Assembly: GCA_963718605.1 (NCBI GenBank)
Contig: OY970363.1
Location: 1,795,239 to 1,859,238 of the forward strand
DNA from: an uncultured Actinomycetes bacterium
Lineage (GTDB): Bacteria > Actinomycetota > Acidimicrobiia > Acidimicrobiales > JACCXE01
Direction: 5' to 3'
DNA: 64,000 bases
In this document: positions 1 to 64,000 of the stretch, one piece after another
How the letters are laid out: every line of letters begins with the position of its first letter
Numbering within the stretch: position 1 is the stretch's first letter
Program-made: the position numbers and the translations under genes
Notes under the pieces: model-generated
The model's database searches: none
The model's input: only the letters and a program-made list of their open reading frames with translations
What the model was told of the DNA's origin: nothing

Positions 1-122
1 GCCGATGTGCACCACGTAGTCGGGGTCCATGATCGAATCGCACACCGACTGGTCGTGAGAGTTCGTGTAGTCGATGCAGTACTTGCGCATGAGCGCAACG
101 AAGGGGTGCATGGGAACTCCGG

Positions 123-1373
123 TCAGCTCTCGACGAACTCGGCGAGCATCGGCTCGACCCTGAGATCCGCGGGAACGTCGTCACCCAGATAGCGGTCGAT
201 CGTCTCGTGCAGGTGGTAGATCCGTCGCTCCTGGTAGCCGAGGCGCACCTGGTTCAGTCCACCGCGGTCGATCGAGCGCTGCATGCCTGGCAGCACGGAT
301 AAGTCCTCGAGCAGCACCGCCTGGTTGATGTCGGCGAACGTGCGGTTGAGCGTGGCGTTGTCGTCGGTGTCCGACGCGAGCGACGAGCAGAAGTGCACGT
401 GGTAGCTGGAACGGTTCGGCGCGAGCGGCCAGTTCGTGATGAAGAACAAGAAGCCCTTCCCCGAGAACACGACGCTCAGGTTCGGGAACACGTGGAACGA
501 GAACGTGCCCGCGTCAGGCAGGTCGCCGACGCCGTCGAACAGCGGGGTGAAGGGGAGCAGGTCGCTGATCGAGCGACCCTCCTGCGTGGTGATGAGCATG
601 CGCGAGTGCCCGTGGCTCAGGAGCTGAATGGCGGTGGCCGCCTGGTTCAGGATCTTCGCAGCAGAGTCCCGGTGCACGGTGTTGACGTGGTACGTCTCGA
701 TATTCGCGTCGACCGGCAACTTCCAGTTGACGTCGACGTCCTGACTGGAGTGGTTTACGAGGTGCAGCCGCCCGGCGAGGTCGGCGAGCTCGCTCAGATC
801 GTCGCCGACCGGACCGAGGAAGTCGGCGAGCGGCTCGGCGTTGTCGTCGAGGTTGATGAACACGAGCGGGCCCCACGTCTCGCACCGAACGGCGCGCAGC
901 GCGAGACAGTCGCGGTCCATCTCGGCCGGGAAGTTGTGTGCCTCGGGATAGCCCACGAGCGCGCCGTCGAGGTCGTAGACCCACGAGTGGTACGGGCACG
1001 TGAGCCGCCGGCCGGCGTTGCCGCTCGCGTCGACGAGGAGCTCAGCGCCGCGGTGTTGGCACGTGTTGTAGAACGCGCGCACTTCGTTGTCGGCGCCTCG
1101 CATCAGCATCACCGGTTCGGGGATCTGGTCGACCAGCCGAAAGTCGCCGGGCTCGGGGAGCTCGTCTAGGTGGCCGACCATCAGCCACGCCCGTCCGAAC
1201 ACCGCCGCGTGCTCGAGTTCGGCGAAGGCGGCGTCGGAATAGCGCGCCGCCGGCACGCCGGGCAGCGCGGGGAAGGTGCTGGGGTGCTCGCGGCGGGCGG
1301 CTTCGTCCGCCGCCTGGAGCTTCACCGCGTCGATCCGCGTTGTGCTCATCACCATCGGATGCTGCCCTCCCAC
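123..1373 (-). CDS. Rieske [2Fe-2S] ring-hydroxylating oxygenase, alpha (large) subunit
   Basis: 416-aa ORF. Rieske ligands are present as CQHRG...CPYHSWVYD (C-x-H ... C-x2-H). A mononuclear-iron region ETYHVNTVH lies in the C-terminal catalytic half. Confidence 0.85.
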   Translation of the reverse strand: MGGQHPMVMSTTRIDAVKLQAADEAARREHPSTFPALPGVPAARYSDAAFAELEHAAVFGRAWLMVGHLDELPEPGDFRLVDQIPEPVMLMRGADNEVRAFYNTCQHRGAELLVDASGNAGRRLTCPYHSWVYDLDGALVGYPEAHNFPAEMDRDCLALRAVRCETWGPLVFINLDDNAEPLADFLGPVGDDLSELADLAGRLHLVNHSSQDVDVNWKLPVDANIETYHVNTVHRDSAAKILNQAATAIQLLSHGHSRMLITTQEGRSISDLLPFTPLFDGVGDLPDAGTFSFHVFPNLSVVFSGKGFLFFITNWPLAPNRSSYHVHFCSSLASDTDDNATLNRTFADINQAVLLEDLSVLPGMQRSIDRGGLNQVRLGYQERRIYHLHETIDRYLGDDVPADLRVEPMLAEFVES

Positions 1374-1441
1374 AGATAAATGAATCGCTATACATATACC
1401 TCGCGGTTGAGCGCCTTGCCAAGAACGATGTGAGGAGAACG

Positions 1442-2215
1442 ATGAGCAGGACCACTGTGGTGACGGGAGCGGCGTCGGGGATCGGTGCCGCCACGGTCGC
1501 GGTACTCGAAGCGCGCGGCGACCGCGTGGTCGGCGTCGACGTGCGAGACGCGGAGGTCGTCGCCGACCTGTCGAGCCCCGCGGGACGCGACGCCATGGTC
1601 GAGCAGGTCACCGCTCTCACGCACGGCCGGGTGGACGGCGTGATCGCCAACGCGGGCGTGCTGGGTGACGACTCCGGCGCGATCGTGCGGGTCAACTACT
1701 TCGGCGCGGTGGCCACCCTCGCCGGTCTACGGCCGTTGCTCGCATCGAGCGATGCGCCGCGGGCGGCGGTGACAACCTCGACCGCGCTCCTCGGCAACTA
1801 CGACGACGATCTCGTCGCGCTTTGCCTCGCCGGTGCCGAGGCCGACGCGATTGCCGCGGCCGAGGGCGGCGTGCATCCGGTGCGGGCGTACGCGTCCACC
1901 AAGCGCGCGCTCGCTCGGTGGCTCCGCCTCGCCAGCGTGTCGGCGGAGTGGGCGGGCGCCGGCATCGCGCTCAACGCGCTAGCGCCGGGCGTGGTCCGCA
2001 CCGCGATGACCGAAGAGTTGCTCGCGGACGCGGCCACCTCGGACCTGCTGCTCGCGATTGTGCCGATGCCCTTGGGCGGGGTCGCGTCACCGGACGCCAT
2101 CGCGGCCCTGCTCGCGTTCTTGACCAGCGCGGAGTTCGCCGCGGTGACGGGCCAGGTCGTGTTCGCCGACGGTGGCGGCGAATGCAGCCAGCGCGGCGAC
2201 GACGTGTGGGGTTAG
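1442..2215 (+). CDS. short-chain dehydrogenase/reductase (SDR)
   Basis: ATG at 1442 is preceded by aggaga. It has the TGAASGIGAA dinucleotide-binding motif and a YASTK (YxxxK) catalytic motif. The ORF-track start at 1340 lies in AT-rich promoter-like DNA, so I rejected it. Confidence 0.8.
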   Translation: MSRTTVVTGAASGIGAATVAVLEARGDRVVGVDVRDAEVVADLSSPAGRDAMVEQVTALTHGRVDGVIANAGVLGDDSGAIVRVNYFGAVATLAGLRPLLASSDAPRAAVTTSTALLGNYDDDLVALCLAGAEADAIAAAEGGVHPVRAYASTKRALARWLRLASVSAEWAGAGIALNALAPGVVRTAMTEELLADAATSDLLLAIVPMPLGGVASPDAIAALLAFLTSAEFAAVTGQVVFADGGGECSQRGDDVWG

Positions 2216-2823
2216 GGGCCCGCGGGAACGAGCACGTCCACCAGCTCCGCGATCCGCCGGGCCAGGTCAGCGCGCTTCGCGGGTACCGCCGACAGGTCGT
2301 CGAGGTGGCACAGCCCGAGCAGCAGCATGAACAGCGCCTTCACGGTGGCGTCGGGGGCGCGGTCGCCCTTCGGCAGAACCGCGCGTAGGGCGGTGGCCCA
2401 GGCGTCGTGCCATTCCGCCAGCAGCGCGGCGAGCTTGGGGTCGCGGTTGCTGGCGAGGTGTAGCTCAGCGAGCAGCCGGCGGGTCTGGGCGAGCTCGGGC
2501 TGGAGGTACGCGTTGGCGATGAGCTGCGCGGCACCGGCTCCGGCACCGGCGGGCAACACGTCGGTCACCCGTTCCAGCCCGCGGCGACCCGCGGCGTAGA
2601 GCAGCTCTTCGCGGCTGTCGTGGTAGTTGTAAATGGCCGCGGGCGTAAGCCCGGCCCGCCGCGCGATCTGGCTCACGGTGGCGCCGTCGAAGCCGAATTC
2701 CGCGCAGGTCGCGGCGGCGGCATCGAGCAGGCGCTCGCGCGTCTCTTCGCCATCGGCGTTTACCGGGCGGCCGCGCCGAGCGCGCGGTGGCGGCGAGGTG
2801 GGCGGTCGCGAGGTCGACGGCAC
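2212..2823 (-). CDS. TetR family transcriptional regulator
   Basis: N-terminal HTH TVSQIARRAGLTPAAIYNYHDSREELL. It is divergent from the ABC operon and overlaps the SDR stop by 4 nt. Confidence 0.85.
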   Translation of the reverse strand: MPSTSRPPTSPPPRARRGRPVNADGEETRERLLDAAAATCAEFGFDGATVSQIARRAGLTPAAIYNYHDSREELLYAAGRRGLERVTDVLPAGAGAGAAQLIANAYLQPELAQTRRLLAELHLASNRDPKLAALLAEWHDAWATALRAVLPKGDRAPDATVKALFMLLLGLCHLDDLSAVPAKRADLARRIAELVDVLVPAGP

Positions 2824-2846
2824 GCTCGAACGCTAACCGGTTGCAT

Positions 2847-3635
2847 ATGAACGCTGCATCATTTATGTTCGCCGAGCGGCACGACTCCGGGGGGAACTTG
2901 GCCACTGCACCGACGAAGGCGACCCTGCTCGAACTTGACGAGATCCATTTCTCGTACGGCTCGGTCCCGGTGCTGTTCGGCGTCTCGTTCGCGGTGCAGC
3001 AAGGGGAGGTCCTCGGCCTGCTCGGCACCAACGGTGCCGGTAAGTCCACGGTCCTACGCGTTCTGTCCGGCCTCGACGCCCCTTCCTCGGGCACCGTGAC
3101 CTTCGATGGCGAGGACGTCACCGGGACTCCGGCCGAGGTGTTGTGTCGACGCGGGATCTCGCTTGTCATGGGCGGCAAGGCAGTCTTTCCCGACCTCAGC
3201 GTGCGCGAGAACCTTGAGCTCGGCGGGTTCACGGTCGGCGCGGAGTTTGCGGACCGGATGGAACGCGAGCTCGACCGGTTCCCACAGCTGCGAGCGCGGC
3301 TCGGCAACGCGGCGGGCACGCTCTCGGGCGGCGAACAGCAACAACTCGCGATTGCCAAAGCGCTGCTCGTGAACCCACGCCTGCTGTGCATCGACGAGCT
3401 GTCCCTTGGCCTGGCGCCGGCGATCGTGGGTGAGCTCCTGGCGACGCTCCGCGACGTCAACGCGGATGGCGTGACGTGCGTGCTGGTCGAGCAGTCACTC
3501 AACCTGGCCGCGGAGGTATGCGGCCGCGCCGTGTTCCTCGAGAAGGGACAAGTGCGGTTCGAGGGAGACCCCCGCGAACTACTCGAGCGCGGCGACCTCG
3601 CCCGGGCCGTGTTCCTTGGTGGTGACAAAAGATGA
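2847..3635 (+). CDS. branched-chain-amino-acid-type ABC transporter ATP-binding protein (LivF-like)
   Basis: Walker A GTNGAGKST, signature LSGGEQQ, Walker B LLCIDE. The start is ATG 2847, with ATG 2865 as an alternative. The 3' end overlaps the next gene by 4 nt. Confidence 0.85.
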   Translation: MNAASFMFAERHDSGGNLATAPTKATLLELDEIHFSYGSVPVLFGVSFAVQQGEVLGLLGTNGAGKSTVLRVLSGLDAPSSGTVTFDGEDVTGTPAEVLCRRGISLVMGGKAVFPDLSVRENLELGGFTVGAEFADRMERELDRFPQLRARLGNAAGTLSGGEQQQLAIAKALLVNPRLLCIDELSLGLAPAIVGELLATLRDVNADGVTCVLVEQSLNLAAEVCGRAVFLEKGQVRFEGDPRELLERGDLARAVFLGGDKR

Positions 3636-6460
3636 GAAACCTGCCCGTCGTCGTGCTCCTGGGCGTCGCGAGCGGGTTGCAGATCGGGCTCCTCGCGATC
3701 GGCCTCGTGCTCGTCTTCCGGGCCAACCGCTTTATCAACCTCGCCCAGGGACAGATGGGGTCCATCGCCAGCGCCTCGCTGGCCGTGCTGGTGTTCCGCT
3801 TCGACGCCCCCTACTGGGTCGCCCTGCCCGTCGCGCTCGTGCTCGGCGCGGCCACCGGCGCCCTCGTCGAACGGCTCCTCATGTGGCGGCTGTTCGACAA
3901 GTCGCGCCTCGTTCTGCTCGTCGCGACCATCGGCATTTCGCAGATTGTTCTGCTGGTCGTGCTCGCGGGGCCCTTAAAGCCCGACGCGGCGCGCCTGACA
4001 ACCGATGGCTTTCCGCAACCCTTCAAGATGCACTGGCGGGTCGGCAGCGCGGTGCTCACGTCGAGCCAGATTCTCACGCTGATCGTGGCGCCGATCATCG
4101 CGATCGCGCTCACCCAGCTGCTCGCCCGCACCCAGATGGGTCGCGCCATTCGCGGCGCGGCGTCAAACCCGGACGCGGCGCGCCTGTCGGGCATCTCGGT
4201 GCGGCGCGTGTCGCTCATCGTGTGGACGCTGGCCGGGCTCCTCTCGTCGATCGGCGCCGTGCTCTACGCGCCCACGCAACCAGCGGTCGGGTTCACCGAC
4301 AGCGGGCCGGGTTTGCTGCTGCGTGGCCTCGCCGCCGCGCTGATTGCCGGGCTGTTCGACTTCAGGATCGCGGTGTTGGCTGGCGTCGCGATCGGCATCG
4401 TCGAGCAGGCGACGATCTTCTACACCGACGTCCCCGGTCTTACCGACGTGGTGCTCGCGCTCGTGCTGGCCGGCGCGCTGTTGTTGCGTTGGCGGGCGTT
4501 GGCCGACGCGAGCAGGGCCAATGACACGCTCGTTGTCGAGCGCTCGGTCGAGACGCTGCCCGAGGCAGTGCGCGACCGGTTCGTGGTGCGCCACGCGGGC
4601 CGGCTCGGCTGGCTCGCGCTGCTCGGGCTGGTCGCGGCGGCACCGCTGTTGCCGGGTCTGCAGACCCAGGAGCGGGCGGTGTTCCTGGTATTCATGGTCG
4701 CCTTCGCGATCACTGGCCTCGGCATCACGCTGCTCACGGGCTGGGCGGGGCAGGTGTCGCTCGGCTCGTTCGCCTTTCTTGGGGTTGGCGCCTACACGGC
4801 CACGCTTACCGACGGCCTCGGCCTGCCGGCGATGCTCCTGCTGTCGGGTCTGGCCGCGGCGGTAGCGAGCGTGCTCGTCGGCTCGGTCGCCATCCGGTCT
4901 CGCGGGCTGTTCCTAGGTGTGGTGACGCTGGCCTTTGCCTTCGCGGCCCGCAGCTGGCTCTTCCGTCAAGGCGTGTTCACCGACGACGCGTCGGCGATCG
5001 TCAGCATCCGCGCGCCGCACCTCTTCGGTCTTCGCATCACCACGGTGCGCGGCGTGTACCCCGTAGCCGTCGCGGTGCTCGGGCTGACGGTCCTGTCGTT
5101 GCGGTCCGTCCGCAACAGCTCGGTCGGTCGTGCGATCGTCGCCTCGCGGGACAACCCGGCGCTGGCCACGTCCCACGGCCTGCCCCCCGTGCGGGCCCGG
5201 CTCGCCGCGCTCGCGATCGCGGGATTCGTTACGGGGATGGCCGGCGCGCTGTGGGGGCTGGCCGCGGGCAGCTTCAGCTTCAGCGCGTTCGACCCGTCGA
5301 TGTCGTTCGTTCTGCTGTCGCTCGTCATCGTCGGCGGGCTCGGCACCCTCCACGGTCCGATCCTCGGCACGATCGCGGTGTTCGCCTGGCCCTTTCTCGT
5401 GCACGATGCGAACACGCTGCCGATCCGCTCGTTCACGTCCGGTGCGTTGCTCCTGCTCACCCTGCTGTTCGTACCGGGCGGACTGGCCTCCGTCCTGGAG
5501 GACGCGCGCCGAGCGGTGGTGTCGCGCCTCGCTCGCGTCGGCGGAACCGACCCCCCAGGTTTTCGTGATGCTGGGTTCGCTATAGCGAACCCAGCATCAC
5601 AAGAACCCGTACTGACGTCCGATCCGGATCGGCGGGTTGCGACGGACTCGCTCATCGTGCGCGGCGTGGGCGTGCGCTTCGGCGGCATCACCGCACTCGA
5701 CGACGTCGACCTCGAGGTGCGCCCGGGCGAGATCGTGGGCCTCATCGGCGCGAACGGTGCGGGCAAGAGCACGCTGCTCGACGTCATCTCTGGTCACCGG
5801 CTGGCCGCGAGCGGTTCGGTCATGTTGGCGGGCGACGACGTCACTGCGCTCGGCCCGGAGGCCCGGCCCCATCGTGGGCTCAGCCGGACGTTCCAAGACG
5901 CCCGCCTCTATCCGGGCCTCACCGTGCTCGAGACGGTCATGGCCGCCGCCGACGCGGCGAGCCCGGGCGGCGTGGTGTCGGCCATGACGGGCAGTCCATG
6001 GCTGCGCATGAGTGAGCGCGAAAAGCTCGCGCGGGCCGAGTCCGTGCTCGAGGACTTCGGCCTCGCCGACCGCGCCGGCACGCTCGTGGGCGAACTGTCC
6101 ACCGGAATGCGCAAGGTGTGCGACCTCGCCACCGTCGTCGCCGCCAGCCCGACCATCGTGCTGCTCGACGAGCCCACTGCGGGGCTCGCGCAGCGCGAGG
6201 CCGAAGCGTTCGCTCCGCTTTTGCGAGACCTGCGCGACCGCCACGGCGCCTCCGTGCTCGTGGTCGAACACGACATGCCGCTGTTGATGTCGCTCTGCGA
6301 TCGCATCTACTGCCTGGAGTCCGGCCAGGTGATCGCCCACGGGTCACCCGCGGAAGTACGCGATGACCCGCGGGTGGTGTCGAGCTACCTCGGCGTCGAC
6401 CGCGTCGCGGTGGACCGATCGGGCCGCGCGCGCCCGCGTGCATCGAAGGTGCGCAGCTGA
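3632..6460 (+). CDS. fused Liv-type ABC transporter: LivH-like permease + LivM-like permease + LivG-like ATPase in one 942-aa polypeptide
   Basis: Two consecutive polytopic permease halves span roughly aa 1-290 and 300-640. A cytoplasmic ATPase follows, with Walker A GANGAGKST and Walker B IVLLDEP. There is no in-frame stop between the modules. Confidence 0.85.
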   Translation: MRNLPVVVLLGVASGLQIGLLAIGLVLVFRANRFINLAQGQMGSIASASLAVLVFRFDAPYWVALPVALVLGAATGALVERLLMWRLFDKSRLVLLVATIGISQIVLLVVLAGPLKPDAARLTTDGFPQPFKMHWRVGSAVLTSSQILTLIVAPIIAIALTQLLARTQMGRAIRGAASNPDAARLSGISVRRVSLIVWTLAGLLSSIGAVLYAPTQPAVGFTDSGPGLLLRGLAAALIAGLFDFRIAVLAGVAIGIVEQATIFYTDVPGLTDVVLALVLAGALLLRWRALADASRANDTLVVERSVETLPEAVRDRFVVRHAGRLGWLALLGLVAAAPLLPGLQTQERAVFLVFMVAFAITGLGITLLTGWAGQVSLGSFAFLGVGAYTATLTDGLGLPAMLLLSGLAAAVASVLVGSVAIRSRGLFLGVVTLAFAFAARSWLFRQGVFTDDASAIVSIRAPHLFGLRITTVRGVYPVAVAVLGLTVLSLRSVRNSSVGRAIVASRDNPALATSHGLPPVRARLAALAIAGFVTGMAGALWGLAAGSFSFSAFDPSMSFVLLSLVIVGGLGTLHGPILGTIAVFAWPFLVHDANTLPIRSFTSGALLLLTLLFVPGGLASVLEDARRAVVSRLARVGGTDPPGFRDAGFAIANPASQEPVLTSDPDRRVATDSLIVRGVGVRFGGITALDDVDLEVRPGEIVGLIGANGAGKSTLLDVISGHRLAASGSVMLAGDDVTALGPEARPHRGLSRTFQDARLYPGLTVLETVMAAADAASPGGVVSAMTGSPWLRMSEREKLARAESVLEDFGLADRAGTLVGELSTGMRKVCDLATVVAASPTIVLLDEPTAGLAQREAEAFAPLLRDLRDRHGASVLVVEHDMPLLMSLCDRIYCLESGQVIAHGSPAEVRDDPRVVSSYLGVDRVAVDRSGRARPRASKVRS
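5565..5600. repeat. 36-bp perfect palindrome inside the fused ABC gene, at the permease/ATPase junction
   Basis: The sequence is gtgatgctgggttcgcta|tagcgaacccagcatcac, with 18-nt arms, no mismatch and no spacer. It encodes DAGFAIANPAS on both strands. Confidence 0.9.
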
Positions 6461-7983
6461 TGGCCCTGCCACAACTACGGCAGTGGGCGACGCGGGCCTC
6501 GACCTACGAGCGCACCGTCACCGCGCTCGCGCTCGCCGCCATCGTCGCGGTGCTGGCGGCCTCGATTGCCGTGCGGCCCGACGCGTTTGTGGACGGGCGC
6601 GCCGCCGCGAGCGACGGCCCTCCTTCGGCTTCGGCCTCGTCTCCCGTGGACGGTGACGCATCCTCGACCGACTCGTCCACCAACGGTCCCGGCGCGAGCG
6701 GCGCGGCGCCGGGCGTTACGGCGAAGGGCGGCCGCCCCGGGGGCGGCGGTGGACCCGCGGGCGGCGGACTTGCGGAGCGGGTCGCGTCGGATCGCGGCGT
6801 CACCAAGGACGCGATAACCGTCGGCTTCCTCCTCCAGAACCCGGCGGGGCTCAGCAGCACCGGCTTCTCCACCGGCCAGCGCGACGACGGCGACAAATAC
6901 GTCCAGGCACTCGCAGCGTGGGCGAGTGCGAACGGCGGCGTCAACGGTCGGCGCATCAATCCGGTGCTGCGCCCCACCGATCCGACCAGCGTCGAGGACC
7001 AAGCGGCCGCGTGCCGGGCGATGGTCGACGATCACAAGGCGTTCGCGGTGGTCGACGTGGCCGCGATGCTCGACACGGCGTCGCTCGACTGCCTCACGAA
7101 CAGCCACAAGGGCGACACCCCGCTCGTGCACTCGGTGATGTGGTCGCGCGACTGGCAACGACGATCGGGCGGAAACGAGGTCAGCTATCAGGCCGCCATC
7201 GACCGCATCAGCGTGACGTGGGCCCGCGACCTCGGCGCCATGCGCTGGTTCCCGAAGGGCGCCACGGTCGGCATCCTCGGCGACAAGTGTCCCGCCACCG
7301 AACCCACCATCGAGCGCGTGCTCAAGCCGGCGCTTCTGGCCCAGGGCGCCGGAAACGTCGTCATCGGAAGCCACGACTGCAACATCAGCGCCGTCGTCGG
7401 CGACCCGCCGAACATCGCCACACGGTTCCGGCTGGAAGGTGTCACGCACCTACTCATCGTCAGCAACTTCGCGGCCGCCCAGATCTTCATGAGCACGGCC
7501 AAGAGCCAGAACTACTTCCCGAAGTACTCGGCGTCGGACTGGTTCCTCAACACCAGCGACGCCACCACCACCGGCTTCCCGCCCGACGAGTTCGACGGCG
7601 CGGTCGGCATCGCCTCGGTCGGATCCAACCTGCGTCCGTCGGGTCAGGCCGCCTATGACGGATGGCAGCAGTGCTCGAAGATCGCGACCGACGCGGGGCT
7701 GGCTCCGATCCCGCCCGACAACGGCAGTTCAGCCGAACTGCTCGCGCTGTGCGACAACTTCCTCCTCTTCCTCGACGCCGTTCGCGCCGCCGGCATCAAC
7801 CCGACCCGCGCCGGCTGGCGCACCGCGGTCACACAATTGGGCACGCGTTCGAGCGCGGTCTTCGGACCCAGCCGCTTCGCCCCTGACAAGCTCACGGGCT
7901 CCGACGTCGTCCACACGATCATCTGGCGGCGCGAGTGCAGCTGCTGGCGTTCCGTCAGCGGCTTGCGTCCCGCCGCCGCATGA
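6460..7983 (+). CDS. ABC transporter substrate-binding protein (Leu/Ile/Val-binding-protein-like), membrane anchored
   Basis: It has an N-terminal TM anchor (TALALAAIVAVLAASIAV), then a Gly/Pro/Ser-rich linker, then a roughly 380-aa periplasmic-binding-protein-like body. Its start abuts the upstream stop (tgatg) and its stop overlaps the P450 start. The family assignment is by context and general composition only. Confidence 0.65.
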   Translation: MALPQLRQWATRASTYERTVTALALAAIVAVLAASIAVRPDAFVDGRAAASDGPPSASASSPVDGDASSTDSSTNGPGASGAAPGVTAKGGRPGGGGGPAGGGLAERVASDRGVTKDAITVGFLLQNPAGLSSTGFSTGQRDDGDKYVQALAAWASANGGVNGRRINPVLRPTDPTSVEDQAAACRAMVDDHKAFAVVDVAAMLDTASLDCLTNSHKGDTPLVHSVMWSRDWQRRSGGNEVSYQAAIDRISVTWARDLGAMRWFPKGATVGILGDKCPATEPTIERVLKPALLAQGAGNVVIGSHDCNISAVVGDPPNIATRFRLEGVTHLLIVSNFAAAQIFMSTAKSQNYFPKYSASDWFLNTSDATTTGFPPDEFDGAVGIASVGSNLRPSGQAAYDGWQQCSKIATDAGLAPIPPDNGSSAELLALCDNFLLFLDAVRAAGINPTRAGWRTAVTQLGTRSSAVFGPSRFAPDKLTGSDVVHTIIWRRECSCWRSVSGLRPAAA

Positions 7984-9227
7984 CCTCCACCACCCCAAGG
8001 AGTCCCATCGTGGACATCGCTTACGACCCCTTCGACGCCGCGCCCGCCGATGTGTACGGCCTGTACGAACAGCTACGGGCGCACGCGCCCGTCTACTGGG
8101 CTGCGAAGACCGAGACGTTCGTGTTCTCGCGCCACTCGGACGTCGCCTGGGCGCTGGGCGAGCCGAGCCTGTTCTCGTCGGACGCGATGCGCGGCGTGCT
8201 CATGGGGCAACCCACCGGGCATGGCCTCGAGCGACTTCCGCGCGAGGAAGCCCAGGGGATGCTCGTGTCGGTCGACCCGCCCGAATACAGCGAACTCCGT
8301 CGGATCGTGAACCGCGGGTTCACGCCACGGCGCATGCAGGAATGGGTCGCGCACATGGATGGCGTGGTGCAGGAGCTTCTGGCCCGGGCCGAGCCGGGCG
8401 CGCTGTTCGACGTGATCGGCGGCCTGGCCGCCCCGCTACCCGTCCGCGTGATCTGCGAGCTCGTCGGCGCGGACCCGGCCGAGGCCGATGATTTCCGGCG
8501 CTTCGCCGACGCGCTGACCAGCGTGATGAGCGGCAGCGCGCGGGAGAGCGGCTTGGGCGACGACGCGATGCTCGCCATGCTGCAGCTCTCGCAAAACCTC
8601 GGCGAACGCATCGATGCGCGGCAACTCGAGCCGAAGGAGGACTTGCTCACCGCGTTGGTGACGGCCCAGGACGAGGCCGTCTTGACGCGCGCCGAAGCGA
8701 TCGGCTTCGCCGCGCTGCTGCTGTTTGCCGGCACGGAGACCACGACGAATCTCATCGGGAACGTGGTGCACGCGCTGCGCACTTACCCCGACGAGCTCGA
8801 TCGCCTACGCGCCGATGGCACCCGCGCCCCCGCGGTGGTGGAAGAGACCCTGCGCTGGGAGTCGCCCGTGCAGTACGTGTTCCGTCGCACGACCCAACCC
8901 GTTACGCGCCACGGCGTGGAACTTCCCGTCGACAGCACGGTCACCCTGCTGCTCGGCTCAGCCAACCGCGATCCTCTGCGGTGGGGCGACGACGCCGACG
9001 TGTTCAACCCTGACCGCGAAACCGCCGGTCACGTGGCGCTCGGCTTCGGACCGCATTTCTGTCTCGGTGCGGCACTGGCCCGAGCCGAAACGCTGAGTTG
9101 TCTCCGCTACCTCGTGCCCAAGTTGAGCGCCGCGTCATGGCCCCCCGCCGATACCGGTCCGGACTGGGTCGACGCCATGCAGTTCCGCGGCCGCCACTCG
9201 CTGCCGATTTATCTCGCGGCGAGCTGA
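7980..9227 (+). CDS. cytochrome P450
   Basis: Heme-thiolate loop FGFGPHFCLGAALAR, I-helix AGTETT and K-helix EETLRW. ATG 7980 overlaps the upstream stop (ATGA). Confidence 0.9.
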   Translation: MTSTTPRSPIVDIAYDPFDAAPADVYGLYEQLRAHAPVYWAAKTETFVFSRHSDVAWALGEPSLFSSDAMRGVLMGQPTGHGLERLPREEAQGMLVSVDPPEYSELRRIVNRGFTPRRMQEWVAHMDGVVQELLARAEPGALFDVIGGLAAPLPVRVICELVGADPAEADDFRRFADALTSVMSGSARESGLGDDAMLAMLQLSQNLGERIDARQLEPKEDLLTALVTAQDEAVLTRAEAIGFAALLLFAGTETTTNLIGNVVHALRTYPDELDRLRADGTRAPAVVEETLRWESPVQYVFRRTTQPVTRHGVELPVDSTVTLLLGSANRDPLRWGDDADVFNPDRETAGHVALGFGPHFCLGAALARAETLSCLRYLVPKLSAASWPPADTGPDWVDAMQFRGRHSLPIYLAAS

Positions 9228-9230
9228 GCG

Positions 9231-10628
9231 CTAACGGGACAGGTCGTTGGCGGTCCAGAACCCCGGTTGGGGACGGGCCGCGCTCGCGCCGGCTGCGCCA
9301 TACGACGCGAGGCGGGCGCGGTGGCTGTCTTCCAGCAACGCGATCGCGTCGAAGAACGCGGTGGGCCCGGCGGAGCGCAACACGGTGTCGCCCTCGCTCG
9401 GCCGCTTGGGCAGGCTCGGCGCGAGCAGCACGAAATTCACGTCACCGAGCCGACCCTTCGTTGCGCTCGCTTTACCGAGAGCCCGCCACACCGCGTCCAT
9501 CTTCTGCAGGCCGGCGCGGTGGCTCGTGAACGGGCCAGGCACGTCGAAGTACCACGGCGTGCCGTGTGCATCCGTCGCGCGGAAGTTCAACACGAGGCCG
9601 GCTTTGGGAACGCGATAACTCTCGTCCGTGATCGTGAAGCCAGACTCCTCGAGGACCGATTTCGCCAGTCCGTCCGCGTTCTTGTCGTCGATGTCGTCCG
9701 GTACTTCGGGAAAGCGAATAGCGCGCTCGTACCTGTCGCGCGCAATCGCCACGTACTCGGGGTCGGTGTCGTAGCCGACGAAGCGCCGCCCCAACCGCTT
9801 GGCCGCCACGCCCGTCGAGCCGCTCCCGGCGAATGGGTCGAGCACCAGGTCGTTCTCGTAGGTGTAGAGCCGCATGAGCTGCTCGGGTAGCTCGGCGGGG
9901 AACGGCGCCGGGTGCCCGACCCGTTTGGCGCTCTCGGGTGGGATGGTCCACACGTCGAGAGTCAGGTTCATGAAGTCGTCGACGCCGACGCTGTTGACGT
10001 GGGGCAGGCCGGCCGCCGCCCGCTGTTTCACCGTAAGCGCGCGATCGAAGCGACCCTTGCTCGCGATCACGACGCGTTCGCTGATGTCGCGCAGTACGGG
10101 ATTCGCGGCGCTGCGGAATGAGCCCCACGCACACGAGCCCGCGGCACCCTCACTCTTTTGCCAGATCAACTCGCCCCGCAACAACAGCCCGAGATCGTGT
10201 TCAAGGATGCGGATCACGTCGGCGGACAGGCTGCGATAGGGCTTGCGGCCGAGGTTCGCGACGTTCACGGCGATGCGTCCACCCGGCTCCAGCTTGCGCA
10301 CGCACTCGGCGAACACATCGGTTAACAACGCGAGGAACTCGAGGTACGACCCGGGCACGCCTTCGCGCTGCAACTCTTCCTCGTACTGCTTGCCCGCGAA
10401 GTACGGGGGCGAGGTCACGACCAGCGCGACGGAGCCATCGCGCACGGCGTCCATCGAACGGGCGTCGCCGAGCACCACGGGTTCGGGGACGGGCATCGGC
10501 GGCAACACCGTGTCGTCCGTCGACACCTCGGGCACGCGGAAGCGGTCGTAGAAGGCCTGCGCGTCGTGGTTCTCGCGCTTACCGACGCCGAAGTTCGACG
10601 TCGTTGTCCCCTTGCGCGGTAACTCCAC
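9231..10628 (-). CDS. beta-class N4/N6 DNA methyltransferase with an uncharacterised C-terminal extension of about 150 aa
   Basis: Motif IV TSPPY comes before motif I DPFAGSGSTGVAAKRLGRRFVGYD, which is the beta-class order. GTG start at 10628. The last roughly 150 aa (DDIDDKNADG...FWTANDLSR) carry no motif I recognise. Confidence 0.85.
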   Translation of the reverse strand: MELPRKGTTTSNFGVGKRENHDAQAFYDRFRVPEVSTDDTVLPPMPVPEPVVLGDARSMDAVRDGSVALVVTSPPYFAGKQYEEELQREGVPGSYLEFLALLTDVFAECVRKLEPGGRIAVNVANLGRKPYRSLSADVIRILEHDLGLLLRGELIWQKSEGAAGSCAWGSFRSAANPVLRDISERVVIASKGRFDRALTVKQRAAAGLPHVNSVGVDDFMNLTLDVWTIPPESAKRVGHPAPFPAELPEQLMRLYTYENDLVLDPFAGSGSTGVAAKRLGRRFVGYDTDPEYVAIARDRYERAIRFPEVPDDIDDKNADGLAKSVLEESGFTITDESYRVPKAGLVLNFRATDAHGTPWYFDVPGPFTSHRAGLQKMDAVWRALGKASATKGRLGDVNFVLLAPSLPKRPSEGDTVLRSAGPTAFFDAIALLEDSHRARLASYGAAGASAARPQPGFWTANDLSR

Positions 10629-10664
10629 CCGAAGACTCTAGAAGCGCGGCGCGCGTACCGCGAG

Positions 10665-11072
10665 TTGGTTGACTACTACGCAATGCGTGGTACTGTGCAC
10701 GGCATGGCAGGATCCACGAACGGGCACACGGCGGCGCCCGAGGCGACCACCCAGTTGCTCAAAGGCGTGCTCGACCTCGCGGTTGTCGCGGTGCTCCGCA
10801 CCGGTGACGCGTACGGCTACGACGTCGTTCGTCGTCTGCGCGACGCGGGGCTTGGTGACGTTGGCGACGCGTCGGTGTACGGCACGCTGCGGCGCCTCTA
10901 CAGCGCGGGGGCGTTGTCGAGCTACGTCGTCGCGTCAGAGGAAGGGCCGCACCGCAAGTACTACGGGTTAACGCCCGCGGGGCGTGAACGATTCGAGCGC
11001 GAGGCCGACACATGGCGAGCGTTCTCGGCAGCGATGGAGAGCCTCGTTCACGAGGCCGAGGAGGCGAAGTGA
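10665..11072 (+). CDS. PadR family transcriptional regulator
   Basis: Winged-HTH core LKGVLDLAVVAVLRTGDAYGYDVVRRLR...VYGTLRRLYSAGALSSY...RKYYGLTPAGRERF. The start is uncertain (TTG 10665, ATG 10683 or ATG 10704). Confidence 0.85.
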   Translation: MVDYYAMRGTVHGMAGSTNGHTAAPEATTQLLKGVLDLAVVAVLRTGDAYGYDVVRRLRDAGLGDVGDASVYGTLRRLYSAGALSSYVVASEEGPHRKYYGLTPAGRERFEREADTWRAFSAAMESLVHEAEEAK

Positions 11073-12079
11073 GCACAACCCACCAAGTCGATCTGGTTGA
11101 GGCGTACATCGCCGAGGTCCGCGAGCGTCTCGTCGGGGTTCCCGAGGAGGAACGCACTGAATTGCTCGACGATGTCACCGCGCACGTCCGCGAGGTCGCA
11201 GACGAACACGGCGCCGATCAATTGCGCGACCGTCTCGGTTCGCCGCAGCAGTTCGGCGACGAACTCCGCACGTCGGCCGGCTTCACTCCGGCGGACGCGG
11301 AGAGCTCGGGCCCGTCTATCACGGCGCGGTTTGATCGCCAGTGGGCGGCGCTGCGTGCAACCCCGCCGGGGAAGTGGGTTGAGCAGGAGTGGCCGCGTCT
11401 CGAGCCGGCCTGGTGGTTGCTGCGCGGCGCCGCGCTCGTCTCGCTCGCGATGTCCCTGTCAGAACCGAACGCGGGGCTGATCCCGCGCATCGGCGACGGG
11501 CGGATGCTCGGGTTGCTCGCGGTTGCCGCGGGCGCGGTCACGTCGTACATCCTGGGTTCACGGCGTCCGGCGAACCAGTCACGCCGCGTGCATCGCGCCC
11601 GCATTGCCGGTGAGGTCGCGCTCGCGTTCTTCGCGGTGGTGTTCCTGGCTCAGGCGTCTGACAGCCACGTCGTCTATTACGACTCGAGCAACGGGTCGCA
11701 ACCCGATGCCTGCCTGCGCGACTCCGCCGGCCGAGCCATCGGCAACCTTTTTGCGTTCGACGCGACCGGCAAGGCCATCCCGCAGGTCTTCCTCACCGAC
11801 CAAGCCGGGCGGGCCATCGACAATCTGTGTCCTGATCAGGCCGACTCCGAAAATCCGAACGGGCCGGCCAAGACCACCTACGCCCGGGATGTGAATGGTG
11901 CGCCCGTCTACAACGTCTTCCCGCGGGCACAACAGCGTGCGACGTCCGTCGACCCGAACACGGGCGAGGTCACGGGAACCTCGCCGGTGCCCGCGCCCGC
12001 CGTCGTACTGCCCCAGCTCGCGCCGGACGGCGCCCCGCCGTTCGCGACCACGACCACGGCGGTGCCAGCGCAGCCGTAG
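11069..12079 (+). CDS. HAAS/DUF1700-like membrane protein partnered with PadR
   Basis: GTG 11069 overlaps the PadR stop (GTGA). The N-terminal helical region is VDLVEAYIAEVRERLVGVPEEERTELLDDVTAHVREV. About three TM segments follow, then an extracytoplasmic tail with a duplicated D(S/Q)AGRAI(G/D)NL motif and a Pro-rich end. Confidence 0.6.
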   Translation: MSTTHQVDLVEAYIAEVRERLVGVPEEERTELLDDVTAHVREVADEHGADQLRDRLGSPQQFGDELRTSAGFTPADAESSGPSITARFDRQWAALRATPPGKWVEQEWPRLEPAWWLLRGAALVSLAMSLSEPNAGLIPRIGDGRMLGLLAVAAGAVTSYILGSRRPANQSRRVHRARIAGEVALAFFAVVFLAQASDSHVVYYDSSNGSQPDACLRDSAGRAIGNLFAFDATGKAIPQVFLTDQAGRAIDNLCPDQADSENPNGPAKTTYARDVNGAPVYNVFPRAQQRATSVDPNTGEVTGTSPVPAPAVVLPQLAPDGAPPFATTTTAVPAQP

Positions 12080-12089
12080 CTTTGGACCC

Positions 12090-12917
12090 ATGACGTATTC
12101 GCTGGTCGTGCGCGACGCGGGCACCGGTCAATTCGGCGTGGCGGTGCAATCGCACTTCTTCTCGGTCGGCTCGATCGTGCCCTGGGCGCAGCCCGGCGTC
12201 GGCGCCGTGGCCACTCAGGCAATGGCCGAGATCTCGTACGGCCCGAACGCGCTCGACTTACTCACGGGCGGCGCGTCCGCTTCGGACGCGCTCGCGCAGT
12301 TGATCGCCGCGGACGAAGGTGCCGCGCAGCGCCAGGTTGCGATCGTCGACGCGGAAGGCCGCGCGGCGGCGCACACGGGTGAGCGTTGCATCGCGTACGC
12401 CAGCCACATCGTGGGGGACGGGTGGACCGTCGAAGCGAACATGATGCGACGCGAGGGCGTGCCCGAAGCGATGGCCGCCGCTCTGACTGCCGGGGGCGAT
12501 GAACCGCTCGCGGATCGCATGCTGGCCGCGCTCGATGCGGCCGAGGCCGCGGGTGGCGACGTGCGGGGCAAGCAGTCGGTCGCGATGTTGATCGTGCCCG
12601 ACGAAGGCGAGCCGTGGCGCCGCTTGCTTGATCTGCGTGTCGAGGACCACGCCGATCCTCTCGGCGAGATGCGTCGGTTGCTCGGGCTCCACAAGGCGTA
12701 CCGCGAGGGCGGCGATCAGAGCGTCTTGGGCGACAACTTCGAGCTGCGGTTTTGGTTGATGGTGGGCGCGGCGATGAACGGCGACATCGACCAGGCGCGC
12801 GCGATGCTCGCCGAAGCGTCGAAGACCGAACCGGGCTGGGCCGAACTCATACAACGGCTGCCGGCTGCGGGCATGTGGCCCGACGGCGAAGAAACCATCG
12901 CCCGACTACTGGCGTGA
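12090..12917 (+). CDS. DUF1028 family protein (Ntn-hydrolase-like fold)
   Basis: The N-terminus MTYSLVVRDAGTGQFGVAVQSHFFSVGSIVPWAQPGVGAVATQA is typical of DUF1028. The ORF-track start at 11895 is Arg/Pro-rich and overlaps the upstream gene, so I rejected it. Confidence 0.8.
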   Translation: MTYSLVVRDAGTGQFGVAVQSHFFSVGSIVPWAQPGVGAVATQAMAEISYGPNALDLLTGGASASDALAQLIAADEGAAQRQVAIVDAEGRAAAHTGERCIAYASHIVGDGWTVEANMMRREGVPEAMAAALTAGGDEPLADRMLAALDAAEAAGGDVRGKQSVAMLIVPDEGEPWRRLLDLRVEDHADPLGEMRRLLGLHKAYREGGDQSVLGDNFELRFWLMVGAAMNGDIDQARAMLAEASKTEPGWAELIQRLPAAGMWPDGEETIARLLA

Positions 12918-13756
12918 GACGCGTCGTCGTGGCGGTCGTGCTCCTGTTCAGCGCGGTCGCGAGCGCGTGCACGACCGCCGATCGCTATGCGCCAAAGTTC
13001 GGTGCCGCGCAGCGGTTGTCGTCGACGGGTGGCGTGACCGCTTTAGCGCTGGACGGCACGGACGTGTACTTCGCGGCGGGCGGCGACGTCTTTCGCGTGA
13101 ACAGCCGGCAGCCGGCACAAACGGTGCGGATCGCCGGCATCAGCGCCGAATCATTGGCGGTCTTTCGCGGCCGGCTGTACGCATCGTGGACGGATCCGGC
13201 CGAACTCGTACACGTCGTCCGCGTCTCGAACGGAGTGCCCACTTTGATTTGGCTGGGGAGGAGCCTCGCGCCGACCAGTCACATCGACTTCGACCCTGAC
13301 GGCCGTCTCTATGTGTCGATGGGGGACGTCCTCGAACAGATCGACCGGGGTGGCAAGGAGGGGCAAGTCGCCAAGAAGGTCACCGACGGTTGGGTCGATG
13401 CCTACGCCTTCGACGTGGATGAGCACAACCGCGTGTGGGTCGTAGATCAGCCAGGTGCGGATGGCAAAGCCTTCGTCGCCCGCGGTCGGGAACGCGACCA
13501 CGCCAAGCGGCGGCGTTTCGCGACCGCGCTACCCGCAGGATCCACTCCGTCGGCCGTCGCGACCCGTGTGGACGAGGCGCTCGTGTGCCGGTCCTCGACG
13601 CACGATGTGTTCCGCCTCCACATCGGTCTCGACAACACCGCCCGTCGACGAAACGTCGTAAAGGGTCTGGTCTGCGACGGTGCGATCGCCACGATGGCCG
13701 ACGGTTCGGTGGTCACCGCGACCCACGACGCGATCCTTCGCTACGGTGCGCGCTGA
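12914..13756 (+). CDS. putative lipoprotein, beta-propeller-like
   Basis: GTG 12914 overlaps the upstream stop. Signal peptide plus lipobox VVLLFSAVASAC. The repetitive beta-strand-like body has no motif I can name. Confidence 0.5.
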   Translation: MRRVVVAVVLLFSAVASACTTADRYAPKFGAAQRLSSTGGVTALALDGTDVYFAAGGDVFRVNSRQPAQTVRIAGISAESLAVFRGRLYASWTDPAELVHVVRVSNGVPTLIWLGRSLAPTSHIDFDPDGRLYVSMGDVLEQIDRGGKEGQVAKKVTDGWVDAYAFDVDEHNRVWVVDQPGADGKAFVARGRERDHAKRRRFATALPAGSTPSAVATRVDEALVCRSSTHDVFRLHIGLDNTARRRNVVKGLVCDGAIATMADGSVVTATHDAILRYGAR

Positions 13757-14574
13757 TGACAGTCACCCTTGACGCGGCCGCGGTCAACGAGCACGCCAAG
13801 CGCGTGGCCGAGGACGGCTACACGATTGTGGAGAACGCGATCGCCCCCGACTTGATCGAGGCGATCGCTGACGACCTCGCTCGCCTTGAGCGTGAACTCA
13901 ACACGCAGCCCGCGGCGAACAGCTTCGAAGGCGCGAACACACTGCGCGTCTACAACCTGTTGAAGTACGGCAAGGTCTGGGAACAGATCCCCGTGCACCC
14001 GAACGTCTTGCCGATTGTCGAGAAGGTGCTCGACCCGGGATGTCTCATCTCGTCCTTGTCGTCGATCAACATTGGATCCGGCGAAACCGCGCAACCGATC
14101 CACGCCGACGACCAACTGATTCCGATCCCCAAGCCGCACCCGCCGACCGTGTGCAACTCGATGTGGGCGATCACCGACTTCACCGAGGCGAACGGCGCCA
14201 CCCGACTCATGCCCGGCACCCACCTTTATGACCACAGCCCGCGCTATGACCAGCCGTACGAGTCGATCCCGGCCGAGATGGCGAAGGGCTCGGTGCTGGT
14301 GTGGCACGGCTCGATGTGGCACGGCGGCGGCGCCAACCAAACCGACCAACGCCGCATCGGCATCGCGATGAACTACTGCGCGGGCTACATCCGTCAACAA
14401 GAAAACCAGCAACTCGGGTTGCCTCCGTCACTGGTGCAGACCTTCGAACCGCGGCTGCAACAGCTCGTCGGCTACGGCATATACACCGGGCTCATCGGCC
14501 ACATCGACAAGCAGACGCCGGCCACCGCGTTGTTCGGCGACGCCGGCGACCAGATGTTGTGGGACGCCATATGA
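13756..14574 (+). CDS. phytanoyl-CoA dioxygenase (PhyH) family Fe(II)/2-oxoglutarate oxygenase
   Basis: ATG 13756 overlaps the upstream TGA. It has the HxD facial-triad element IHADDQ and a distal His in WHGSMWHGGGAN. Confidence 0.8.
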   Translation: MTVTLDAAAVNEHAKRVAEDGYTIVENAIAPDLIEAIADDLARLERELNTQPAANSFEGANTLRVYNLLKYGKVWEQIPVHPNVLPIVEKVLDPGCLISSLSSINIGSGETAQPIHADDQLIPIPKPHPPTVCNSMWAITDFTEANGATRLMPGTHLYDHSPRYDQPYESIPAEMAKGSVLVWHGSMWHGGGANQTDQRRIGIAMNYCAGYIRQQENQQLGLPPSLVQTFEPRLQQLVGYGIYTGLIGHIDKQTPATALFGDAGDQMLWDAI

Positions 14575-15446
14575 GTGTCCTTGAAGACTGGAAGGCGCGC
14601 GGGTCGTTCGCGGACGGCGAGCACGGCGAGGTGTTCTACGTCGACGTTCCCGCCGTGGAGGACGCGGGCCTCGACCCGATCCTGATCGTCCACGGCTACC
14701 CGTCGTGTTCCTATGACTGGTCCGCGTGTCTGCCGACGTTGAGCGCGCGGCGCCGGGTTGTGCTGATGGACCTGCCCGGCTTTGGCCTGTCGGCCAAGCC
14801 CGACCTGCGCTACTCGATCAGGCTCTACGCGGATGCGGTTGAGGCGGTCGTGTGCGAAGCCGCGTTGACGCGCGTCGCGCTGGTAACCCACGACATGGGC
14901 GACACAGTGGGCGGCGAGTTGCTCGCCCGCGACCTCGAAGGTGAGTTGTCGTTCGCGGTAAGCGAGCGCGTCCTAACGAACGGGTCGATCTACATCGACA
15001 TGGCCCAGCTCACCGGGGGCCAACAGTTTCTCCTCGCGTGTGAGGACGAGTTGCTGCCGCCCGAGTCCGGCGGTGACGGGTCCGCATTCCGCGGTTCGCT
15101 CGCGGCGATCTGCTCGCCCGACCATCAGCCCAGCGAGGACGACCTCGACGCCCTCTGGCAATTCATGACCTACAACGACGGCCACCGCTTGCTCGCCCGC
15201 ACGATTCGCTACATCGAGGACCGCCGCGCCGAAGAGGCGCGTTTCACCGGCGCGATCGAGAAGCACCCGTCGCCCCTGGGAATCGTCTGGGGCGCGCTCG
15301 ACCCGGTCGCGGTGTACCCGATGACCGCGAAGTTGTTGGCCGCTCGCGAAGACGCGCGCCGCATCACCCTCGAAGACGTGGGGCACTTCCCGATGCTCGA
15401 GGAGGCACAGCGCACCGCCGACGCAATAGTGGCGTTGCTCGCGTGA
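14571..15446 (+). CDS. alpha/beta hydrolase (epoxide-hydrolase/dehalogenase-like, Asp nucleophile)
   Basis: ATG 14571 overlaps the upstream stop. It has HGYPSCSYDW and the nucleophile elbow THDMGDTVGG, with Asp in place of Ser. Confidence 0.78.
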   Translation: MSVLEDWKARGSFADGEHGEVFYVDVPAVEDAGLDPILIVHGYPSCSYDWSACLPTLSARRRVVLMDLPGFGLSAKPDLRYSIRLYADAVEAVVCEAALTRVALVTHDMGDTVGGELLARDLEGELSFAVSERVLTNGSIYIDMAQLTGGQQFLLACEDELLPPESGGDGSAFRGSLAAICSPDHQPSEDDLDALWQFMTYNDGHRLLARTIRYIEDRRAEEARFTGAIEKHPSPLGIVWGALDPVAVYPMTAKLLAAREDARRITLEDVGHFPMLEEAQRTADAIVALLA

Positions 15447-16309
15447 GAGTCGACCTCATCGACGGGACCTACGAACTGTTTCGCCACTTCTACGGCCAGC
15501 GGGACGAGAACACGCGCACCGGCACGGCGGCGGTGCGCGGTGTGTTGTCGACGGTGCTGCAAACGATCGAGGGTGGCGCGAGCCATGTTGGTGTCGCGAC
15601 CGACCACGTGATCGAAAGCTTTCGTAACCGCATGTGGACGGGCTACAAGACGAGTGCGGGCATGGACCCCGCGCTGCTCGCCGTGTTCCCGCTGCTCGAA
15701 GAAGCCCTGGTGGCCATGGGCGTGCGCACGTACGCGATGGTCGAACTCGAAGCGGACGACGCGCTCGCGACGGTGGCGGCCGTGTGCGCAGAACACGATG
15801 AGGTGGAACAGGTCCGCATCTGGACACCCGACAAAGATCTTGGTCAATGCGTGCGTGAAGACGAGCGGGTCGTGCAGATCGACCGTCGCGCCAACAAGTT
15901 GATCAACGCGGACGCGGTCCGCGAGAAGTTCGGCGTCGACCCCGCGTCGATCCCCGACTTCCTCGCGCTCGTTGGCGACAGCGCCGACGGCTTTCCCGGC
16001 TTACCGGGGTTCGGGGCGAAGACGGCGGCGGTCCTGCTCAAGCTCTACAAGCACATCGAGAACATCCCTGACGCGCCCGGTCAGTGGGAAGTCACCGTGC
16101 GCGGTGGCGGCACGCTCGCGGCGACCTTGGCGGAGAACCGGGACTTGGTTGCGCTGTTCAAGGAACTCGCGACCCTCCGCATCGATCCGTCGATCATCGA
16201 TGGCGTCGACGACCTCGCGTGGACCGGCCCTACGGCTGACTTCGCCGTGGTCAGTAAACAGTTCGACGGCGAGTTCGTGGCCAACCGGGCCGCCGCATTG
16301 GCGAGTTAG
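15443..16309 (+). CDS. 5'-3' exonuclease / flap endonuclease (Pol I N-terminal-domain-like)
   Basis: GTG 15443 overlaps the upstream stop. The PIN-like N-terminus has an acidic cluster (ELEADDALAT). An H3TH region is present: LVGDSADGFPGLPGFGAKTAAVLL. Confidence 0.85.
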   Translation: MRVDLIDGTYELFRHFYGQRDENTRTGTAAVRGVLSTVLQTIEGGASHVGVATDHVIESFRNRMWTGYKTSAGMDPALLAVFPLLEEALVAMGVRTYAMVELEADDALATVAAVCAEHDEVEQVRIWTPDKDLGQCVREDERVVQIDRRANKLINADAVREKFGVDPASIPDFLALVGDSADGFPGLPGFGAKTAAVLLKLYKHIENIPDAPGQWEVTVRGGGTLAATLAENRDLVALFKELATLRIDPSIIDGVDDLAWTGPTADFAVVSKQFDGEFVANRAAALAS

Positions 16310-16992
16310 AACAGCAGCGCGAGCGACGCGGGCAAGCAGGTCGCTCCTGGCAACGCCGCGAACGCGGCGACGCCGGGCCGTAGGGCGGCGGCGAGTTGCG
16401 CCTCGCCCGCGAGCACCTGCGGACGCGCCGGCGCGTACAGCGAGCTGATCGCGTCATAGCCCTGGTTCTCGAGCGGTCGCATCACCGAGACCACTTGGTC
16501 GACAGGCAACGAGTCGAGTTGGCTACCGCCCGCGATGAGCATCGGGCCGAACAGGGGAAAGGCCGGCTCGAACGCGGGGACCATTGCGAACGCTTCGGGC
16601 GAGAACGGCCCAAACAGCGGGATGATCGACACGAGGTTGGCCAACCCCGCCTGCTCAGTGGGCACGGCGAGGCCCAGTTCACACGGCGCGAGCGCCGCGG
16701 GCGCGCCGGGCGGTGGCGTCGATGGAGACGGCCCGGCCGAGGGTGAGGGCGCCGGTGTTGACGCGCCTGGCGAGGCCGCAGGCGCGTCGATCGCGACGCC
16801 AGCTACCTCGGTTGAGGTCGCGATCGGCGCCGCGAGGCGCGGTGTCACCAACGACAGCGACGAGTTTGGAATCGGCACGCCAGCGCGGCCTGGCTCGTAC
16901 GCACGGGCCAGCAACGCGAACGCGGCGAGCGCGACAAACGCGGCGACAACAACGACGAGCGCGACCGAGCGGGCGCGGCGCGACGCGATCAC
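16306..16992 (-). CDS. hypothetical membrane-anchored protein (228 aa)
   Basis: GTG 16992 overlaps the stop of the upstream 813-aa gene (GTGA). It has one TM (SVALVVVVAAFVALAAFALLA), a Pro/Ser/Ala linker, and a C-terminal domain of unknown family. The longer 420-aa ORF-track version is out-of-frame overlap. Confidence 0.5.
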   Translation of the reverse strand: MIASRRARSVALVVVVAAFVALAAFALLARAYEPGRAGVPIPNSSLSLVTPRLAAPIATSTEVAGVAIDAPAASPGASTPAPSPSAGPSPSTPPPGAPAALAPCELGLAVPTEQAGLANLVSIIPLFGPFSPEAFAMVPAFEPAFPLFGPMLIAGGSQLDSLPVDQVVSVMRPLENQGYDAISSLYAPARPQVLAGEAQLAAALRPGVAAFAALPGATCLPASLALLF

Positions 16993-19430
16993 TTGGCTGT
17001 CTCCATTGTCTTCAGCCGCAGACCGACGTTGTTGCAGGCCTCGCACACTTCTTCGGGGATCACGCCGAACCGCATGAGCACGGCAAACACTTTGCAGCCC
17101 AAGCAGTAGCCCGCGAAGGCTTCGAGCGAGGCGGCGACGATCAGCAACCCGAGCACCACCTGCGCTGCGAACCAGTGGCCCGTCAGCATGAGAATGAAGG
17201 CGCTGCCGGAGAACGCGACGCCCATGCCTTGCGCGAAACGCTTCGGCGGTCCGGCCACCAGCTTCTCCTTGAACGGCAGCCGCGGGGTGATCTGCCGCGT
17301 AACGAGTTGGCCGAGCGGGCTCAGTTTCGGCCCGGTCAACACGCGGGCGATGAAGCCGTAGAAAAGGATGGGCAGTATCCACTTCGCGTCGAAGAGCACG
17401 GCGGCCACCGCCATGAGCCACACGCCGGTCGCGACGAGGCGGGCCGACACTTCGTTGACAGGGTTCGGGAAACCAATGAGGTCGTTCATGACACCGTCCT
17501 TCGAGCGGTCGCGGGATAAGAGAAACGCCAGGCCGAGCACAAGGATTCCTGGCACCACGAAGAACCACGGGAACAGCCAGAACGGCGGCAGCGCGACCAC
17601 CGCGTTGTAGTTGTCGAGGTTGTCCGCCATCGCCGCGATCATCGGCGCCATCTCACCGGACTGGATCGGCCATTCGTCACTCAGCGCCGTGGCCGCGGGC
17701 ATCGCCTGGCCCCGGGCCGCGGCCGCGGGCACAAGCTTGTTGCGCAGGTCGCCTTCGGCCAGCCCGATCGTGAGGAAGTACCCCTGGATTCGCCTGATCT
17801 TGGCCGGCTGCATCAACGGCTTGAAGTCGTCGATCATCGCGGCGCCGCCCGGCGCGCGCGTGAACATCTGGAACACCGCCGGCGCGGCGATGAGGCCGAT
17901 GCCCAGCGCGGTGAGCGCAATGACGCGCCCGCGGCGCGGGGCCTTTGACCGGTCGCTGTCCTTGACCAAGCTCCATCCGGCGGCGCCGGCAATCATCACG
18001 CCGGGCAACACGAAGAACCACGGAAACAAGACAAACGGCGGCAGCGCGGCGATGCCGCGAAACTTCGGGATGTCGGCGCGCATCGTCGTGAGCATCTCGC
18101 CCATGTCGTCGTTGATGCCGGGCCAGTCGCGGTTGAGCGCGGCCACACCGGGATACGACGCGGCGGCCGCGGGACTTCCGAGCACGCGGGTCGACTCGGT
18201 GTTCGCCGCGCTGATGTCATCGAGGAACTTGGAGAAGCTGTCAATCTTCGCCGGGCGCATGTACGGCTTGAACCCCTCGATCATGTCGCCACCCTTGGGT
18301 GCGCGCGTGAACATCTGGAATCCGACCGGCGCGAGCGCGAGGCCGATCCCGATGGCGAGCGCGGCGGCCTGCGGACCCCGTCGCTTTTTGGTCGGAGGTG
18401 GCGTCACCTTCGGTTCGTCTGCCGGCGCGGGCGGTTCATCGTCGCCCTCGTCGCGGAACGCGGCCGTGGGCGAGAGCAGCGCGACGGACGCCAGCACGCC
18501 GGTCAGCGCGGTCACGACGATGAGCCAAGCCGGAGGCCGCCATCCCTTGCGGCTGACCGCGCCGATGGCCTGCTGCCCGCCGGTCGCGGGAGGCAGCGTC
18601 GTCGGCGCGTCAATCTGTTCGCCGGCAACCGCGGTCGGCAAAGTCGTGGCGGTCGCCGCCTTGGCGCTGCCGCCGCCGACCGCGGCCTTGGTTCCGGTCG
18701 CGGTCGCTCCCGACGAAGCGGCCGCCGGGCTGCCCGTGGGACGGAACACGCCCTCGAGGTGCCACGTGCCGGTGAAGTCGTTGAACGGTCCGCCGACCAC
18801 GGTGCTGGCCCACTCGAGCACGAAGGCTCCGGTGGACGCGTCGAGCGTGCCGTGCGCCACCGTGGTGAGGCCCGGCTTCGAGCCGTCGGGTTTGGGCGCG
18901 CCCTGGTTGAAGTACTGCTTGTTCCAACTCGCGGACCACGCGCGCAGGTCGCCGCTCAGCGCGCCCGACCCATCTGCGCTCAGTGACAGCGCGGGGACCT
19001 CTCTGCCGCTTTGCAGATCCTTCGGGTCGGTGGACAGGCCGAACTTCACGCCGAAGAACGTCGCCGGTGCCGCGATGCGCGTCGCCTGGCTGTTGCCCGA
19101 TGCGTCGAAGACCGGGCTGGGCGCGGGCTGGTAAGCGCCGGTGACGAAGCCGCCGTCCGAACCCGGCGACAGCAACGTGAATGTCTGGTCCGAGCACGTC
19201 GAGTCCCCGTTGGCCACGAAGGGGCCGTTCGCGATCGATCCGCTCGGCTGCACCATGCGGAAGTAGCTGCCGGTGCCGGTGCCGCTCGGGCACGCGCCGG
19301 CCTTCAACGCGAAGGTGCCCACCAGCCCAGAGTCGGCGGTGGCGCTAGGCGCTACGGCCAGACCGAGGGCGCCGAACCAGGCCAGGGCGAGGGCGAGCAG
19401 CACCCGGCGACGCAATTGTTGACTAAACAC
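16989..19430 (-). CDS. 813-aa multidomain membrane protein: secreted N-terminal domain + duplicated TM-loop-TM module + C-terminal DUF4395-like domain
   Basis: GTG start sits 7 nt after the aat stop. Signal peptide LLALALAWFGALGLAVAPSATA. Two roughly 148-aa paralogous modules are visible (see the repeat feature). The C-terminal polytopic region ends in AGYCLGCKVF...EEVCEACNN, which I recall as DUF4395-like. Confidence 0.75.
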   Translation of the reverse strand: MFSQQLRRRVLLALALAWFGALGLAVAPSATADSGLVGTFALKAGACPSGTGTGSYFRMVQPSGSIANGPFVANGDSTCSDQTFTLLSPGSDGGFVTGAYQPAPSPVFDASGNSQATRIAAPATFFGVKFGLSTDPKDLQSGREVPALSLSADGSGALSGDLRAWSASWNKQYFNQGAPKPDGSKPGLTTVAHGTLDASTGAFVLEWASTVVGGPFNDFTGTWHLEGVFRPTGSPAAASSGATATGTKAAVGGGSAKAATATTLPTAVAGEQIDAPTTLPPATGGQQAIGAVSRKGWRPPAWLIVVTALTGVLASVALLSPTAAFRDEGDDEPPAPADEPKVTPPPTKKRRGPQAAALAIGIGLALAPVGFQMFTRAPKGGDMIEGFKPYMRPAKIDSFSKFLDDISAANTESTRVLGSPAAAASYPGVAALNRDWPGINDDMGEMLTTMRADIPKFRGIAALPPFVLFPWFFVLPGVMIAGAAGWSLVKDSDRSKAPRRGRVIALTALGIGLIAAPAVFQMFTRAPGGAAMIDDFKPLMQPAKIRRIQGYFLTIGLAEGDLRNKLVPAAAARGQAMPAATALSDEWPIQSGEMAPMIAAMADNLDNYNAVVALPPFWLFPWFFVVPGILVLGLAFLLSRDRSKDGVMNDLIGFPNPVNEVSARLVATGVWLMAVAAVLFDAKWILPILFYGFIARVLTGPKLSPLGQLVTRQITPRLPFKEKLVAGPPKRFAQGMGVAFSGSAFILMLTGHWFAAQVVLGLLIVAASLEAFAGYCLGCKVFAVLMRFGVIPEEVCEACNNVGLRLKTMETAK
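17496..18386 (-). repeat. intragenic tandem duplication (two protein modules of about 148 aa) in the 813-aa gene
   Basis: The module starts match: KRRGPQAAALAIGIGLALAPVGFQMFTRAPKGGDMIEGFKPYMRPAKI versus PRRGRVIALTALGIGLIAAPAVFQMFTRAPGGAAMIDDFKPLMQPAKI. The module ends also match: ALPPFVLFPWFFVLPGVMIAG...DSDRSK versus ALPPFWLFPWFFVVPGILVLG...SRDRSK. Confidence 0.85.
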
Positions 19431-19437
19431 ATAAGAA

Positions 19438-20142
19438 TTATATGGATTGGGCCAGAGCCAGTTGCAACTGCGGTGCGTTCACCGCCGCTTCGAGCCGTTC
19501 CAGATAGGCCTCGCGCTTGATGTTTACGCAGCCCAGCGTAGCTAGATGGCGTGTTTGCCACTGACAGTCGAGCAGCGTGCCACCGCCCGCTTCGAGCATC
19601 TCGACCAGGGTACACAAGGCCACTTTTGACGCGTCCGTGCGCCAGTGGAACATCGATTCACCGGCGAACAGACCGCCGATCGCGACCCCGTACAGCCCAC
19701 CGGCGAGTTCGCCGGTGTCGACCGACCACGCTTCGACGGAGTGGGCCCAGCCCAGGGCGTGGAGGTCGGTGTAGGCGGTTGCGATCGCGTCGTTGATCCA
19801 GGCGCCGTCGCGGCGCGGGTCAGCGCACGCGCGCACCACCTCGATGAAGGAAGTGTCGACGCGGATCTCGAAACGCTTGCGCGCCTTGTGCAGCGATCGA
19901 CTTACCAGCAGGCCGTCCAGGGGGATCACGCCACGCGGGTCGGGTGACCACCAGCCGATATCGAGCGTGTCGCCGTCGCCGATCGGCATCGGGAACAGAC
20001 CGCGGCGGTAGGCGGTGACGAGCGTGGCCGGATCCAGGTCGGCGCCCACCCCGGCCAGGCCGACATGATCGGCGTCGCGCGGGTCAGGCAGGACCCATCG
20101 ACACTCGCCAGGGTCAACGGGACGTTCGCCTTCGGAAATCAC
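19438..20142 (-). CDS. aat: leucyl/phenylalanyl-tRNA--protein transferase
   Basis: 234 aa with the diagnostic stretches AYRRGLFPMP, WWSPDPRGV, GWAHSVE and GGLYGVAIGGLFAGESMFH. Confidence 0.9.
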   Translation of the reverse strand: MISEGERPVDPGECRWVLPDPRDADHVGLAGVGADLDPATLVTAYRRGLFPMPIGDGDTLDIGWWSPDPRGVIPLDGLLVSRSLHKARKRFEIRVDTSFIEVVRACADPRRDGAWINDAIATAYTDLHALGWAHSVEAWSVDTGELAGGLYGVAIGGLFAGESMFHWRTDASKVALCTLVEMLEAGGGTLLDCQWQTRHLATLGCVNIKREAYLERLEAAVNAPQLQLALAQSI

Positions 20143-20168
20143 GCTCCTATCTTCTAGCCTGCACGCCT

Positions 20169-21725
20169 ATGGACCATCCCATGTCGGAGCGCCTGGCCGA
20201 TCTCGCGGCCCGCAAAGAAGCGGCGCGTGTCCCCGGCGAGCAGCGCCAGATCGAACGCCAGCACAACAAAGGCAAGATGACGGCGCGCGAGCGCGTCGAG
20301 TACCTGCTCGACGCCGACTCGTTCCAAGAACTCGACATGCTCGCCCGCCATCGCGCGACCGGCATGGGTATCGAAAACACCCGGCCCTACACCGACGGCG
20401 TGATCACGGGCTTCGGCACGATCGACGGCCGCCGCGTGTGTGTCTTCTCGCAGGACTTCACGCTGTTCGGCGGCGCCCTCGGCGAAGTGTTCGCCGAGAA
20501 GATCCACAAGATCATGGATCTCGCCGCTTCGGTCGGGGTGCCGATGATCGGCATCAACGACGGCGCGGGCGCACGAATCCAAGAAGGCGTCGTCTCGCTC
20601 GCAATGTACGGCGGCATCTTCCACCGCAACGTGAAGTCGTCCGGTGTGATCCCGCAGATTTCGGTGATCATGGGTCCGTGCGCGGGCGGCGCGGTGTACA
20701 GCCCCGCGATGACCGACTTCATTTTCATGGTCAACGGCACGTCGCACATGGCCATCACCGGCCCGGACGTAGTCAAGGCGGTCACGGGCGAGGACGTCAC
20801 GCTCGAAGAACTTGGTGGCGCGATGAGCCACGCCACCAAGTCCGGGGTGGCGTGCTTCGTCACGCCCGACGAGAAGGCGTGCCTCGATCAGGTGCGATAC
20901 CTGCTGTCGTTCCTGCCGACGAACAACCTCGAAGAGCCGCCGTTCTTCGCACCCGGCGACGCCCCCGACCGCATGTGTCCTGAACTCGTCGACATCCTGC
21001 CGCCGAACTCGAACCAGCCCTACGACATGAAGAAGATCATCTCGACTGTCGTCGACGACGGCGAGTTCTTCGAGTACCACGCGAACTGGGCGAAGAACAT
21101 CGTGTGTGGTTACGCGCGCGTCGACGGCAACGTCATCGGTGTCGTCGGCAACCAGCCGCAGATGATGGCGGGCGTGCTCGACATTGAGTCGTCGGAAAAA
21201 GCGGCGCGTTTTGTTCGCACCTGTGACGCGTTCAACGTCCCGCTGGTCACCTTCGTCGATGTGCCCGGCTTCCTGCCCGGCACCGAGCAGGAGTACGGCG
21301 GCATCATCCGCCACGGCGCCAAGCTGCTCTATGCGTACTGCGAGGCCACCGTGCCCCGAGTGCAGATCGTCACCCGCAAGGCGTACGGCGGCGCGTACGT
21401 AGTCATGAACTCGAAGTCGATTGGCTGCGACCTCGCGTACGCCTGGCCATCCGCTGAGTTCGCGGTGATGGGCCCGTCCGGCGCGGTCGAGTTGCTGTAT
21501 CGCCGCGAGCTCGCCGCCTCTGAAGATCCCGTTGCGCGCAAGGCCGAACTCGTCGACGAGTACGTCGAGAACTACGTGAACCCGTACGGCGCCGCAGAGC
21601 GTGGTTACGTCGACGACGTCATCGACCCGGCCGAGACCCGCATCGTCCTGTGCCGAGCGCTCGCGCTGCTCCGCAGCAAGAAGGAAGAGTTGCCCAAGCG
21701 CAAGCACGGGAACGTTCCGCTATGA
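20169..21725 (+). CDS. pccB: acyl-CoA carboxylase carboxyltransferase (beta) subunit, propionyl-CoA carboxylase-like
   Basis: 518 aa. Typical PccB/AccD5 sequence runs throughout (GKMTARERVEYLLD, FSQDFTVFGGALGE-like, PQISVIMGPCAGGAVYSPAMTDF, RKAYGGAYVVM). Confidence 0.92.
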   Translation: MDHPMSERLADLAARKEAARVPGEQRQIERQHNKGKMTARERVEYLLDADSFQELDMLARHRATGMGIENTRPYTDGVITGFGTIDGRRVCVFSQDFTLFGGALGEVFAEKIHKIMDLAASVGVPMIGINDGAGARIQEGVVSLAMYGGIFHRNVKSSGVIPQISVIMGPCAGGAVYSPAMTDFIFMVNGTSHMAITGPDVVKAVTGEDVTLEELGGAMSHATKSGVACFVTPDEKACLDQVRYLLSFLPTNNLEEPPFFAPGDAPDRMCPELVDILPPNSNQPYDMKKIISTVVDDGEFFEYHANWAKNIVCGYARVDGNVIGVVGNQPQMMAGVLDIESSEKAARFVRTCDAFNVPLVTFVDVPGFLPGTEQEYGGIIRHGAKLLYAYCEATVPRVQIVTRKAYGGAYVVMNSKSIGCDLAYAWPSAEFAVMGPSGAVELLYRRELAASEDPVARKAELVDEYVENYVNPYGAAERGYVDDVIDPAETRIVLCRALALLRSKKEELPKRKHGNVPL

Positions 21726-21792
21726 GCGAGCCGAAGGCGAGCGACCAAAAAGGACTGCGCCTGGCATTACTCGCGCCGAAGGCGCCTCAGTG

Positions 21793-21984
21793 ATGCCAGG
21801 CACTCCGCCGCCCGATGACGTGATGGCCGTGATCGTGGCCGCCGTCGACGCGGTGTGGCCGCGCGCGGTCGTCGTCGACTCCCGCGCTCGCACGAACGAC
21901 GACAGCGACTCGCCGTCGTGGCGATTCAGCGGCCGTACCTGGGGCCCCCGCCCCGCCGCCAACCGCTCCCGCCCGACGTTTTAA
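21793..21984 (+). CDS. possible acyl-CoA carboxylase epsilon-like small subunit
   Basis: A 63-aa ORF directly downstream of pccB. It has an acidic/Ala-rich helix (PPPDDVMAVIVAAVDAVW) and a Trp/Arg-rich tail (SWRFSGRTWGP), as I recall for ACC-epsilon proteins. The start could be GTG 21790 or ATG 21793. Support is weak. Confidence 0.4.
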   Translation: MPGTPPPDDVMAVIVAAVDAVWPRAVVVDSRARTNDDSDSPSWRFSGRTWGPRPAANRSRPTF

Positions 21985-22065
21985 CCGCGTTCTGCGCCAC
22001 GAAAAGGTTGCTATCAGGCCGGTTTTGCCGTCACTGCACGACCGTTTGGTGGCGCAAAACGTGAG

Positions 22066-23094
22066 ATGGATGTCGCCGGTAGGTTGGCGGGTATGCCTCC
22101 TGAACTGACCACGGTGTCTGAGCACTCGGCGGTCGTGTTCGACGGCACGACCGTGCATCGCTACGACGGGCTCACCCCCGACACGCCCTTCGAGTTCAAC
22201 GGCGTATCCGGTCGCACCCTGGCCCGGCCCTCGGGTGAGCTGCTGTGTCGTGTTGCGACCGTGAACGACGTGCACTTCGGGGAAACCGAGTGCGGGGTGA
22301 TCGAGGGCATGGACATCGGGCCGGTGCTGTCCGCCGACGAGGGCGAGCCGCCCTATCCCGAAACGATGAACGTGGCCGCAGCCGCGGAGATCAAGGCGAT
22401 CGACCCCGCCGCCGTCATCGCCAAAGGCGACCTCACGACGCGCGGTATCCAGGACGAGTACCAGCAGTTCCTCGACTGCTACGGCACGGCATTCGGCGAC
22501 AAGCTGCACCACATCCGCGGCAACCACGACGGCTACTACGGCGAGACGTTCGCGGCGGAAGGGCCGATCGAGGTGTGGCTGCCAGGCGTCACGCTCGCAG
22601 TGCTCGACACCGTGATCCCGAAACACACGCCCGGCCAAATCACCGACGACACCGCCGCGTGGCTCGACGAACTCGCAGCGCGCACCAGCCAACCGGTCCT
22701 CGTGTTCGGGCACCACCATGTGTGGTCGCCGACGAGCAAGAAGCGCGAGCCGACCTATTTCGGTATCAACCCCGATGATTCGGAAAAGCTCATCGACGTG
22801 TTCGTTCGCCGTCCCAACTTGGCCGGCTACTTCGCGGGCCACACCCATCGCAATCGCGTGCGCCTGATGCCGTCGACGGGACAAGTTCCCTGGGTCGAGG
22901 TCTCGGCCACGAAGGACTTTCCCGGTGCGTGGGCGGAGTACCGCGTGTTCGAGGGTGGAATCCTTCAAGTGATGCACCGCATCAGCGCGCCGGCGGCACT
23001 CGACTGGACCGAGCGCACACGAGCAATGTTCGGCGGTATGTACCCCGAGTACTCCTTCGGGCAAATGAAGGATCGCTGCTTCACGGTGGTCTAA
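22066..23094 (+). CDS. calcineurin-like metallophosphoesterase
   Basis: Motifs appear in the canonical order: VNDVHFGE, GDLTTRG, GNHD, GHHH, GHTHRN. Confidence 0.85.
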   Translation: MDVAGRLAGMPPELTTVSEHSAVVFDGTTVHRYDGLTPDTPFEFNGVSGRTLARPSGELLCRVATVNDVHFGETECGVIEGMDIGPVLSADEGEPPYPETMNVAAAAEIKAIDPAAVIAKGDLTTRGIQDEYQQFLDCYGTAFGDKLHHIRGNHDGYYGETFAAEGPIEVWLPGVTLAVLDTVIPKHTPGQITDDTAAWLDELAARTSQPVLVFGHHHVWSPTSKKREPTYFGINPDDSEKLIDVFVRRPNLAGYFAGHTHRNRVRLMPSTGQVPWVEVSATKDFPGAWAEYRVFEGGILQVMHRISAPAALDWTERTRAMFGGMYPEYSFGQMKDRCFTVV

Positions 23095-23180
23095 CAACAC
23101 CGCTTTTAGGGCGGTTTTGCCGGCAAAGGGCAAAGGCCTCGAGGTTCGCGAGATAGGCGTACACGCGGCGTTGGCCCTGC

Positions 23181-24372
23181 GTGGCGCCAACCGTTTCGAG
23201 CGATCGCCACCGCCTGGTTGCGCTCGACGGCGTACGCGGCTTGGCCATTCTCATGGTGTTGGTGTTTCACCTAACCAACGCCGCGAGCTCGAACCGGGTC
23301 GCGCAGTCCATCACCCGCGTCACGGGGGGCGGGGTGGCTCGGGGTCGAGTTGTTCTTTGCCCTGTCCGCCTTCCTCATCACTTCACAACTCGCGAAGCGC
23401 CCAACTGCCCGTGAGTACACCGAGCGCCGCGTGCGTCGCATCGTGCCGATGTACGTGCTCGTGCTGGTGCTGTTCTTAGTGGTCGCACCGCTCGCGGCGG
23501 AGTTGATGCGCGGCGCGAACATCGACAACCGCTTCGTCCAGGCCATTCCGAAGACCGATGGGGTCAACGGCGTGCAATGGGTCTTTGTCGTGTTCGGTCA
23601 GAACCTCACGATGTTTGCGCGCAACGCGTTCCTGCATCCGTCCCTCGGGGTGACCTGGTCACTCGCCGTCGAGGTCCAGTTCTACGTGGCGTGGTTCTTC
23701 CTGATGCGCCGCAGTGATTCGACGGTTCGTCGCGTGGCGGCGGCTGCGATCGTGTTCGGTCCGGTGTTTCGCGCCGCGTTGGCGGTGGGCGGCGTGAGTG
23801 TCACCCGCATCTACGTGCTGCCGCTGTCACACGCCGATCTCTTCGGGTGGGGCACGTTGCTCGCGCTTTGGTACCGCAACGGCACGTCGGTCGGGTGGCT
23901 GAAGTCGAAGCTCACGATCATCACCAGCGCGCTCGCGTTTGGGGGTTGGCTAGTTCTGGCCGATCGGCCCACCGGGCAGACAGGCATGACGCCCGGGCAA
24001 CTTTCGGTCGGCATCACGATTGCTGCGCTCGCCATCGCCGCCTGTGTGCATCGCGTGTTGACTGACGGTGGCGCACTGGACCGGGTCCTCCGGGCGCCGG
24101 CTCTCACTTTTCTCGGCGCGATCAGCTACAGCCTGTACCTGACACACACGGCGGTGGAGCACGTGTTCCGGCGGCTCGTGATTCCGCACACGGGGTTGGA
24201 GCCGTTCATCCGACACCACGAACTCGCGGGGCAGTTACTGATCTTCGGGCTCGTGGGAGCGGTTTCGATCGCGGTTGCGATGGTCACCTACAAACTGGTT
24301 GAGCAGCGCTACGCCGGGTCGAAGATCACGACCGGAATCTCGCGGTCGGTCTTCTCCTGGTATCCCGCGTAG
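23181..24372 (+). pseudogene. acyltransferase family 3 (membrane O-acyltransferase), reading frame interrupted in a G-run near 23324-23334
   Basis: The N-terminal motif RLVALDGVRGLAILMVLVFH is in the frame that starts at GTG 23181. The expected continuation (W)LGVELFFALSAFLIT and the roughly 330-aa polytopic body are in the +1 frame (ORF 23350..24372). The switch lies within cacggggggcggggtggctcgggg. Confidence 0.7.
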
Positions 24373-24740
24373 CCCTTGTAGGCCGCGGTCACGCGGGGCC
24401 ACAGCTCAGCCCGTTCCGCGGGCGTCGCAGTGCGGGCGACCATGTTGGTGGTCTTGCCGTCACGCGTGATCAGCACGTTCGGATCCGCCTGCAGGTTCAG
24501 GTACCACTGCGGGTGCTTCGGTCCCCCGCCGTACGACGCGATCAACACGACTGTGTCACCGTCGACGATCGGCGCGGTCAGCATCGACTGACGCTTCTCG
24601 CCGGTCTTGCGCCCGGTCGTCGTGAGCACGACGGCAGGCATACCGCCGATCTTGCCGCCCACCTTGCCTTTGGTGAGCGTGAAGACGCTGCGATGCAGGA
24701 GGTTGACGACTTTGGCGGCGGGGTCGCGACGATCGGCCAT
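24309..24740 (-). CDS. deazaflavin (F420)-dependent nitroreductase family oxidoreductase (DDN-like)
   Basis: 143 aa. It carries the TTTGRKTGEKR...GGGPKHPQWYLNLQADP...R signature typical of the DDN/PPOX-like F420 family. Confidence 0.85.
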   Translation of the reverse strand: MADRRDPAAKVVNLLHRSVFTLTKGKVGGKIGGMPAVVLTTTGRKTGEKRQSMLTAPIVDGDTVVLIASYGGGPKHPQWYLNLQADPNVLITRDGKTTNMVARTATPAERAELWPRVTAAYKGYAGYQEKTDREIPVVIFDPA

Positions 24741-24751
24741 GGCCGCAGAAT

Positions 24752-26707
24752 CTATGCGGCGCTGCCGGCGCGATACGCGGCCACGATGTCGGCGACGTCG
24801 CCCATCATCTCGGCCAGCGCGTAATCCTTCGGCGTGTACACCGCGGTAACGCCGCCATCGATCAGCTTGCGCGCGTCTTCGTCCGGGATGATCCCCCCGA
24901 CGATGACGGGCGCGTCAACACCGGCGGCGCGCACCAAGCGGATCACTTCGGGCACCAGTTCGAGGTGGCCGCCCGACAGGATCGACAGCCCGATCACGTC
25001 CACGTCTTCGTCGCGGGCGGCGTCGGCGATCTGCTGCGGCGTGAGGCGAATGCCCTGATAGATCACTTCGAAGCCGGCATCGCGCGCGGCGACCGCGACC
25101 TGCTCGGCGCCGTTCGAGTGCCCGTCCAGTCCCGGCTTGGCCACGAGGAACCGCGGCGGCCCACCGATCAACGCGTTGACCTTGGCCAAGGTCGGCCCCA
25201 TCTCCGCACCCCGGCCTCCGACCGCGCCGCTGACTCCGGTGGGCGCGCGGTACTCGCCGAACACGGAACGCAACGCTTCGGCCCACTCGCCCGTGGTCCC
25301 GCCGGCATGGGCGAGTGCGATCGTGGCGGGCATCACGTTCTCATCGGTACCGGCCACGCGGCGTAACTCGGCCAGCGCCGCGTTCACCGCCGCGCTGTCG
25401 CGCGACGCGCGCCATTCCTTCAACTCTTCCTTCGCTGCGACTTCGACGGCCGGATCGACCTTGAGGATCGCGCCCTCGCCACCGAGCGGCGACACCGCGG
25501 TCTCCTGGAAGCAGTTGACGCCGACGACTTGCTGCTCGCCGACCTCGATGCGCCGGGCCCGCGCGGCCTGCGAGCGCACGAGCCGCGACTTCAACTCTTC
25601 GATGGCCTCGAACGCGCCGCCCAACGCCTGGATCTCGTCGAACTCGGCGAACGCCGCGTCCACCAACTCCGCGGTGCGCGCTTCGATCACGTGCGAGCCC
25701 GTGAAGATGTCGTCGTACTCGAGCAGGTCCGTCTCGAACGCGAGCACCTGCTGCATGCGCAACGCCCACTGCTGATCCCACGGGCGGGGCAGGCCGAGCG
25801 CTTCGTTCCACGCCGGCAACTGCAAGGAACGGGTGCGGGCGTCCTTCGACAGCGTGACGCCCAGCATCTCCAACACGATGCGCTGCACGTTGTTCTCGGG
25901 TTGCGCTTCGGTGAGACCCAGCGAGTTGACCTGCACCGCGTAACGGAACCGACGCGCCTTGGCGTCGGTGACGCCGTAGCGCTCCGAACAGATGCGATCC
26001 CACATGATGCCGAAGGCGCGCATCTTGCAGACCTCCTCCACGAACCGGATGCCCGCGTTCACAAAGAACGAAATGCGCTCGACGACCTTCGGCAGTTCGT
26101 CGGGTGCGACCTGCCCCGAGTCGCGCACGCCGTCCAACACGCCGACCGCGGTGGCCATGGTGAAGGCGAGTTCCTGCACCGGCGTCGCGCCGGCTTCTTG
26201 CAGGTGGTAGCTGCAGACGTTGATCGGATTCCAGCGGGGTACGTGGTTCACCGTGTAGGCGATGGTGTCGACGGTGAGCCGCCGCGACGCCTCGGGCGGG
26301 AAGATGTACGTGCCGCGGGACAGGTACTCCTTGATGATGTCGTTCTGCGTCGTGCCGCCGAGGACCGACGGGTCGATGCCGCGGTTCTCGGCGTTCGCGA
26401 TGTACAACGCGAGCAGCCACGAGGCCGGGGCGTTGATCGTCATCGATGTCGTCAATTCGTCAACGGGGATCTGATCGAACAGCTGCGCGACGTGACCCAG
26501 GTGCACGACGGGCACGCCGACCTTGCCGACCTCACCCGCCGCCTGCGGCGCGTCGGGGTCGTAACCGGTCTGGGTTGGCAGATCGAAGGCGACCGACAGG
26601 CCGGTCTGTCCCTTGGCCAAATTGGTCCGGTACAGCTCGTTCGACGCCTTCGCCGTCGAGTGTCCGGAGTAGGTGCGCATGACCCAGGGGCGATCCGCCA
26701 TACCCAT
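24752..26707 (-). CDS. meaA: B12-dependent acyl-CoA mutase, MeaA/ethylmalonyl-CoA-mutase-like (catalytic and B12-binding domains fused)
   Basis: The N-terminus RPWVMRTYSGHSTAKASNELYRTNLAKGQTGLSVAFDLPTQTGYDPD matches my recollection of MeaA/Ecm better than McmA. The C-terminal cobalamin loop is GLDGHSNGAEQVA (DxHxxG). The substrate assignment is an inference. Confidence 0.8.
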   Translation of the reverse strand: MGMADRPWVMRTYSGHSTAKASNELYRTNLAKGQTGLSVAFDLPTQTGYDPDAPQAAGEVGKVGVPVVHLGHVAQLFDQIPVDELTTSMTINAPASWLLALYIANAENRGIDPSVLGGTTQNDIIKEYLSRGTYIFPPEASRRLTVDTIAYTVNHVPRWNPINVCSYHLQEAGATPVQELAFTMATAVGVLDGVRDSGQVAPDELPKVVERISFFVNAGIRFVEEVCKMRAFGIMWDRICSERYGVTDAKARRFRYAVQVNSLGLTEAQPENNVQRIVLEMLGVTLSKDARTRSLQLPAWNEALGLPRPWDQQWALRMQQVLAFETDLLEYDDIFTGSHVIEARTAELVDAAFAEFDEIQALGGAFEAIEELKSRLVRSQAARARRIEVGEQQVVGVNCFQETAVSPLGGEGAILKVDPAVEVAAKEELKEWRASRDSAAVNAALAELRRVAGTDENVMPATIALAHAGGTTGEWAEALRSVFGEYRAPTGVSGAVGGRGAEMGPTLAKVNALIGGPPRFLVAKPGLDGHSNGAEQVAVAARDAGFEVIYQGIRLTPQQIADAARDEDVDVIGLSILSGGHLELVPEVIRLVRAAGVDAPVIVGGIIPDEDARKLIDGGVTAVYTPKDYALAEMMGDVADIVAAYRAGSAA

Positions 26708-26737
26708 ATGGTCGCATTCTCGTTACCATGTCGTCAC

Positions 26738-27217
26738 ATGGGTGGTTCGATGCTTCTTCGCTTGCTTGGGGTGGTCGCATTTGCCGCTGCGCCCGCCGCC
26801 GCGCTGGAGACCGGTCCAACGCCGGCGATCAGTACGGGCGACGCGATCGCGGTGCCCGCTGACGGAGGCGTCCAGAACACCGGCGGCAACGTCGAAGTCG
26901 GCGAAGGCGAGCACACCTCGACCGTCGTCATTGGTGACCCGTCGGCAGCTCCGGCCCTCGTTCCCGGCACCCTCGCAGTCGTACCGAAACCCGGCATCGC
27001 CAAGGCGCCGGGTGCCGATGCCGTCGCTCGGGCCAAGGCGCTCGTCGACGCAGCCAAGGCTCGGGCCCAGGCGCAGATCGACGCCGCCCGCGCCGCCGCC
27101 GACCGCGCGGTGGAGCAGGCCCACCAGGCCGCCGCTGACGCGCAGGCGCATTCCCAGCAGCAGTCCGATGCTGCCCGGGCGAACGCCGCCGCGGCATCCG
27201 CTCGTTCAAACCCCTAG
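26738..27217 (+). CDS. secreted Ala-rich coiled-coil protein (159 aa)
   Basis: ATG 26738. Signal peptide MLLRLLGVVAFAAAPAAA. The C-terminal half is Ala/Gln/Asp-rich helical sequence. It forms the 3' end of a long shadow ORF lying antisense to meaA. Confidence 0.5.
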   Translation: MGGSMLLRLLGVVAFAAAPAAALETGPTPAISTGDAIAVPADGGVQNTGGNVEVGEGEHTSTVVIGDPSAAPALVPGTLAVVPKPGIAKAPGADAVARAKALVDAAKARAQAQIDAARAAADRAVEQAHQAAADAQAHSQQQSDAARANAAAASARSNP

Positions 27218-27262
27218 CGCGTCGCTAACCTGCACCGCTCAGTCAACGTTTTGGAGAACCGC

Positions 27263-27760
27263 GTGTCGCGCCTGAAGCTTTCCCACCTCGGATGGGCCGC
27301 AGCCGCGGCCGGAGCCGCCACCGTCGCATTCATCAGCGCGGGTGGCTCGACGCCGCTTACGCCGGCCGCCACCCAGCTGGACGCCACGCCCGGCACCGTG
27401 CCCAATGTCGTGCGGCCCACGACGCCAACCTTCGTCACTCCCACCGCACCGCCGCGGCCGGTAATCGTGCGGCCGACCATCCCGACCCGGGTCACCACCC
27501 CTGGCTCGCCGACCACCGTCAACCCCGACAAGGCGCGTCAAGATGCCGAGAAGGACGCCGCCAAGAAACGGGCGGAGGCCGAAAAGAACCGTCAGCAGGC
27601 TGAGCAGGATGCGGCCAAGAAGCGCGCGGAGGCCGAGAAGCAGCGTCAGCAGGCTGAGCAGGATGCGGCCAAGAAGCGGGCCGAGGCCGAGAAGCAGCGC
27701 TCCGACGCCGAGAAGATGCGCAACAGCACCACCACGACCCCGACGACTGCCAAGCCCTAG
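27263..27760 (+). CDS. secreted/anchored protein with Pro/Thr linker and tandem 18-aa charged repeats
   Basis: GTG 27263 sits 5 nt after ggaga. It has a hydrophobic N-terminus (GWAAAAAGAATVAFISAGG) and a PT-rich linker. Three copies of QQAEQDAAKKRAEAEKQR follow. Confidence 0.6.
   Translation: MSRLKLSHLGWAAAAAGAATVAFISAGGSTPLTPAATQLDATPGTVPNVVRPTTPTFVTPTAPPRPVIVRPTIPTRVTTPGSPTTVNPDKARQDAEKDAAKKRAEAEKNRQQAEQDAAKKRAEAEKQRQQAEQDAAKKRAEAEKQRSDAEKMRNSTTTTPTTAKP
27539..27700 (+). repeat. 54-bp tandem repeat, three copies (coding)
   Basis: The units are 27539-27592 (diverged), 27593-27646 and 27647-27700. Copies 2 and 3 differ at only a few positions. Confidence 0.9.
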
Positions 27761-28609
27761 TTAGTAACTGTAAAAACCTTGGCCGCTTTTGCGGCCGAGT
27801 TGCTGGGCGGTGAGCATCCGGCGCAGCGTGGGTGCGGTGGCGTAGTTCGGGTCCTTGTACTCCTCGTAGAGCGCGTCGAGGATCGCCACGCTGGTGTCGA
27901 GGCCGACCAGGTCGAGCAGCGCCAGCGGGCCCATTGGGAAGTTGCAGCCACCCTGCATCGCCGAGTCGATGTCTTCGGCCGAGGCAATGCCGCGCTCGAG
28001 CATCTTCACCGCGTTGTTGAGGTACGGGAACAGCAGCGCGTTCACGATGAAGCCGGCTTCGTCTTTCACGGTGACGGGTGACTTGCCGCAGGCCGTGGCG
28101 AAGGCGAGGGCTTCGGCGATCGTCTCGTCGCTCGCGGTGAGCGGGCGCACGATCTCGACGAGCTTCATCGCCGGCGCCGGGTTGAAGAAGTGGACGCCGC
28201 ACACCTTGTCGGGGCGGCCTGTCTCCATCGCCAGGTCGATGACCGACAGCGTCGACGTGTTGGTGGCGAGGATCGCGCTGTCCTGCACGATGCGGTCGAG
28301 TTCGTTGAAGAGTTCCTTCTTGGCTTCGAGGTCCTCGACGATGGACTCGAGCACCAGGTCGCAGTCCTTCAACGCCGTCAGTTCCGAGGTGGCCGTAACG
28401 CGACTGAGCGCGGCGTCGCGGTCCTCCGCCGTGATCTTTTCTCGATCGACCTGCTTCGCCAACGACTTCTCGAGCGACGCGAGCATCGCGTCGGCGGTCT
28501 CCTGCCGGCGGCTGCGCAACACCACTTCGTGACCCGTCTTCGCCGCTACTTCCGCGACGCCCGAGCCCATGATTCCGGATCCGACAATGCCGACACGCTT
28601 AATGGTCAT
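27761..28609 (-). CDS. hbd: 3-hydroxybutyryl-CoA / 3-hydroxyacyl-CoA dehydrogenase
   Basis: ATG 28609 (MTIKRVGIVGSGIMGSGVAEV, a Rossmann GxGxxG). Typical HCDH N- and C-terminal domains are present. The upstream 67 codons of the ORF-track version were rejected. Confidence 0.9.
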   Translation of the reverse strand: MTIKRVGIVGSGIMGSGVAEVAAKTGHEVVLRSRRQETADAMLASLEKSLAKQVDREKITAEDRDAALSRVTATSELTALKDCDLVLESIVEDLEAKKELFNELDRIVQDSAILATNTSTLSVIDLAMETGRPDKVCGVHFFNPAPAMKLVEIVRPLTASDETIAEALAFATACGKSPVTVKDEAGFIVNALLFPYLNNAVKMLERGIASAEDIDSAMQGGCNFPMGPLALLDLVGLDTSVAILDALYEEYKDPNYATAPTLRRMLTAQQLGRKSGQGFYSY

Positions 28610-28670
28610 GGCGGCGCAGGTTACTTGGCGGTAACGGGGCACTGCCTGGTCGGCCACTACGTTCGTCGCC

Positions 28671-29312
28671 GTGGCCCACCCTCTATTCGCTGCCTGGTAC
28701 GACCGCAGCATGGACCACCTCGACGCGGCCGGACTGGGCGAACGCCGCGAGCGCCTCATCGCCCAGGCCCGCGGGCGCGTGCTCGAAATTGGCGCCGGCA
28801 CCGGCCGCAACCTGCCCTTTTACCGTGACGTGACCGAGGTGGTGGCCCTCGAGCCGGACGCCGCGATGTCCAAACGGCTGCGCGCCCGCGTCGACCAGGC
28901 GGTGGTACCGGTCACCCTCGTGGAGTCGACGATCGCCCAAGCGCGGCTCGCGCCCGCCTCGTTCGACACCATCGTGTGCAGCCTCGTGCTGTGCTCGGTC
29001 GAGGACGTCGACAGCACGGTTCGGCACATAGACGAACTGCTGGCGCCTGACGGCCACGTCCTCGCGCTCGAACACGTCCGGGGGACAGGCTGGCGCGGCC
29101 GCATGCAGGACGCGTCGACTCCGGTGTGGCGCCACATGGCTGCGGGCTGCCGGGCCAACCGGGATCCGATCGACGCGCTGCGCCGCAACGGATTCGCAAT
29201 CACCGACTGCGATCGGTTCATGATGAACCGCACGTTCCCGATCGTGGCGCCGCACATCGCGGCTGTCGCGGTACGAAAGGGAATCCGATCTTTTGAGGGA
29301 GCAAACGAGTGA
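28671..29312 (+). CDS. class I SAM-dependent methyltransferase
   Basis: Motif I is VLEIGAGTGRN. Acidic post-I and motif II-like regions are present. 213 aa. Confidence 0.8.
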   Translation: MAHPLFAAWYDRSMDHLDAAGLGERRERLIAQARGRVLEIGAGTGRNLPFYRDVTEVVALEPDAAMSKRLRARVDQAVVPVTLVESTIAQARLAPASFDTIVCSLVLCSVEDVDSTVRHIDELLAPDGHVLALEHVRGTGWRGRMQDASTPVWRHMAAGCRANRDPIDALRRNGFAITDCDRFMMNRTFPIVAPHIAAVAVRKGIRSFEGANE

Positions 29313-29957
29313 CGGGCTGGTTGGCATTGGTAGGCGGTCACGAGTGGACCGAAGGCTGCCGTCCTATCGACGAGTTGCTGCTCAAGGAGACCGGCGCCAA
29401 GGAGGTGCTGGTGGTCCCGACCGCGGCGGCTTATGAGCAACCCAAGCGGATGGTCGCGGCGGCTACCGATTACTTCGGTGCCCTGGGCGTCAAAGTGAAC
29501 GCACTCGACCTGCTGGCGCGCCCGGCCGCGAGCGACAAGGCGAACGTGAAGGCGGTGAAGAACGCGTCGCTGGTGTACTTCGCCGACGGCTCGCCCCTTC
29601 ATCTGCGGTCAGTGTTGAAGGACACGCCGTGGTGGGACGCACTGGTCGCCGCGTGGAACGACGGCACGGCGGTCGCGGGCACCGGTGCAGGAGCGATGGT
29701 GCTCGGCGATCCAATGGTGGATCCGCGCGGTGGTGCGTTCACGCTCGGGCTTGGCCTCGTGCCGTCGATGGCGTCGATGACCAAGACCGCCGACTGGCAC
29801 CACGAGACCAAGCGTCGAACGATTCAGCTGGCCACAAAAGGCCTGCCGGTTGTCGCGGTCGACGACGCCACCGCAGTGATGCGTTCGCCCAAGGGCAAGT
29901 GGTCAGTAGTCGGCGTTGGCTCCGCCACCGTCTACTGCGACGGCAACGAAGCGGCTC

Positions 29958-29974
<17 letters not shown>
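29309..29974 (+). CDS. peptidase S51 / cyanophycinase-like (type 1 glutamine-amidotransferase-like fold) protein
   Basis: The layout is LALVGG...VLVVPTAAA...LVYFADGSPLHL...GTAVAGTGAGAMVLG. The position normally holding the nucleophile (G-x-S-A-G-A) reads GTGAGA. Confidence 0.6.
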
Positions 29975-30506
<532 letters not shown>

Positions 30507-30508
30507 GT

Positions 30509-31333
30509 CTACTCCTCGGTGATGGTGACTTTGACGATGTGGTGTTCGACCGTGGGTGTGCCCGCCGCCGACCCGTCGTCGTTGATCTTCTTCGCGACGT
30601 CGAGGCCATCGGTGATCGTGCCGAACGGCGAGTACTTCGCCACGCCGCCGACCGCGGCCAGCAACTGGTCGGCGCCGTTCTGGGATACCACCAGGAAGAA
30701 CTGCGAGCCGTTCGTATTCGGGCCCGAGTTGGCCATGGCGATGTCGCCGAGCTTGTACTTGTAGCCGTCCGGGATTTCGTCCTCGAACTGGTAGCCGGGC
30801 CCGCCCGAACCGGTTCCCAGTGGGTCGCCGCCCTGATCGACGAAGTCCGGAATCACGCGATGGAACACGGTGCCGTCGAAGAACTTGTTGCGGGCCAGGA
30901 ACACGAAGTTGTTGACCGTCTTCGGCGACTGCTTGGCGTCGAAGGTGATCGTGATGTCGCCCACATCCGTCTTGACCAACGCGGAGTACGCCTTGCTCGT
31001 ATCGATACACATCTTGGGTGCGGACGGGAAGGAGCGAAACTGCTTCTTGGTCCCCGACGCGGGGGGACAGGTGTTCGGGTCCCCGACCGCCGGGGCCTTG
31101 GCCGACGTCGTGCTTTTCAGAGCGGTGGTGGTCGAACTCTTGGTCGACACCTTTGTGCCGTCGTCGTCGCCACCAAGTGGCCCGAAGAAATACAGCAGCC
31201 CGACAACTACGACGACGGCGGCCAGAATGCCGACGATCTGGTTCCGGCGTTTGGACTTGGCTTGGGCTGCAATCAGGGCCTCTTGGCGGGCCCGGCTGTT
31301 TTCCCGTTGACGTTGTCGCTTGTCGCTTGGCAC
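30509..31333 (-). CDS. ppiB: cyclophilin-type peptidyl-prolyl isomerase with N-terminal membrane anchor
   Basis: Basic N-terminus plus a TM (IVGILAAVVVVVGLLYFF). Then FHRVIPDFVDQGG and IAMANSGPNTNGSQFFL. Confidence 0.9.
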   Translation of the reverse strand: MPSDKRQRQRENSRARQEALIAAQAKSKRRNQIVGILAAVVVVVGLLYFFGPLGGDDDGTKVSTKSSTTTALKSTTSAKAPAVGDPNTCPPASGTKKQFRSFPSAPKMCIDTSKAYSALVKTDVGDITITFDAKQSPKTVNNFVFLARNKFFDGTVFHRVIPDFVDQGGDPLGTGSGGPGYQFEDEIPDGYKYKLGDIAMANSGPNTNGSQFFLVVSQNGADQLLAAVGGVAKYSPFGTITDGLDVAKKINDDGSAAGTPTVEHHIVKVTITEE

Positions 31334-31403
31334 GGCGGCGAAAGCTACACGGTCTGTTTATCCACTTCGAAGGCGGGGGGTCGACGCTTGTACCCTTTAC
31401 GCC

Positions 31404-34038
<2,635 letters not shown>

Positions 34039-34042
<4 letters not shown>

Positions 34043-34353
34043 TGTGCGATCGCCACGACCGCGGCGATGTTCGCAGCCACACTCACCGGCACACTCCACG
34101 TAACCCACCGCACAGCGGCGATGGCCCCGGGTTCGTCCGCGTAGTCGCGTGCAAGTTGGCGCGCGAGGTCGAGGCCGCCGAGCGCAAAGCCCGGGTGCAC
34201 AACGCCGAGCGCGCCACAGCTTTTGGCAAGACCGCGGTAGCGAGAGCGACTCGAGGGTGACGGCGCGTTGGCGACCGCGTCCGCCGCGCTCGCCCAGAGG
34301 AGAAACAGCGGGATACCGAAGCCCGCGTAGTACAGCACTAAGTAATTGGTCAT
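34039..34353 (-). CDS. hypothetical small membrane protein (104 aa)
   Basis: Hydrophobic N- and C-terminal segments. A 4-nt overlap with the downstream gene suggests translational coupling. Confidence 0.4.
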
Positions 34354-34452
34354 CGAAGGCTCTTTCTTGTCGAAGGTCGCGACGCGCGTGTCGACGCGGG
34401 CGCGGAAGGCCGCATGCGCCGCAATGGCGGCGGGCGACGAAGGAAGCGCGAG

Positions 34453-34845
34453 CTAGCTGAGAGCGGCCGAGGCGGGCGGAGCCCGGCCAGGCACCGGGCC
34501 GACACCAGCGGTGCGGGTCCGGATCGCGTTCTCCACGACAGCGTCCAAGGGGCGTGCGCGTTGCAAACGCGTGAGTGCACGCGGAGTGCCTGCAAAAACG
34601 CCTTCGATGGCGGCGCGGATGCCGTTCGTTGGGTCGAGCCGAGCGAACGAGGTGAGGCTGGTGTGATCGCCGTTGCTCAAGACCGCGAGGGGTGCGTCGC
34701 CCGAATCCGACGTCACAATGAGTCGGGCGGCGGACCACGGCGACGGGGTGGCGGTCGGCTGAGCATGGAAGGCGGACCACCCGCTGACGCTCATCGCGAT
34801 CGCGACGACGGCGGCAAACGCCACAGAGAGAGGTCGCCGCGTCAC
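34453..34845 (-). CDS. hypothetical secreted protein (130 aa)
   Basis: Signal-peptide-like N-terminus (LSVAFAAVVAIAMSVSGWSAFHA). The start overlaps the stop of the upstream antiporter gene by 4 nt. Confidence 0.45.
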   Translation of the reverse strand: MTRRPLSVAFAAVVAIAMSVSGWSAFHAQPTATPSPWSAARLIVTSDSGDAPLAVLSNGDHTSLTSFARLDPTNGIRAAIEGVFAGTPRALTRLQRARPLDAVVENAIRTRTAGVGPVPGRAPPASAALS

Positions 34846-36017
34846 GCGCTGGAGGGTACCTCGCGCCGGTCAGCAAACTTTGCGGCGAGCGGACCAGCGA
34901 TCGCGGACATGAGCACGTAACAGGCCGCGAGCGCGCCGAGCTCGGGGCCGTGCGCGGTATCGACGCCGAGGCTCGCGATCACCACCGAGAACTCGCCGCG
35001 AGCAAGCAAGGCCGTCCCCGCGCGTAGGCGCGCGGTGCTGGAGAGCCCTTGCGATGCCGTGGCGACGCGACCCACGAGCAACTTCCCAGCGCCGGTGACG
35101 ACCAACAGCGCCGCCGCCGGAATCACGAGGGTCGCCAGGTCGCTGACGTCGATCTGGAAGGAGAAAAACAGGAAGAACGTGGCCGCGAACAGATCGCGCA
35201 GGGGTCGGATAAGCGAATGCGCGCGTGACTGCACCGTCCCAGAGAGAGCAAGCCCGACGAGAAACGCACCGATCGCGGCCGACACGTGGACGCGCTGGGC
35301 CAAACCGCCGACCAGCAGCGTGAGGCCAAAAACGGACAGCAAGAGTGACTCGTCTGACCCGGCAGCGAGCAGGCGGCTGAGGCGTTGACCCCAGCGCAGT
35401 GCGGCGGTGAGCGTGAAGGCGACGGTGCCGAGCGCGATCGTCACGGCGACGACGGTCGCGGTCGGGCTTTGGCGCGCCACCAACGCTCCCACGATCGGTA
35501 GATACGCCGCCATCGCCAAGTCCTCGAAGACGAGCAGGTTGAGAACCGCCGGCGTCTCCGGGTTGCTCGTCCAGTCGAAGTCACTCAGGATGCGCGACGT
35601 CACGCCTGACGAACTGACCCAGCACACGCCTCCGAGTAACACGGCGACGGTGACGCTCCACCCCAAAACCAGACCGGCGACAAATCCGGGCGTGAAGTTG
35701 ATTACCGCATCAGCTACTCCGGCGATTACTCCGCCCCTGAGGCCGCGCCGCAGTTCGTCGGCGCTGTACTCAAGCCCGAGCGTCAGTAAGAGCAGCAGCA
35801 CCCCGATCTCCGCTGCCAGCGAGATGAAGTGCGCGCTTACGTCGAGTTGGGCGACGCCGCCCTTGCCCACCGCGAGTCCGGCGACCAGATAAAAGGGAAC
35901 CGCCGGAATCCCGATCCGCGACGCCAGCCGCGCGAGACCCGACAACGCCACCACGACGGCGCCCAGTTCGATGAATGCAAGCGATGTTTCCGGGTCAACG
36001 GCGCCGATGAGGGTCAC
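34842..36017 (-). CDS. cation:proton antiporter (CPA2/Kef-type Na_H_Exchanger), membrane domain only
   Basis: 391 aa, polytopic throughout. N-terminal sequence is IELGAVVVALSGLARLASRIGIPAVPFYLVAGLAVGKGG. There is no RCK tail. Confidence 0.85.
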   Translation of the reverse strand: MTLIGAVDPETSLAFIELGAVVVALSGLARLASRIGIPAVPFYLVAGLAVGKGGVAQLDVSAHFISLAAEIGVLLLLLTLGLEYSADELRRGLRGGVIAGVADAVINFTPGFVAGLVLGWSVTVAVLLGGVCWVSSSGVTSRILSDFDWTSNPETPAVLNLLVFEDLAMAAYLPIVGALVARQSPTATVVAVTIALGTVAFTLTAALRWGQRLSRLLAAGSDESLLLSVFGLTLLVGGLAQRVHVSAAIGAFLVGLALSGTVQSRAHSLIRPLRDLFAATFFLFFSFQIDVSDLATLVIPAAALLVVTGAGKLLVGRVATASQGLSSTARLRAGTALLARGEFSVVIASLGVDTAHGPELGALAACYVLMSAIAGPLAAKFADRREVPSSA

Positions 36018-36178
36018 GCTTAAGTCTGACCGGCTGTCCGCGCCACAGATTGAATTAAGGCCGCGCTACCAAGGGGACCTCCAGCCCTCAGCGCGCCCTC
36101 CCGCTCTCTGTCAACGATCTGACGTAATAATGACCTCCGCGCGCTAGCGCGGTCGTCCCCCAATTGGTGCTTTCTTCT

Positions 36179-36197
36179 GCGGCGCGTTGCGCGCCGC
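36179..36197 (+). promoter_or_regulatory. GC stem-loop in the presumed amt 5' leader
   Basis: The sequence gcggcgcg-ttg-cgcgccgc forms an 8-bp perfect stem. It sits 26 nt upstream of GTG 36223. A 12-nt palindrome cgcgctagcgcg lies at 36140-36151. Function unknown. Confidence 0.3.
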
Positions 36198-36222
36198 CTT
36201 ACAAATACTGGAGGTCTGTCTC

Positions 36223-40507
<4,285 letters not shown>

Positions 40508-40525
40508 ATGGGTCCTTACGCGTAG

Positions 40526-40567
40526 CGGACGCGGGCGGCGCAGCCGAAGCTGCGCCACCCGCGTCCG
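40526..40567 (-). other. 19-bp GC-rich stem-loop between amt copy 2 and the antiporter-fusion gene
   Basis: The sequence is cggacgcgggcggcgcagc-cgaa-gctgcgccacccgcgtccg, with one mismatch. No U-tract follows on the minus-strand transcript. Confidence 0.6.
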
Positions 40568-40584
40568 TCGAACGCGAGCGTTGC

Positions 40585-42180
40585 TTAGTAGCTAGGTGTA
40601 CTCGGAGATGCGGACACCGGGTTGCTGGGCTGCGCGTATGGCGCGGCCGCCGCAACGACGGGCGGAGCTGAGGCGAAGGCAAACTCCGGATAGGCGAGAG
40701 CGCCCATCTCGGGGATGTCCATACCCTCGATCTCTTCGTCGGCCGGCGGACGGATGCCGCCCTTCATGATCCCGTTCTGCACCTTGAAGAACAGATACGC
40801 GATGCCGAAGATCACGGTCCAGATCGTGAGCACGCCGAGCGCCTGCGCTCCCAGCTGACCCAGACCCGGATCCATGCCGTAGAAGAGGCCAGTGACGCCG
40901 TGCGCCGCTGCGGAGCCCTCGGTGGTCCCGTTCCACCCAGCGCCGTACGAGCCGTTGGCGAAGAGGCCCACAGCCAGTACGCCGAAGCTGCCGCACACAC
41001 CGTGCACTGCGATGGCGCCGACCGGGTCGTCGATCTTCATCTTGTTCTCGATGAAGCTCACGGCACCGATGACGAGGATGCCTGCGATGATGCCGATTAC
41101 GGCGGCGGCCCAAGCGTCGACGAAGGCGCAGGGTGCGGTGATGGCAACGAGGCCGGCGAGCATGCCGTTGACCATCATCCCGGGATCGGGCTTCTTGTCG
41201 CCCTTCATCATCAGGACGAACATGGTCGTGACGGCACCGAACGCAGCAGCCAGAGCCGTGTTCGCAGCAACCGTGGCGAACTGCACGTCGGTTACGGCGA
41301 AGGTCGACGCCGCGTTGAAGCCGAACCAGCCGAACAGCAGGATGAAGCAGCCGAGCATCGCCATCGGGATGTGGTGACCCGGAAGCGTGTTGGCCGAGCC
41401 GTCCTTGTTGAACTTGCCGATGCGGGGACCGAGCACGATGGCACCGGCGAGACCGGCAACACCGCCGACCGCATGCACGACACCGGAACCGGCGAAGTCG
41501 ACATAGCCGAGCCCGAGGTGCAACGACTCACCGACCTTGGCCAGCCAGCCGCCACCCCAAGTCCAGGCGCCGAAGATCGGGTAGTAGATCGCGCCGCAGA
41601 ACAAGCCCCAGCCGACGAACGCCTTCCACTTCCAGCGTTCCGCCATGGCACCGGTGGGAATGGTGGCCACGGTGTCCATGAAGGCCACCATGTAGAGGAA
41701 GAAGCCCATCACTGCAGGCGCTCCGGCTTTGCCGATGTCGGTGAGCGCCCAGCCGCCCTTCCACAGGAAGATCCAGTTGCCCGACCCGATGAGCGAACCG
41801 CCGAGCGGCGCGTTGTAACCGATGAGGGACAAGCTGTAGCCGCCGAACATCAGCGGGTAGCCGATGAGGAAGTACGCGACGAAACCCAAGCCGAAGATGG
41901 CGAAGTTCGTCGACACGACGTGCGAGGCGTGCTTGGCTCGGCAGAAACCGGTCTCGACCAGTGCGAAGCCAGCCTGCATGAAGATGACCAGAACGGCGCC
42001 GAGCACAACCCAGAGCAGGTTGACCTGCGTCCCCAGAGTCTCGACTGGTGTCAGTTTGTCGGCTGCGCCGGCGACACCTGACCAGGCAAGGCTGGCCGCC
42101 GCGGCTACCCCCACACCGACAGCGGCCTTTAGGCCAAACCGTCTGAGGGCCCCGGCAGAGGTACGCATGTTTGATGACAT
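40585..42180 (-). CDS. amt: ammonium transporter (Amt family), copy 2, with signal peptide and Pro/Ala-rich C-terminal tail
   Basis: ATG 42180 comes after aaggaag. Signal-like N-terminus (AAVGVGVAAAASLAWSGVAGA). Signatures: FMQAGFALVETGFCRAKH, VDFAGSGVVHAVGG. Confidence 0.9.
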   Translation of the reverse strand: MSSNMRTSAGALRRFGLKAAVGVGVAAAASLAWSGVAGAADKLTPVETLGTQVNLLWVVLGAVLVIFMQAGFALVETGFCRAKHASHVVSTNFAIFGLGFVAYFLIGYPLMFGGYSLSLIGYNAPLGGSLIGSGNWIFLWKGGWALTDIGKAGAPAVMGFFLYMVAFMDTVATIPTGAMAERWKWKAFVGWGLFCGAIYYPIFGAWTWGGGWLAKVGESLHLGLGYVDFAGSGVVHAVGGVAGLAGAIVLGPRIGKFNKDGSANTLPGHHIPMAMLGCFILLFGWFGFNAASTFAVTDVQFATVAANTALAAAFGAVTTMFVLMMKGDKKPDPGMMVNGMLAGLVAITAPCAFVDAWAAAVIGIIAGILVIGAVSFIENKMKIDDPVGAIAVHGVCGSFGVLAVGLFANGSYGAGWNGTTEGSAAAHGVTGLFYGMDPGLGQLGAQALGVLTIWTVIFGIAYLFFKVQNGIMKGGIRPPADEEIEGMDIPEMGALAYPEFAFASAPPVVAAAAPYAQPSNPVSASPSTPSY

Positions 42181-42247
42181 GTAGGTCTGCTTCCTTTCAG
42201 CAGCAATACGGTTGAGTTGCTACGAGGACGCACCCTGATGCACGCGT

Positions 42248-42285
42248 GTTTCGCAAACGCGCCTGCATCGTTTCGGCTGTGTGAA
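42248..42285 (-). promoter_or_regulatory. GlnR-type binding box (a1-n6-b1-n6-a2-n6-b2) upstream of amt copy 2
   Basis: The minus strand reads TTCAC-acagcc-GAAAC-gatgca-GGCGC-gtttgc-GAAAC, ending 67 nt upstream of the start codon. It fits the actinomycete GlnR consensus gTnAc-n6-GaAAc-n6-GtnAc-n6-GAAAc. It is near-identical to the box at 43749-43786. Confidence 0.55.
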
Positions 42286-42366
42286 CTTCACTTTTTCAAC
42301 GGACTCCGGAAACACGTTCGAAACAGTGAGCCGCCGTAAACGGCACCGATCGGTCAGACTCTCGAC

Positions 42367-42564
42367 GTGACAGAACCAGCAGGAGACGAGTTCAATCGCC
42401 GCCGCATCCGGCTTGGGCTGGCGATTCTCGGTGTCGTACTGGCGGTGGCGTTGTTCGTCGCAGTCGTGGTGCACGACCCGCTCGCGCGGTTGATCATGGG
42501 CGGCGTCGTGGTCTTCACTGTCTTTCGGCTTTACGTCCTCATCCGTTCACTGCGTCGGTCGTAG
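42367..42564 (+). CDS. hypothetical small two-TM membrane protein (65 aa)
   Basis: GTG start. Two clear hydrophobic helices (LGLAILGVVLAVALFVAVVV; IMGGVVVFTVFRLYVLI). It ends 5 nt before the next gene. Confidence 0.4.
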   Translation: MTEPAGDEFNRRRIRLGLAILGVVLAVALFVAVVVHDPLARLIMGGVVVFTVFRLYVLIRSLRRS

Positions 42565-42569
42565 GCGGC

Positions 42570-43364
42570 ATGCCAACGCTCGAACGCGCTGACGTAGTCA
42601 TCGCGTACGACGACAACGGCGGAGGCGGCGGTCCGCCGTTCGTGTTCGTGCACGGCTGGACGTGTGACCGCTCGTTCTTCGCTCCGCAGTTCGACTACTT
42701 CGGTGCGAACCATCGGGCGCTCGCACTCGATTTGCGCGGGCACGGCGAGAGCGGGCGGCCGGCGACGAGCGACTATTCGATTTCGGCGTTCGCGAGCGAC
42801 GTCGCGGCGGTGATCGACGAAGTGCTCGCTGCGCCGGCGGTCGTGGTGGGCCATTCGTTGGGCGGTGTGATCACGACGCAGCTTGCGGCTACGCGGCCCG
42901 ATCTTGTGGCTGCCGCGATCCTCGTGGACCCTGCACCTTTCGTCTTTTCCGCCGACTTTCGCGCCGTGATCGAGGCGGTCTTCGGGGAGATCGCTTCGTC
43001 TGAGGGTGAAGCGAGGCGAGCCGCCATCGTCGAGGGCATGTTCATGGCGACCGACGACGCCGAGCGCAGAGCCGGCATCGTGTCGGTGATGGCCGCCGTG
43101 CCCCACGAGATCGCGGCCCCCGCGATCGGCGGTTTGCTGTCGTTCGACGGCCCGGCCGCGTTAGCCGCGGTGCAGTGTCCGATCGCAGTGATCGCCTCGG
43201 ATGGCCCCGTCAACGATGCCGCCCTGATGAAGCAGTGCAACCCCCGGCTGCTGATCGGCCAAACCCTCGGTGCGGGTCACTTCAACCAACTGGAAGTGCC
43301 TGATCAGGTCAACGCCATGATCGAGCACTTCGTGCGCATCAACGCGCCGACCGCGCTGAGCTAA
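42570..43364 (+). CDS. alpha/beta hydrolase
   Basis: It has FVFVHGW and the nucleophile elbow VVGHSLGGV, with a C-terminal GAGHF histidine region. Confidence 0.8.
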   Translation: MPTLERADVVIAYDDNGGGGGPPFVFVHGWTCDRSFFAPQFDYFGANHRALALDLRGHGESGRPATSDYSISAFASDVAAVIDEVLAAPAVVVGHSLGGVITTQLAATRPDLVAAAILVDPAPFVFSADFRAVIEAVFGEIASSEGEARRAAIVEGMFMATDDAERRAGIVSVMAAVPHEIAAPAIGGLLSFDGPAALAAVQCPIAVIASDGPVNDAALMKQCNPRLLIGQTLGAGHFNQLEVPDQVNAMIEHFVRINAPTALS

Positions 43365-43702
43365 ATCGCCTCGTCGCCTTGCTCGGACGTACGAATCCGC
43401 ATGAGGGACGTGAGTTCGTAGCTCCAGATCTTGCCATCACCCACCTTGCCGGTGTGCGCCGACGTTGCGATGAGGTCGACAACCTTGTTCAGATCGCTCT
43501 TCTCGCACAGCACTTCGATTTTGACCTTCGGTACGAATTCCATCTTGTACTCGGAGCCCCGAAAGCTTTCGGTCTTACCGCCCTGGCGGCCGAATCCGCT
43601 CACCTCGGTGACGGTCAGCCCGAGCATTCCGGCGGCGCGCAAGTTTTCCTTCACATCTTCGAGCTTGAAGGGCTTGATAATCGCGGTAACCAGGTGCGCC
43701 AT
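43361..43702 (-). CDS. glnB: P-II nitrogen regulatory protein, copy 2
   Basis: ATG 43702 comes after aaggagaa. The sequence is MAHLVTAIIKPFKLEDV...GFGRQGGKTESFRGSEYKMEFVPKVKIEV. The Tyr equivalent to Y51 is retained (RGSEY). It is divergent from glnD. Confidence 0.9.
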   Translation of the reverse strand: MAHLVTAIIKPFKLEDVKENLRAAGMLGLTVTEVSGFGRQGGKTESFRGSEYKMEFVPKVKIEVLCEKSDLNKVVDLIATSAHTGKVGDGKIWSYELTSLMRIRTSEQGDEAI

Positions 43703-43748
43703 CGTTCTCCTTACGACCGAACTACGCACCGAAACGTACGGAGACGAA

Positions 43749-43786
43749 ATTTCTCGTCAGTTCCGCTTACGTTTCGGCAGTGTGAA
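43749..43786 (-). promoter_or_regulatory. GlnR-type binding box in the glnB/glnD divergent intergenic region
   Basis: The minus strand reads TTCAC-actgcc-GAAAC-gtaagc-GGAAC-tgacga-GAAAT. It lies 46 nt from the glnB start and 50 nt from the glnD start. The first 19 nt (GTTCACAC[A/T]GCCGAAACG) are 18/19 identical to the amt copy 2 box. Confidence 0.55.
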
Positions 43787-43836
43787 CTGACGCGAGCCTT
43801 ACGCCTAGGAAGTTCTGGCCCTCGTACGCTGAATCC

Positions 43837-46125
43837 ATGGAGCTCGACCGCGCCGGGTTGATCACCGATCGGTCCCGCACGGGGGCGGCGTGGTGCCTGG
43901 CGTACAGCGATGCGGTCGATCGTTGGCTCGCCGGACTCTTCGAGGCGGCCAGCGACAGCGACGAGAACGGTCTGGCGCTTGTCGCCGTGGGCGGGTACGG
44001 ACGCGCGGAGCTGGCTCCCGGGAGCGACATCGACCTCATGCTGCTGCACAACGGACGCGGGGACATTGAAGCGATCGCCAACCGCGTTTGGTATCCGATC
44101 TGGGACAGCGGGCTGCACCTCGGCCACAGTGTGCAGACGCCCAAGCAGGCGCTCAGCCTCGCAGCAGACGACCTCGACACGGCGACGGCGCTTTTGAGTG
44201 CTCGCCATGTCGCCGGAGATTCGCGCCTCACTGCAGAACTCGGTGGCGCCGCGCACGCTCAGTGGACGAAACGGTCCAAACGCTGGTTGCAGGCGCTCGG
44301 CGATCGTGTCGACGAACGTCACGCCAGCGCCGGTGAAGTCGCGTTCCGGCTCGAACCCGATCTGAAAGACGGTCGCGGTGGCCTGCGCGACGTGCACGCC
44401 CTGCGGTGGGCTGAGTTGGCCGATCGCGTGCTCGTCGAACACGACGACGCCGCGCTAGTTGCGGCGTACGAAATTCTGCTGAACGCACGTGTCGAGTTGC
44501 AACGCATCACGGGTCGCAACGGCAACGTCGTGCATCTGCAAGACCAGCGCGCGGTGGCGGCGAACCTCGGATTTGGTTCGAGCGACGAGTTGATGTCGGG
44601 CGTGGCCGAGGCGGCCCGCACGATTGCCTGGACCAGCGACGACACTTGGCGACGAGTTCGTGCCGGATTCAAGAGCTCAGTGGCCCGCGTAAGGCGCCGT
44701 GCCAAAGAAGTTGGCCCGGGCATCACGTTGAGCGACGACGAGCTTCATGTCGACCCCGCAATCGCGGCGCGCGATCCGCTGATGGCGCTGCGCGTCGCGG
44801 TTGCGGCGGCGCGTGACGACGTCGCCATCGAGCGCGAGTCGTTGGAGTTGTTGGCCAAGACGCCGACGTTGCCTGCGCGCTGGAACGACGAGATGCGCGG
44901 CTTGTTCGTGGACCTGTTCCTCGCAGGCCGGCCGGCGATTCGCGTGGTCGAGGCGTTCGACCAGCGCGGCGTGTGGACGCGCATGATGCCGGAGTGGCTG
45001 CCGGTGCGAGCCAAGCCGCAGCACAACGCGTACCACCGCTTCACCGTCGACCGTCACCTCCTCGAAGCCACCGCGAACGCCGCCGCGCTCACAGACCGCG
45101 TGTCCCGACCGGATCTCTTGGTTATGGGCGCACTGATGCACGATCTCGGAAAGGGGCTGCCGGGCGACCACACCGAGGTCGGCATGACGCTCGTGGCCGC
45201 GCTCGCGGAGCGAATGGGCTTCTCAGCAGACGACGCGGCCACGCTCGTGGCGATGGTCGAACACCACCTGCTTCTGCCTGACGTCGCGACGCGTCGCGAC
45301 CTGGACGATCCGTCCACCATCGAACGCGTTGCGGACCAGGTCGGCAGCGCCGAACGCCTCGAGCTGTTGGCCGCACTCACCGAGGCGGACTCGCTGGCGA
45401 CCGGCCCGTCGGCGTGGAGCCCCTGGAAGGCTCACCTACTCGCACAACTCGTCGCCCGCGTCGGCCACGTCCTCGGCGGTGGCGAGGCGACCGTGGCAAC
45501 CGCCGGGTCGTTCCCCCGCGACGAGCAACTTGACGCGCTCAAGGAACCCGGCCAGCGCATCGATGCACAAGGCGACCTGCTCACGATCATGACCGACGAC
45601 CGTCCCGGTCTTTTTGCCCGCGTCACCGGCGTGCTCGCGATGCATGGCCTCGACGTGCTCACCGCGGGCGTCTACTCGAGCGCGGACGGGCGCGCCCTCG
45701 AAGAGTTCCGCGTCAACGACCCCTTCCGCGACGAAACCCCGTGGCCGCGCGTCATCGCCGACATTGAGCGCGCCCTGGACGGCCGCCTCGCCGTGCACGC
45801 CCGCGTCGCCGAACGCGCTCGCACCTACGGCAAGCCGTCGCCCTACCTCGCGGGCTCACGTAAGAGCGCGGTCACGATCGACAACCGCGCGTCGGCCGAC
45901 GCCACGGTCATCGACGTGGAGACGCCGGACCGCATCGGCGTGCTGTACGCCATCGCGCGAGCCCTGGCGGAGATGGACCTCGACGTGCGCTCGGCGAAAG
46001 TTCAGACCCTTGGATTGCGCGTGGTGGACGCGTTCTACGTCTGCGACCGCGCCGGCGAGAAGGTCGATGATCCGCACATGCTCGAAGAAATCGAGCGGGC
46101 AATCCTGTACAACCTCACTGGGTAA
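43837..46125 (+). CDS. glnD: [protein-PII] uridylyl/adenylyl-transferase
   Basis: 762 aa. Nucleotidyltransferase motif VAVGGYGRAELAPGSDIDLMLLH. HD domain YHRFTVDRH...LMHDLGK. Two C-terminal ACT domains. Confidence 0.9.
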   Translation: MELDRAGLITDRSRTGAAWCLAYSDAVDRWLAGLFEAASDSDENGLALVAVGGYGRAELAPGSDIDLMLLHNGRGDIEAIANRVWYPIWDSGLHLGHSVQTPKQALSLAADDLDTATALLSARHVAGDSRLTAELGGAAHAQWTKRSKRWLQALGDRVDERHASAGEVAFRLEPDLKDGRGGLRDVHALRWAELADRVLVEHDDAALVAAYEILLNARVELQRITGRNGNVVHLQDQRAVAANLGFGSSDELMSGVAEAARTIAWTSDDTWRRVRAGFKSSVARVRRRAKEVGPGITLSDDELHVDPAIAARDPLMALRVAVAAARDDVAIERESLELLAKTPTLPARWNDEMRGLFVDLFLAGRPAIRVVEAFDQRGVWTRMMPEWLPVRAKPQHNAYHRFTVDRHLLEATANAAALTDRVSRPDLLVMGALMHDLGKGLPGDHTEVGMTLVAALAERMGFSADDAATLVAMVEHHLLLPDVATRRDLDDPSTIERVADQVGSAERLELLAALTEADSLATGPSAWSPWKAHLLAQLVARVGHVLGGGEATVATAGSFPRDEQLDALKEPGQRIDAQGDLLTIMTDDRPGLFARVTGVLAMHGLDVLTAGVYSSADGRALEEFRVNDPFRDETPWPRVIADIERALDGRLAVHARVAERARTYGKPSPYLAGSRKSAVTIDNRASADATVIDVETPDRIGVLYAIARALAEMDLDVRSAKVQTLGLRVVDAFYVCDRAGEKVDDPHMLEEIERAILYNLTG

Positions 46126-46163
46126 CGCCGTTCGGGCGTTGCGCCATTTACATTGGGGCCAGC

Positions 46164-47744
46164 ATGCGCAAACTCATCGTTTCTGTGGTCGTTCTCGCTT
46201 CGATGGCCTTCGCCGCCCCCTCGGCGTGGGCGGCGAACGTGGTCGTGCCCCCCGGCGGCGGTCCCCATGTCCGCATCTTCAACGGATCGGGCGGCGCGGT
46301 CGGCGGCTTCTTCGCCTACGAACCCACCTTCGGCGGCGGTGTCACTGTCGCGATCGGCGACGTCACCGGCGATTCGCAGCCAGAGGTTGTTACCGGGGCC
46401 GGGCCGAGCGGCGCGCCGGTTGTGAAGGTGTATTCGCTGGCGGGCGAGCAACTCGCGTCGTGGGACGCGTACGTGTCGGGCTTCAGCGGCGGCGTATCCG
46501 TGGCCGTGGCGAATGTCGTCGACGGCGGCAAGGACGAGATCGTCACCGGGCCTGGTTTCGGCGGCGGCCCCGACGTGCGCGTATTCGACGCGAACGGTGG
46601 CCTGCTGCGCGAGTGGATGGCGTATGACCCCGCGTTCAGCGGCGGCATCCACGTGGCCGCGGGATCGGCCGACAACGCGATCACCCCCCGCGTCGTAACC
46701 GCACCTCTCTACGGCGGTGGTCCGCACGTGCGGGTCTTCGATGCCAACAGCGGCGAGGTCAAGGGCGAGTGGATGGCCTACGCGCCGGACTTCACCGGCG
46801 GCGTCAACGTGGCCGCCGGCTTCGGTCGGGTCGCCACCGCGCCGGCGAGCAACGGCGGCCCGCACGTCCGTTTGTTCGGCCAAGGCGGCGAGCCGGCTGG
46901 TGAGTGGATGGCGTATGACCCCGCGTTCAACGGCGGCGTTGAGATCGCGCTCGGTGTGGTCGATGGGGTGCAGTCCATCGTCACCGGGGCTGGGCCCGGG
47001 GGTGGCCCGCACGTGAAGGTGTTCAACTCGAGCGGTCAAGAGCGCTCGGGGTTCTTCGCGTACGACAACAACTACACGGGCGGCGTGAACGTCGCGGCCG
47101 GCAACGGGCTCGTGGTGACGGGTGCCGGCGTGGCCCGCGTCGTCGAGGTTCTGCAGCTGGGCGCCCTCGGTTCCGGCGTCGCCGGTCTCCAGCAGCGCCT
47201 GCTGGACATGGGCTTCTTTCTGCCCGGGGTCAACGGTAAGTTCGACGCCAACACCACGCAAGCCGTCTACGCCTTCCAAAAGGCGAACGGCCTGCCGCGG
47301 GACGGCAAGATCGGCCCCGAAGACACGCCGGCGTTGAACGCGGGCGTTCGCCCGTCGCCGGTGAGTACGTCGGGCAACCTCGTGGAAGTCGACAAGGCGC
47401 GGCAGCTGCTGTTCGTCGTGCGCAACGGGGTGACCCAATGGGCCTTCAATACGTCGACGGGCAGCGAGAAGTACTACACGAGCGAAGGGAACCGTTACCT
47501 GGCGCACACCCCCGAAGGACACTTCACCTTTGACCGCCAGATCAACGGGACACGCGTGTCGCACCTCGGCGAGCTGTTCCGGCCGAAGTACTTCACGTCA
47601 GCCGGCCACGCGATTCACGGTTCGCCGTCAATCCCGCCGTACCCCGCGTCGCACGGATGTGTGCGGCTGAGCAACGCAGCGATCAACTTCATCTGGGACG
47701 CGGGACTCGCGCCATTGGGTTCCCCGATTTGGGTGCACTCGTAG
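46164..47744 (+). CDS. secreted L,D-transpeptidase with N-terminal repeat (FG-GAP-like) propeller and peptidoglycan-binding domain
   Basis: Signal peptide VVVLASMAFAAPSAWA. Six or seven repeats of about 45 aa follow (GGGPHVRVFDANGG..WMAYDPAFSGGV.VAAG). A PG_binding_1-like segment is present (VAGLQQRLLDMGFF...TTQAVYAFQKANGLPRDGKIG). The YkuD active site is HGSPSIPPYPASHGCVRL. Confidence 0.85.
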   Translation: MRKLIVSVVVLASMAFAAPSAWAANVVVPPGGGPHVRIFNGSGGAVGGFFAYEPTFGGGVTVAIGDVTGDSQPEVVTGAGPSGAPVVKVYSLAGEQLASWDAYVSGFSGGVSVAVANVVDGGKDEIVTGPGFGGGPDVRVFDANGGLLREWMAYDPAFSGGIHVAAGSADNAITPRVVTAPLYGGGPHVRVFDANSGEVKGEWMAYAPDFTGGVNVAAGFGRVATAPASNGGPHVRLFGQGGEPAGEWMAYDPAFNGGVEIALGVVDGVQSIVTGAGPGGGPHVKVFNSSGQERSGFFAYDNNYTGGVNVAAGNGLVVTGAGVARVVEVLQLGALGSGVAGLQQRLLDMGFFLPGVNGKFDANTTQAVYAFQKANGLPRDGKIGPEDTPALNAGVRPSPVSTSGNLVEVDKARQLLFVVRNGVTQWAFNTSTGSEKYYTSEGNRYLAHTPEGHFTFDRQINGTRVSHLGELFRPKYFTSAGHAIHGSPSIPPYPASHGCVRLSNAAINFIWDAGLAPLGSPIWVHS

Positions 47745-48654
47745 GCCCGTCGAACCGCAGCGGCGCCAGGTAGACGCCGCCCTGGCCCCATCCGCAGTGG
47801 CTGATCCAGTCGTTGCCCTGTTCGTCAACAATTACTTCCGCCGCGTGCGACGCGATTTCGCCGACGAGGTCGGCGCGGTCGAAGCGCAGCGGGTCATCGG
47901 ACGCCAACACGATGGTTGACGAATACGCGGCGGCCCAGTCGACGCGTTCGCCGGCGGCTTGTTTCGCAACCGCGTCGCTGTAACCCGCCGGCCCCATGAA
48001 CAGGTAGTAGATGCCGTTGCGTTGCACGACGAAGGGGGACTCGGTCGGCCCCGCGCCTGTGCCTTCCGCCTCGTCGCGGTAAACGATCGTGCGACCTGAC
48101 CAGTGCACGAGGTCGTCGGACTCGGTCGCGATCACTACGTGGTTGCCGAAGTGCGGTTCGCTGTTGGCGGTGTAATACATCACCCAACGGTCCTCGACCC
48201 ACAACACCATCGGGTCGCGCGCCTCGTAGCCGTCCACCACGAGCGGGTTGTCTGGATGGCGGGTCCAGTTGACGCAGTCCTCGGACGTCGCAAGGTGCAG
48301 CCGGTATTTCTCGCCGCTCTCGAGGCTGCCACCGCACACGAACATCCAGTACCGGTCGTCGTGCGCGATCACGTGCGGAGCCCAGAGGTGTCGTTCACCC
48401 CAGGTCGTGTCGGCGGTGAGGCACGGCGGTTGCTTCGTCCACGGACCCCACAGAGACGGCGCGGTCGCGTGGCACAGGTCGACTTCTTCGGACGGTTTGA
48501 AGGGCTCCGCGTGCGTGATGCCGATGAGGTGCCACGTGCCTTCGTGGTCCCGAACGAACGTGTGGTCGTTGACGTACCACTGCTCGGCTTCGTCGACCGA
48601 CGGGTCGTAGATGTGTTGGAACTCGCCGGCAATCACGGACGGTGAATCGATCAC
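47689..48654 (-). CDS. five-bladed beta-propeller glycoside hydrolase-like protein (GH32/GH43 superfamily), cytoplasmic
   Basis: It has WYVNDHTF (compare WMNDPNG), RDPMVLW (the RDP motif) and TESPFVV (compare the ECP motif). No signal peptide. The 3' end overlaps the convergent gene by 56 nt. Confidence 0.65.
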   Translation of the reverse strand: MIDSPSVIAGEFQHIYDPSVDEAEQWYVNDHTFVRDHEGTWHLIGITHAEPFKPSEEVDLCHATAPSLWGPWTKQPPCLTADTTWGERHLWAPHVIAHDDRYWMFVCGGSLESGEKYRLHLATSEDCVNWTRHPDNPLVVDGYEARDPMVLWVEDRWVMYYTANSEPHFGNHVVIATESDDLVHWSGRTIVYRDEAEGTGAGPTESPFVVQRNGIYYLFMGPAGYSDAVAKQAAGERVDWAAAYSSTIVLASDDPLRFDRADLVGEIASHAAEVIVDEQGNDWISHCGWGQGGVYLAPLRFDGPTSAPKSGNPMARVPRPR

Positions 48655-48663
48655 CGCCGCAGG

Positions 48664-49158
48664 CTAAGTCGCGGCTGCGGTCAGTCCCGCGAAGTCAAGC
48701 GCCAGTTCGCGGAAGGCGCCGAAGTCCATTTGCACCGCTTCGGCTGTCGCGTCGTCGATCGCGCCGGGGTTTTGGTTGCACGCGGTTACCGCGGACGCGG
48801 CCGCACCCACGAGTCGCTGTGCGACATCGGCGGCTTTGCCGCCCACCTTCGACAGGTCCTGGTCGAGTCGCGCGTGGCGGCTGGTGATCGCTGCGCATGC
48901 GCGCGTCACCTGCGCCGAGTCGCGGGTGTCACCGGTGAACGACAGCTGGTAGCCCAGAGCTTCCAGCGCGTCGCCGAACTCGAAGACTCGCTCGGACAAA
49001 TGCGGATCGACCTTCTTGGCCGCGGCCAACTTCACGTCTGCGATCCCAACGGCGTGGCCCTTGGTCCTCACCGTTGCGGCGGCGTGGTCATCGCCGCGGC
49101 CACACGCTCCGAGCATGAGCGCCACCGCCGCTATGAGCATCGTTCTCCGCACAACCAC
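48664..49158 (-). CDS. hypothetical lipoprotein (164 aa)
   Basis: Signal peptide with lipobox LIAAVALMLGAC. The rest is helical and Ala-rich. Confidence 0.5.
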   Translation of the reverse strand: MVVRRTMLIAAVALMLGACGRGDDHAAATVRTKGHAVGIADVKLAAAKKVDPHLSERVFEFGDALEALGYQLSFTGDTRDSAQVTRACAAITSRHARLDQDLSKVGGKAADVAQRLVGAAASAVTACNQNPGAIDDATAEAVQMDFGAFRELALDFAGLTAAAT

Positions 49159-49289
49159 CCTGCCGTCTCCCGTTTACAAGTGGGCGATCACTACCCACCC
49201 TGAGCGCGAAACAGACGCGGCGAGTGAGGTTCGTTCGGAAGTCGGACGGGTACATGCATGTCACCCCCCGACCACGTAGGAGACAAACA

Positions 49290-49511
49290 ATGGGTATCGG
49301 AACCAGCATCCTTCTTTTCGCAGTCGGAGCGATCCTTCGCTTCGCTGTCACCGTCACCAATCCCGACGGGTTTGACATCCACATGATCGGCAACATCCTC
49401 ATGCTCGTCGGCATCGTCGGCGCCCTGCTTTCGCTCGCGTTCTGGAGCTCATGGGGCGGATTCGGTGGAGAAGAGCGACGTGGCCGCGACGTAACCGTCG
49501 TCGAGCGGTAA
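49290..49511 (+). CDS. small two-TM membrane protein (DUF6458-like)
   Basis: ATG 49290 comes after aggaga. The sequence is MGIGTSILLFAVGAILRFAV...MIGNILMLVGIVGALLSLAFW. A strong terminator follows. Confidence 0.55.
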   Translation: MGIGTSILLFAVGAILRFAVTVTNPDGFDIHMIGNILMLVGIVGALLSLAFWSSWGGFGGEERRGRDVTVVER

Positions 49512-49527
49512 CGCCACAGCTCTTAAG

Positions 49528-49570
49528 AGAGCCCGCCACGACTTCGGTCGTGGCGGGCTCTTTTCGTTTT
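49528..49570 (+). terminator. rho-independent terminator
   Basis: The sequence gagcccgccacgac-ttcg-gtcgtggcgggctc forms a 14-15 bp perfect stem. It is followed by ttttcgtttt. Confidence 0.8.
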
Positions 49571-49588
49571 CGAGGCTTTTAGCTGCTC

Positions 49589-49813
49589 TTACGCGGTGGG
49601 AGGCGGCGGCGGGCCGAGGTAGCAAAAGTTATTGAGTCGGACGTTGCCCACGATGACGCCGTAACACGGCCCAGTCGTGTCGATCTCGACGGGCGAACAA
49701 TTGCGGACGCATTGCGGCGGTGGTGCCAACGCGTGGGCGGAGGCAAAGCGGCCACCGCCGACCAGCGCCGCGATCCCCAGGACCACAATGGCAACGCGAG
49801 TGCGGAGGTTCAT
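49589..49813 (-). CDS. hypothetical small secreted Cys-containing protein (74 aa)
   Basis: Signal peptide VAIVVLGIAALVGGGRFASAHA. The mature part of about 48 aa has 4 Cys and a poly-Pro tail. It is divergent from the M23 peptidase gene. Confidence 0.4.
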   Translation of the reverse strand: MNLRTRVAIVVLGIAALVGGGRFASAHALAPPPQCVRNCSPVEIDTTGPCYGVIVGNVRLNNFCYLGPPPPPTA

Positions 49814-49932
49814 GCCCGCAGTTTTGCATCATTTCGCCCAAAGCGGGCCGGATCGTTGCCGTCGAGATCCTGCGTTGGTTGACTTGGCGGTTCCCTGGCC
49901 GCGCCGTCTACATCGAGCGTCGCCAGACGCAT

Positions 49933-51267
49933 GTGCTGAACAAGCCCACCGTTTCCCGATTCCGCCGCCCGGCCCTGGCCGTGTGCGTGCTCGCCGGAGC
50001 CACGCTCGGGTTGCCTCTGCCTGCGCGCGCGGCGACGCCCGAGCGTCCCGCGTTCGCGTCGCCCTTCGGCTGCGGGCAGACGTGGTACGCCAGCACCTAT
50101 CGCGGCCATGAACCCAACGCCGTGGACTGGAATCTGGCTCCGGGATCTGAGGACTACGGGCAGCCAGTCCTGGCCAGCGCGCCTGGCACAGCGACGGTCC
50201 TGAAGGAGCGCGGATACGGAACGTATGTCGTGGTCGATCACGGCGCGGGATGGCAGTCGCTGTTCGCTCACCTGTCCTCGGTGAACGTGCGGTCGGGAGC
50301 GTCCGTGCGGGCCGACACGGTCGTGGGACGCGTCGGACGCTCAGGTCACGCGGACGGCAGCCATCTCCATCACGAGCAGCGTCTCAATGCGGTCACACAA
50401 CCGGTCATCGTCGACGGGACGTCGGTCAATGCGTCAACGGGAACACGCGGCGCGGCCTATCGAAGCCTCAACTGCGGCGTACAGCGTGCGACGGTCGAGT
50501 GGTTCGCCGATCCTGAGCGCACTCGACGTGTCGACGCGAACGACGTGCCACCCGCCGCGTTGCTGTTCGTGCGAATAACTGCGCCACCCGGGTTCACGCC
50601 CCGGGACCCCGAGATCGTTGCCGCAGGCGCCTCCGAATTCGCCGCGCCCGCGTGGACCAGTCCGACGACGCCGGCCTTCCGGCGCGCGGAACGAGGGGGC
50701 AGCTGGACGGCGGATTTTGTAGTGCGAAGCCCCAACCGCGAAGGCGCGATCAGTGAGGGGTTCTCGGTCGCATCAGACCTCGGCTTCACGCTCGCCGCGG
50801 TGCTGCGCCATCACCTCCGATGGGGCCCGGCGGAGGTGCGCTACACGTTGGACCGGCAAGGACACGTGGCCGCGCCGCAAAAACTTCTGCCGGGCCAAGT
50901 TGTGTGGGCGTGGATCACGGCCCGCAACACGAGCACCTTCGCGTGGGACTCGGCGGCGCCGGTCGACGTCACGACATCCGACGGCCGCCCGTCGATTTTC
51001 CGGCACACCGACTGGGACGAACCCAGCCGGCCGGGCGGACCTACGGGCGACGTTGGCGTCGGTGAGGAAGCCACGTTCGTGTTTCGAATTGTCGCTCCGG
51101 CGTCATCGGGCGACTACGCCGGCTCGTTCGCGCCGGTGAGTGTCGATCGGCGCGGGGAATCTCACCCGGCCGGCATGCGTGTCGTCGTGCGGGACGTGCC
51201 GTTCCAGCCGTACTCGCCGGCCCCCTTGTTCAAGGCCGGCACCAACACAAGCTCGTCGCTCTTCTAG
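49933..51267 (+). CDS. M23 family metallopeptidase with C-terminal Ig-like extension of about 300 aa
   Basis: HEPNAVDWNL (HxxxD) and GSHLHHEQR (HxH). Signal-like N-terminus RRPALAVCVLAGATLGLPLPARA. The start is uncertain. I chose GTG 49933 because the ORF-track start at 49720 overlaps the divergent gene. Confidence 0.75.
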   Translation: MLNKPTVSRFRRPALAVCVLAGATLGLPLPARAATPERPAFASPFGCGQTWYASTYRGHEPNAVDWNLAPGSEDYGQPVLASAPGTATVLKERGYGTYVVVDHGAGWQSLFAHLSSVNVRSGASVRADTVVGRVGRSGHADGSHLHHEQRLNAVTQPVIVDGTSVNASTGTRGAAYRSLNCGVQRATVEWFADPERTRRVDANDVPPAALLFVRITAPPGFTPRDPEIVAAGASEFAAPAWTSPTTPAFRRAERGGSWTADFVVRSPNREGAISEGFSVASDLGFTLAAVLRHHLRWGPAEVRYTLDRQGHVAAPQKLLPGQVVWAWITARNTSTFAWDSAAPVDVTTSDGRPSIFRHTDWDEPSRPGGPTGDVGVGEEATFVFRIVAPASSGDYAGSFAPVSVDRRGESHPAGMRVVVRDVPFQPYSPAPLFKAGTNTSSSLF

Positions 51268-51270
51268 CTC

Positions 51271-51347
51271 TGGTCGGGTGGGGGAGATTTGAACTCCCGA
51301 CCTCTGCGTCCCGAACGCAGCGCTCTGCCAAGCTGAGCCACCACCCG
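51271..51347 (-). tRNA. tRNA-Pro (anticodon CGG), CCA encoded
   Basis: The minus strand reads CGGGUGG-UG-GCUC-AGCUUGGC-AGAGC-G-CUGCG-UUCGGGA-CGCAG-AGGUC-GGGAG-UUCAAAU-CUCCC-CCACCCG-ACCA. All four stems are perfect. The anticodon loop is UU-CGG-GA. Confidence 0.92.
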
Positions 51348-51397
51348 TAAGGGCCGAAAGCGTAGCCGGAGTGACTGGCCCGCCTCACGGTCGAAAA

Positions 51398-51811
51398 CTA
51401 CGTAGCGACGACGGGTGACGGGGTGCGGGCCGTGTCCTCGTATTCACCGTCGGCGAGCAGGGCGGTCACGGCGCGCCGCAGCTTGAGCGGCGAGATCGGC
51501 TTGATCAGGAACCCTTCGGCGCCGGCCCGGCGCGCGAGGAACACGTCGGCGCGGCGGTCGAGCAAGAGCAGCACGGGGACGTGGCCGATGCGGCCACCGC
51601 TCTCTTCGAGGCGCAGGTCCATCGTCGCGGCGATGCCGCCCATCGAACCCATCTGCATGTCGATAATCGCCATGTGCACGTTGTGCTCGGTGACTGCGTT
51701 GCGGATCTCACGACCACCTTCGACCACGAGGATGTCGTACTCGCCACCCAGCGCGGCGATGACATCCGAGCGCACGTACTCGGCATCGGCGGCAACCAGG
51801 ATCATCGGCAC
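51398..51811 (-). CDS. stand-alone response-regulator receiver (CheY-like) protein
   Basis: 137 aa. ILVAADAE, phospho-acceptor context MAIIDMQMG and conserved Lys context FLIKP. No output domain. The start is GTG 51811 or ATG 51805. Confidence 0.85.
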   Translation of the reverse strand: MPMILVAADAEYVRSDVIAALGGEYDILVVEGGREIRNAVTEHNVHMAIIDMQMGSMGGIAATMDLRLEESGGRIGHVPVLLLLDRRADVFLARRAGAEGFLIKPISPLKLRRAVTALLADGEYEDTARTPSPVVAT

Positions 51812-51828
51812 GGCGTGGATCGTATGCG

Positions 51829-52884
51829 CTACAGGTGGGCGCGGACGAGGTCGAGGCCGCCGAGGTCGTGCACGTCGTCCAGCAGCATCGGCACGTACGC
51901 GATCGCAGCGTCGCCGGCGGCGGCGCGCAGGTCGGCGAGTTGGTGGTGCTCGCTCGCGGCCAGAGCCTCGAACGAGTCGCGATTGGCGGCCAGGTCGCGC
52001 AGCGCCGACGAGGCGTTCGCGGGGAGAACGATCTCGCCCTCGCCGTAGGTCGGTTGCATGCGGTTAACGATCACGCCGTCGACGCCGAGCCCGGCCTCGA
52101 CCAGCTTGTCGGCGAAGAAGACGGCCTCGGCGGTGGCGTCACGCCGGGGTGACGCGACAACCACGAACGCGGTGGCGTCGTCGGCGAGCAGCGCGGTGAC
52201 AGCCTGGGCGCGCTCGCGGAAGCCTTGCTCCATTCCTTCGAACGCTTCGAAGAAAGCGACCGCGTCGTCGACCACTTCCGCGCCCACGACGCGCGCGATG
52301 GTGCGCAGCACGCGTTGGGTGGCCGCGCTCACCGCGCGCAGATACGAGGACGTCGGCATGATCAGCAATCGGAAGATGCGGTTGTCGAGCAGTTTCGTGA
52401 GCCGACGCGGCGCGTCGAGAAAGTCGAGCGCGTTGCGCGTCGGTGGGGTGTCGATCACGATCAAGTCGAACCGCTCGGTGGAGTGCAGCTCGTGCAGTTT
52501 TTCCATCGCCATGTACTCCTGCGTGCCTGACAGCGCACCGGACACGTTGCGGTACAGCCGATTGCTGATGATGCGTTCGGCCTGCGCGGGATCCGACGCG
52601 TACTTCGTGACGAGCGCGTCGAAGGTGGTCTTCGTGTCGAGCATCAGCGCCCACAGCTCGCCCGTCCACGGCCCGTCCACCTGGCGCGGCTCGTTCGTCA
52701 GTTCACCGAGGCCGAGCGCATCGGCGAGCCGCCGCGCCGGGTCGATCGTGACCACGCAGGCGCGCCGGCCGAGTGTCGCGGCCTCGACGGCGAGAGCAGC
52801 CGCGCTCGTGGTTTTGCCGACGCCGCCCGAGCCGCAACACACGACCACGTTTCGTTGCGCGGCGAGTTCCTTGATGTCGCTCAT
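51829..52884 (-). CDS. ArsA/Get3-like P-loop ATPase (second of pair)
   Basis: ATG 52884 overlaps the upstream stop by 4 nt. Deviant Walker A CCGSGGVGKTT. Walker B-like motif LIVIDTPP. Confidence 0.85.
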   Translation of the reverse strand: MSDIKELAAQRNVVVCCGSGGVGKTTSAAALAVEAATLGRRACVVTIDPARRLADALGLGELTNEPRQVDGPWTGELWALMLDTKTTFDALVTKYASDPAQAERIISNRLYRNVSGALSGTQEYMAMEKLHELHSTERFDLIVIDTPPTRNALDFLDAPRRLTKLLDNRIFRLLIMPTSSYLRAVSAATQRVLRTIARVVGAEVVDDAVAFFEAFEGMEQGFRERAQAVTALLADDATAFVVVASPRRDATAEAVFFADKLVEAGLGVDGVIVNRMQPTYGEGEIVLPANASSALRDLAANRDSFEALAASEHHQLADLRAAAGDAAIAYVPMLLDDVHDLGGLDLVRAHL

Positions 52885-53813
52885 ACCGCCACCGTCGGAA
52901 GTTCGGCCACGCGTTGTTCCATCGCGGCGGCGAGTTCGTGAATCTCGGCCGGGCCGATGGCGGACGTGAAGAGTTGCGGCAGCACGATCTGGGGCAGGGG
53001 CAACTCCGCTTTGAGACGGGCGACCTGTGCGGCCTGTAGCTCCTGTCGGTGGAGACGGAAGTCGCCCGCGGCGCGCAACGCGTCGGCGTCGCGCGGATCG
53101 AGGCCGGCGTCGTCCAGGGCGGCGAGATCGAGGTCGAGCCGCGGGTAGGCGCCGTTGACGACGAGCGGACCAAGCTTGATGCCCACCCGGTCCTCCAGCG
53201 CGAACGCGGTCTCCACTGCTTCGTTGACCGGTGTTTCTTCCGGCAGCGTTACGAGCACGACCTGGCAGCGCGCGGCGTCGCTCAACATCTCGTCGACGTC
53301 CCGAGCTTGTTCCACGATCGGCCCGACCCGCACCGCATCGAGCAACCCGCGCGCGGAAGCCAGGAACGTGATCGCGTGGCCCGCCGCGGGCGCGTCCACC
53401 ACGATCAGATCGGCGGGGTCCTCTCGGGCGAGTGCCTTGACCTTGCCGAGCACGAGGATGTCCTTGATGCCGGGGATCGCCGAGGACACCACTTCGAGTG
53501 CCCCGGACTTGGCCAAACGCTTGGACACCCGCTTGAGCCCGTGGTCTTCCAGGTATTCGACCAACGCGAAGTCGGGTGTGACGGTGCGGGCTCGCAGGTT
53601 CGGCGCCAACTCGCGTTCGGCATAGTCGAGCGCCTCGGATTGGCCGAAGGCGGCGCCCAAACCACTCTTGCCCTCGATCTCGACCACGAGCGCGCGCAAA
53701 CCGGCCGTGGCCGCCATCTGCGCGATGGTGGCGGCGACCGTCGTTTTGCCGACGCCGCCTTTCCCGGCGACGATGAGCACTCGGGCCTGGGTGCAGAACC
53801 CGGCAGTGTCCAT
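52881..53813 (-). CDS. ArsA/Get3-like P-loop ATPase (first of pair)
   Basis: Walker A is AGKGGVGKTT. It also has LIVVDAPAAGH. 310 aa. Confidence 0.85.
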   Translation of the reverse strand: MDTAGFCTQARVLIVAGKGGVGKTTVAATIAQMAATAGLRALVVEIEGKSGLGAAFGQSEALDYAERELAPNLRARTVTPDFALVEYLEDHGLKRVSKRLAKSGALEVVSSAIPGIKDILVLGKVKALAREDPADLIVVDAPAAGHAITFLASARGLLDAVRVGPIVEQARDVDEMLSDAARCQVVLVTLPEETPVNEAVETAFALEDRVGIKLGPLVVNGAYPRLDLDLAALDDAGLDPRDADALRAAGDFRLHRQELQAAQVARLKAELPLPQIVLPQLFTSAIGPAEIHELAAAMEQRVAELPTVAV

Positions 53814-53845
53814 CTAGTGAGACCCTTCCAAACCAAGGAGAACGC

Positions 53846-55072
53846 ATGCGCAAGCTAGCCGCCGGCTTTGCCTGCTTCTGTGTACTCCTGCTCGTACCCG
53901 GCGCGGCCGGCGCGGAGTCGACGCGGCCGGTCGTGAACGTCATTCAGATCGGAGGGCTGCTCGACCGCGTGCAGGCCGACTTCTGGATGACGGCGATCGA
54001 AGACGCCGACGCCGCCAACGCCAACGCTCTCGTTGTGCAGCTCGACTCGGACCGCTCCGTGCTCCCGCGCAAGCCCTTCAACGACTTGCGCCTCGCGATC
54101 AAGCGGGCGGCGACACCCATTGCGGTGTGGATCGGGCCCGGACGCGCCGCGTCCGCGGGCGCCGACCTTTTTCCTTTGCTGCGCGCCGCTGACACTGTCG
54201 GCGTAACTCCAGGCGCCGACCTTGAGAAAATCCCGACCAGCGAGGCGTCGTGGAACGACATCAAGAACTATCCGAACGTGGCGTTTCGCTCGCCGACGCT
54301 CGGCGACTTCTTGATTGACATCGACAACCACCCCGACTTCGTTGTCCCGTCCAAAGTCGTGGACGCGAAAGCGAAAACGACGCATCGCGAACTTCAGGTG
54401 GACGTGCGCTTCGCCAAACCGTCGCTCACCGCGCGGACCATTCACGGCGTCACCAGCCCCGGCCCCGCCTACGGGCTCCTCGTGGCCGGTTTGTTGCTCG
54501 CGGTGCTCGAGTTCGCAACCGCTGGCATCGGACTCGCGGCGGGGACCGCCGCCATCTTGTTGGTGCTGGCCGCGCTTGGGCTCGGTGGGCTCCCGACCAA
54601 CCCGGTCGGCGTGACGGCGATCCTGTTCGCCGTGTTCAGCTTCGGCATTGACCTGCAGGCTGGCGCGCCCCGATTCTGGACGGCGGTGGGCACCGGCTCG
54701 ATGGTGTTCGGCACGTTCACGCTCTTCCACGCCGGCATGCACGTCCCGCTCATCTGGATCGTCGCCGTCTTCGGGCTCACCGCGGCATTCGTACTCACCG
54801 GTTTGCCCTCACTGATACGCGCCCGCTTCTCGAGCCCGACCATCGGTCGTGAGGGCTTCATCGGTGAAGTCGGCGCCGCAGTGGGCGAGTTGCACCCTGA
54901 GGGACTGGTGGCCATTCGCGGTGCGACGTGGCGTGCTCGCACCAACCGGGCGACGCCGGTTGAGGACGGTGCGGCCATCCGCGTAATCGGCATCGACGGC
55001 CTCGTTTTGGACGTCGAACCCGAGTCGGGCGGGGCGAAAGACTATAGGGAGCGCTCAAAACCAACGACATGA
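53846..55072 (+). CDS. NfeD-family membrane protein (ClpP-like N-domain, TM core, C-terminal OB fold)
   Basis: aaggag RBS. Signal peptide. A ClpP-class-like N-terminal domain (ALVVQLDS). About four or five TM helices. The C-terminus GEVGAAVGELHPEGLVAIRGATWRART...IRVIGIDGLVLDVEP is typical of the NfeD OB domain. Confidence 0.78.
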   Translation: MRKLAAGFACFCVLLLVPGAAGAESTRPVVNVIQIGGLLDRVQADFWMTAIEDADAANANALVVQLDSDRSVLPRKPFNDLRLAIKRAATPIAVWIGPGRAASAGADLFPLLRAADTVGVTPGADLEKIPTSEASWNDIKNYPNVAFRSPTLGDFLIDIDNHPDFVVPSKVVDAKAKTTHRELQVDVRFAKPSLTARTIHGVTSPGPAYGLLVAGLLLAVLEFATAGIGLAAGTAAILLVLAALGLGGLPTNPVGVTAILFAVFSFGIDLQAGAPRFWTAVGTGSMVFGTFTLFHAGMHVPLIWIVAVFGLTAAFVLTGLPSLIRARFSSPTIGREGFIGEVGAAVGELHPEGLVAIRGATWRARTNRATPVEDGAAIRVIGIDGLVLDVEPESGGAKDYRERSKPTT

Positions 55073-55139
55073 TCCCTTGTAACGACGGTATCTGAGACCT
55101 ACTTTCACTGCGTTACCGGTACAGGGGGTTCCAAAACCG

Positions 55140-55397
55140 ATGAGCACCGCCACAAGAATCGACGAGACTTGGCAAGAGAAGGCTGCTTGCCGTGGGCCGC
55201 ACGCCACCGTCTTCTTCCCGCCGGACACCTTCGAGCGCAAAGAGCAGAAGGAACACCGTGAGATGCGCGCCAAGGCGATCTGCGCGCAGTGCTCGGTCAA
55301 AGAGCCGTGCCTCGAGATGGCAGTTCGCATCCGTGAGCAGCACGGCATTTGGGGTGGGCTCAACGAGCTCGAGCGCAAGGCCGTCGGCGGTCTCTAA
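55140..55397 (+). CDS. whiB: WhiB family [4Fe-4S] transcriptional regulator
   Basis: 85 aa. Cys ligands are AACRG...CAQCSVKEPC. The GIWGG turn is followed by a basic tail. Confidence 0.92.
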   Translation: MSTATRIDETWQEKAACRGPHATVFFPPDTFERKEQKEHREMRAKAICAQCSVKEPCLEMAVRIREQHGIWGGLNELERKAVGGL

Positions 55398-55467
55398 CGC
55401 CTGAGCACCACCCGGCCGCAACGGCCGACACGGCGTTGCGCCGTAGCTCTGCGAAGCTGACCCGCTG

Positions 55468-57672
55468 ATGCACCGGGTCATACGTCTCGTCAAGGTTGTC
55501 GTACTCGCGGTGTTCACCGTGCCTGTCGCCGCGCTGGGCACCTTCGTGGCATCGATGATCTTCCTGCCGCTTCCGGTGAACCTGCCGCGCGAGCTCGCGC
55601 GCGCGACGAGCGGGATCAGCCACGTCTTCGACATCGACGGCAACGAGATCGCCATCTTCCGCCAGTTCGACCAGAACATTCCGGTCAAGCCGGCGGACAT
55701 ACCGATCTCCCTGAAGCAGGCGGTCATCTCCTCGGAAGACCGCGGCTTCTACAAGCACTCCGGCGTCGATCTGCGAGGCAGCTTCCGCGCGCTGTGGGCC
55801 GACCTCCGTGGCGGTCGCGTCGTGCAAGGCGGTTCGACAATCACGCAGCAGTACGTGAAGAACGTCTACACGGGCAACGATCGCACCCTTACCCGCAAGG
55901 TGAAGGAGGCGATCCTCGCGAACCGCGTGGACCGCAAGCTGTCCAAGGACGAGATCCTGTTCCGCTACCTGAACACGATCTACCTGGGCGAGGGCGCCTA
56001 TGGCGTGGGTGCTGCGTCCGAGACCTACTTCCGCAAGTCCGTGAAGGACCTGACGCTCTCCGAGTCCGCGCTGCTGGCCGCCGTCATCCCGGCGCCGAGC
56101 TTGTACCAACCCCGCGGCAACCCCGAAGGTGCGAATACGCGCCGGGTGTCGATCCTGAAGCAGATGCTCGAGCAGGGCTACATCAACCAACAGCAACACG
56201 ACGAAGCGGTGGCGCAAACCGTCTGGCCCGCCGTGCGCGGCAAGCCACCGGGCCCGGTCACGCTCGTGCAGCCGCCGGTCAAGGAGTTCCGCAGGTATCC
56301 GTACTTCGTCGACTACGTCGAGAAGTACCTGCGCGCCCGTGGTTTTGACGTTGACCGCGCCGGCCTGCGCATCCAGACCAGCCTGGATCCTGCGGCGCAA
56401 AAGGACGCCGAGGACGCGGTGAACGACGCCCTGAGCGGCACGTCGGCGCCGCTCGAGATGGCGATTGCCTCGGTCGAACCGCCCACCGGGTTCGTGAAGG
56501 CCATGGTCGGGGGTCGTGACTTTTACAAAGGCCCGTCAGCCAACGTGAACCTCGCGCTTGGCGGTTGCCCGAAGATCCCGCCGCCACCCGCACAAATTGT
56601 CGTGCGCGCCGCCTGTTGGGACGACCCGACCGCGGTGACCAGCGGCGGTGGGCCTGGGCGGCAAACCGGTTCCTCGTGGAAGCCCTTCACCTTGACGGCC
56701 GCCCTCGAGCAGGGCGTGTCGCCGAACAAGGTGTTCCCCGCGCCCAGCACGTACCGCATCCCGAACTGCAAGGTCACAGCGACGTCCAAATGCACGATCT
56801 CCAACAACGAGGGTCACGGCGGTGGCTCCCAAACGTTGCGTGCGGCTACCGCGGCGTCGACGAACACGGTCTTCGCGGCGCTCGAGGCCGACATCGGTAT
56901 CGAGAAAGGCATCGAAATCGCCAAGAAGCTCGGCGTCGGTAGCGCGTTCTACAGCCCCACGATTCACGGTGTGGCCGGCGTGACGCTGGGTGTCGAGGAC
57001 ACCGCGCCGCTCGAAATGGCCGCGGCCTATTCGGTACTCGCGAACAAGGGTGAACGCCAACCGGCGACTCCGATCGTCAAAGTCACCGACAGCGCCGGCA
57101 GGGTGCTCATCGACAACACGAAGCGGACGCCCGAGCGCGTGCTCGATACCGCCGTGGCGACCAACGCCACCGACATCATGCGGGGCGTGATCACTGGCGG
57201 TACGGGTACCGCGGCCGACATCGGACGGCCCGCGGCGGGCAAGACCGGCTCGACCAACGACAACGCCGACGCCTGGTTCGTCGGTTTCACGCCGACGCTC
57301 GCTACCGCGGTGTGGATGGGCAACACCACCGGGCGGGTGCCACTGCTGCGCATCAAAGGCGTGGCTCGCGTCTACGGCGGCACCATCCCGGCGCGTACCT
57401 GGAAGGCCTACATGTCCAAGGCCCTCGAGGGTGTTCCGGTGACCGACTTCGACGAACCGGCGCCGATCACGTCCATCACCGACCGTCTGCGCAGCAACGC
57501 CCGCAAGGGATTCGACCCGGGCAACCGCCGCGAACTGAAAGACGTCACGACAGGCCAAAAGTTCGAGTTCGACGTCCCACCCCCAGTCGCCGAAGCCCCC
57601 ACAACCACCTCGACGTCGACCACGTCAACAACAGAACCTCCCCCCAATAACGGCGGGATCCACTTCCCGTAG
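55468..57672 (+). CDS. ponA: class A penicillin-binding protein (transglycosylase + transpeptidase)
   Basis: N-terminal TM. GT51 motifs EDRGFYKHSGVD, GGSTITQQ, RKVKEA. Transpeptidase motifs SSWKPF (SxxK), SNN, KTGST. Pro/Thr-rich tail. Confidence 0.92.
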   Translation: MHRVIRLVKVVVLAVFTVPVAALGTFVASMIFLPLPVNLPRELARATSGISHVFDIDGNEIAIFRQFDQNIPVKPADIPISLKQAVISSEDRGFYKHSGVDLRGSFRALWADLRGGRVVQGGSTITQQYVKNVYTGNDRTLTRKVKEAILANRVDRKLSKDEILFRYLNTIYLGEGAYGVGAASETYFRKSVKDLTLSESALLAAVIPAPSLYQPRGNPEGANTRRVSILKQMLEQGYINQQQHDEAVAQTVWPAVRGKPPGPVTLVQPPVKEFRRYPYFVDYVEKYLRARGFDVDRAGLRIQTSLDPAAQKDAEDAVNDALSGTSAPLEMAIASVEPPTGFVKAMVGGRDFYKGPSANVNLALGGCPKIPPPPAQIVVRAACWDDPTAVTSGGGPGRQTGSSWKPFTLTAALEQGVSPNKVFPAPSTYRIPNCKVTATSKCTISNNEGHGGGSQTLRAATAASTNTVFAALEADIGIEKGIEIAKKLGVGSAFYSPTIHGVAGVTLGVEDTAPLEMAAAYSVLANKGERQPATPIVKVTDSAGRVLIDNTKRTPERVLDTAVATNATDIMRGVITGGTGTAADIGRPAAGKTGSTNDNADAWFVGFTPTLATAVWMGNTTGRVPLLRIKGVARVYGGTIPARTWKAYMSKALEGVPVTDFDEPAPITSITDRLRSNARKGFDPGNRRELKDVTTGQKFEFDVPPPVAEAPTTTSTSTTSTTEPPPNNGGIHFP

Positions 57673-57810
57673 GGCCATCGGCGCCGAACCGGACCGGCTG
57701 GAGTTACGGCTACGGGCAGCCGGAGGATCCGACTTGCTCGGTCCGTAGGCCATAAGCCGCGCCGCCGAAGGCGGCGTCCGTCTTGTTCGCCCGAGCGTTA
57801 GCGAGGGCGA

Positions 57811-58740
57811 TTAACGCTTGTCCCCAGCGGCGTTGGGGGTGTCGCCGGGGCACTTGAGGACTTTGTCGCAGGCGGCGCGGATCGGGGGTGCCCACCAGAC
57901 GCCGTCGCTGTTGAACCCAAGCGGGGCGAAGCTGCGCGAGGAGATGCCGACGACCTTGCCGTCGGAGTTCACGAGTGGGCCGCCTTGGAACGCTTGGCCG
58001 ATCGAGGCGTCGTGTTGGATGCCGGGGCTCGAGACGTCGGCCACGAAACCTTGCGTGGCCGCGCCCCCTTGCGCGCCGAGAGCTGACAGCGCGAAGACGC
58101 GTTCGCCGGTTTTCACCGACGACTTGGGCGCGAAGGACAAGGTCGGGACCTTGCCCTTTTGCACGATGAGTAGGGCGATGTCCTTGCTCTCATCCCAGGT
58201 CCACAGCGTGGACTTGATGACGCTGTCGCGTTGGCGAACTTCGACCGACGGCCCCGGTCGCACGGTGGCGGCGCGCACCGTGGCGTAGCTGGTGAGCACG
58301 AACGTCTGATCGTTGTCGGACGCAACCGCGAAACCCGTACCGACCGTGGGAGCGCCCGAGTCATCCAAGGAGCGAACGAAGAACAACGAGTCTGCGGACT
58401 CCTTGACCAACGCGTCGAGCGTCTCGCCTTCAGCGCGGATCTTCTTGAGCGGCTCGATTTCCTTTTGGATCTCGGCCTTGGCCTTGTCACTCTCCGACTC
58501 GATTGTCTTGGTCGCGGTGTCGAAGCGCTTTTGGAAGTTGCGTACGAACGCGTTCGCGCGTTTTTCGGCTTCGGTCTTGCGGTAGTCGTAATAGCTGTAG
58601 AGCACGGCGCCCGTCAGTGACGCGCCGATCGAGAACGCCAGCAGCACCGCGACGATGCCCTTCACGCTGCGCGGCACGAACCGAGCAACCGATTCGATTG
58701 CAGCGTGAACGTTGCTCGTCCCGCCGTCGCCTTGAGCCAT
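57811..58740 (-). CDS. membrane-anchored trypsin-fold (S1C/HtrA-like) protein lacking the catalytic His and Ser
   Basis: An N-terminal TM and a coiled coil. The protease fold is then visible: GTGFAV...VLTSYATV...DIALLIV...IQHDASIGQAFQGGPLVNSDGKVVGIS. Only the Asp of the triad is recognisable. Confidence 0.72.
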   Translation of the reverse strand: MAQGDGGTSNVHAAIESVARFVPRSVKGIVAVLLAFSIGASLTGAVLYSYYDYRKTEAEKRANAFVRNFQKRFDTATKTIESESDKAKAEIQKEIEPLKKIRAEGETLDALVKESADSLFFVRSLDDSGAPTVGTGFAVASDNDQTFVLTSYATVRAATVRPGPSVEVRQRDSVIKSTLWTWDESKDIALLIVQKGKVPTLSFAPKSSVKTGERVFALSALGAQGGAATQGFVADVSSPGIQHDASIGQAFQGGPLVNSDGKVVGISSRSFAPLGFNSDGVWWAPPIRAACDKVLKCPGDTPNAAGDKR

Positions 58741-58764
58741 GCCCGCAAGTTAGCGTCGAACCTA

Positions 58765-59634
58765 ATGAGCGACCCCGCACCTCTGGTACCGCGCGACGCG
58801 GCGACGGTGATGCTGGTACGCGACGGGGCCACGGGTCTCGAGGTGTGCATGCTGCGCCGCAACTTGAACTCGGACTTCGTTGGCGGCGCCTACGTCTTTC
58901 CGGGCGGTGCCGTCGATCTGCATGACAGTGGCGCCGCGGTCGAGGCGATCTGCGCGGGACGGACTGACGCCGACGCGTCCAAGCAACTCGGCATCGAGCG
59001 TGGCGGGCTCGCGTTTTGGGTCGCGGCGGTGCGCGAGTGCTTTGAGGAAGCTGGAGTGTTGCTGGCGATCGACGAGAACGACCACGTCGTGTCGCTTGCC
59101 GAGGAAGTCACGGCCGACCGCTTCGTGGATTGGCGTCACAAGGTCGACCACGCCGAGGCGAGCCTGGTCGAACTCTGCGCGGCCGAAGGCCTGCGGATCA
59201 TGGCGGGCGACATCTACTACTTCGCCCACTGGATCACTCCCGTCGGGCCCACCCGCCGCTACGACACGCGCTTCTTCGTTGCGGCCGCGCCGCCCGAGCA
59301 ACACCCCGTTCACGACGACCGCGAGACCATCGCCACGGTGTGGATCAACCCAGCGGAGGCGCTGCGCAAACAAAAGGCGCACGAGATGGAGCTGATTTTC
59401 CCGACGATCAGGAACCTCGAGGCGATCAGCCGATTCGACACGGCGAGCGAACTGCTGGCCGCGGCCGCCGCGATCGACGAAGTCGTCACCGTGCTGCCCA
59501 AGGTCGTCAGCGGCGACACCGGCTTGCGCATTCTGTTGCCGGGTGACGCGGGCTACGACGACGTGATCGACGGGAAGCTGCCCGATGGTCACCACGGCGG
59601 CACGATGGTCGACGACCGCGAAATCGCGCATTGA
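58765..59634 (+). CDS. NUDIX hydrolase
   Basis: ATG 58765. The Nudix box is degenerate at its start but ends in RECFEEAGVLLA. The stop overlaps the next start. Confidence 0.82.
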   Translation: MSDPAPLVPRDAATVMLVRDGATGLEVCMLRRNLNSDFVGGAYVFPGGAVDLHDSGAAVEAICAGRTDADASKQLGIERGGLAFWVAAVRECFEEAGVLLAIDENDHVVSLAEEVTADRFVDWRHKVDHAEASLVELCAAEGLRIMAGDIYYFAHWITPVGPTRRYDTRFFVAAAPPEQHPVHDDRETIATVWINPAEALRKQKAHEMELIFPTIRNLEAISRFDTASELLAAAAAIDEVVTVLPKVVSGDTGLRILLPGDAGYDDVIDGKLPDGHHGGTMVDDREIAH

Positions 59635-61379
59635 TGGCGGCGACACCGACGCCTGACGCGCCGGTAGTCGCCGGCAAGGTCGTTCAGCTCACGCCGCTGG
59701 TGCGGCGCCTCACGTGTCCGAACCCCGGGGTGTTCACCGGCCCGGGTACCAACACGTACTTGATCGGTAACCCGGTGTCCGGCCGCGTCGTCGTACTCGA
59801 CCCTGGCCCCGACGACGCGAAGCACATCGCGCGCGTTGCGCGTGCTGGTCCGTCGAAAGCAATCACGACGATCGTCGTCACGCACACCCACCCCGACCAT
59901 GCCCCCGGCGTCGCGCCGCTCAAGCAGCGCACCGGCGCGACCGTCGTCGGTTACGACTCGCGGGACGCGTTGACGACGGATGTCGATGCGCGCGACGGCT
60001 ACGTCGTGCCGCACGACGACTTCACGCTGCGCGCCATCCACACGCCAGGTCACGCCAGCAATCACTTGTGTTGGTACCTGGAAGACGAAGGCGTGCTGTT
60101 TTCCGGCGACCACGTCATGGCCGGGTCCACCGTGGTGATCTCACCGCCCGATGGCGACATGCGGCAGTACCTCGACTCGCTCGAGCGCGTCCGCGACATG
60201 CACGTTGGCGCCATCGCTCCGGCACACGGCCCGTTGTTGCCCGACCCCGACGCGATCGTCGGTTGGTACATCGACCATCGAGTCGAGCGCGAACGGATTG
60301 TCGGCGTGTCGTTGGCAAAACGCGGCTCGGCTACCGCGAGGCAGCTGGTCGAAGACGTTTATACGGACGTACCGAAGGACCGTTACCCGATCGCCGAGTT
60401 CTCGCTCTGGGCTCACCTCCGCAAGATGCGGGGCGAGGGTTTGGCGAAGACCCGTCAGCCCGACGACATCACGGCGACGTGGGCCGCGACCCGCCAGCTG
60501 CGACGCGCGGCAAAAGCGACAAATCAGTTAGGGCCGATCGGACGGTCCCGAATAGCCTCGCCGGCTATGGGGCCAATTCTCGACGCCGCGGGCGTCACCA
60601 AGATTTACCGCACCGGTGCCGACGAAGTGCTCGCCCTCAACGGCGTGAACCTCACGATCGACCCCGGTGAGTTCGTCGCCGTGATGGGCCCATCGGGTTC
60701 GGGCAAGACCACCTTGCTGAACTGCCTGTCTGGGCTCGACGACATCGACGAAGGCTCAGTCATGATCGACGGCGCCGACATCCACAAGATGAAAGACGGC
60801 GACCGCACCGAACACCGCGCCGGTCGCATGGGGTTCATCTTTCAGAGCTTCAACCTGATTCCCGTGTTGTCCGCGGTCGAGAACGTCGAACTGCCGCTGT
60901 TGCTCACCGGCGTGAAGTCGTCTGAGGCCCGTGACCGCTCGATGTCGATGCTCGAGCGCGTCGGGCTGGCGCACCGTCCCAAGCACAAGCCGAACGAACT
61001 GTCAGGCGGCGAACAGCAACGAGTCGCGGTCGCGCGTGCGCTCGTGGCCGAGCCGGCGATCGTGTGGGCCGACGAGCCCACGGGCAACCTCGACTCAACG
61101 ATGGCGATCGCGGTGCTGGACCTACTGCAAGAGGTGAACGCGGCCGGCCAGACCATCTTGGTCGTGACCCATGACGACGGCATCGCCGCGCAGGCCCGAC
61201 GTCTCGTGCGCATGGCCGACGGCCACATCGTCGCCGACGGTTTGACCGCGGCGTTGTTGCACACCGACGTGTCGGCGCCCGGCACGCGCACGAAGAAGAC
61301 GGCGGCCAAGAAAGCGGTCGCCACGAAGGCGCCGGCCAAGAAGGCGGCGGCGCGCAAAGCAGTCGCCAAGGCGCGCTAG
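59631..61379 (+). CDS. MBL-fold metallo-hydrolase fused in frame to a MacB/LolD-type ABC ATPase with a Lys/Ala-rich C-terminal tail
   Basis: The N-terminal roughly 285 aa carry THTHPDH (HxHxDH). From about aa 313 the ATPase begins: ILDAAGVTKIYR, GPSGSGKTT, LSGGEQQRVAVARAL, VWADEPTGNLD. The last 35 aa are KKTAAKKAVATKAPAKKAAARKAVAKAR. No stop codon separates the modules. Confidence 0.8.
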   Translation: MMAATPTPDAPVVAGKVVQLTPLVRRLTCPNPGVFTGPGTNTYLIGNPVSGRVVVLDPGPDDAKHIARVARAGPSKAITTIVVTHTHPDHAPGVAPLKQRTGATVVGYDSRDALTTDVDARDGYVVPHDDFTLRAIHTPGHASNHLCWYLEDEGVLFSGDHVMAGSTVVISPPDGDMRQYLDSLERVRDMHVGAIAPAHGPLLPDPDAIVGWYIDHRVERERIVGVSLAKRGSATARQLVEDVYTDVPKDRYPIAEFSLWAHLRKMRGEGLAKTRQPDDITATWAATRQLRRAAKATNQLGPIGRSRIASPAMGPILDAAGVTKIYRTGADEVLALNGVNLTIDPGEFVAVMGPSGSGKTTLLNCLSGLDDIDEGSVMIDGADIHKMKDGDRTEHRAGRMGFIFQSFNLIPVLSAVENVELPLLLTGVKSSEARDRSMSMLERVGLAHRPKHKPNELSGGEQQRVAVARALVAEPAIVWADEPTGNLDSTMAIAVLDLLQEVNAAGQTILVVTHDDGIAAQARRLVRMADGHIVADGLTAALLHTDVSAPGTRTKKTAAKKAVATKAPAKKAAARKAVAKAR

Positions 61380-61480
61380 ATGGGCATCGTCTTCCTGCCG
61401 CTGCTCTTGCTGCTGCTGGCACCGATCATTTTCTTCTCATCAGCCTCTTCGACGCGAGCTTCCGGCCGACGATCCGGCGT

Positions 61481-64000
61481 TTGGCGCTGCGCAACCTGAC
61501 GCGACGCCGCGGCGAGGCAGCGCTGGTCACGCTCGGCGCCATGCTCGGCACCGCGATCATCACGGCGGCGCTCATCGTCGGCAACACATTGGGCGCGTCG
61601 TTCAAGGACATCGCGCGGACCGAACTCGGCCCGACCGACGAGATCGTGCGCGCCATCGGGCTGAACAACTTCGACGGCGTCTACGGCAGCCTCAGCGGCA
61701 AGCCGATTGCGAACGTCGACGGGCTGCTCAAGATGACCCGCGCCGGGGCGTCCGTGTCGACGACCGGTAAGAACTCGCTGGCCGAGCCCTTCGTCGGCTT
61801 GAGCGAAGTGAACTTCGACGAGGCGCGCGCGTTTGGTGGCGACGTCGGCGCCACCGGCATGGCGAAGGCCGGGCCGACCCCTTCAGGCGACGAAGCCGTC
61901 CTCAACCAGACCTTGGCGTCAAAGCTCAAGGTCCACACCGGCGACACGATCGTGCTTTACGCGTACGCGACCAAGATCGACTTGAAGGTGCGCTCGGTGC
62001 TGCCCACCAAGGGGATTGCCGGGTTCAACGGGCGCGGCCTTTTCACAGCGCCGGGCACGATCGCGAAGCTGGCCGCTACGGGCGGAGCTCAGCTTGCCGG
62101 CGCCGTCAGCGGCGAGGCCCCCTCGTCGCTGGTGCTCGTGTCGAACACCGGCGGCGTGTTTGACGGAGCCACGCACACCGACGAGGTGCGCAAAGCCCTC
62201 GACGCGCGCCTCGACGCGCTGCCCGGCGTGGAGGTCCAGAACGCGAAGCAGGACCGGCTCGACCAATCCGAAGACATCGCCGCGCAGTTCACGCAGCTCT
62301 TCGGCGGCATCGGGGCGTTCAGCGTGATCGCAGGAATCGGTTTGCTGATCACAATCTTCGTGATGCTCGCTGACGAGCGGAAGAGCGAACTCGGGATGCT
62401 GCGCGCGATCGGGCTGAAGCGCAATCAACTCGTGCGCGCCTTCGGTATGGAAGGCGCCGTCTACGCGTTGATCTCCTCGGTTGTCGGCGTGATCGTCGGC
62501 ATCGGCGTTGGCCGCCTGGTGGCCACGTTGGCGACGAGCATCTTCGGCAGCGACGGCGGTTTCGGCAGCGACTTCAGCCTTCGGTTCTCGCTCGAGCCCA
62601 AGAGCCTCATCATCGGTTTCCTCGTCGGCACCTACATCTCGCTCGCCACCGTTTGGGGCACCAGCATTCGTCTCGGCCGCCTCAATGTGATCCGCGCCAT
62701 CCGCGACCTCGCGGACGCGCCGTCGACCGGCCGCGTGCGAATGCGGACCTACATCCTGTCGGTGGCCGGAGTTGTGTTCGGTCTGCTCTTGCTGCAGATC
62801 GGCGCGGCCACCGACGCCTGGTTCCCAGCCCTCGGCGGCGTCCCCATTGCTGCGTGGTCATCGATTCCCCTGCTTCGCGCGTTTCTGCCGCGCCGCGTCG
62901 CGGTCTTCCTCGGCTGTGGCACGGCGCTGCTCTGGGCGATCTTCGTGTTCTCGATCTTTCCCGACGCCTTGTCCAGCACCGAGTTCGGCGCGTTCGTCGA
63001 ACAGGGCGTGATCCTCGTGGGCAGCGCGACCGCGATCGTCGCGACGAACGACGACGCCGCCAGCTGGTTCGTCTCCCGCCTGGGCGTCTCGCGACGCACG
63101 TTGGCCGCGCGGCTCGGGTTCGCATATCCGCTCGCCCGCGTGTTCCGCACCTCGATGCTGCTGTTCATCTTCGCGATCGTCGTGTTCACGCTGACGTTCC
63201 TCTCCGTCTTCAGCAACCTGTTCAGTGCGCAGGCCCCGCGCTACGCCCGCGAATCCGCCGCCGGTTACGACGTGCTCGTCGACAGCAACTACTCGAACCC
63301 CGTTCCCTCGAGCGCGCTGCGGACGAATCGCGACGTCGCTGATGACGCGACTATCGAGGTGTCGTTCCCCGAGTGGACTACGGAGGACGTCACGGAGCGC
63401 ACGCGTTGGTCGGTGTCGGGCTTCGACGAAAAGCTGCTTGCCCACGGCGTCCCCAAGCTGAACGAGCGACTCGACCGCTTCGCCAGCGATCGCGCCGCCT
63501 GGGAGACGGTGATGAACGATCCGACGCTCGTGCTGTTGTCCAACTTCTTCTTGCAGCGCGGCGGGCCGCCCGCGAGCGGGCTGAAAGTGGGCGACAAGAT
63601 CCGCGCCTACGACACGTTCTCCGGCAAAACGGCCACGCTCACCGTCGCCGGCAAGATGGACAGCGACTTCCTCTTCAGCGGACCGTTCGTGGGCAAGTCG
63701 TTCCTGCGGTCGTTCTCGGTCGACGTCACGCCGAGCCGTCACTACGTGGCGGTGAAACCCGGCGCCGACCCCGAGATCGTGGCGGAACGGCTCACCGCCG
63801 ATCTCATCACGTACGGCGTTGATGCCGACACCTTCGAGAATCACATCGCGGCCGAGCTCAGCCAACAGAAGGGCTTCCTCAGCCTGATGCAGGGCTACCT
63901 CGGCCTCGGGCTGATCATCGGCATCGCGGGGCTCGGCGTGGTGATGGTGCGCGCCGTGCGCGAACGCCGCCGCCAGATCGGGATGCTGCGGGCGATGGGT
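61481..64000 (+). CDS. FtsX/MacB-type ABC transporter permease (large, two FtsX domains), 3'-truncated by the window end
   Basis: This is an open frame, absent from the ORF track because it runs off the window. It reads ...FRPTIRRLALRNLTRRRGEAALVTLGAMLGTAIITAAL... and continues to ...ERKSELGMLRAIGLKRNQL... and ...RERRRQIGMLRAMG. The start is uncertain (TTG 61481, or ATG 61380 plus a frame change; see finding). Confidence 0.75.
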   Translation, partial: MALRNLTRRRGEAALVTLGAMLGTAIITAALIVGNTLGASFKDIARTELGPTDEIVRAIGLNNFDGVYGSLSGKPIANVDGLLKMTRAGASVSTTGKNSLAEPFVGLSEVNFDEARAFGGDVGATGMAKAGPTPSGDEAVLNQTLASKLKVHTGDTIVLYAYATKIDLKVRSVLPTKGIAGFNGRGLFTAPGTIAKLAATGGAQLAGAVSGEAPSSLVLVSNTGGVFDGATHTDEVRKALDARLDALPGVEVQNAKQDRLDQSEDIAAQFTQLFGGIGAFSVIAGIGLLITIFVMLADERKSELGMLRAIGLKRNQLVRAFGMEGAVYALISSVVGVIVGIGVGRLVATLATSIFGSDGGFGSDFSLRFSLEPKSLIIGFLVGTYISLATVWGTSIRLGRLNVIRAIRDLADAPSTGRVRMRTYILSVAGVVFGLLLLQIGAATDAWFPALGGVPIAAWSSIPLLRAFLPRRVAVFLGCGTALLWAIFVFSIFPDALSSTEFGAFVEQGVILVGSATAIVATNDDAASWFVSRLGVSRRTLAARLGFAYPLARVFRTSMLLFIFAIVVFTLTFLSVFSNLFSAQAPRYARESAAGYDVLVDSNYSNPVPSSALRTNRDVADDATIEVSFPEWTTEDVTERTRWSVSGFDEKLLAHGVPKLNERLDRFASDRAAWETVMNDPTLVLLSNFFLQRGGPPASGLKVGDKIRAYDTFSGKTATLTVAGKMDSDFLFSGPFVGKSFLRSFSVDVTPSRHYVAVKPGADPEIVAERLTADLITYGVDADTFENHIAAELSQQKGFLSLMQGYLGLGLIIGIAGLGVVMVRAVRERRRQIGMLRAMG

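Follow-up and report, generated by a model that had tools for sequence, protein, structure and literature searches.

Genes and regulatory features of the locus

Gene calls on the window, the whole 64,000-nt stretch of DNA analysed here, were based on Pfam and NCBIfam profile searches. Two amt genes, two PII genes, glnD and two CPA2 antiporter genes were found, as a preliminary description of this DNA had listed them, together with the features collected in Table 1. The AmtB-type gene amt1 leads an amt1-glnK pair on the plus strand; its ORF spans 36187-37461, with a GTG start at 36223 that is preceded by GGAGG, and the product scores 449 bits against TIGR00836, above the cutoff of 343. PII-1 begins 11 nt past amt1, and its stop codon overlaps that of the convergent fusion gene, which encodes a CPA2 antiporter joined to a GlnD-like tail and follows amt2 on the minus strand, an order borne out by the profile matches. 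With ATG 40507 as its start, the fusion has 899 aa and is identical to a database protein (P0001). The second PII gene, whose ATG at 43702 is preceded by AAGGAG, is divergent from glnD, again as described before, and Tyr51 of the T-loop is kept in both PII proteins. The glnD product matches the Pfam families GlnD_UR_UTase, HD and ACT (twice) and contains the nucleotidyltransferase motif GGYGRAELAPGSDID and two ACT domains; its HD domain is intact. The tail-less antiporter gene CPA2-a is divergently oriented to amt1. The three small ORFs reported beyond it have no match in the Pfam search; a 412-aa ORF (33638-34876) was set aside, as GC3 frame analysis gives it a GC3 of 0.65, indicative of non-coding sequence, and favours the three small ORFs.

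Table 1. Features of the nitrogen-control locus, in window coordinates
Feature	Position	Strand	Evidence or remark
Three small ORFs	33638..34845	-	Downstream of CPA2-a; peripheral, outside the conserved module
Small ORF, 134 aa, N-terminal anchor	33638-34042	-	
Small ORF, 104 aa, hydrophobic	34039-34353	-	
Small ORF, 130 aa, signal-peptide-like	34453-34845	-	
CPA2-a, tail-less cation/proton antiporter, 391 aa	34842..36017	-	Na_H_Exchanger, 144.6 bits
amt1, AmtB-type ammonium transporter	36223..37461	+	Ammonium_transp, 407.8 bits
PII-1 (GlnK-type), 112 aa	37473..37811	+	P-II, 103 bits
Fusion (Na_H_Exchanger + GlnD-like + ACT), ORF	37808-40558	-	Pfam and NCBIfam
Fusion tail, residues 383-899, GlnD-derived	37808..39361	-	hhalign, TIGR01693
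Fusion transporter domain, residues 1-382, NapA-like CPA2	39362..40507	-	Na_H_Exchanger, 218 bits
GC-rich hairpin, 19 bp, CUUCGG loop	40526..40567	-	RNAfold
amt2, divergent 'marine-subtype-like' ammonium transporter, 531 aa	40585..42180	-	Ammonium_transp, 337.7 bits
Putative GlnR-type operator 5' of amt2	42248..42286	-	17-mer match, consensus PMC3087709
Two-helix membrane protein, 65 aa	42367..42564	+	tblastn homologues
Alpha/beta hydrolase, 264 aa	42570..43364	+	Abhydrolase_6, 85 bits
PII-2 (GlnB-type), 113 aa	43361..43702	-	P-II, 93.8 bits
GlnR-type box region, PII-2/glnD divergent intergenic	43729..43787	-	Box and inverted repeat
glnD, full-length [protein-PII] uridylyl/adenylyl-transferase	43837..46125	+	NF002895, 761 bits (cutoff 631)

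Amt2 scores 301 bits against TIGR03644 and 331 bits against TIGR00836, each below the respective cutoff; the signal-peptide-like N-terminus (with RRFGLK) and the Pro/Ala-rich C-terminal tail ascribed to it earlier are visible on reading the translation. Between them, amt2 and the fusion gene leave a gap of 77 nt, which consists almost entirely of a hairpin (RNAfold on the gap, -54.4 kcal/mol) that has no U-tract and may be terminator-like or act as a stabiliser. Strong hairpins of unrelated sequence are present in 24 of the 25 related loci with a measurable amt2-fusion gap. The 18 nt left between hairpin and ATG offer no room for a promoter, so the two genes are likely co-expressed, and we infer co-transcription; at the same time the hairpin resembles the U-less terminators of actinobacteria, and transcription of the two genes may thus be largely uncoupled.

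The 64 kb contain exactly two copies of the 17-nt GlnR-type box GTTCACAC[A/T]GCCGAAAC, one 5' of amt2 (42270-42286) and one 5' of PII-2 (43771-43787), in agreement with the earlier claim that amt2 and glnB alone carry it, and both boxes match the GlnR operator consensus gTnAc-n6-GaAAc (PMC3087709). In the amt2 operator, GTTCAC-ACAGCC-GAAAC is followed after 17 nt by a second GAAAC, giving the spacing a1-n6-b1-n6-a2-n6-b2, and an inverted repeat of 15 nt (42237-42269) overlaps the operator. The PII-2 box reads GTTCACACTGCCGAAAC, and its CCGAAACGTA element recurs inverted 29 nt downstream. The same amt2 box is found in the closest species representative, and variants (GTTCAy-n6-GnGAC/GACAT) lie 5' of amt2 in other species. 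No gene for a regulator of these boxes was found within the 64-kb window, and the orphan regulators that adjoin the cassette in other loci are atypical.

An antiporter joined to a GlnD-derived tail

Residues 1-382 of the fusion match Thermus NapA (4bwz, E 2.7e-57) and KefC (E 1.8e-16), and Foldseek superposes this domain on 5bz2 with a TM score of 0.89 and an rmsd of 2.8 Å. The DD motif (D157, D158) and Lys311 are invariant in 42 homologues, as are the TATS and PRGE segments, which argues for an active transporter. The Kef equivalog is matched at 79 bits (cutoff 804), and the Pfam and NCBIfam profiles detect no TrkA_N/KTN domain in the fusion.

The C-terminal 517 aa comprise a beta-hairpin, a helical pseudo-HD domain and two ACT domains (ACT1, ~712-775; ACT2, ~812-885). 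By hhalign, tail positions 16-500 align with GlnD 291-759 at a probability of 100% (E 2.9e-44); the fusion also matches TIGR01693 over profile positions 453-847 (E 1.2e-25; 90 bits, cutoff 519), and its tail shares 35% identity with the window's own GlnD over the ACT-ACT region. A nucleotidyltransferase domain is absent from the tail by Pfam and sequence comparison. The HD metal ligands are lost in 42/42 members of the tail family: the dyad His is found in 0/42 and the distal Asp in 1/42, and the GKG loop is deleted, whereas all three are kept in 11/11 GlnDs. Since it lacks both the nucleotidyltransferase domain and these ligands, the tail cannot modify or demodify PII. Judged from its sequence, the cytoplasmic regulatory domain corresponds to the C-terminal two thirds of GlnD, with the uridylyltransferase removed and the HD site inactivated, and represents a predicted catalytically dead GlnD copy with both ACT domains intact. 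The AF2 model of the tail has a pLDDT of 89 and a pTM of 0.77; for the full-length protein the pTM is 0.51, so that the tail is not confidently docked onto the transporter.

The fusion family comprises ~89 clusters at 90% identity and 1014 representatives at 50% identity (E <= 1e-30), and its architecture is always CPA2 plus tail wherever the N-terminus is present. No paper describing a CPA2::GlnD-like fusion was found in the literature, and database annotations read just "cation:proton antiporter". The fusion is an uncharacterised yet widely conserved protein and the notable part of the locus.

The best reading, in our view, is that of an antiporter gated by nitrogen status. Alternatively, the tail could be mainly a PII-docking pseudo-enzyme, making the fusion a membrane anchor that sequesters modified PII or a sensor that reads it, with ion transport secondary or lost. 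The HD site of GlnD is uridylyl-removing and acts on PII-UMP, and the tail stems from the GlnD half that bears this site; it has lost catalysis and kept strong conservation, with family-invariant residues that include G470, R473, W475, H609, T759, W760, S810, P811 and W812. Also, the locus holds two PII genes, and the sequestration of GlnK by AmtB provides a parallel. However, the transport residues of the CPA2 half are all invariant, and GlnD is not known to have a PII-binding interface; we consider this alternative possible but unlikely.

Conservation in the Acidimicrobiia

Conservation was assessed in 61 related loci and, for the pairing of amt2 with the fusion, in 45 informative species-level loci of Acidimicrobiia. 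In 32 of these 45, the gene immediately upstream of the fusion homologue is of Amt2 type and has the same orientation, whereas 13 have no amt2 at this position; in most of the remaining loci, PII, Amt1-PII-PII, glnD and orphan OmpR-type regulators are found near the fusion. Conservation of the pair supports a connection in function of amt2 with the antiporter fusion. The locus of the closest species representative (L004) has the order YkuD-glnD / PII-2 / small TM / amt2-fusion / hydrolase, nearly the layout of the window, with the hydrolase on the opposite side of the amt2-fusion pair. A homologue of the alpha/beta hydrolase was found in the neighbourhood in this locus only, and the hydrolase is probably a passenger. 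The 65-aa membrane protein had been called unrelated, but in 20 loci tblastn detects homologues (E <= 1e-5) that are encoded divergently from amt2, at a distance of 200-400 bp on its 5' side, and the protein is a conserved part of the amt2 module; it matches DUF6343 weakly (19 bits, under the cutoff). The core of the cassette consists of this small divergent membrane protein, the GlnR-type operator/promoter, amt2, the intercistronic hairpin and the 899-aa fusion.

For at least six of the 45 loci, the tblastn map places no nitrogen gene closer than 10 kb, and one subclade has a histidine kinase upstream of the fusion. Such neighbourhoods would suit a generic pH- or salt-homeostasis antiporter whose ACT domains bind an amino acid outside nitrogen signalling, the adjacency to amt reflecting no more than a common ion-balance need or promoter region. 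The ligands of ACT domains are many, and structural matches of the tail include those of aspartate kinase, threonine deaminase and SerB. However, the tail is GlnD-like over ~470 residues and not in its ACT domains alone, the promoter carries a GlnR-type box, and by far the most frequent neighbours are amt, PII, glnD, GDH and nitrogen-type regulators; one locus of an amt-less subclade has an NAD-glutamate dehydrogenase gene directly downstream of the fusion. Both the generic role and this account of the amt adjacency are doubtful, and gating by nitrogen status is preferred.

The window, from an uncultured member of the Acidimicrobiia, carries the usual nitrogen-control gene set of this class. 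The preliminary description had taken it for an atypical, expanded locus with two separately regulated ammonium uptake and sensing modules, each with its own antiporter, one made up of amt1-glnK and CPA2-a, the other of amt2, the fusion and glnB-glnD. Two Amt, two PII and two CPA2 genes do exist, and the presence of the GlnR-type box at amt2 and PII-2 but not at amt1 is consistent with differential regulation. However, a CPA2-a-type gene was found near amt genes in none of the 61 related loci; its adjacency to amt1 is not conserved, and a separate antiporter for each of two modules is therefore unsupported. The amt2-fusion pair, like both types of Amt and of PII, occurs across the class, so that the locus shows no expansion when compared with related ones. 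It is atypical only against Streptomyces, Corynebacterium and Mycobacterium, which have the amtB-glnK-glnD operon layout; inside Acidimicrobiia, the conserved layout overturns that label for the locus core by the description's own terms. The two-module reading is largely refuted for the atypical layout and for the CPA2-a pairing, and it is improbable as a whole and in its allotment of genes. That the additional amt, PII and CPA2 genes arose by recent duplication or arrived on an island by horizontal transfer, as several paralogues inside 12 kb might suggest, is scarcely credible and already contradicted by low identities (Amt1 and Amt2, 33%; PII-1 and PII-2, 54%; CPA2-a and the fusion's transporter domain, 27%), an even GC content (0.63-0.68) across the region and orthologues of every type throughout Acidimicrobiia, where the Amt and PII paralogues are old and class-wide and neither recent duplicates nor a lineage-specific expansion.

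Proposed function and known systems

We hypothesize that the fusion is a cation(NH4+)/H+ antiporter that is gated by nitrogen status and acts as the partner of Amt2, a reading for which we infer the ligand, the transported ion and the direction of regulation. The cassette would be induced by nitrogen limitation via the GlnR-type box. The dead-GlnD tail could then sense nitrogen status by binding glutamine at its two ACT domains, as GlnD does, and/or by docking PII at the pseudo-HD domain, and gate the antiporter by analogy with the KTN domain of KefC. Exchange of Na+/K+ (possibly NH4+) for H+ would thereby be matched to ammonium uptake by Amt2, serving either charge and pH compensation or as an ammonium overflow valve following an ammonium upshift. 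A standard gene set with a conserved amt2-fusion cassette, in which the fusion is gated by nitrogen status, is on balance a probable explanation of the whole locus.

Parts of this arrangement resemble known systems. NapA of Thermus thermophilus (PDB 4bwz, 5bz2) shares 36-38% identity with the fusion over the 380-residue transporter domain, the Asp-Asp ion-binding pair, the Lys and the predicted fold, but has no cytoplasmic regulatory domain in place of the 517-residue tail. NapA is Na+/Li+-specific, so transport of NH4+ or K+ by the fusion is speculative. In Escherichia coli, KefC exchanges K+ for H+ and is gated by its C-terminal KTN/RCK domain, which binds glutathione adducts. Like the fusion, it joins a CPA2 transporter of related fold (Foldseek E 2e-11) to a cytoplasmic domain that senses a ligand and presumably acts as the gate; however, this domain is unrelated to the GlnD-derived tail, and the transporter half of the fusion is far closer to NapA. 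AmhT has a separate KTN-type partner and is not known to be linked to amt or GlnD. Compared by description, AmhT/AmhM, an NH4+(K+)/H+ antiporter of ammonium homeostasis, is a functional precedent for joining a CPA2 antiporter to ammonium, as AmhT, a CPA2-type antiporter of alkaliphilic Bacillus, is implicated in the export of NH4+ for H+ (PMC9040632).

GlnD senses glutamine via its ACT domains, and a role in sensing glutamine or nitrogen has been proposed for the plant ACR proteins (PMC12702975). The homology of GlnD with the tail covers about residues 291-759 of GlnD (linker, HD domain and both ACT domains), and both have DRxGLL-type ACT loops; GlnD differs in having a nucleotidyltransferase domain and the HD metal ligands and in not being joined to a membrane transporter. 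ACR proteins likewise contain GlnD-like ACT repeats without the catalytic function of GlnD, but they are soluble, with four ACT domains and neither an HD-like domain nor a transporter. With the actinobacterial amtB-glnK-glnD operon under GlnR, the window shares an amt1-glnK pair and a neighbouring glnD, whereas its glnD is divergent with the second PII gene and not downstream of glnK, its boxes lie at amt2 and PII-2 and not at amt1, and it has an extra second Amt with the antiporter fusion.

Domain make-up of the fusion protein

The protein encoded next to amt2 combines a CPA2 antiporter domain (residues 1–382) with a GlnD-like tail (residues 383–899) and is here called the fusion. The N-terminal part is 36–38% identical to NapA of Thermus and matches it with an E value of 2.7e-57, as against 1.8e-16 for KefC. 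It scores 218 bits with PF00999 (Na_H_Exchanger; cutoff 26) and 177 with the subfamily model TIGR00932, under the cutoff of 238. The predicted structure superimposes on NapA (5bz2) with a TM score of 0.89 (Foldseek), which places it in the NhaA-type fold, and D157, D158 and K311, which align with D156, D157 and K305 of NapA, are invariant in 42 homologues. These features point to a NapA-type CPA2 domain that looks competent for transport. A Kef-type assignment fits poorly, as the KefB and KefC models give 74–79 bits against equivalog cutoffs of 752–804 and Pfam finds no TrkA_N (KTN/RCK) match in the fusion.

For the tail, ACT is the sole Pfam match, with two C-terminal domains at 46–47 bits. 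When the tail family and GlnD are compared profile to profile, the probability is 100% (E 2.9e-44), and the alignment pairs tail positions 16–500 with GlnD 291–759; since the alignment starts at GlnD 291, the tail corresponds to GlnD without the nucleotidyltransferase (NTase) half. Neither the NTase motif (GGxGRxExxPxSDxD) nor PF08335 is matched in the tail or in the full fusion. None of the 42 fusion tails has the His of the HD dyad; the GKG loop has been lost, R, S or A stands in place of the later His and a single tail retains the distal Asp, whereas the HD metal-ligand residues are kept in all 11 GlnDs compared. With the GlnD equivalog model TIGR01693 the tail reaches 89.9 bits (cutoff 519.4). 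The ACT–ACT region is 35% identical to that of the GlnD encoded in the window and has kept the DRxGLL-type loops. In a confident AF2 model of the tail (pLDDT 89, pTM 0.77), a beta-hairpin and a helical bundle are accompanied by two ACT folds, each a beta-alpha-beta-beta-alpha-beta unit. Class II CCA-adding enzymes belong to the same nucleotidyltransferase superfamily as GlnD, and the weak Foldseek matches of the model in the PDB, to a class II CCA-adding enzyme (TM 0.33–0.41) and to ACT regulatory domains, agree with a GlnD origin but are not decisive; a PDB sequence search with the tail returned isolated ACT domains only and no GlnD structure. From these comparisons, the tail is a GlnD-derived, catalytically dead and ACT-bearing domain. 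The AF2 model of the full-length fusion shows no confident packing of the tail against the transporter (pTM 0.51).

Gene content and conservation of the locus

All genes listed in the preliminary description were recovered between 33.6 and 46.1 kb by Pfam and NCBIfam searches.

Features of the nitrogen locus, in window positions
Feature	Positions	Strand	Basis or remark
CPA2-a, tail-less CPA2 antiporter	34842–36017	-	Pfam/NCBIfam
8-bp GC hairpin	36179–36197	+	ends about 25 nt before amt1 starts
amt1	36223–37461	+	Pfam/NCBIfam
PII-1	37473–37811	+	Pfam/NCBIfam; 11 nt after amt1
Fusion (Na_H_Exchanger, GlnD-like, ACT)	37808–40558 (ORF)	-	Pfam/NCBIfam; convergent to PII-1
Junction hairpin	40526–40567	-	between amt2 and fusion
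amt2	40585–42180	-	Pfam/NCBIfam; same strand as fusion and upstream of it
15-nt imperfect palindrome	42237–42269	-	upstream of amt2
GlnR-type box, amt2	42270–42286		
65-aa membrane ORF	42367–42564	+	
Alpha/beta hydrolase		+	Pfam/NCBIfam
PII-2	43361–43702	-	Pfam/NCBIfam
10-nt inverted repeat	43729–43738 / 43768–43777		29 nt downstream of the PII-2 box
GlnR-type box, PII-2	43771–43787		
glnD, full length	43837–46125	+	divergent from PII-2

The true start of the fusion is the ATG at 40507, which gives a protein of 899 aa identical to the database protein P0001. The separate glnD encodes an enzyme of full architecture (GlnD_UR_UTase, HD and two ACT domains) that scores 761 bits with the equivalog model NF002895 (cutoff 631) and has NTase and HD motifs visible in its translation. 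Both PII proteins contain a P-II domain (PF00543, 103 and 94 bits), the T-loop modification site Tyr51 and the surrounding GFGRQ...(K/S)EY. The paralogues in the window are distant by sequence identity, at 33% for Amt1 and Amt2, 54% for the two PII proteins and 27% for the two CPA2 domains; base composition is even throughout the region. A 412-aa ORF at 33638–34876 is non-coding by GC3, and the three small ORFs originally described there fit better. Residues 11–16 of Amt2 (42133–42150, minus strand) lie in a signal-peptide-like N-terminus, where ALRRFGLK resembles the twin-arginine motif RRxFLK; such a motif would be unusual in a polytopic Amt protein. The perfect GC hairpin upstream of amt1, GCGGCGCG-ttg-CGCGCCGC, has no Rfam family match, and Rfam finds no known RNA element between 33 and 48 kb.

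In the canonical actinobacterial amtB-glnK-glnD operon glnD is part of the unit, whereas in the window amt1 and PII-1 retain the amtB-glnK order and are followed by the convergent fusion gene, and glnD lies 6 kb from PII-1, paired divergently with PII-2. PII-1 and the fusion overlap at their stop codons (37808–37811); as the two units converge without a spacer or terminator in between, transcription may run on from one ammonium module into the other in antisense.

This arrangement had been regarded as atypical and expanded, a view that a layout common among relatives would overturn. For comparison, the window's proteins were used in tblastn to map 58 loci of GTDB species representatives, which are all MAGs of Acidimicrobiia type, and three metagenomic contigs. 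The underlying genome scan used a four-sequence tail alignment and two peptide patterns; because it relied on these patterns, the family is sampled incompletely and cultured species may have been missed. In 32 of the 45 loci with at least 1.9 kb of upstream sequence, the gene immediately upstream of the fusion is of Amt2 type and has the same orientation, and most other loci have amt, PII, glnD or an orphan regulator within a few kb of the fusion. In a subclade that lacks amt, the gene immediately upstream encodes a histidine kinase (L029, also L053), and in L029 a 1588-aa NAD-glutamate dehydrogenase follows directly downstream of the fusion (11689–16455, plus strand), an arrangement seen in this one locus. 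The nearest species representative (L004) has the order YkuD-glnD, PII-2, small TM protein, amt2-fusion and hydrolase, which matches the window, but its hydrolase is on the opposite side of the amt2-fusion pair. Synteny across the compared loci shows the core to be the common layout in Acidimicrobiia, for which the window thus has an ordinary set of nitrogen genes. Hence, the proposed link between amt2, which encodes a special Amt, and the fusion is borne out by a pairing that is conserved in gene order, whereas the atypical character of the locus is not, and neither is the second antiporter module suggested around CPA2-a, as none of the compared loci has a CPA2-a-type gene beside amt1.

The 65-aa two-helix membrane protein had been considered unrelated, yet 20 related loci encode a homologue of it upstream of amt2 in divergent orientation. 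The protein shows a weak, sub-threshold match to DUF6343, and its gene shares the operator-containing intergenic region with amt2. Further out, genes for aspartate kinase, aspartate-semialdehyde dehydrogenase, cyclophilin, 3-hydroxyacyl-CoA dehydrogenase and methylmalonyl-CoA mutase occupy the flanks at 31320–33641 (plus strand) and 24752–31333; the same flanking genes are present in L001, a 73%-identical relative, so the wider synteny is common to close relatives.

Putative operator and the amt2-fusion junction

The preliminary description had assigned a GlnR-type box to amt2 and PII-2 only, and in silico this holds: the 17-mer GTTCACAC(A/T)GCCGAAAC, a box also written GTTCACACNGCCGAAAC, occurs upstream of these two genes and nowhere else in the 64 kb, and the amt1 upstream region has no such box. 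It reads TTCAC-n6-GAAAC and fits the actinobacterial GlnR consensus gTnAc-n6-GaAAc (PMC3087709); at amt2 a second GAAAC follows 17 nt further on, in a1-b1-a2-b2 spacing. Judged by these motifs, amt2 and PII-2 share a putative GlnR-type operator. A weak match at 17324, with three mismatches and inside a DUF4395 gene, was for these reasons taken as chance. The imperfect palindrome upstream of amt2 takes in the second GAAAC, and a perfect inverted copy of CCGAAACGTA lies near the PII-2 box; these inverted repeats could represent a second regulator site or 5'-UTR structures.

The same box precedes amt2 in L004. A strict T.AC-n6-G.AAC search found no match upstream of amt2 in the other loci, and subsequent visual and k-mer inspection recognised a shifted consensus in more distant Acidimicrobiia, GTTCAy-n6-G(A/C)GAC/GACAT-n6-GTGAy, followed by a -10-like hexamer (TAgGTT/TAcGTT). 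A regulator gene for the box was not found in the window by tblastn. Small orphan regulators of an atypical OmpR-family type are found on the flanks of the amt2-fusion cassette in other species and are candidate binders of the GlnR-like box. These proteins of about 190 aa (L009 1939–2520, L014 205–786, L002 12707–13315, L060 8149–8817 and others) combine a winged-helix Trans_reg_C domain with a degenerate receiver-like N-terminus (RWPxEAxRRxxLxxxGxxRLLLV); they are frequent beside the cassette in Acidimicrobiia, with none in the window.

A GC hairpin (-54 kcal/mol) with a 19-bp stem and the loop CUUCGG takes up nearly all of the 77-nt gap between amt2 and the fusion and leaves 18 nt, including an AAGGA ribosome-binding site, before the fusion ATG. 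Among 25 related loci in which the gap can be measured (L004–L059), 24 have an equally strong hairpin of unrelated sequence, so that conservation extends to the structure but not to the sequence. The hairpin may act as a terminator or attenuator that lacks the U-tract, or it may stabilise the mRNA and so set the ratio of amt2 to fusion expression. A scan for sigma-70 promoters and terminators was not informative, as it gave no promoter and predicted terminators at chance level. As there is no space for a separate promoter past the hairpin in the window, the simplest assumption is that transcripts from the amt2 promoter read through into the fusion, whose expression would then probably be lower.

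Family distribution and a possible role in nitrogen signalling

A search with the tail gave about 89 clusters at 90% identity, nearly all of about 900 aa and from Acidimicrobiales/Acidimicrobiia MAGs, which carry only the labels 'cation:proton antiporter' or 'KefB'. An exhaustive profile search (E <= 1e-30) extended this to 1014 representatives at 50% identity, and every match having an N-terminus shows the CPA2-plus-tail architecture. One family member is labelled Mycobacteriales MAG / Frankia sp. Matches of about 500–800 aa were considered as possible tail-only proteins or alternative architectures; those of intermediate length are N-terminally truncated CPA2 fusions, and those of about 500 aa may be fragments or else tails that exist as proteins of their own. 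Several contigs of long-read MAGs (L001, L003, L011, L016, L021, L048, L052 and L058) have amt, glnD or fusion genes that appear to be split by frameshifts, probably assembly errors rather than pseudogenes, and such pieces inflate the count of 'short' members in protein databases. A metagenomic protein of 532 aa (P0099) joins an alpha/beta-hydrolase domain to a tail-like ACT–ACT region (E 8.5e-5); an alpha/beta hydrolase gene also clusters with the fusion gene in the window and in L004, a parallel that may be coincidental. A literature search found no publication on the CPA2 and GlnD-tail architecture. The fusion represents an uncharacterised, class-wide family in which a dead GlnD has been recycled as an antiporter regulatory domain.

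Known outputs of bacterial nitrogen status run through PII proteins, the enzymes GlnD and GlnE, and transcription factors. We tentatively hypothesize, while considering it rather doubtful, that the fusion forms a new output branch, in which a GlnD pseudo-enzyme domain reading glutamine and/or the modification state of PII directly gates a CPA2 antiporter, and that for Amt2 it either provides a safety valve exchanging NH4+(K+/Na+) for H+ or compensates charge and pH, a class-wide couple of ammonium uptake and ion homeostasis with no counterpart in model bacteria. Considered more likely is the main reading, in which, by analogy with the fused KTN domain of KefC, the tail would gate the antiporter according to nitrogen status. 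The signal might be glutamine, bound by the pair of ACT domains in the way that GlnD senses it (PMC12702975), and PII docking on the pseudo-HD domain might serve as the other or an additional input. The antiporter may compensate charge and pH during Amt2-mediated uptake, or it may open as an NH4+/H+ overflow valve following an ammonium upshift, for which the CPA2 antiporter AmhT is a precedent (PMC9040632).

A transporter with its own GlnD-type sensor would provide a direct, protein-internal link from nitrogen status to cation and proton homeostasis, and a clear case of an enzyme, GlnD, whose catalytically dead form has been reused for sensing. Soils, marine waters and activated sludge harbour abundant Acidimicrobiia, Microthrixaceae among them, and the module could thus matter for the response of this mostly uncultured group to changing ammonium supply. 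Compared with known systems, the fusion varies two existing kinds of protein, the regulated CPA2 antiporters and the GlnD/ACT sensors. Whereas KefC has a fused C-terminal KTN domain, the fusion carries a GlnD-derived tail in the place of TrkA_N, and whereas GlnD possesses an NTase domain and the HD ligands, the tail has neither and has kept both ACT domains.
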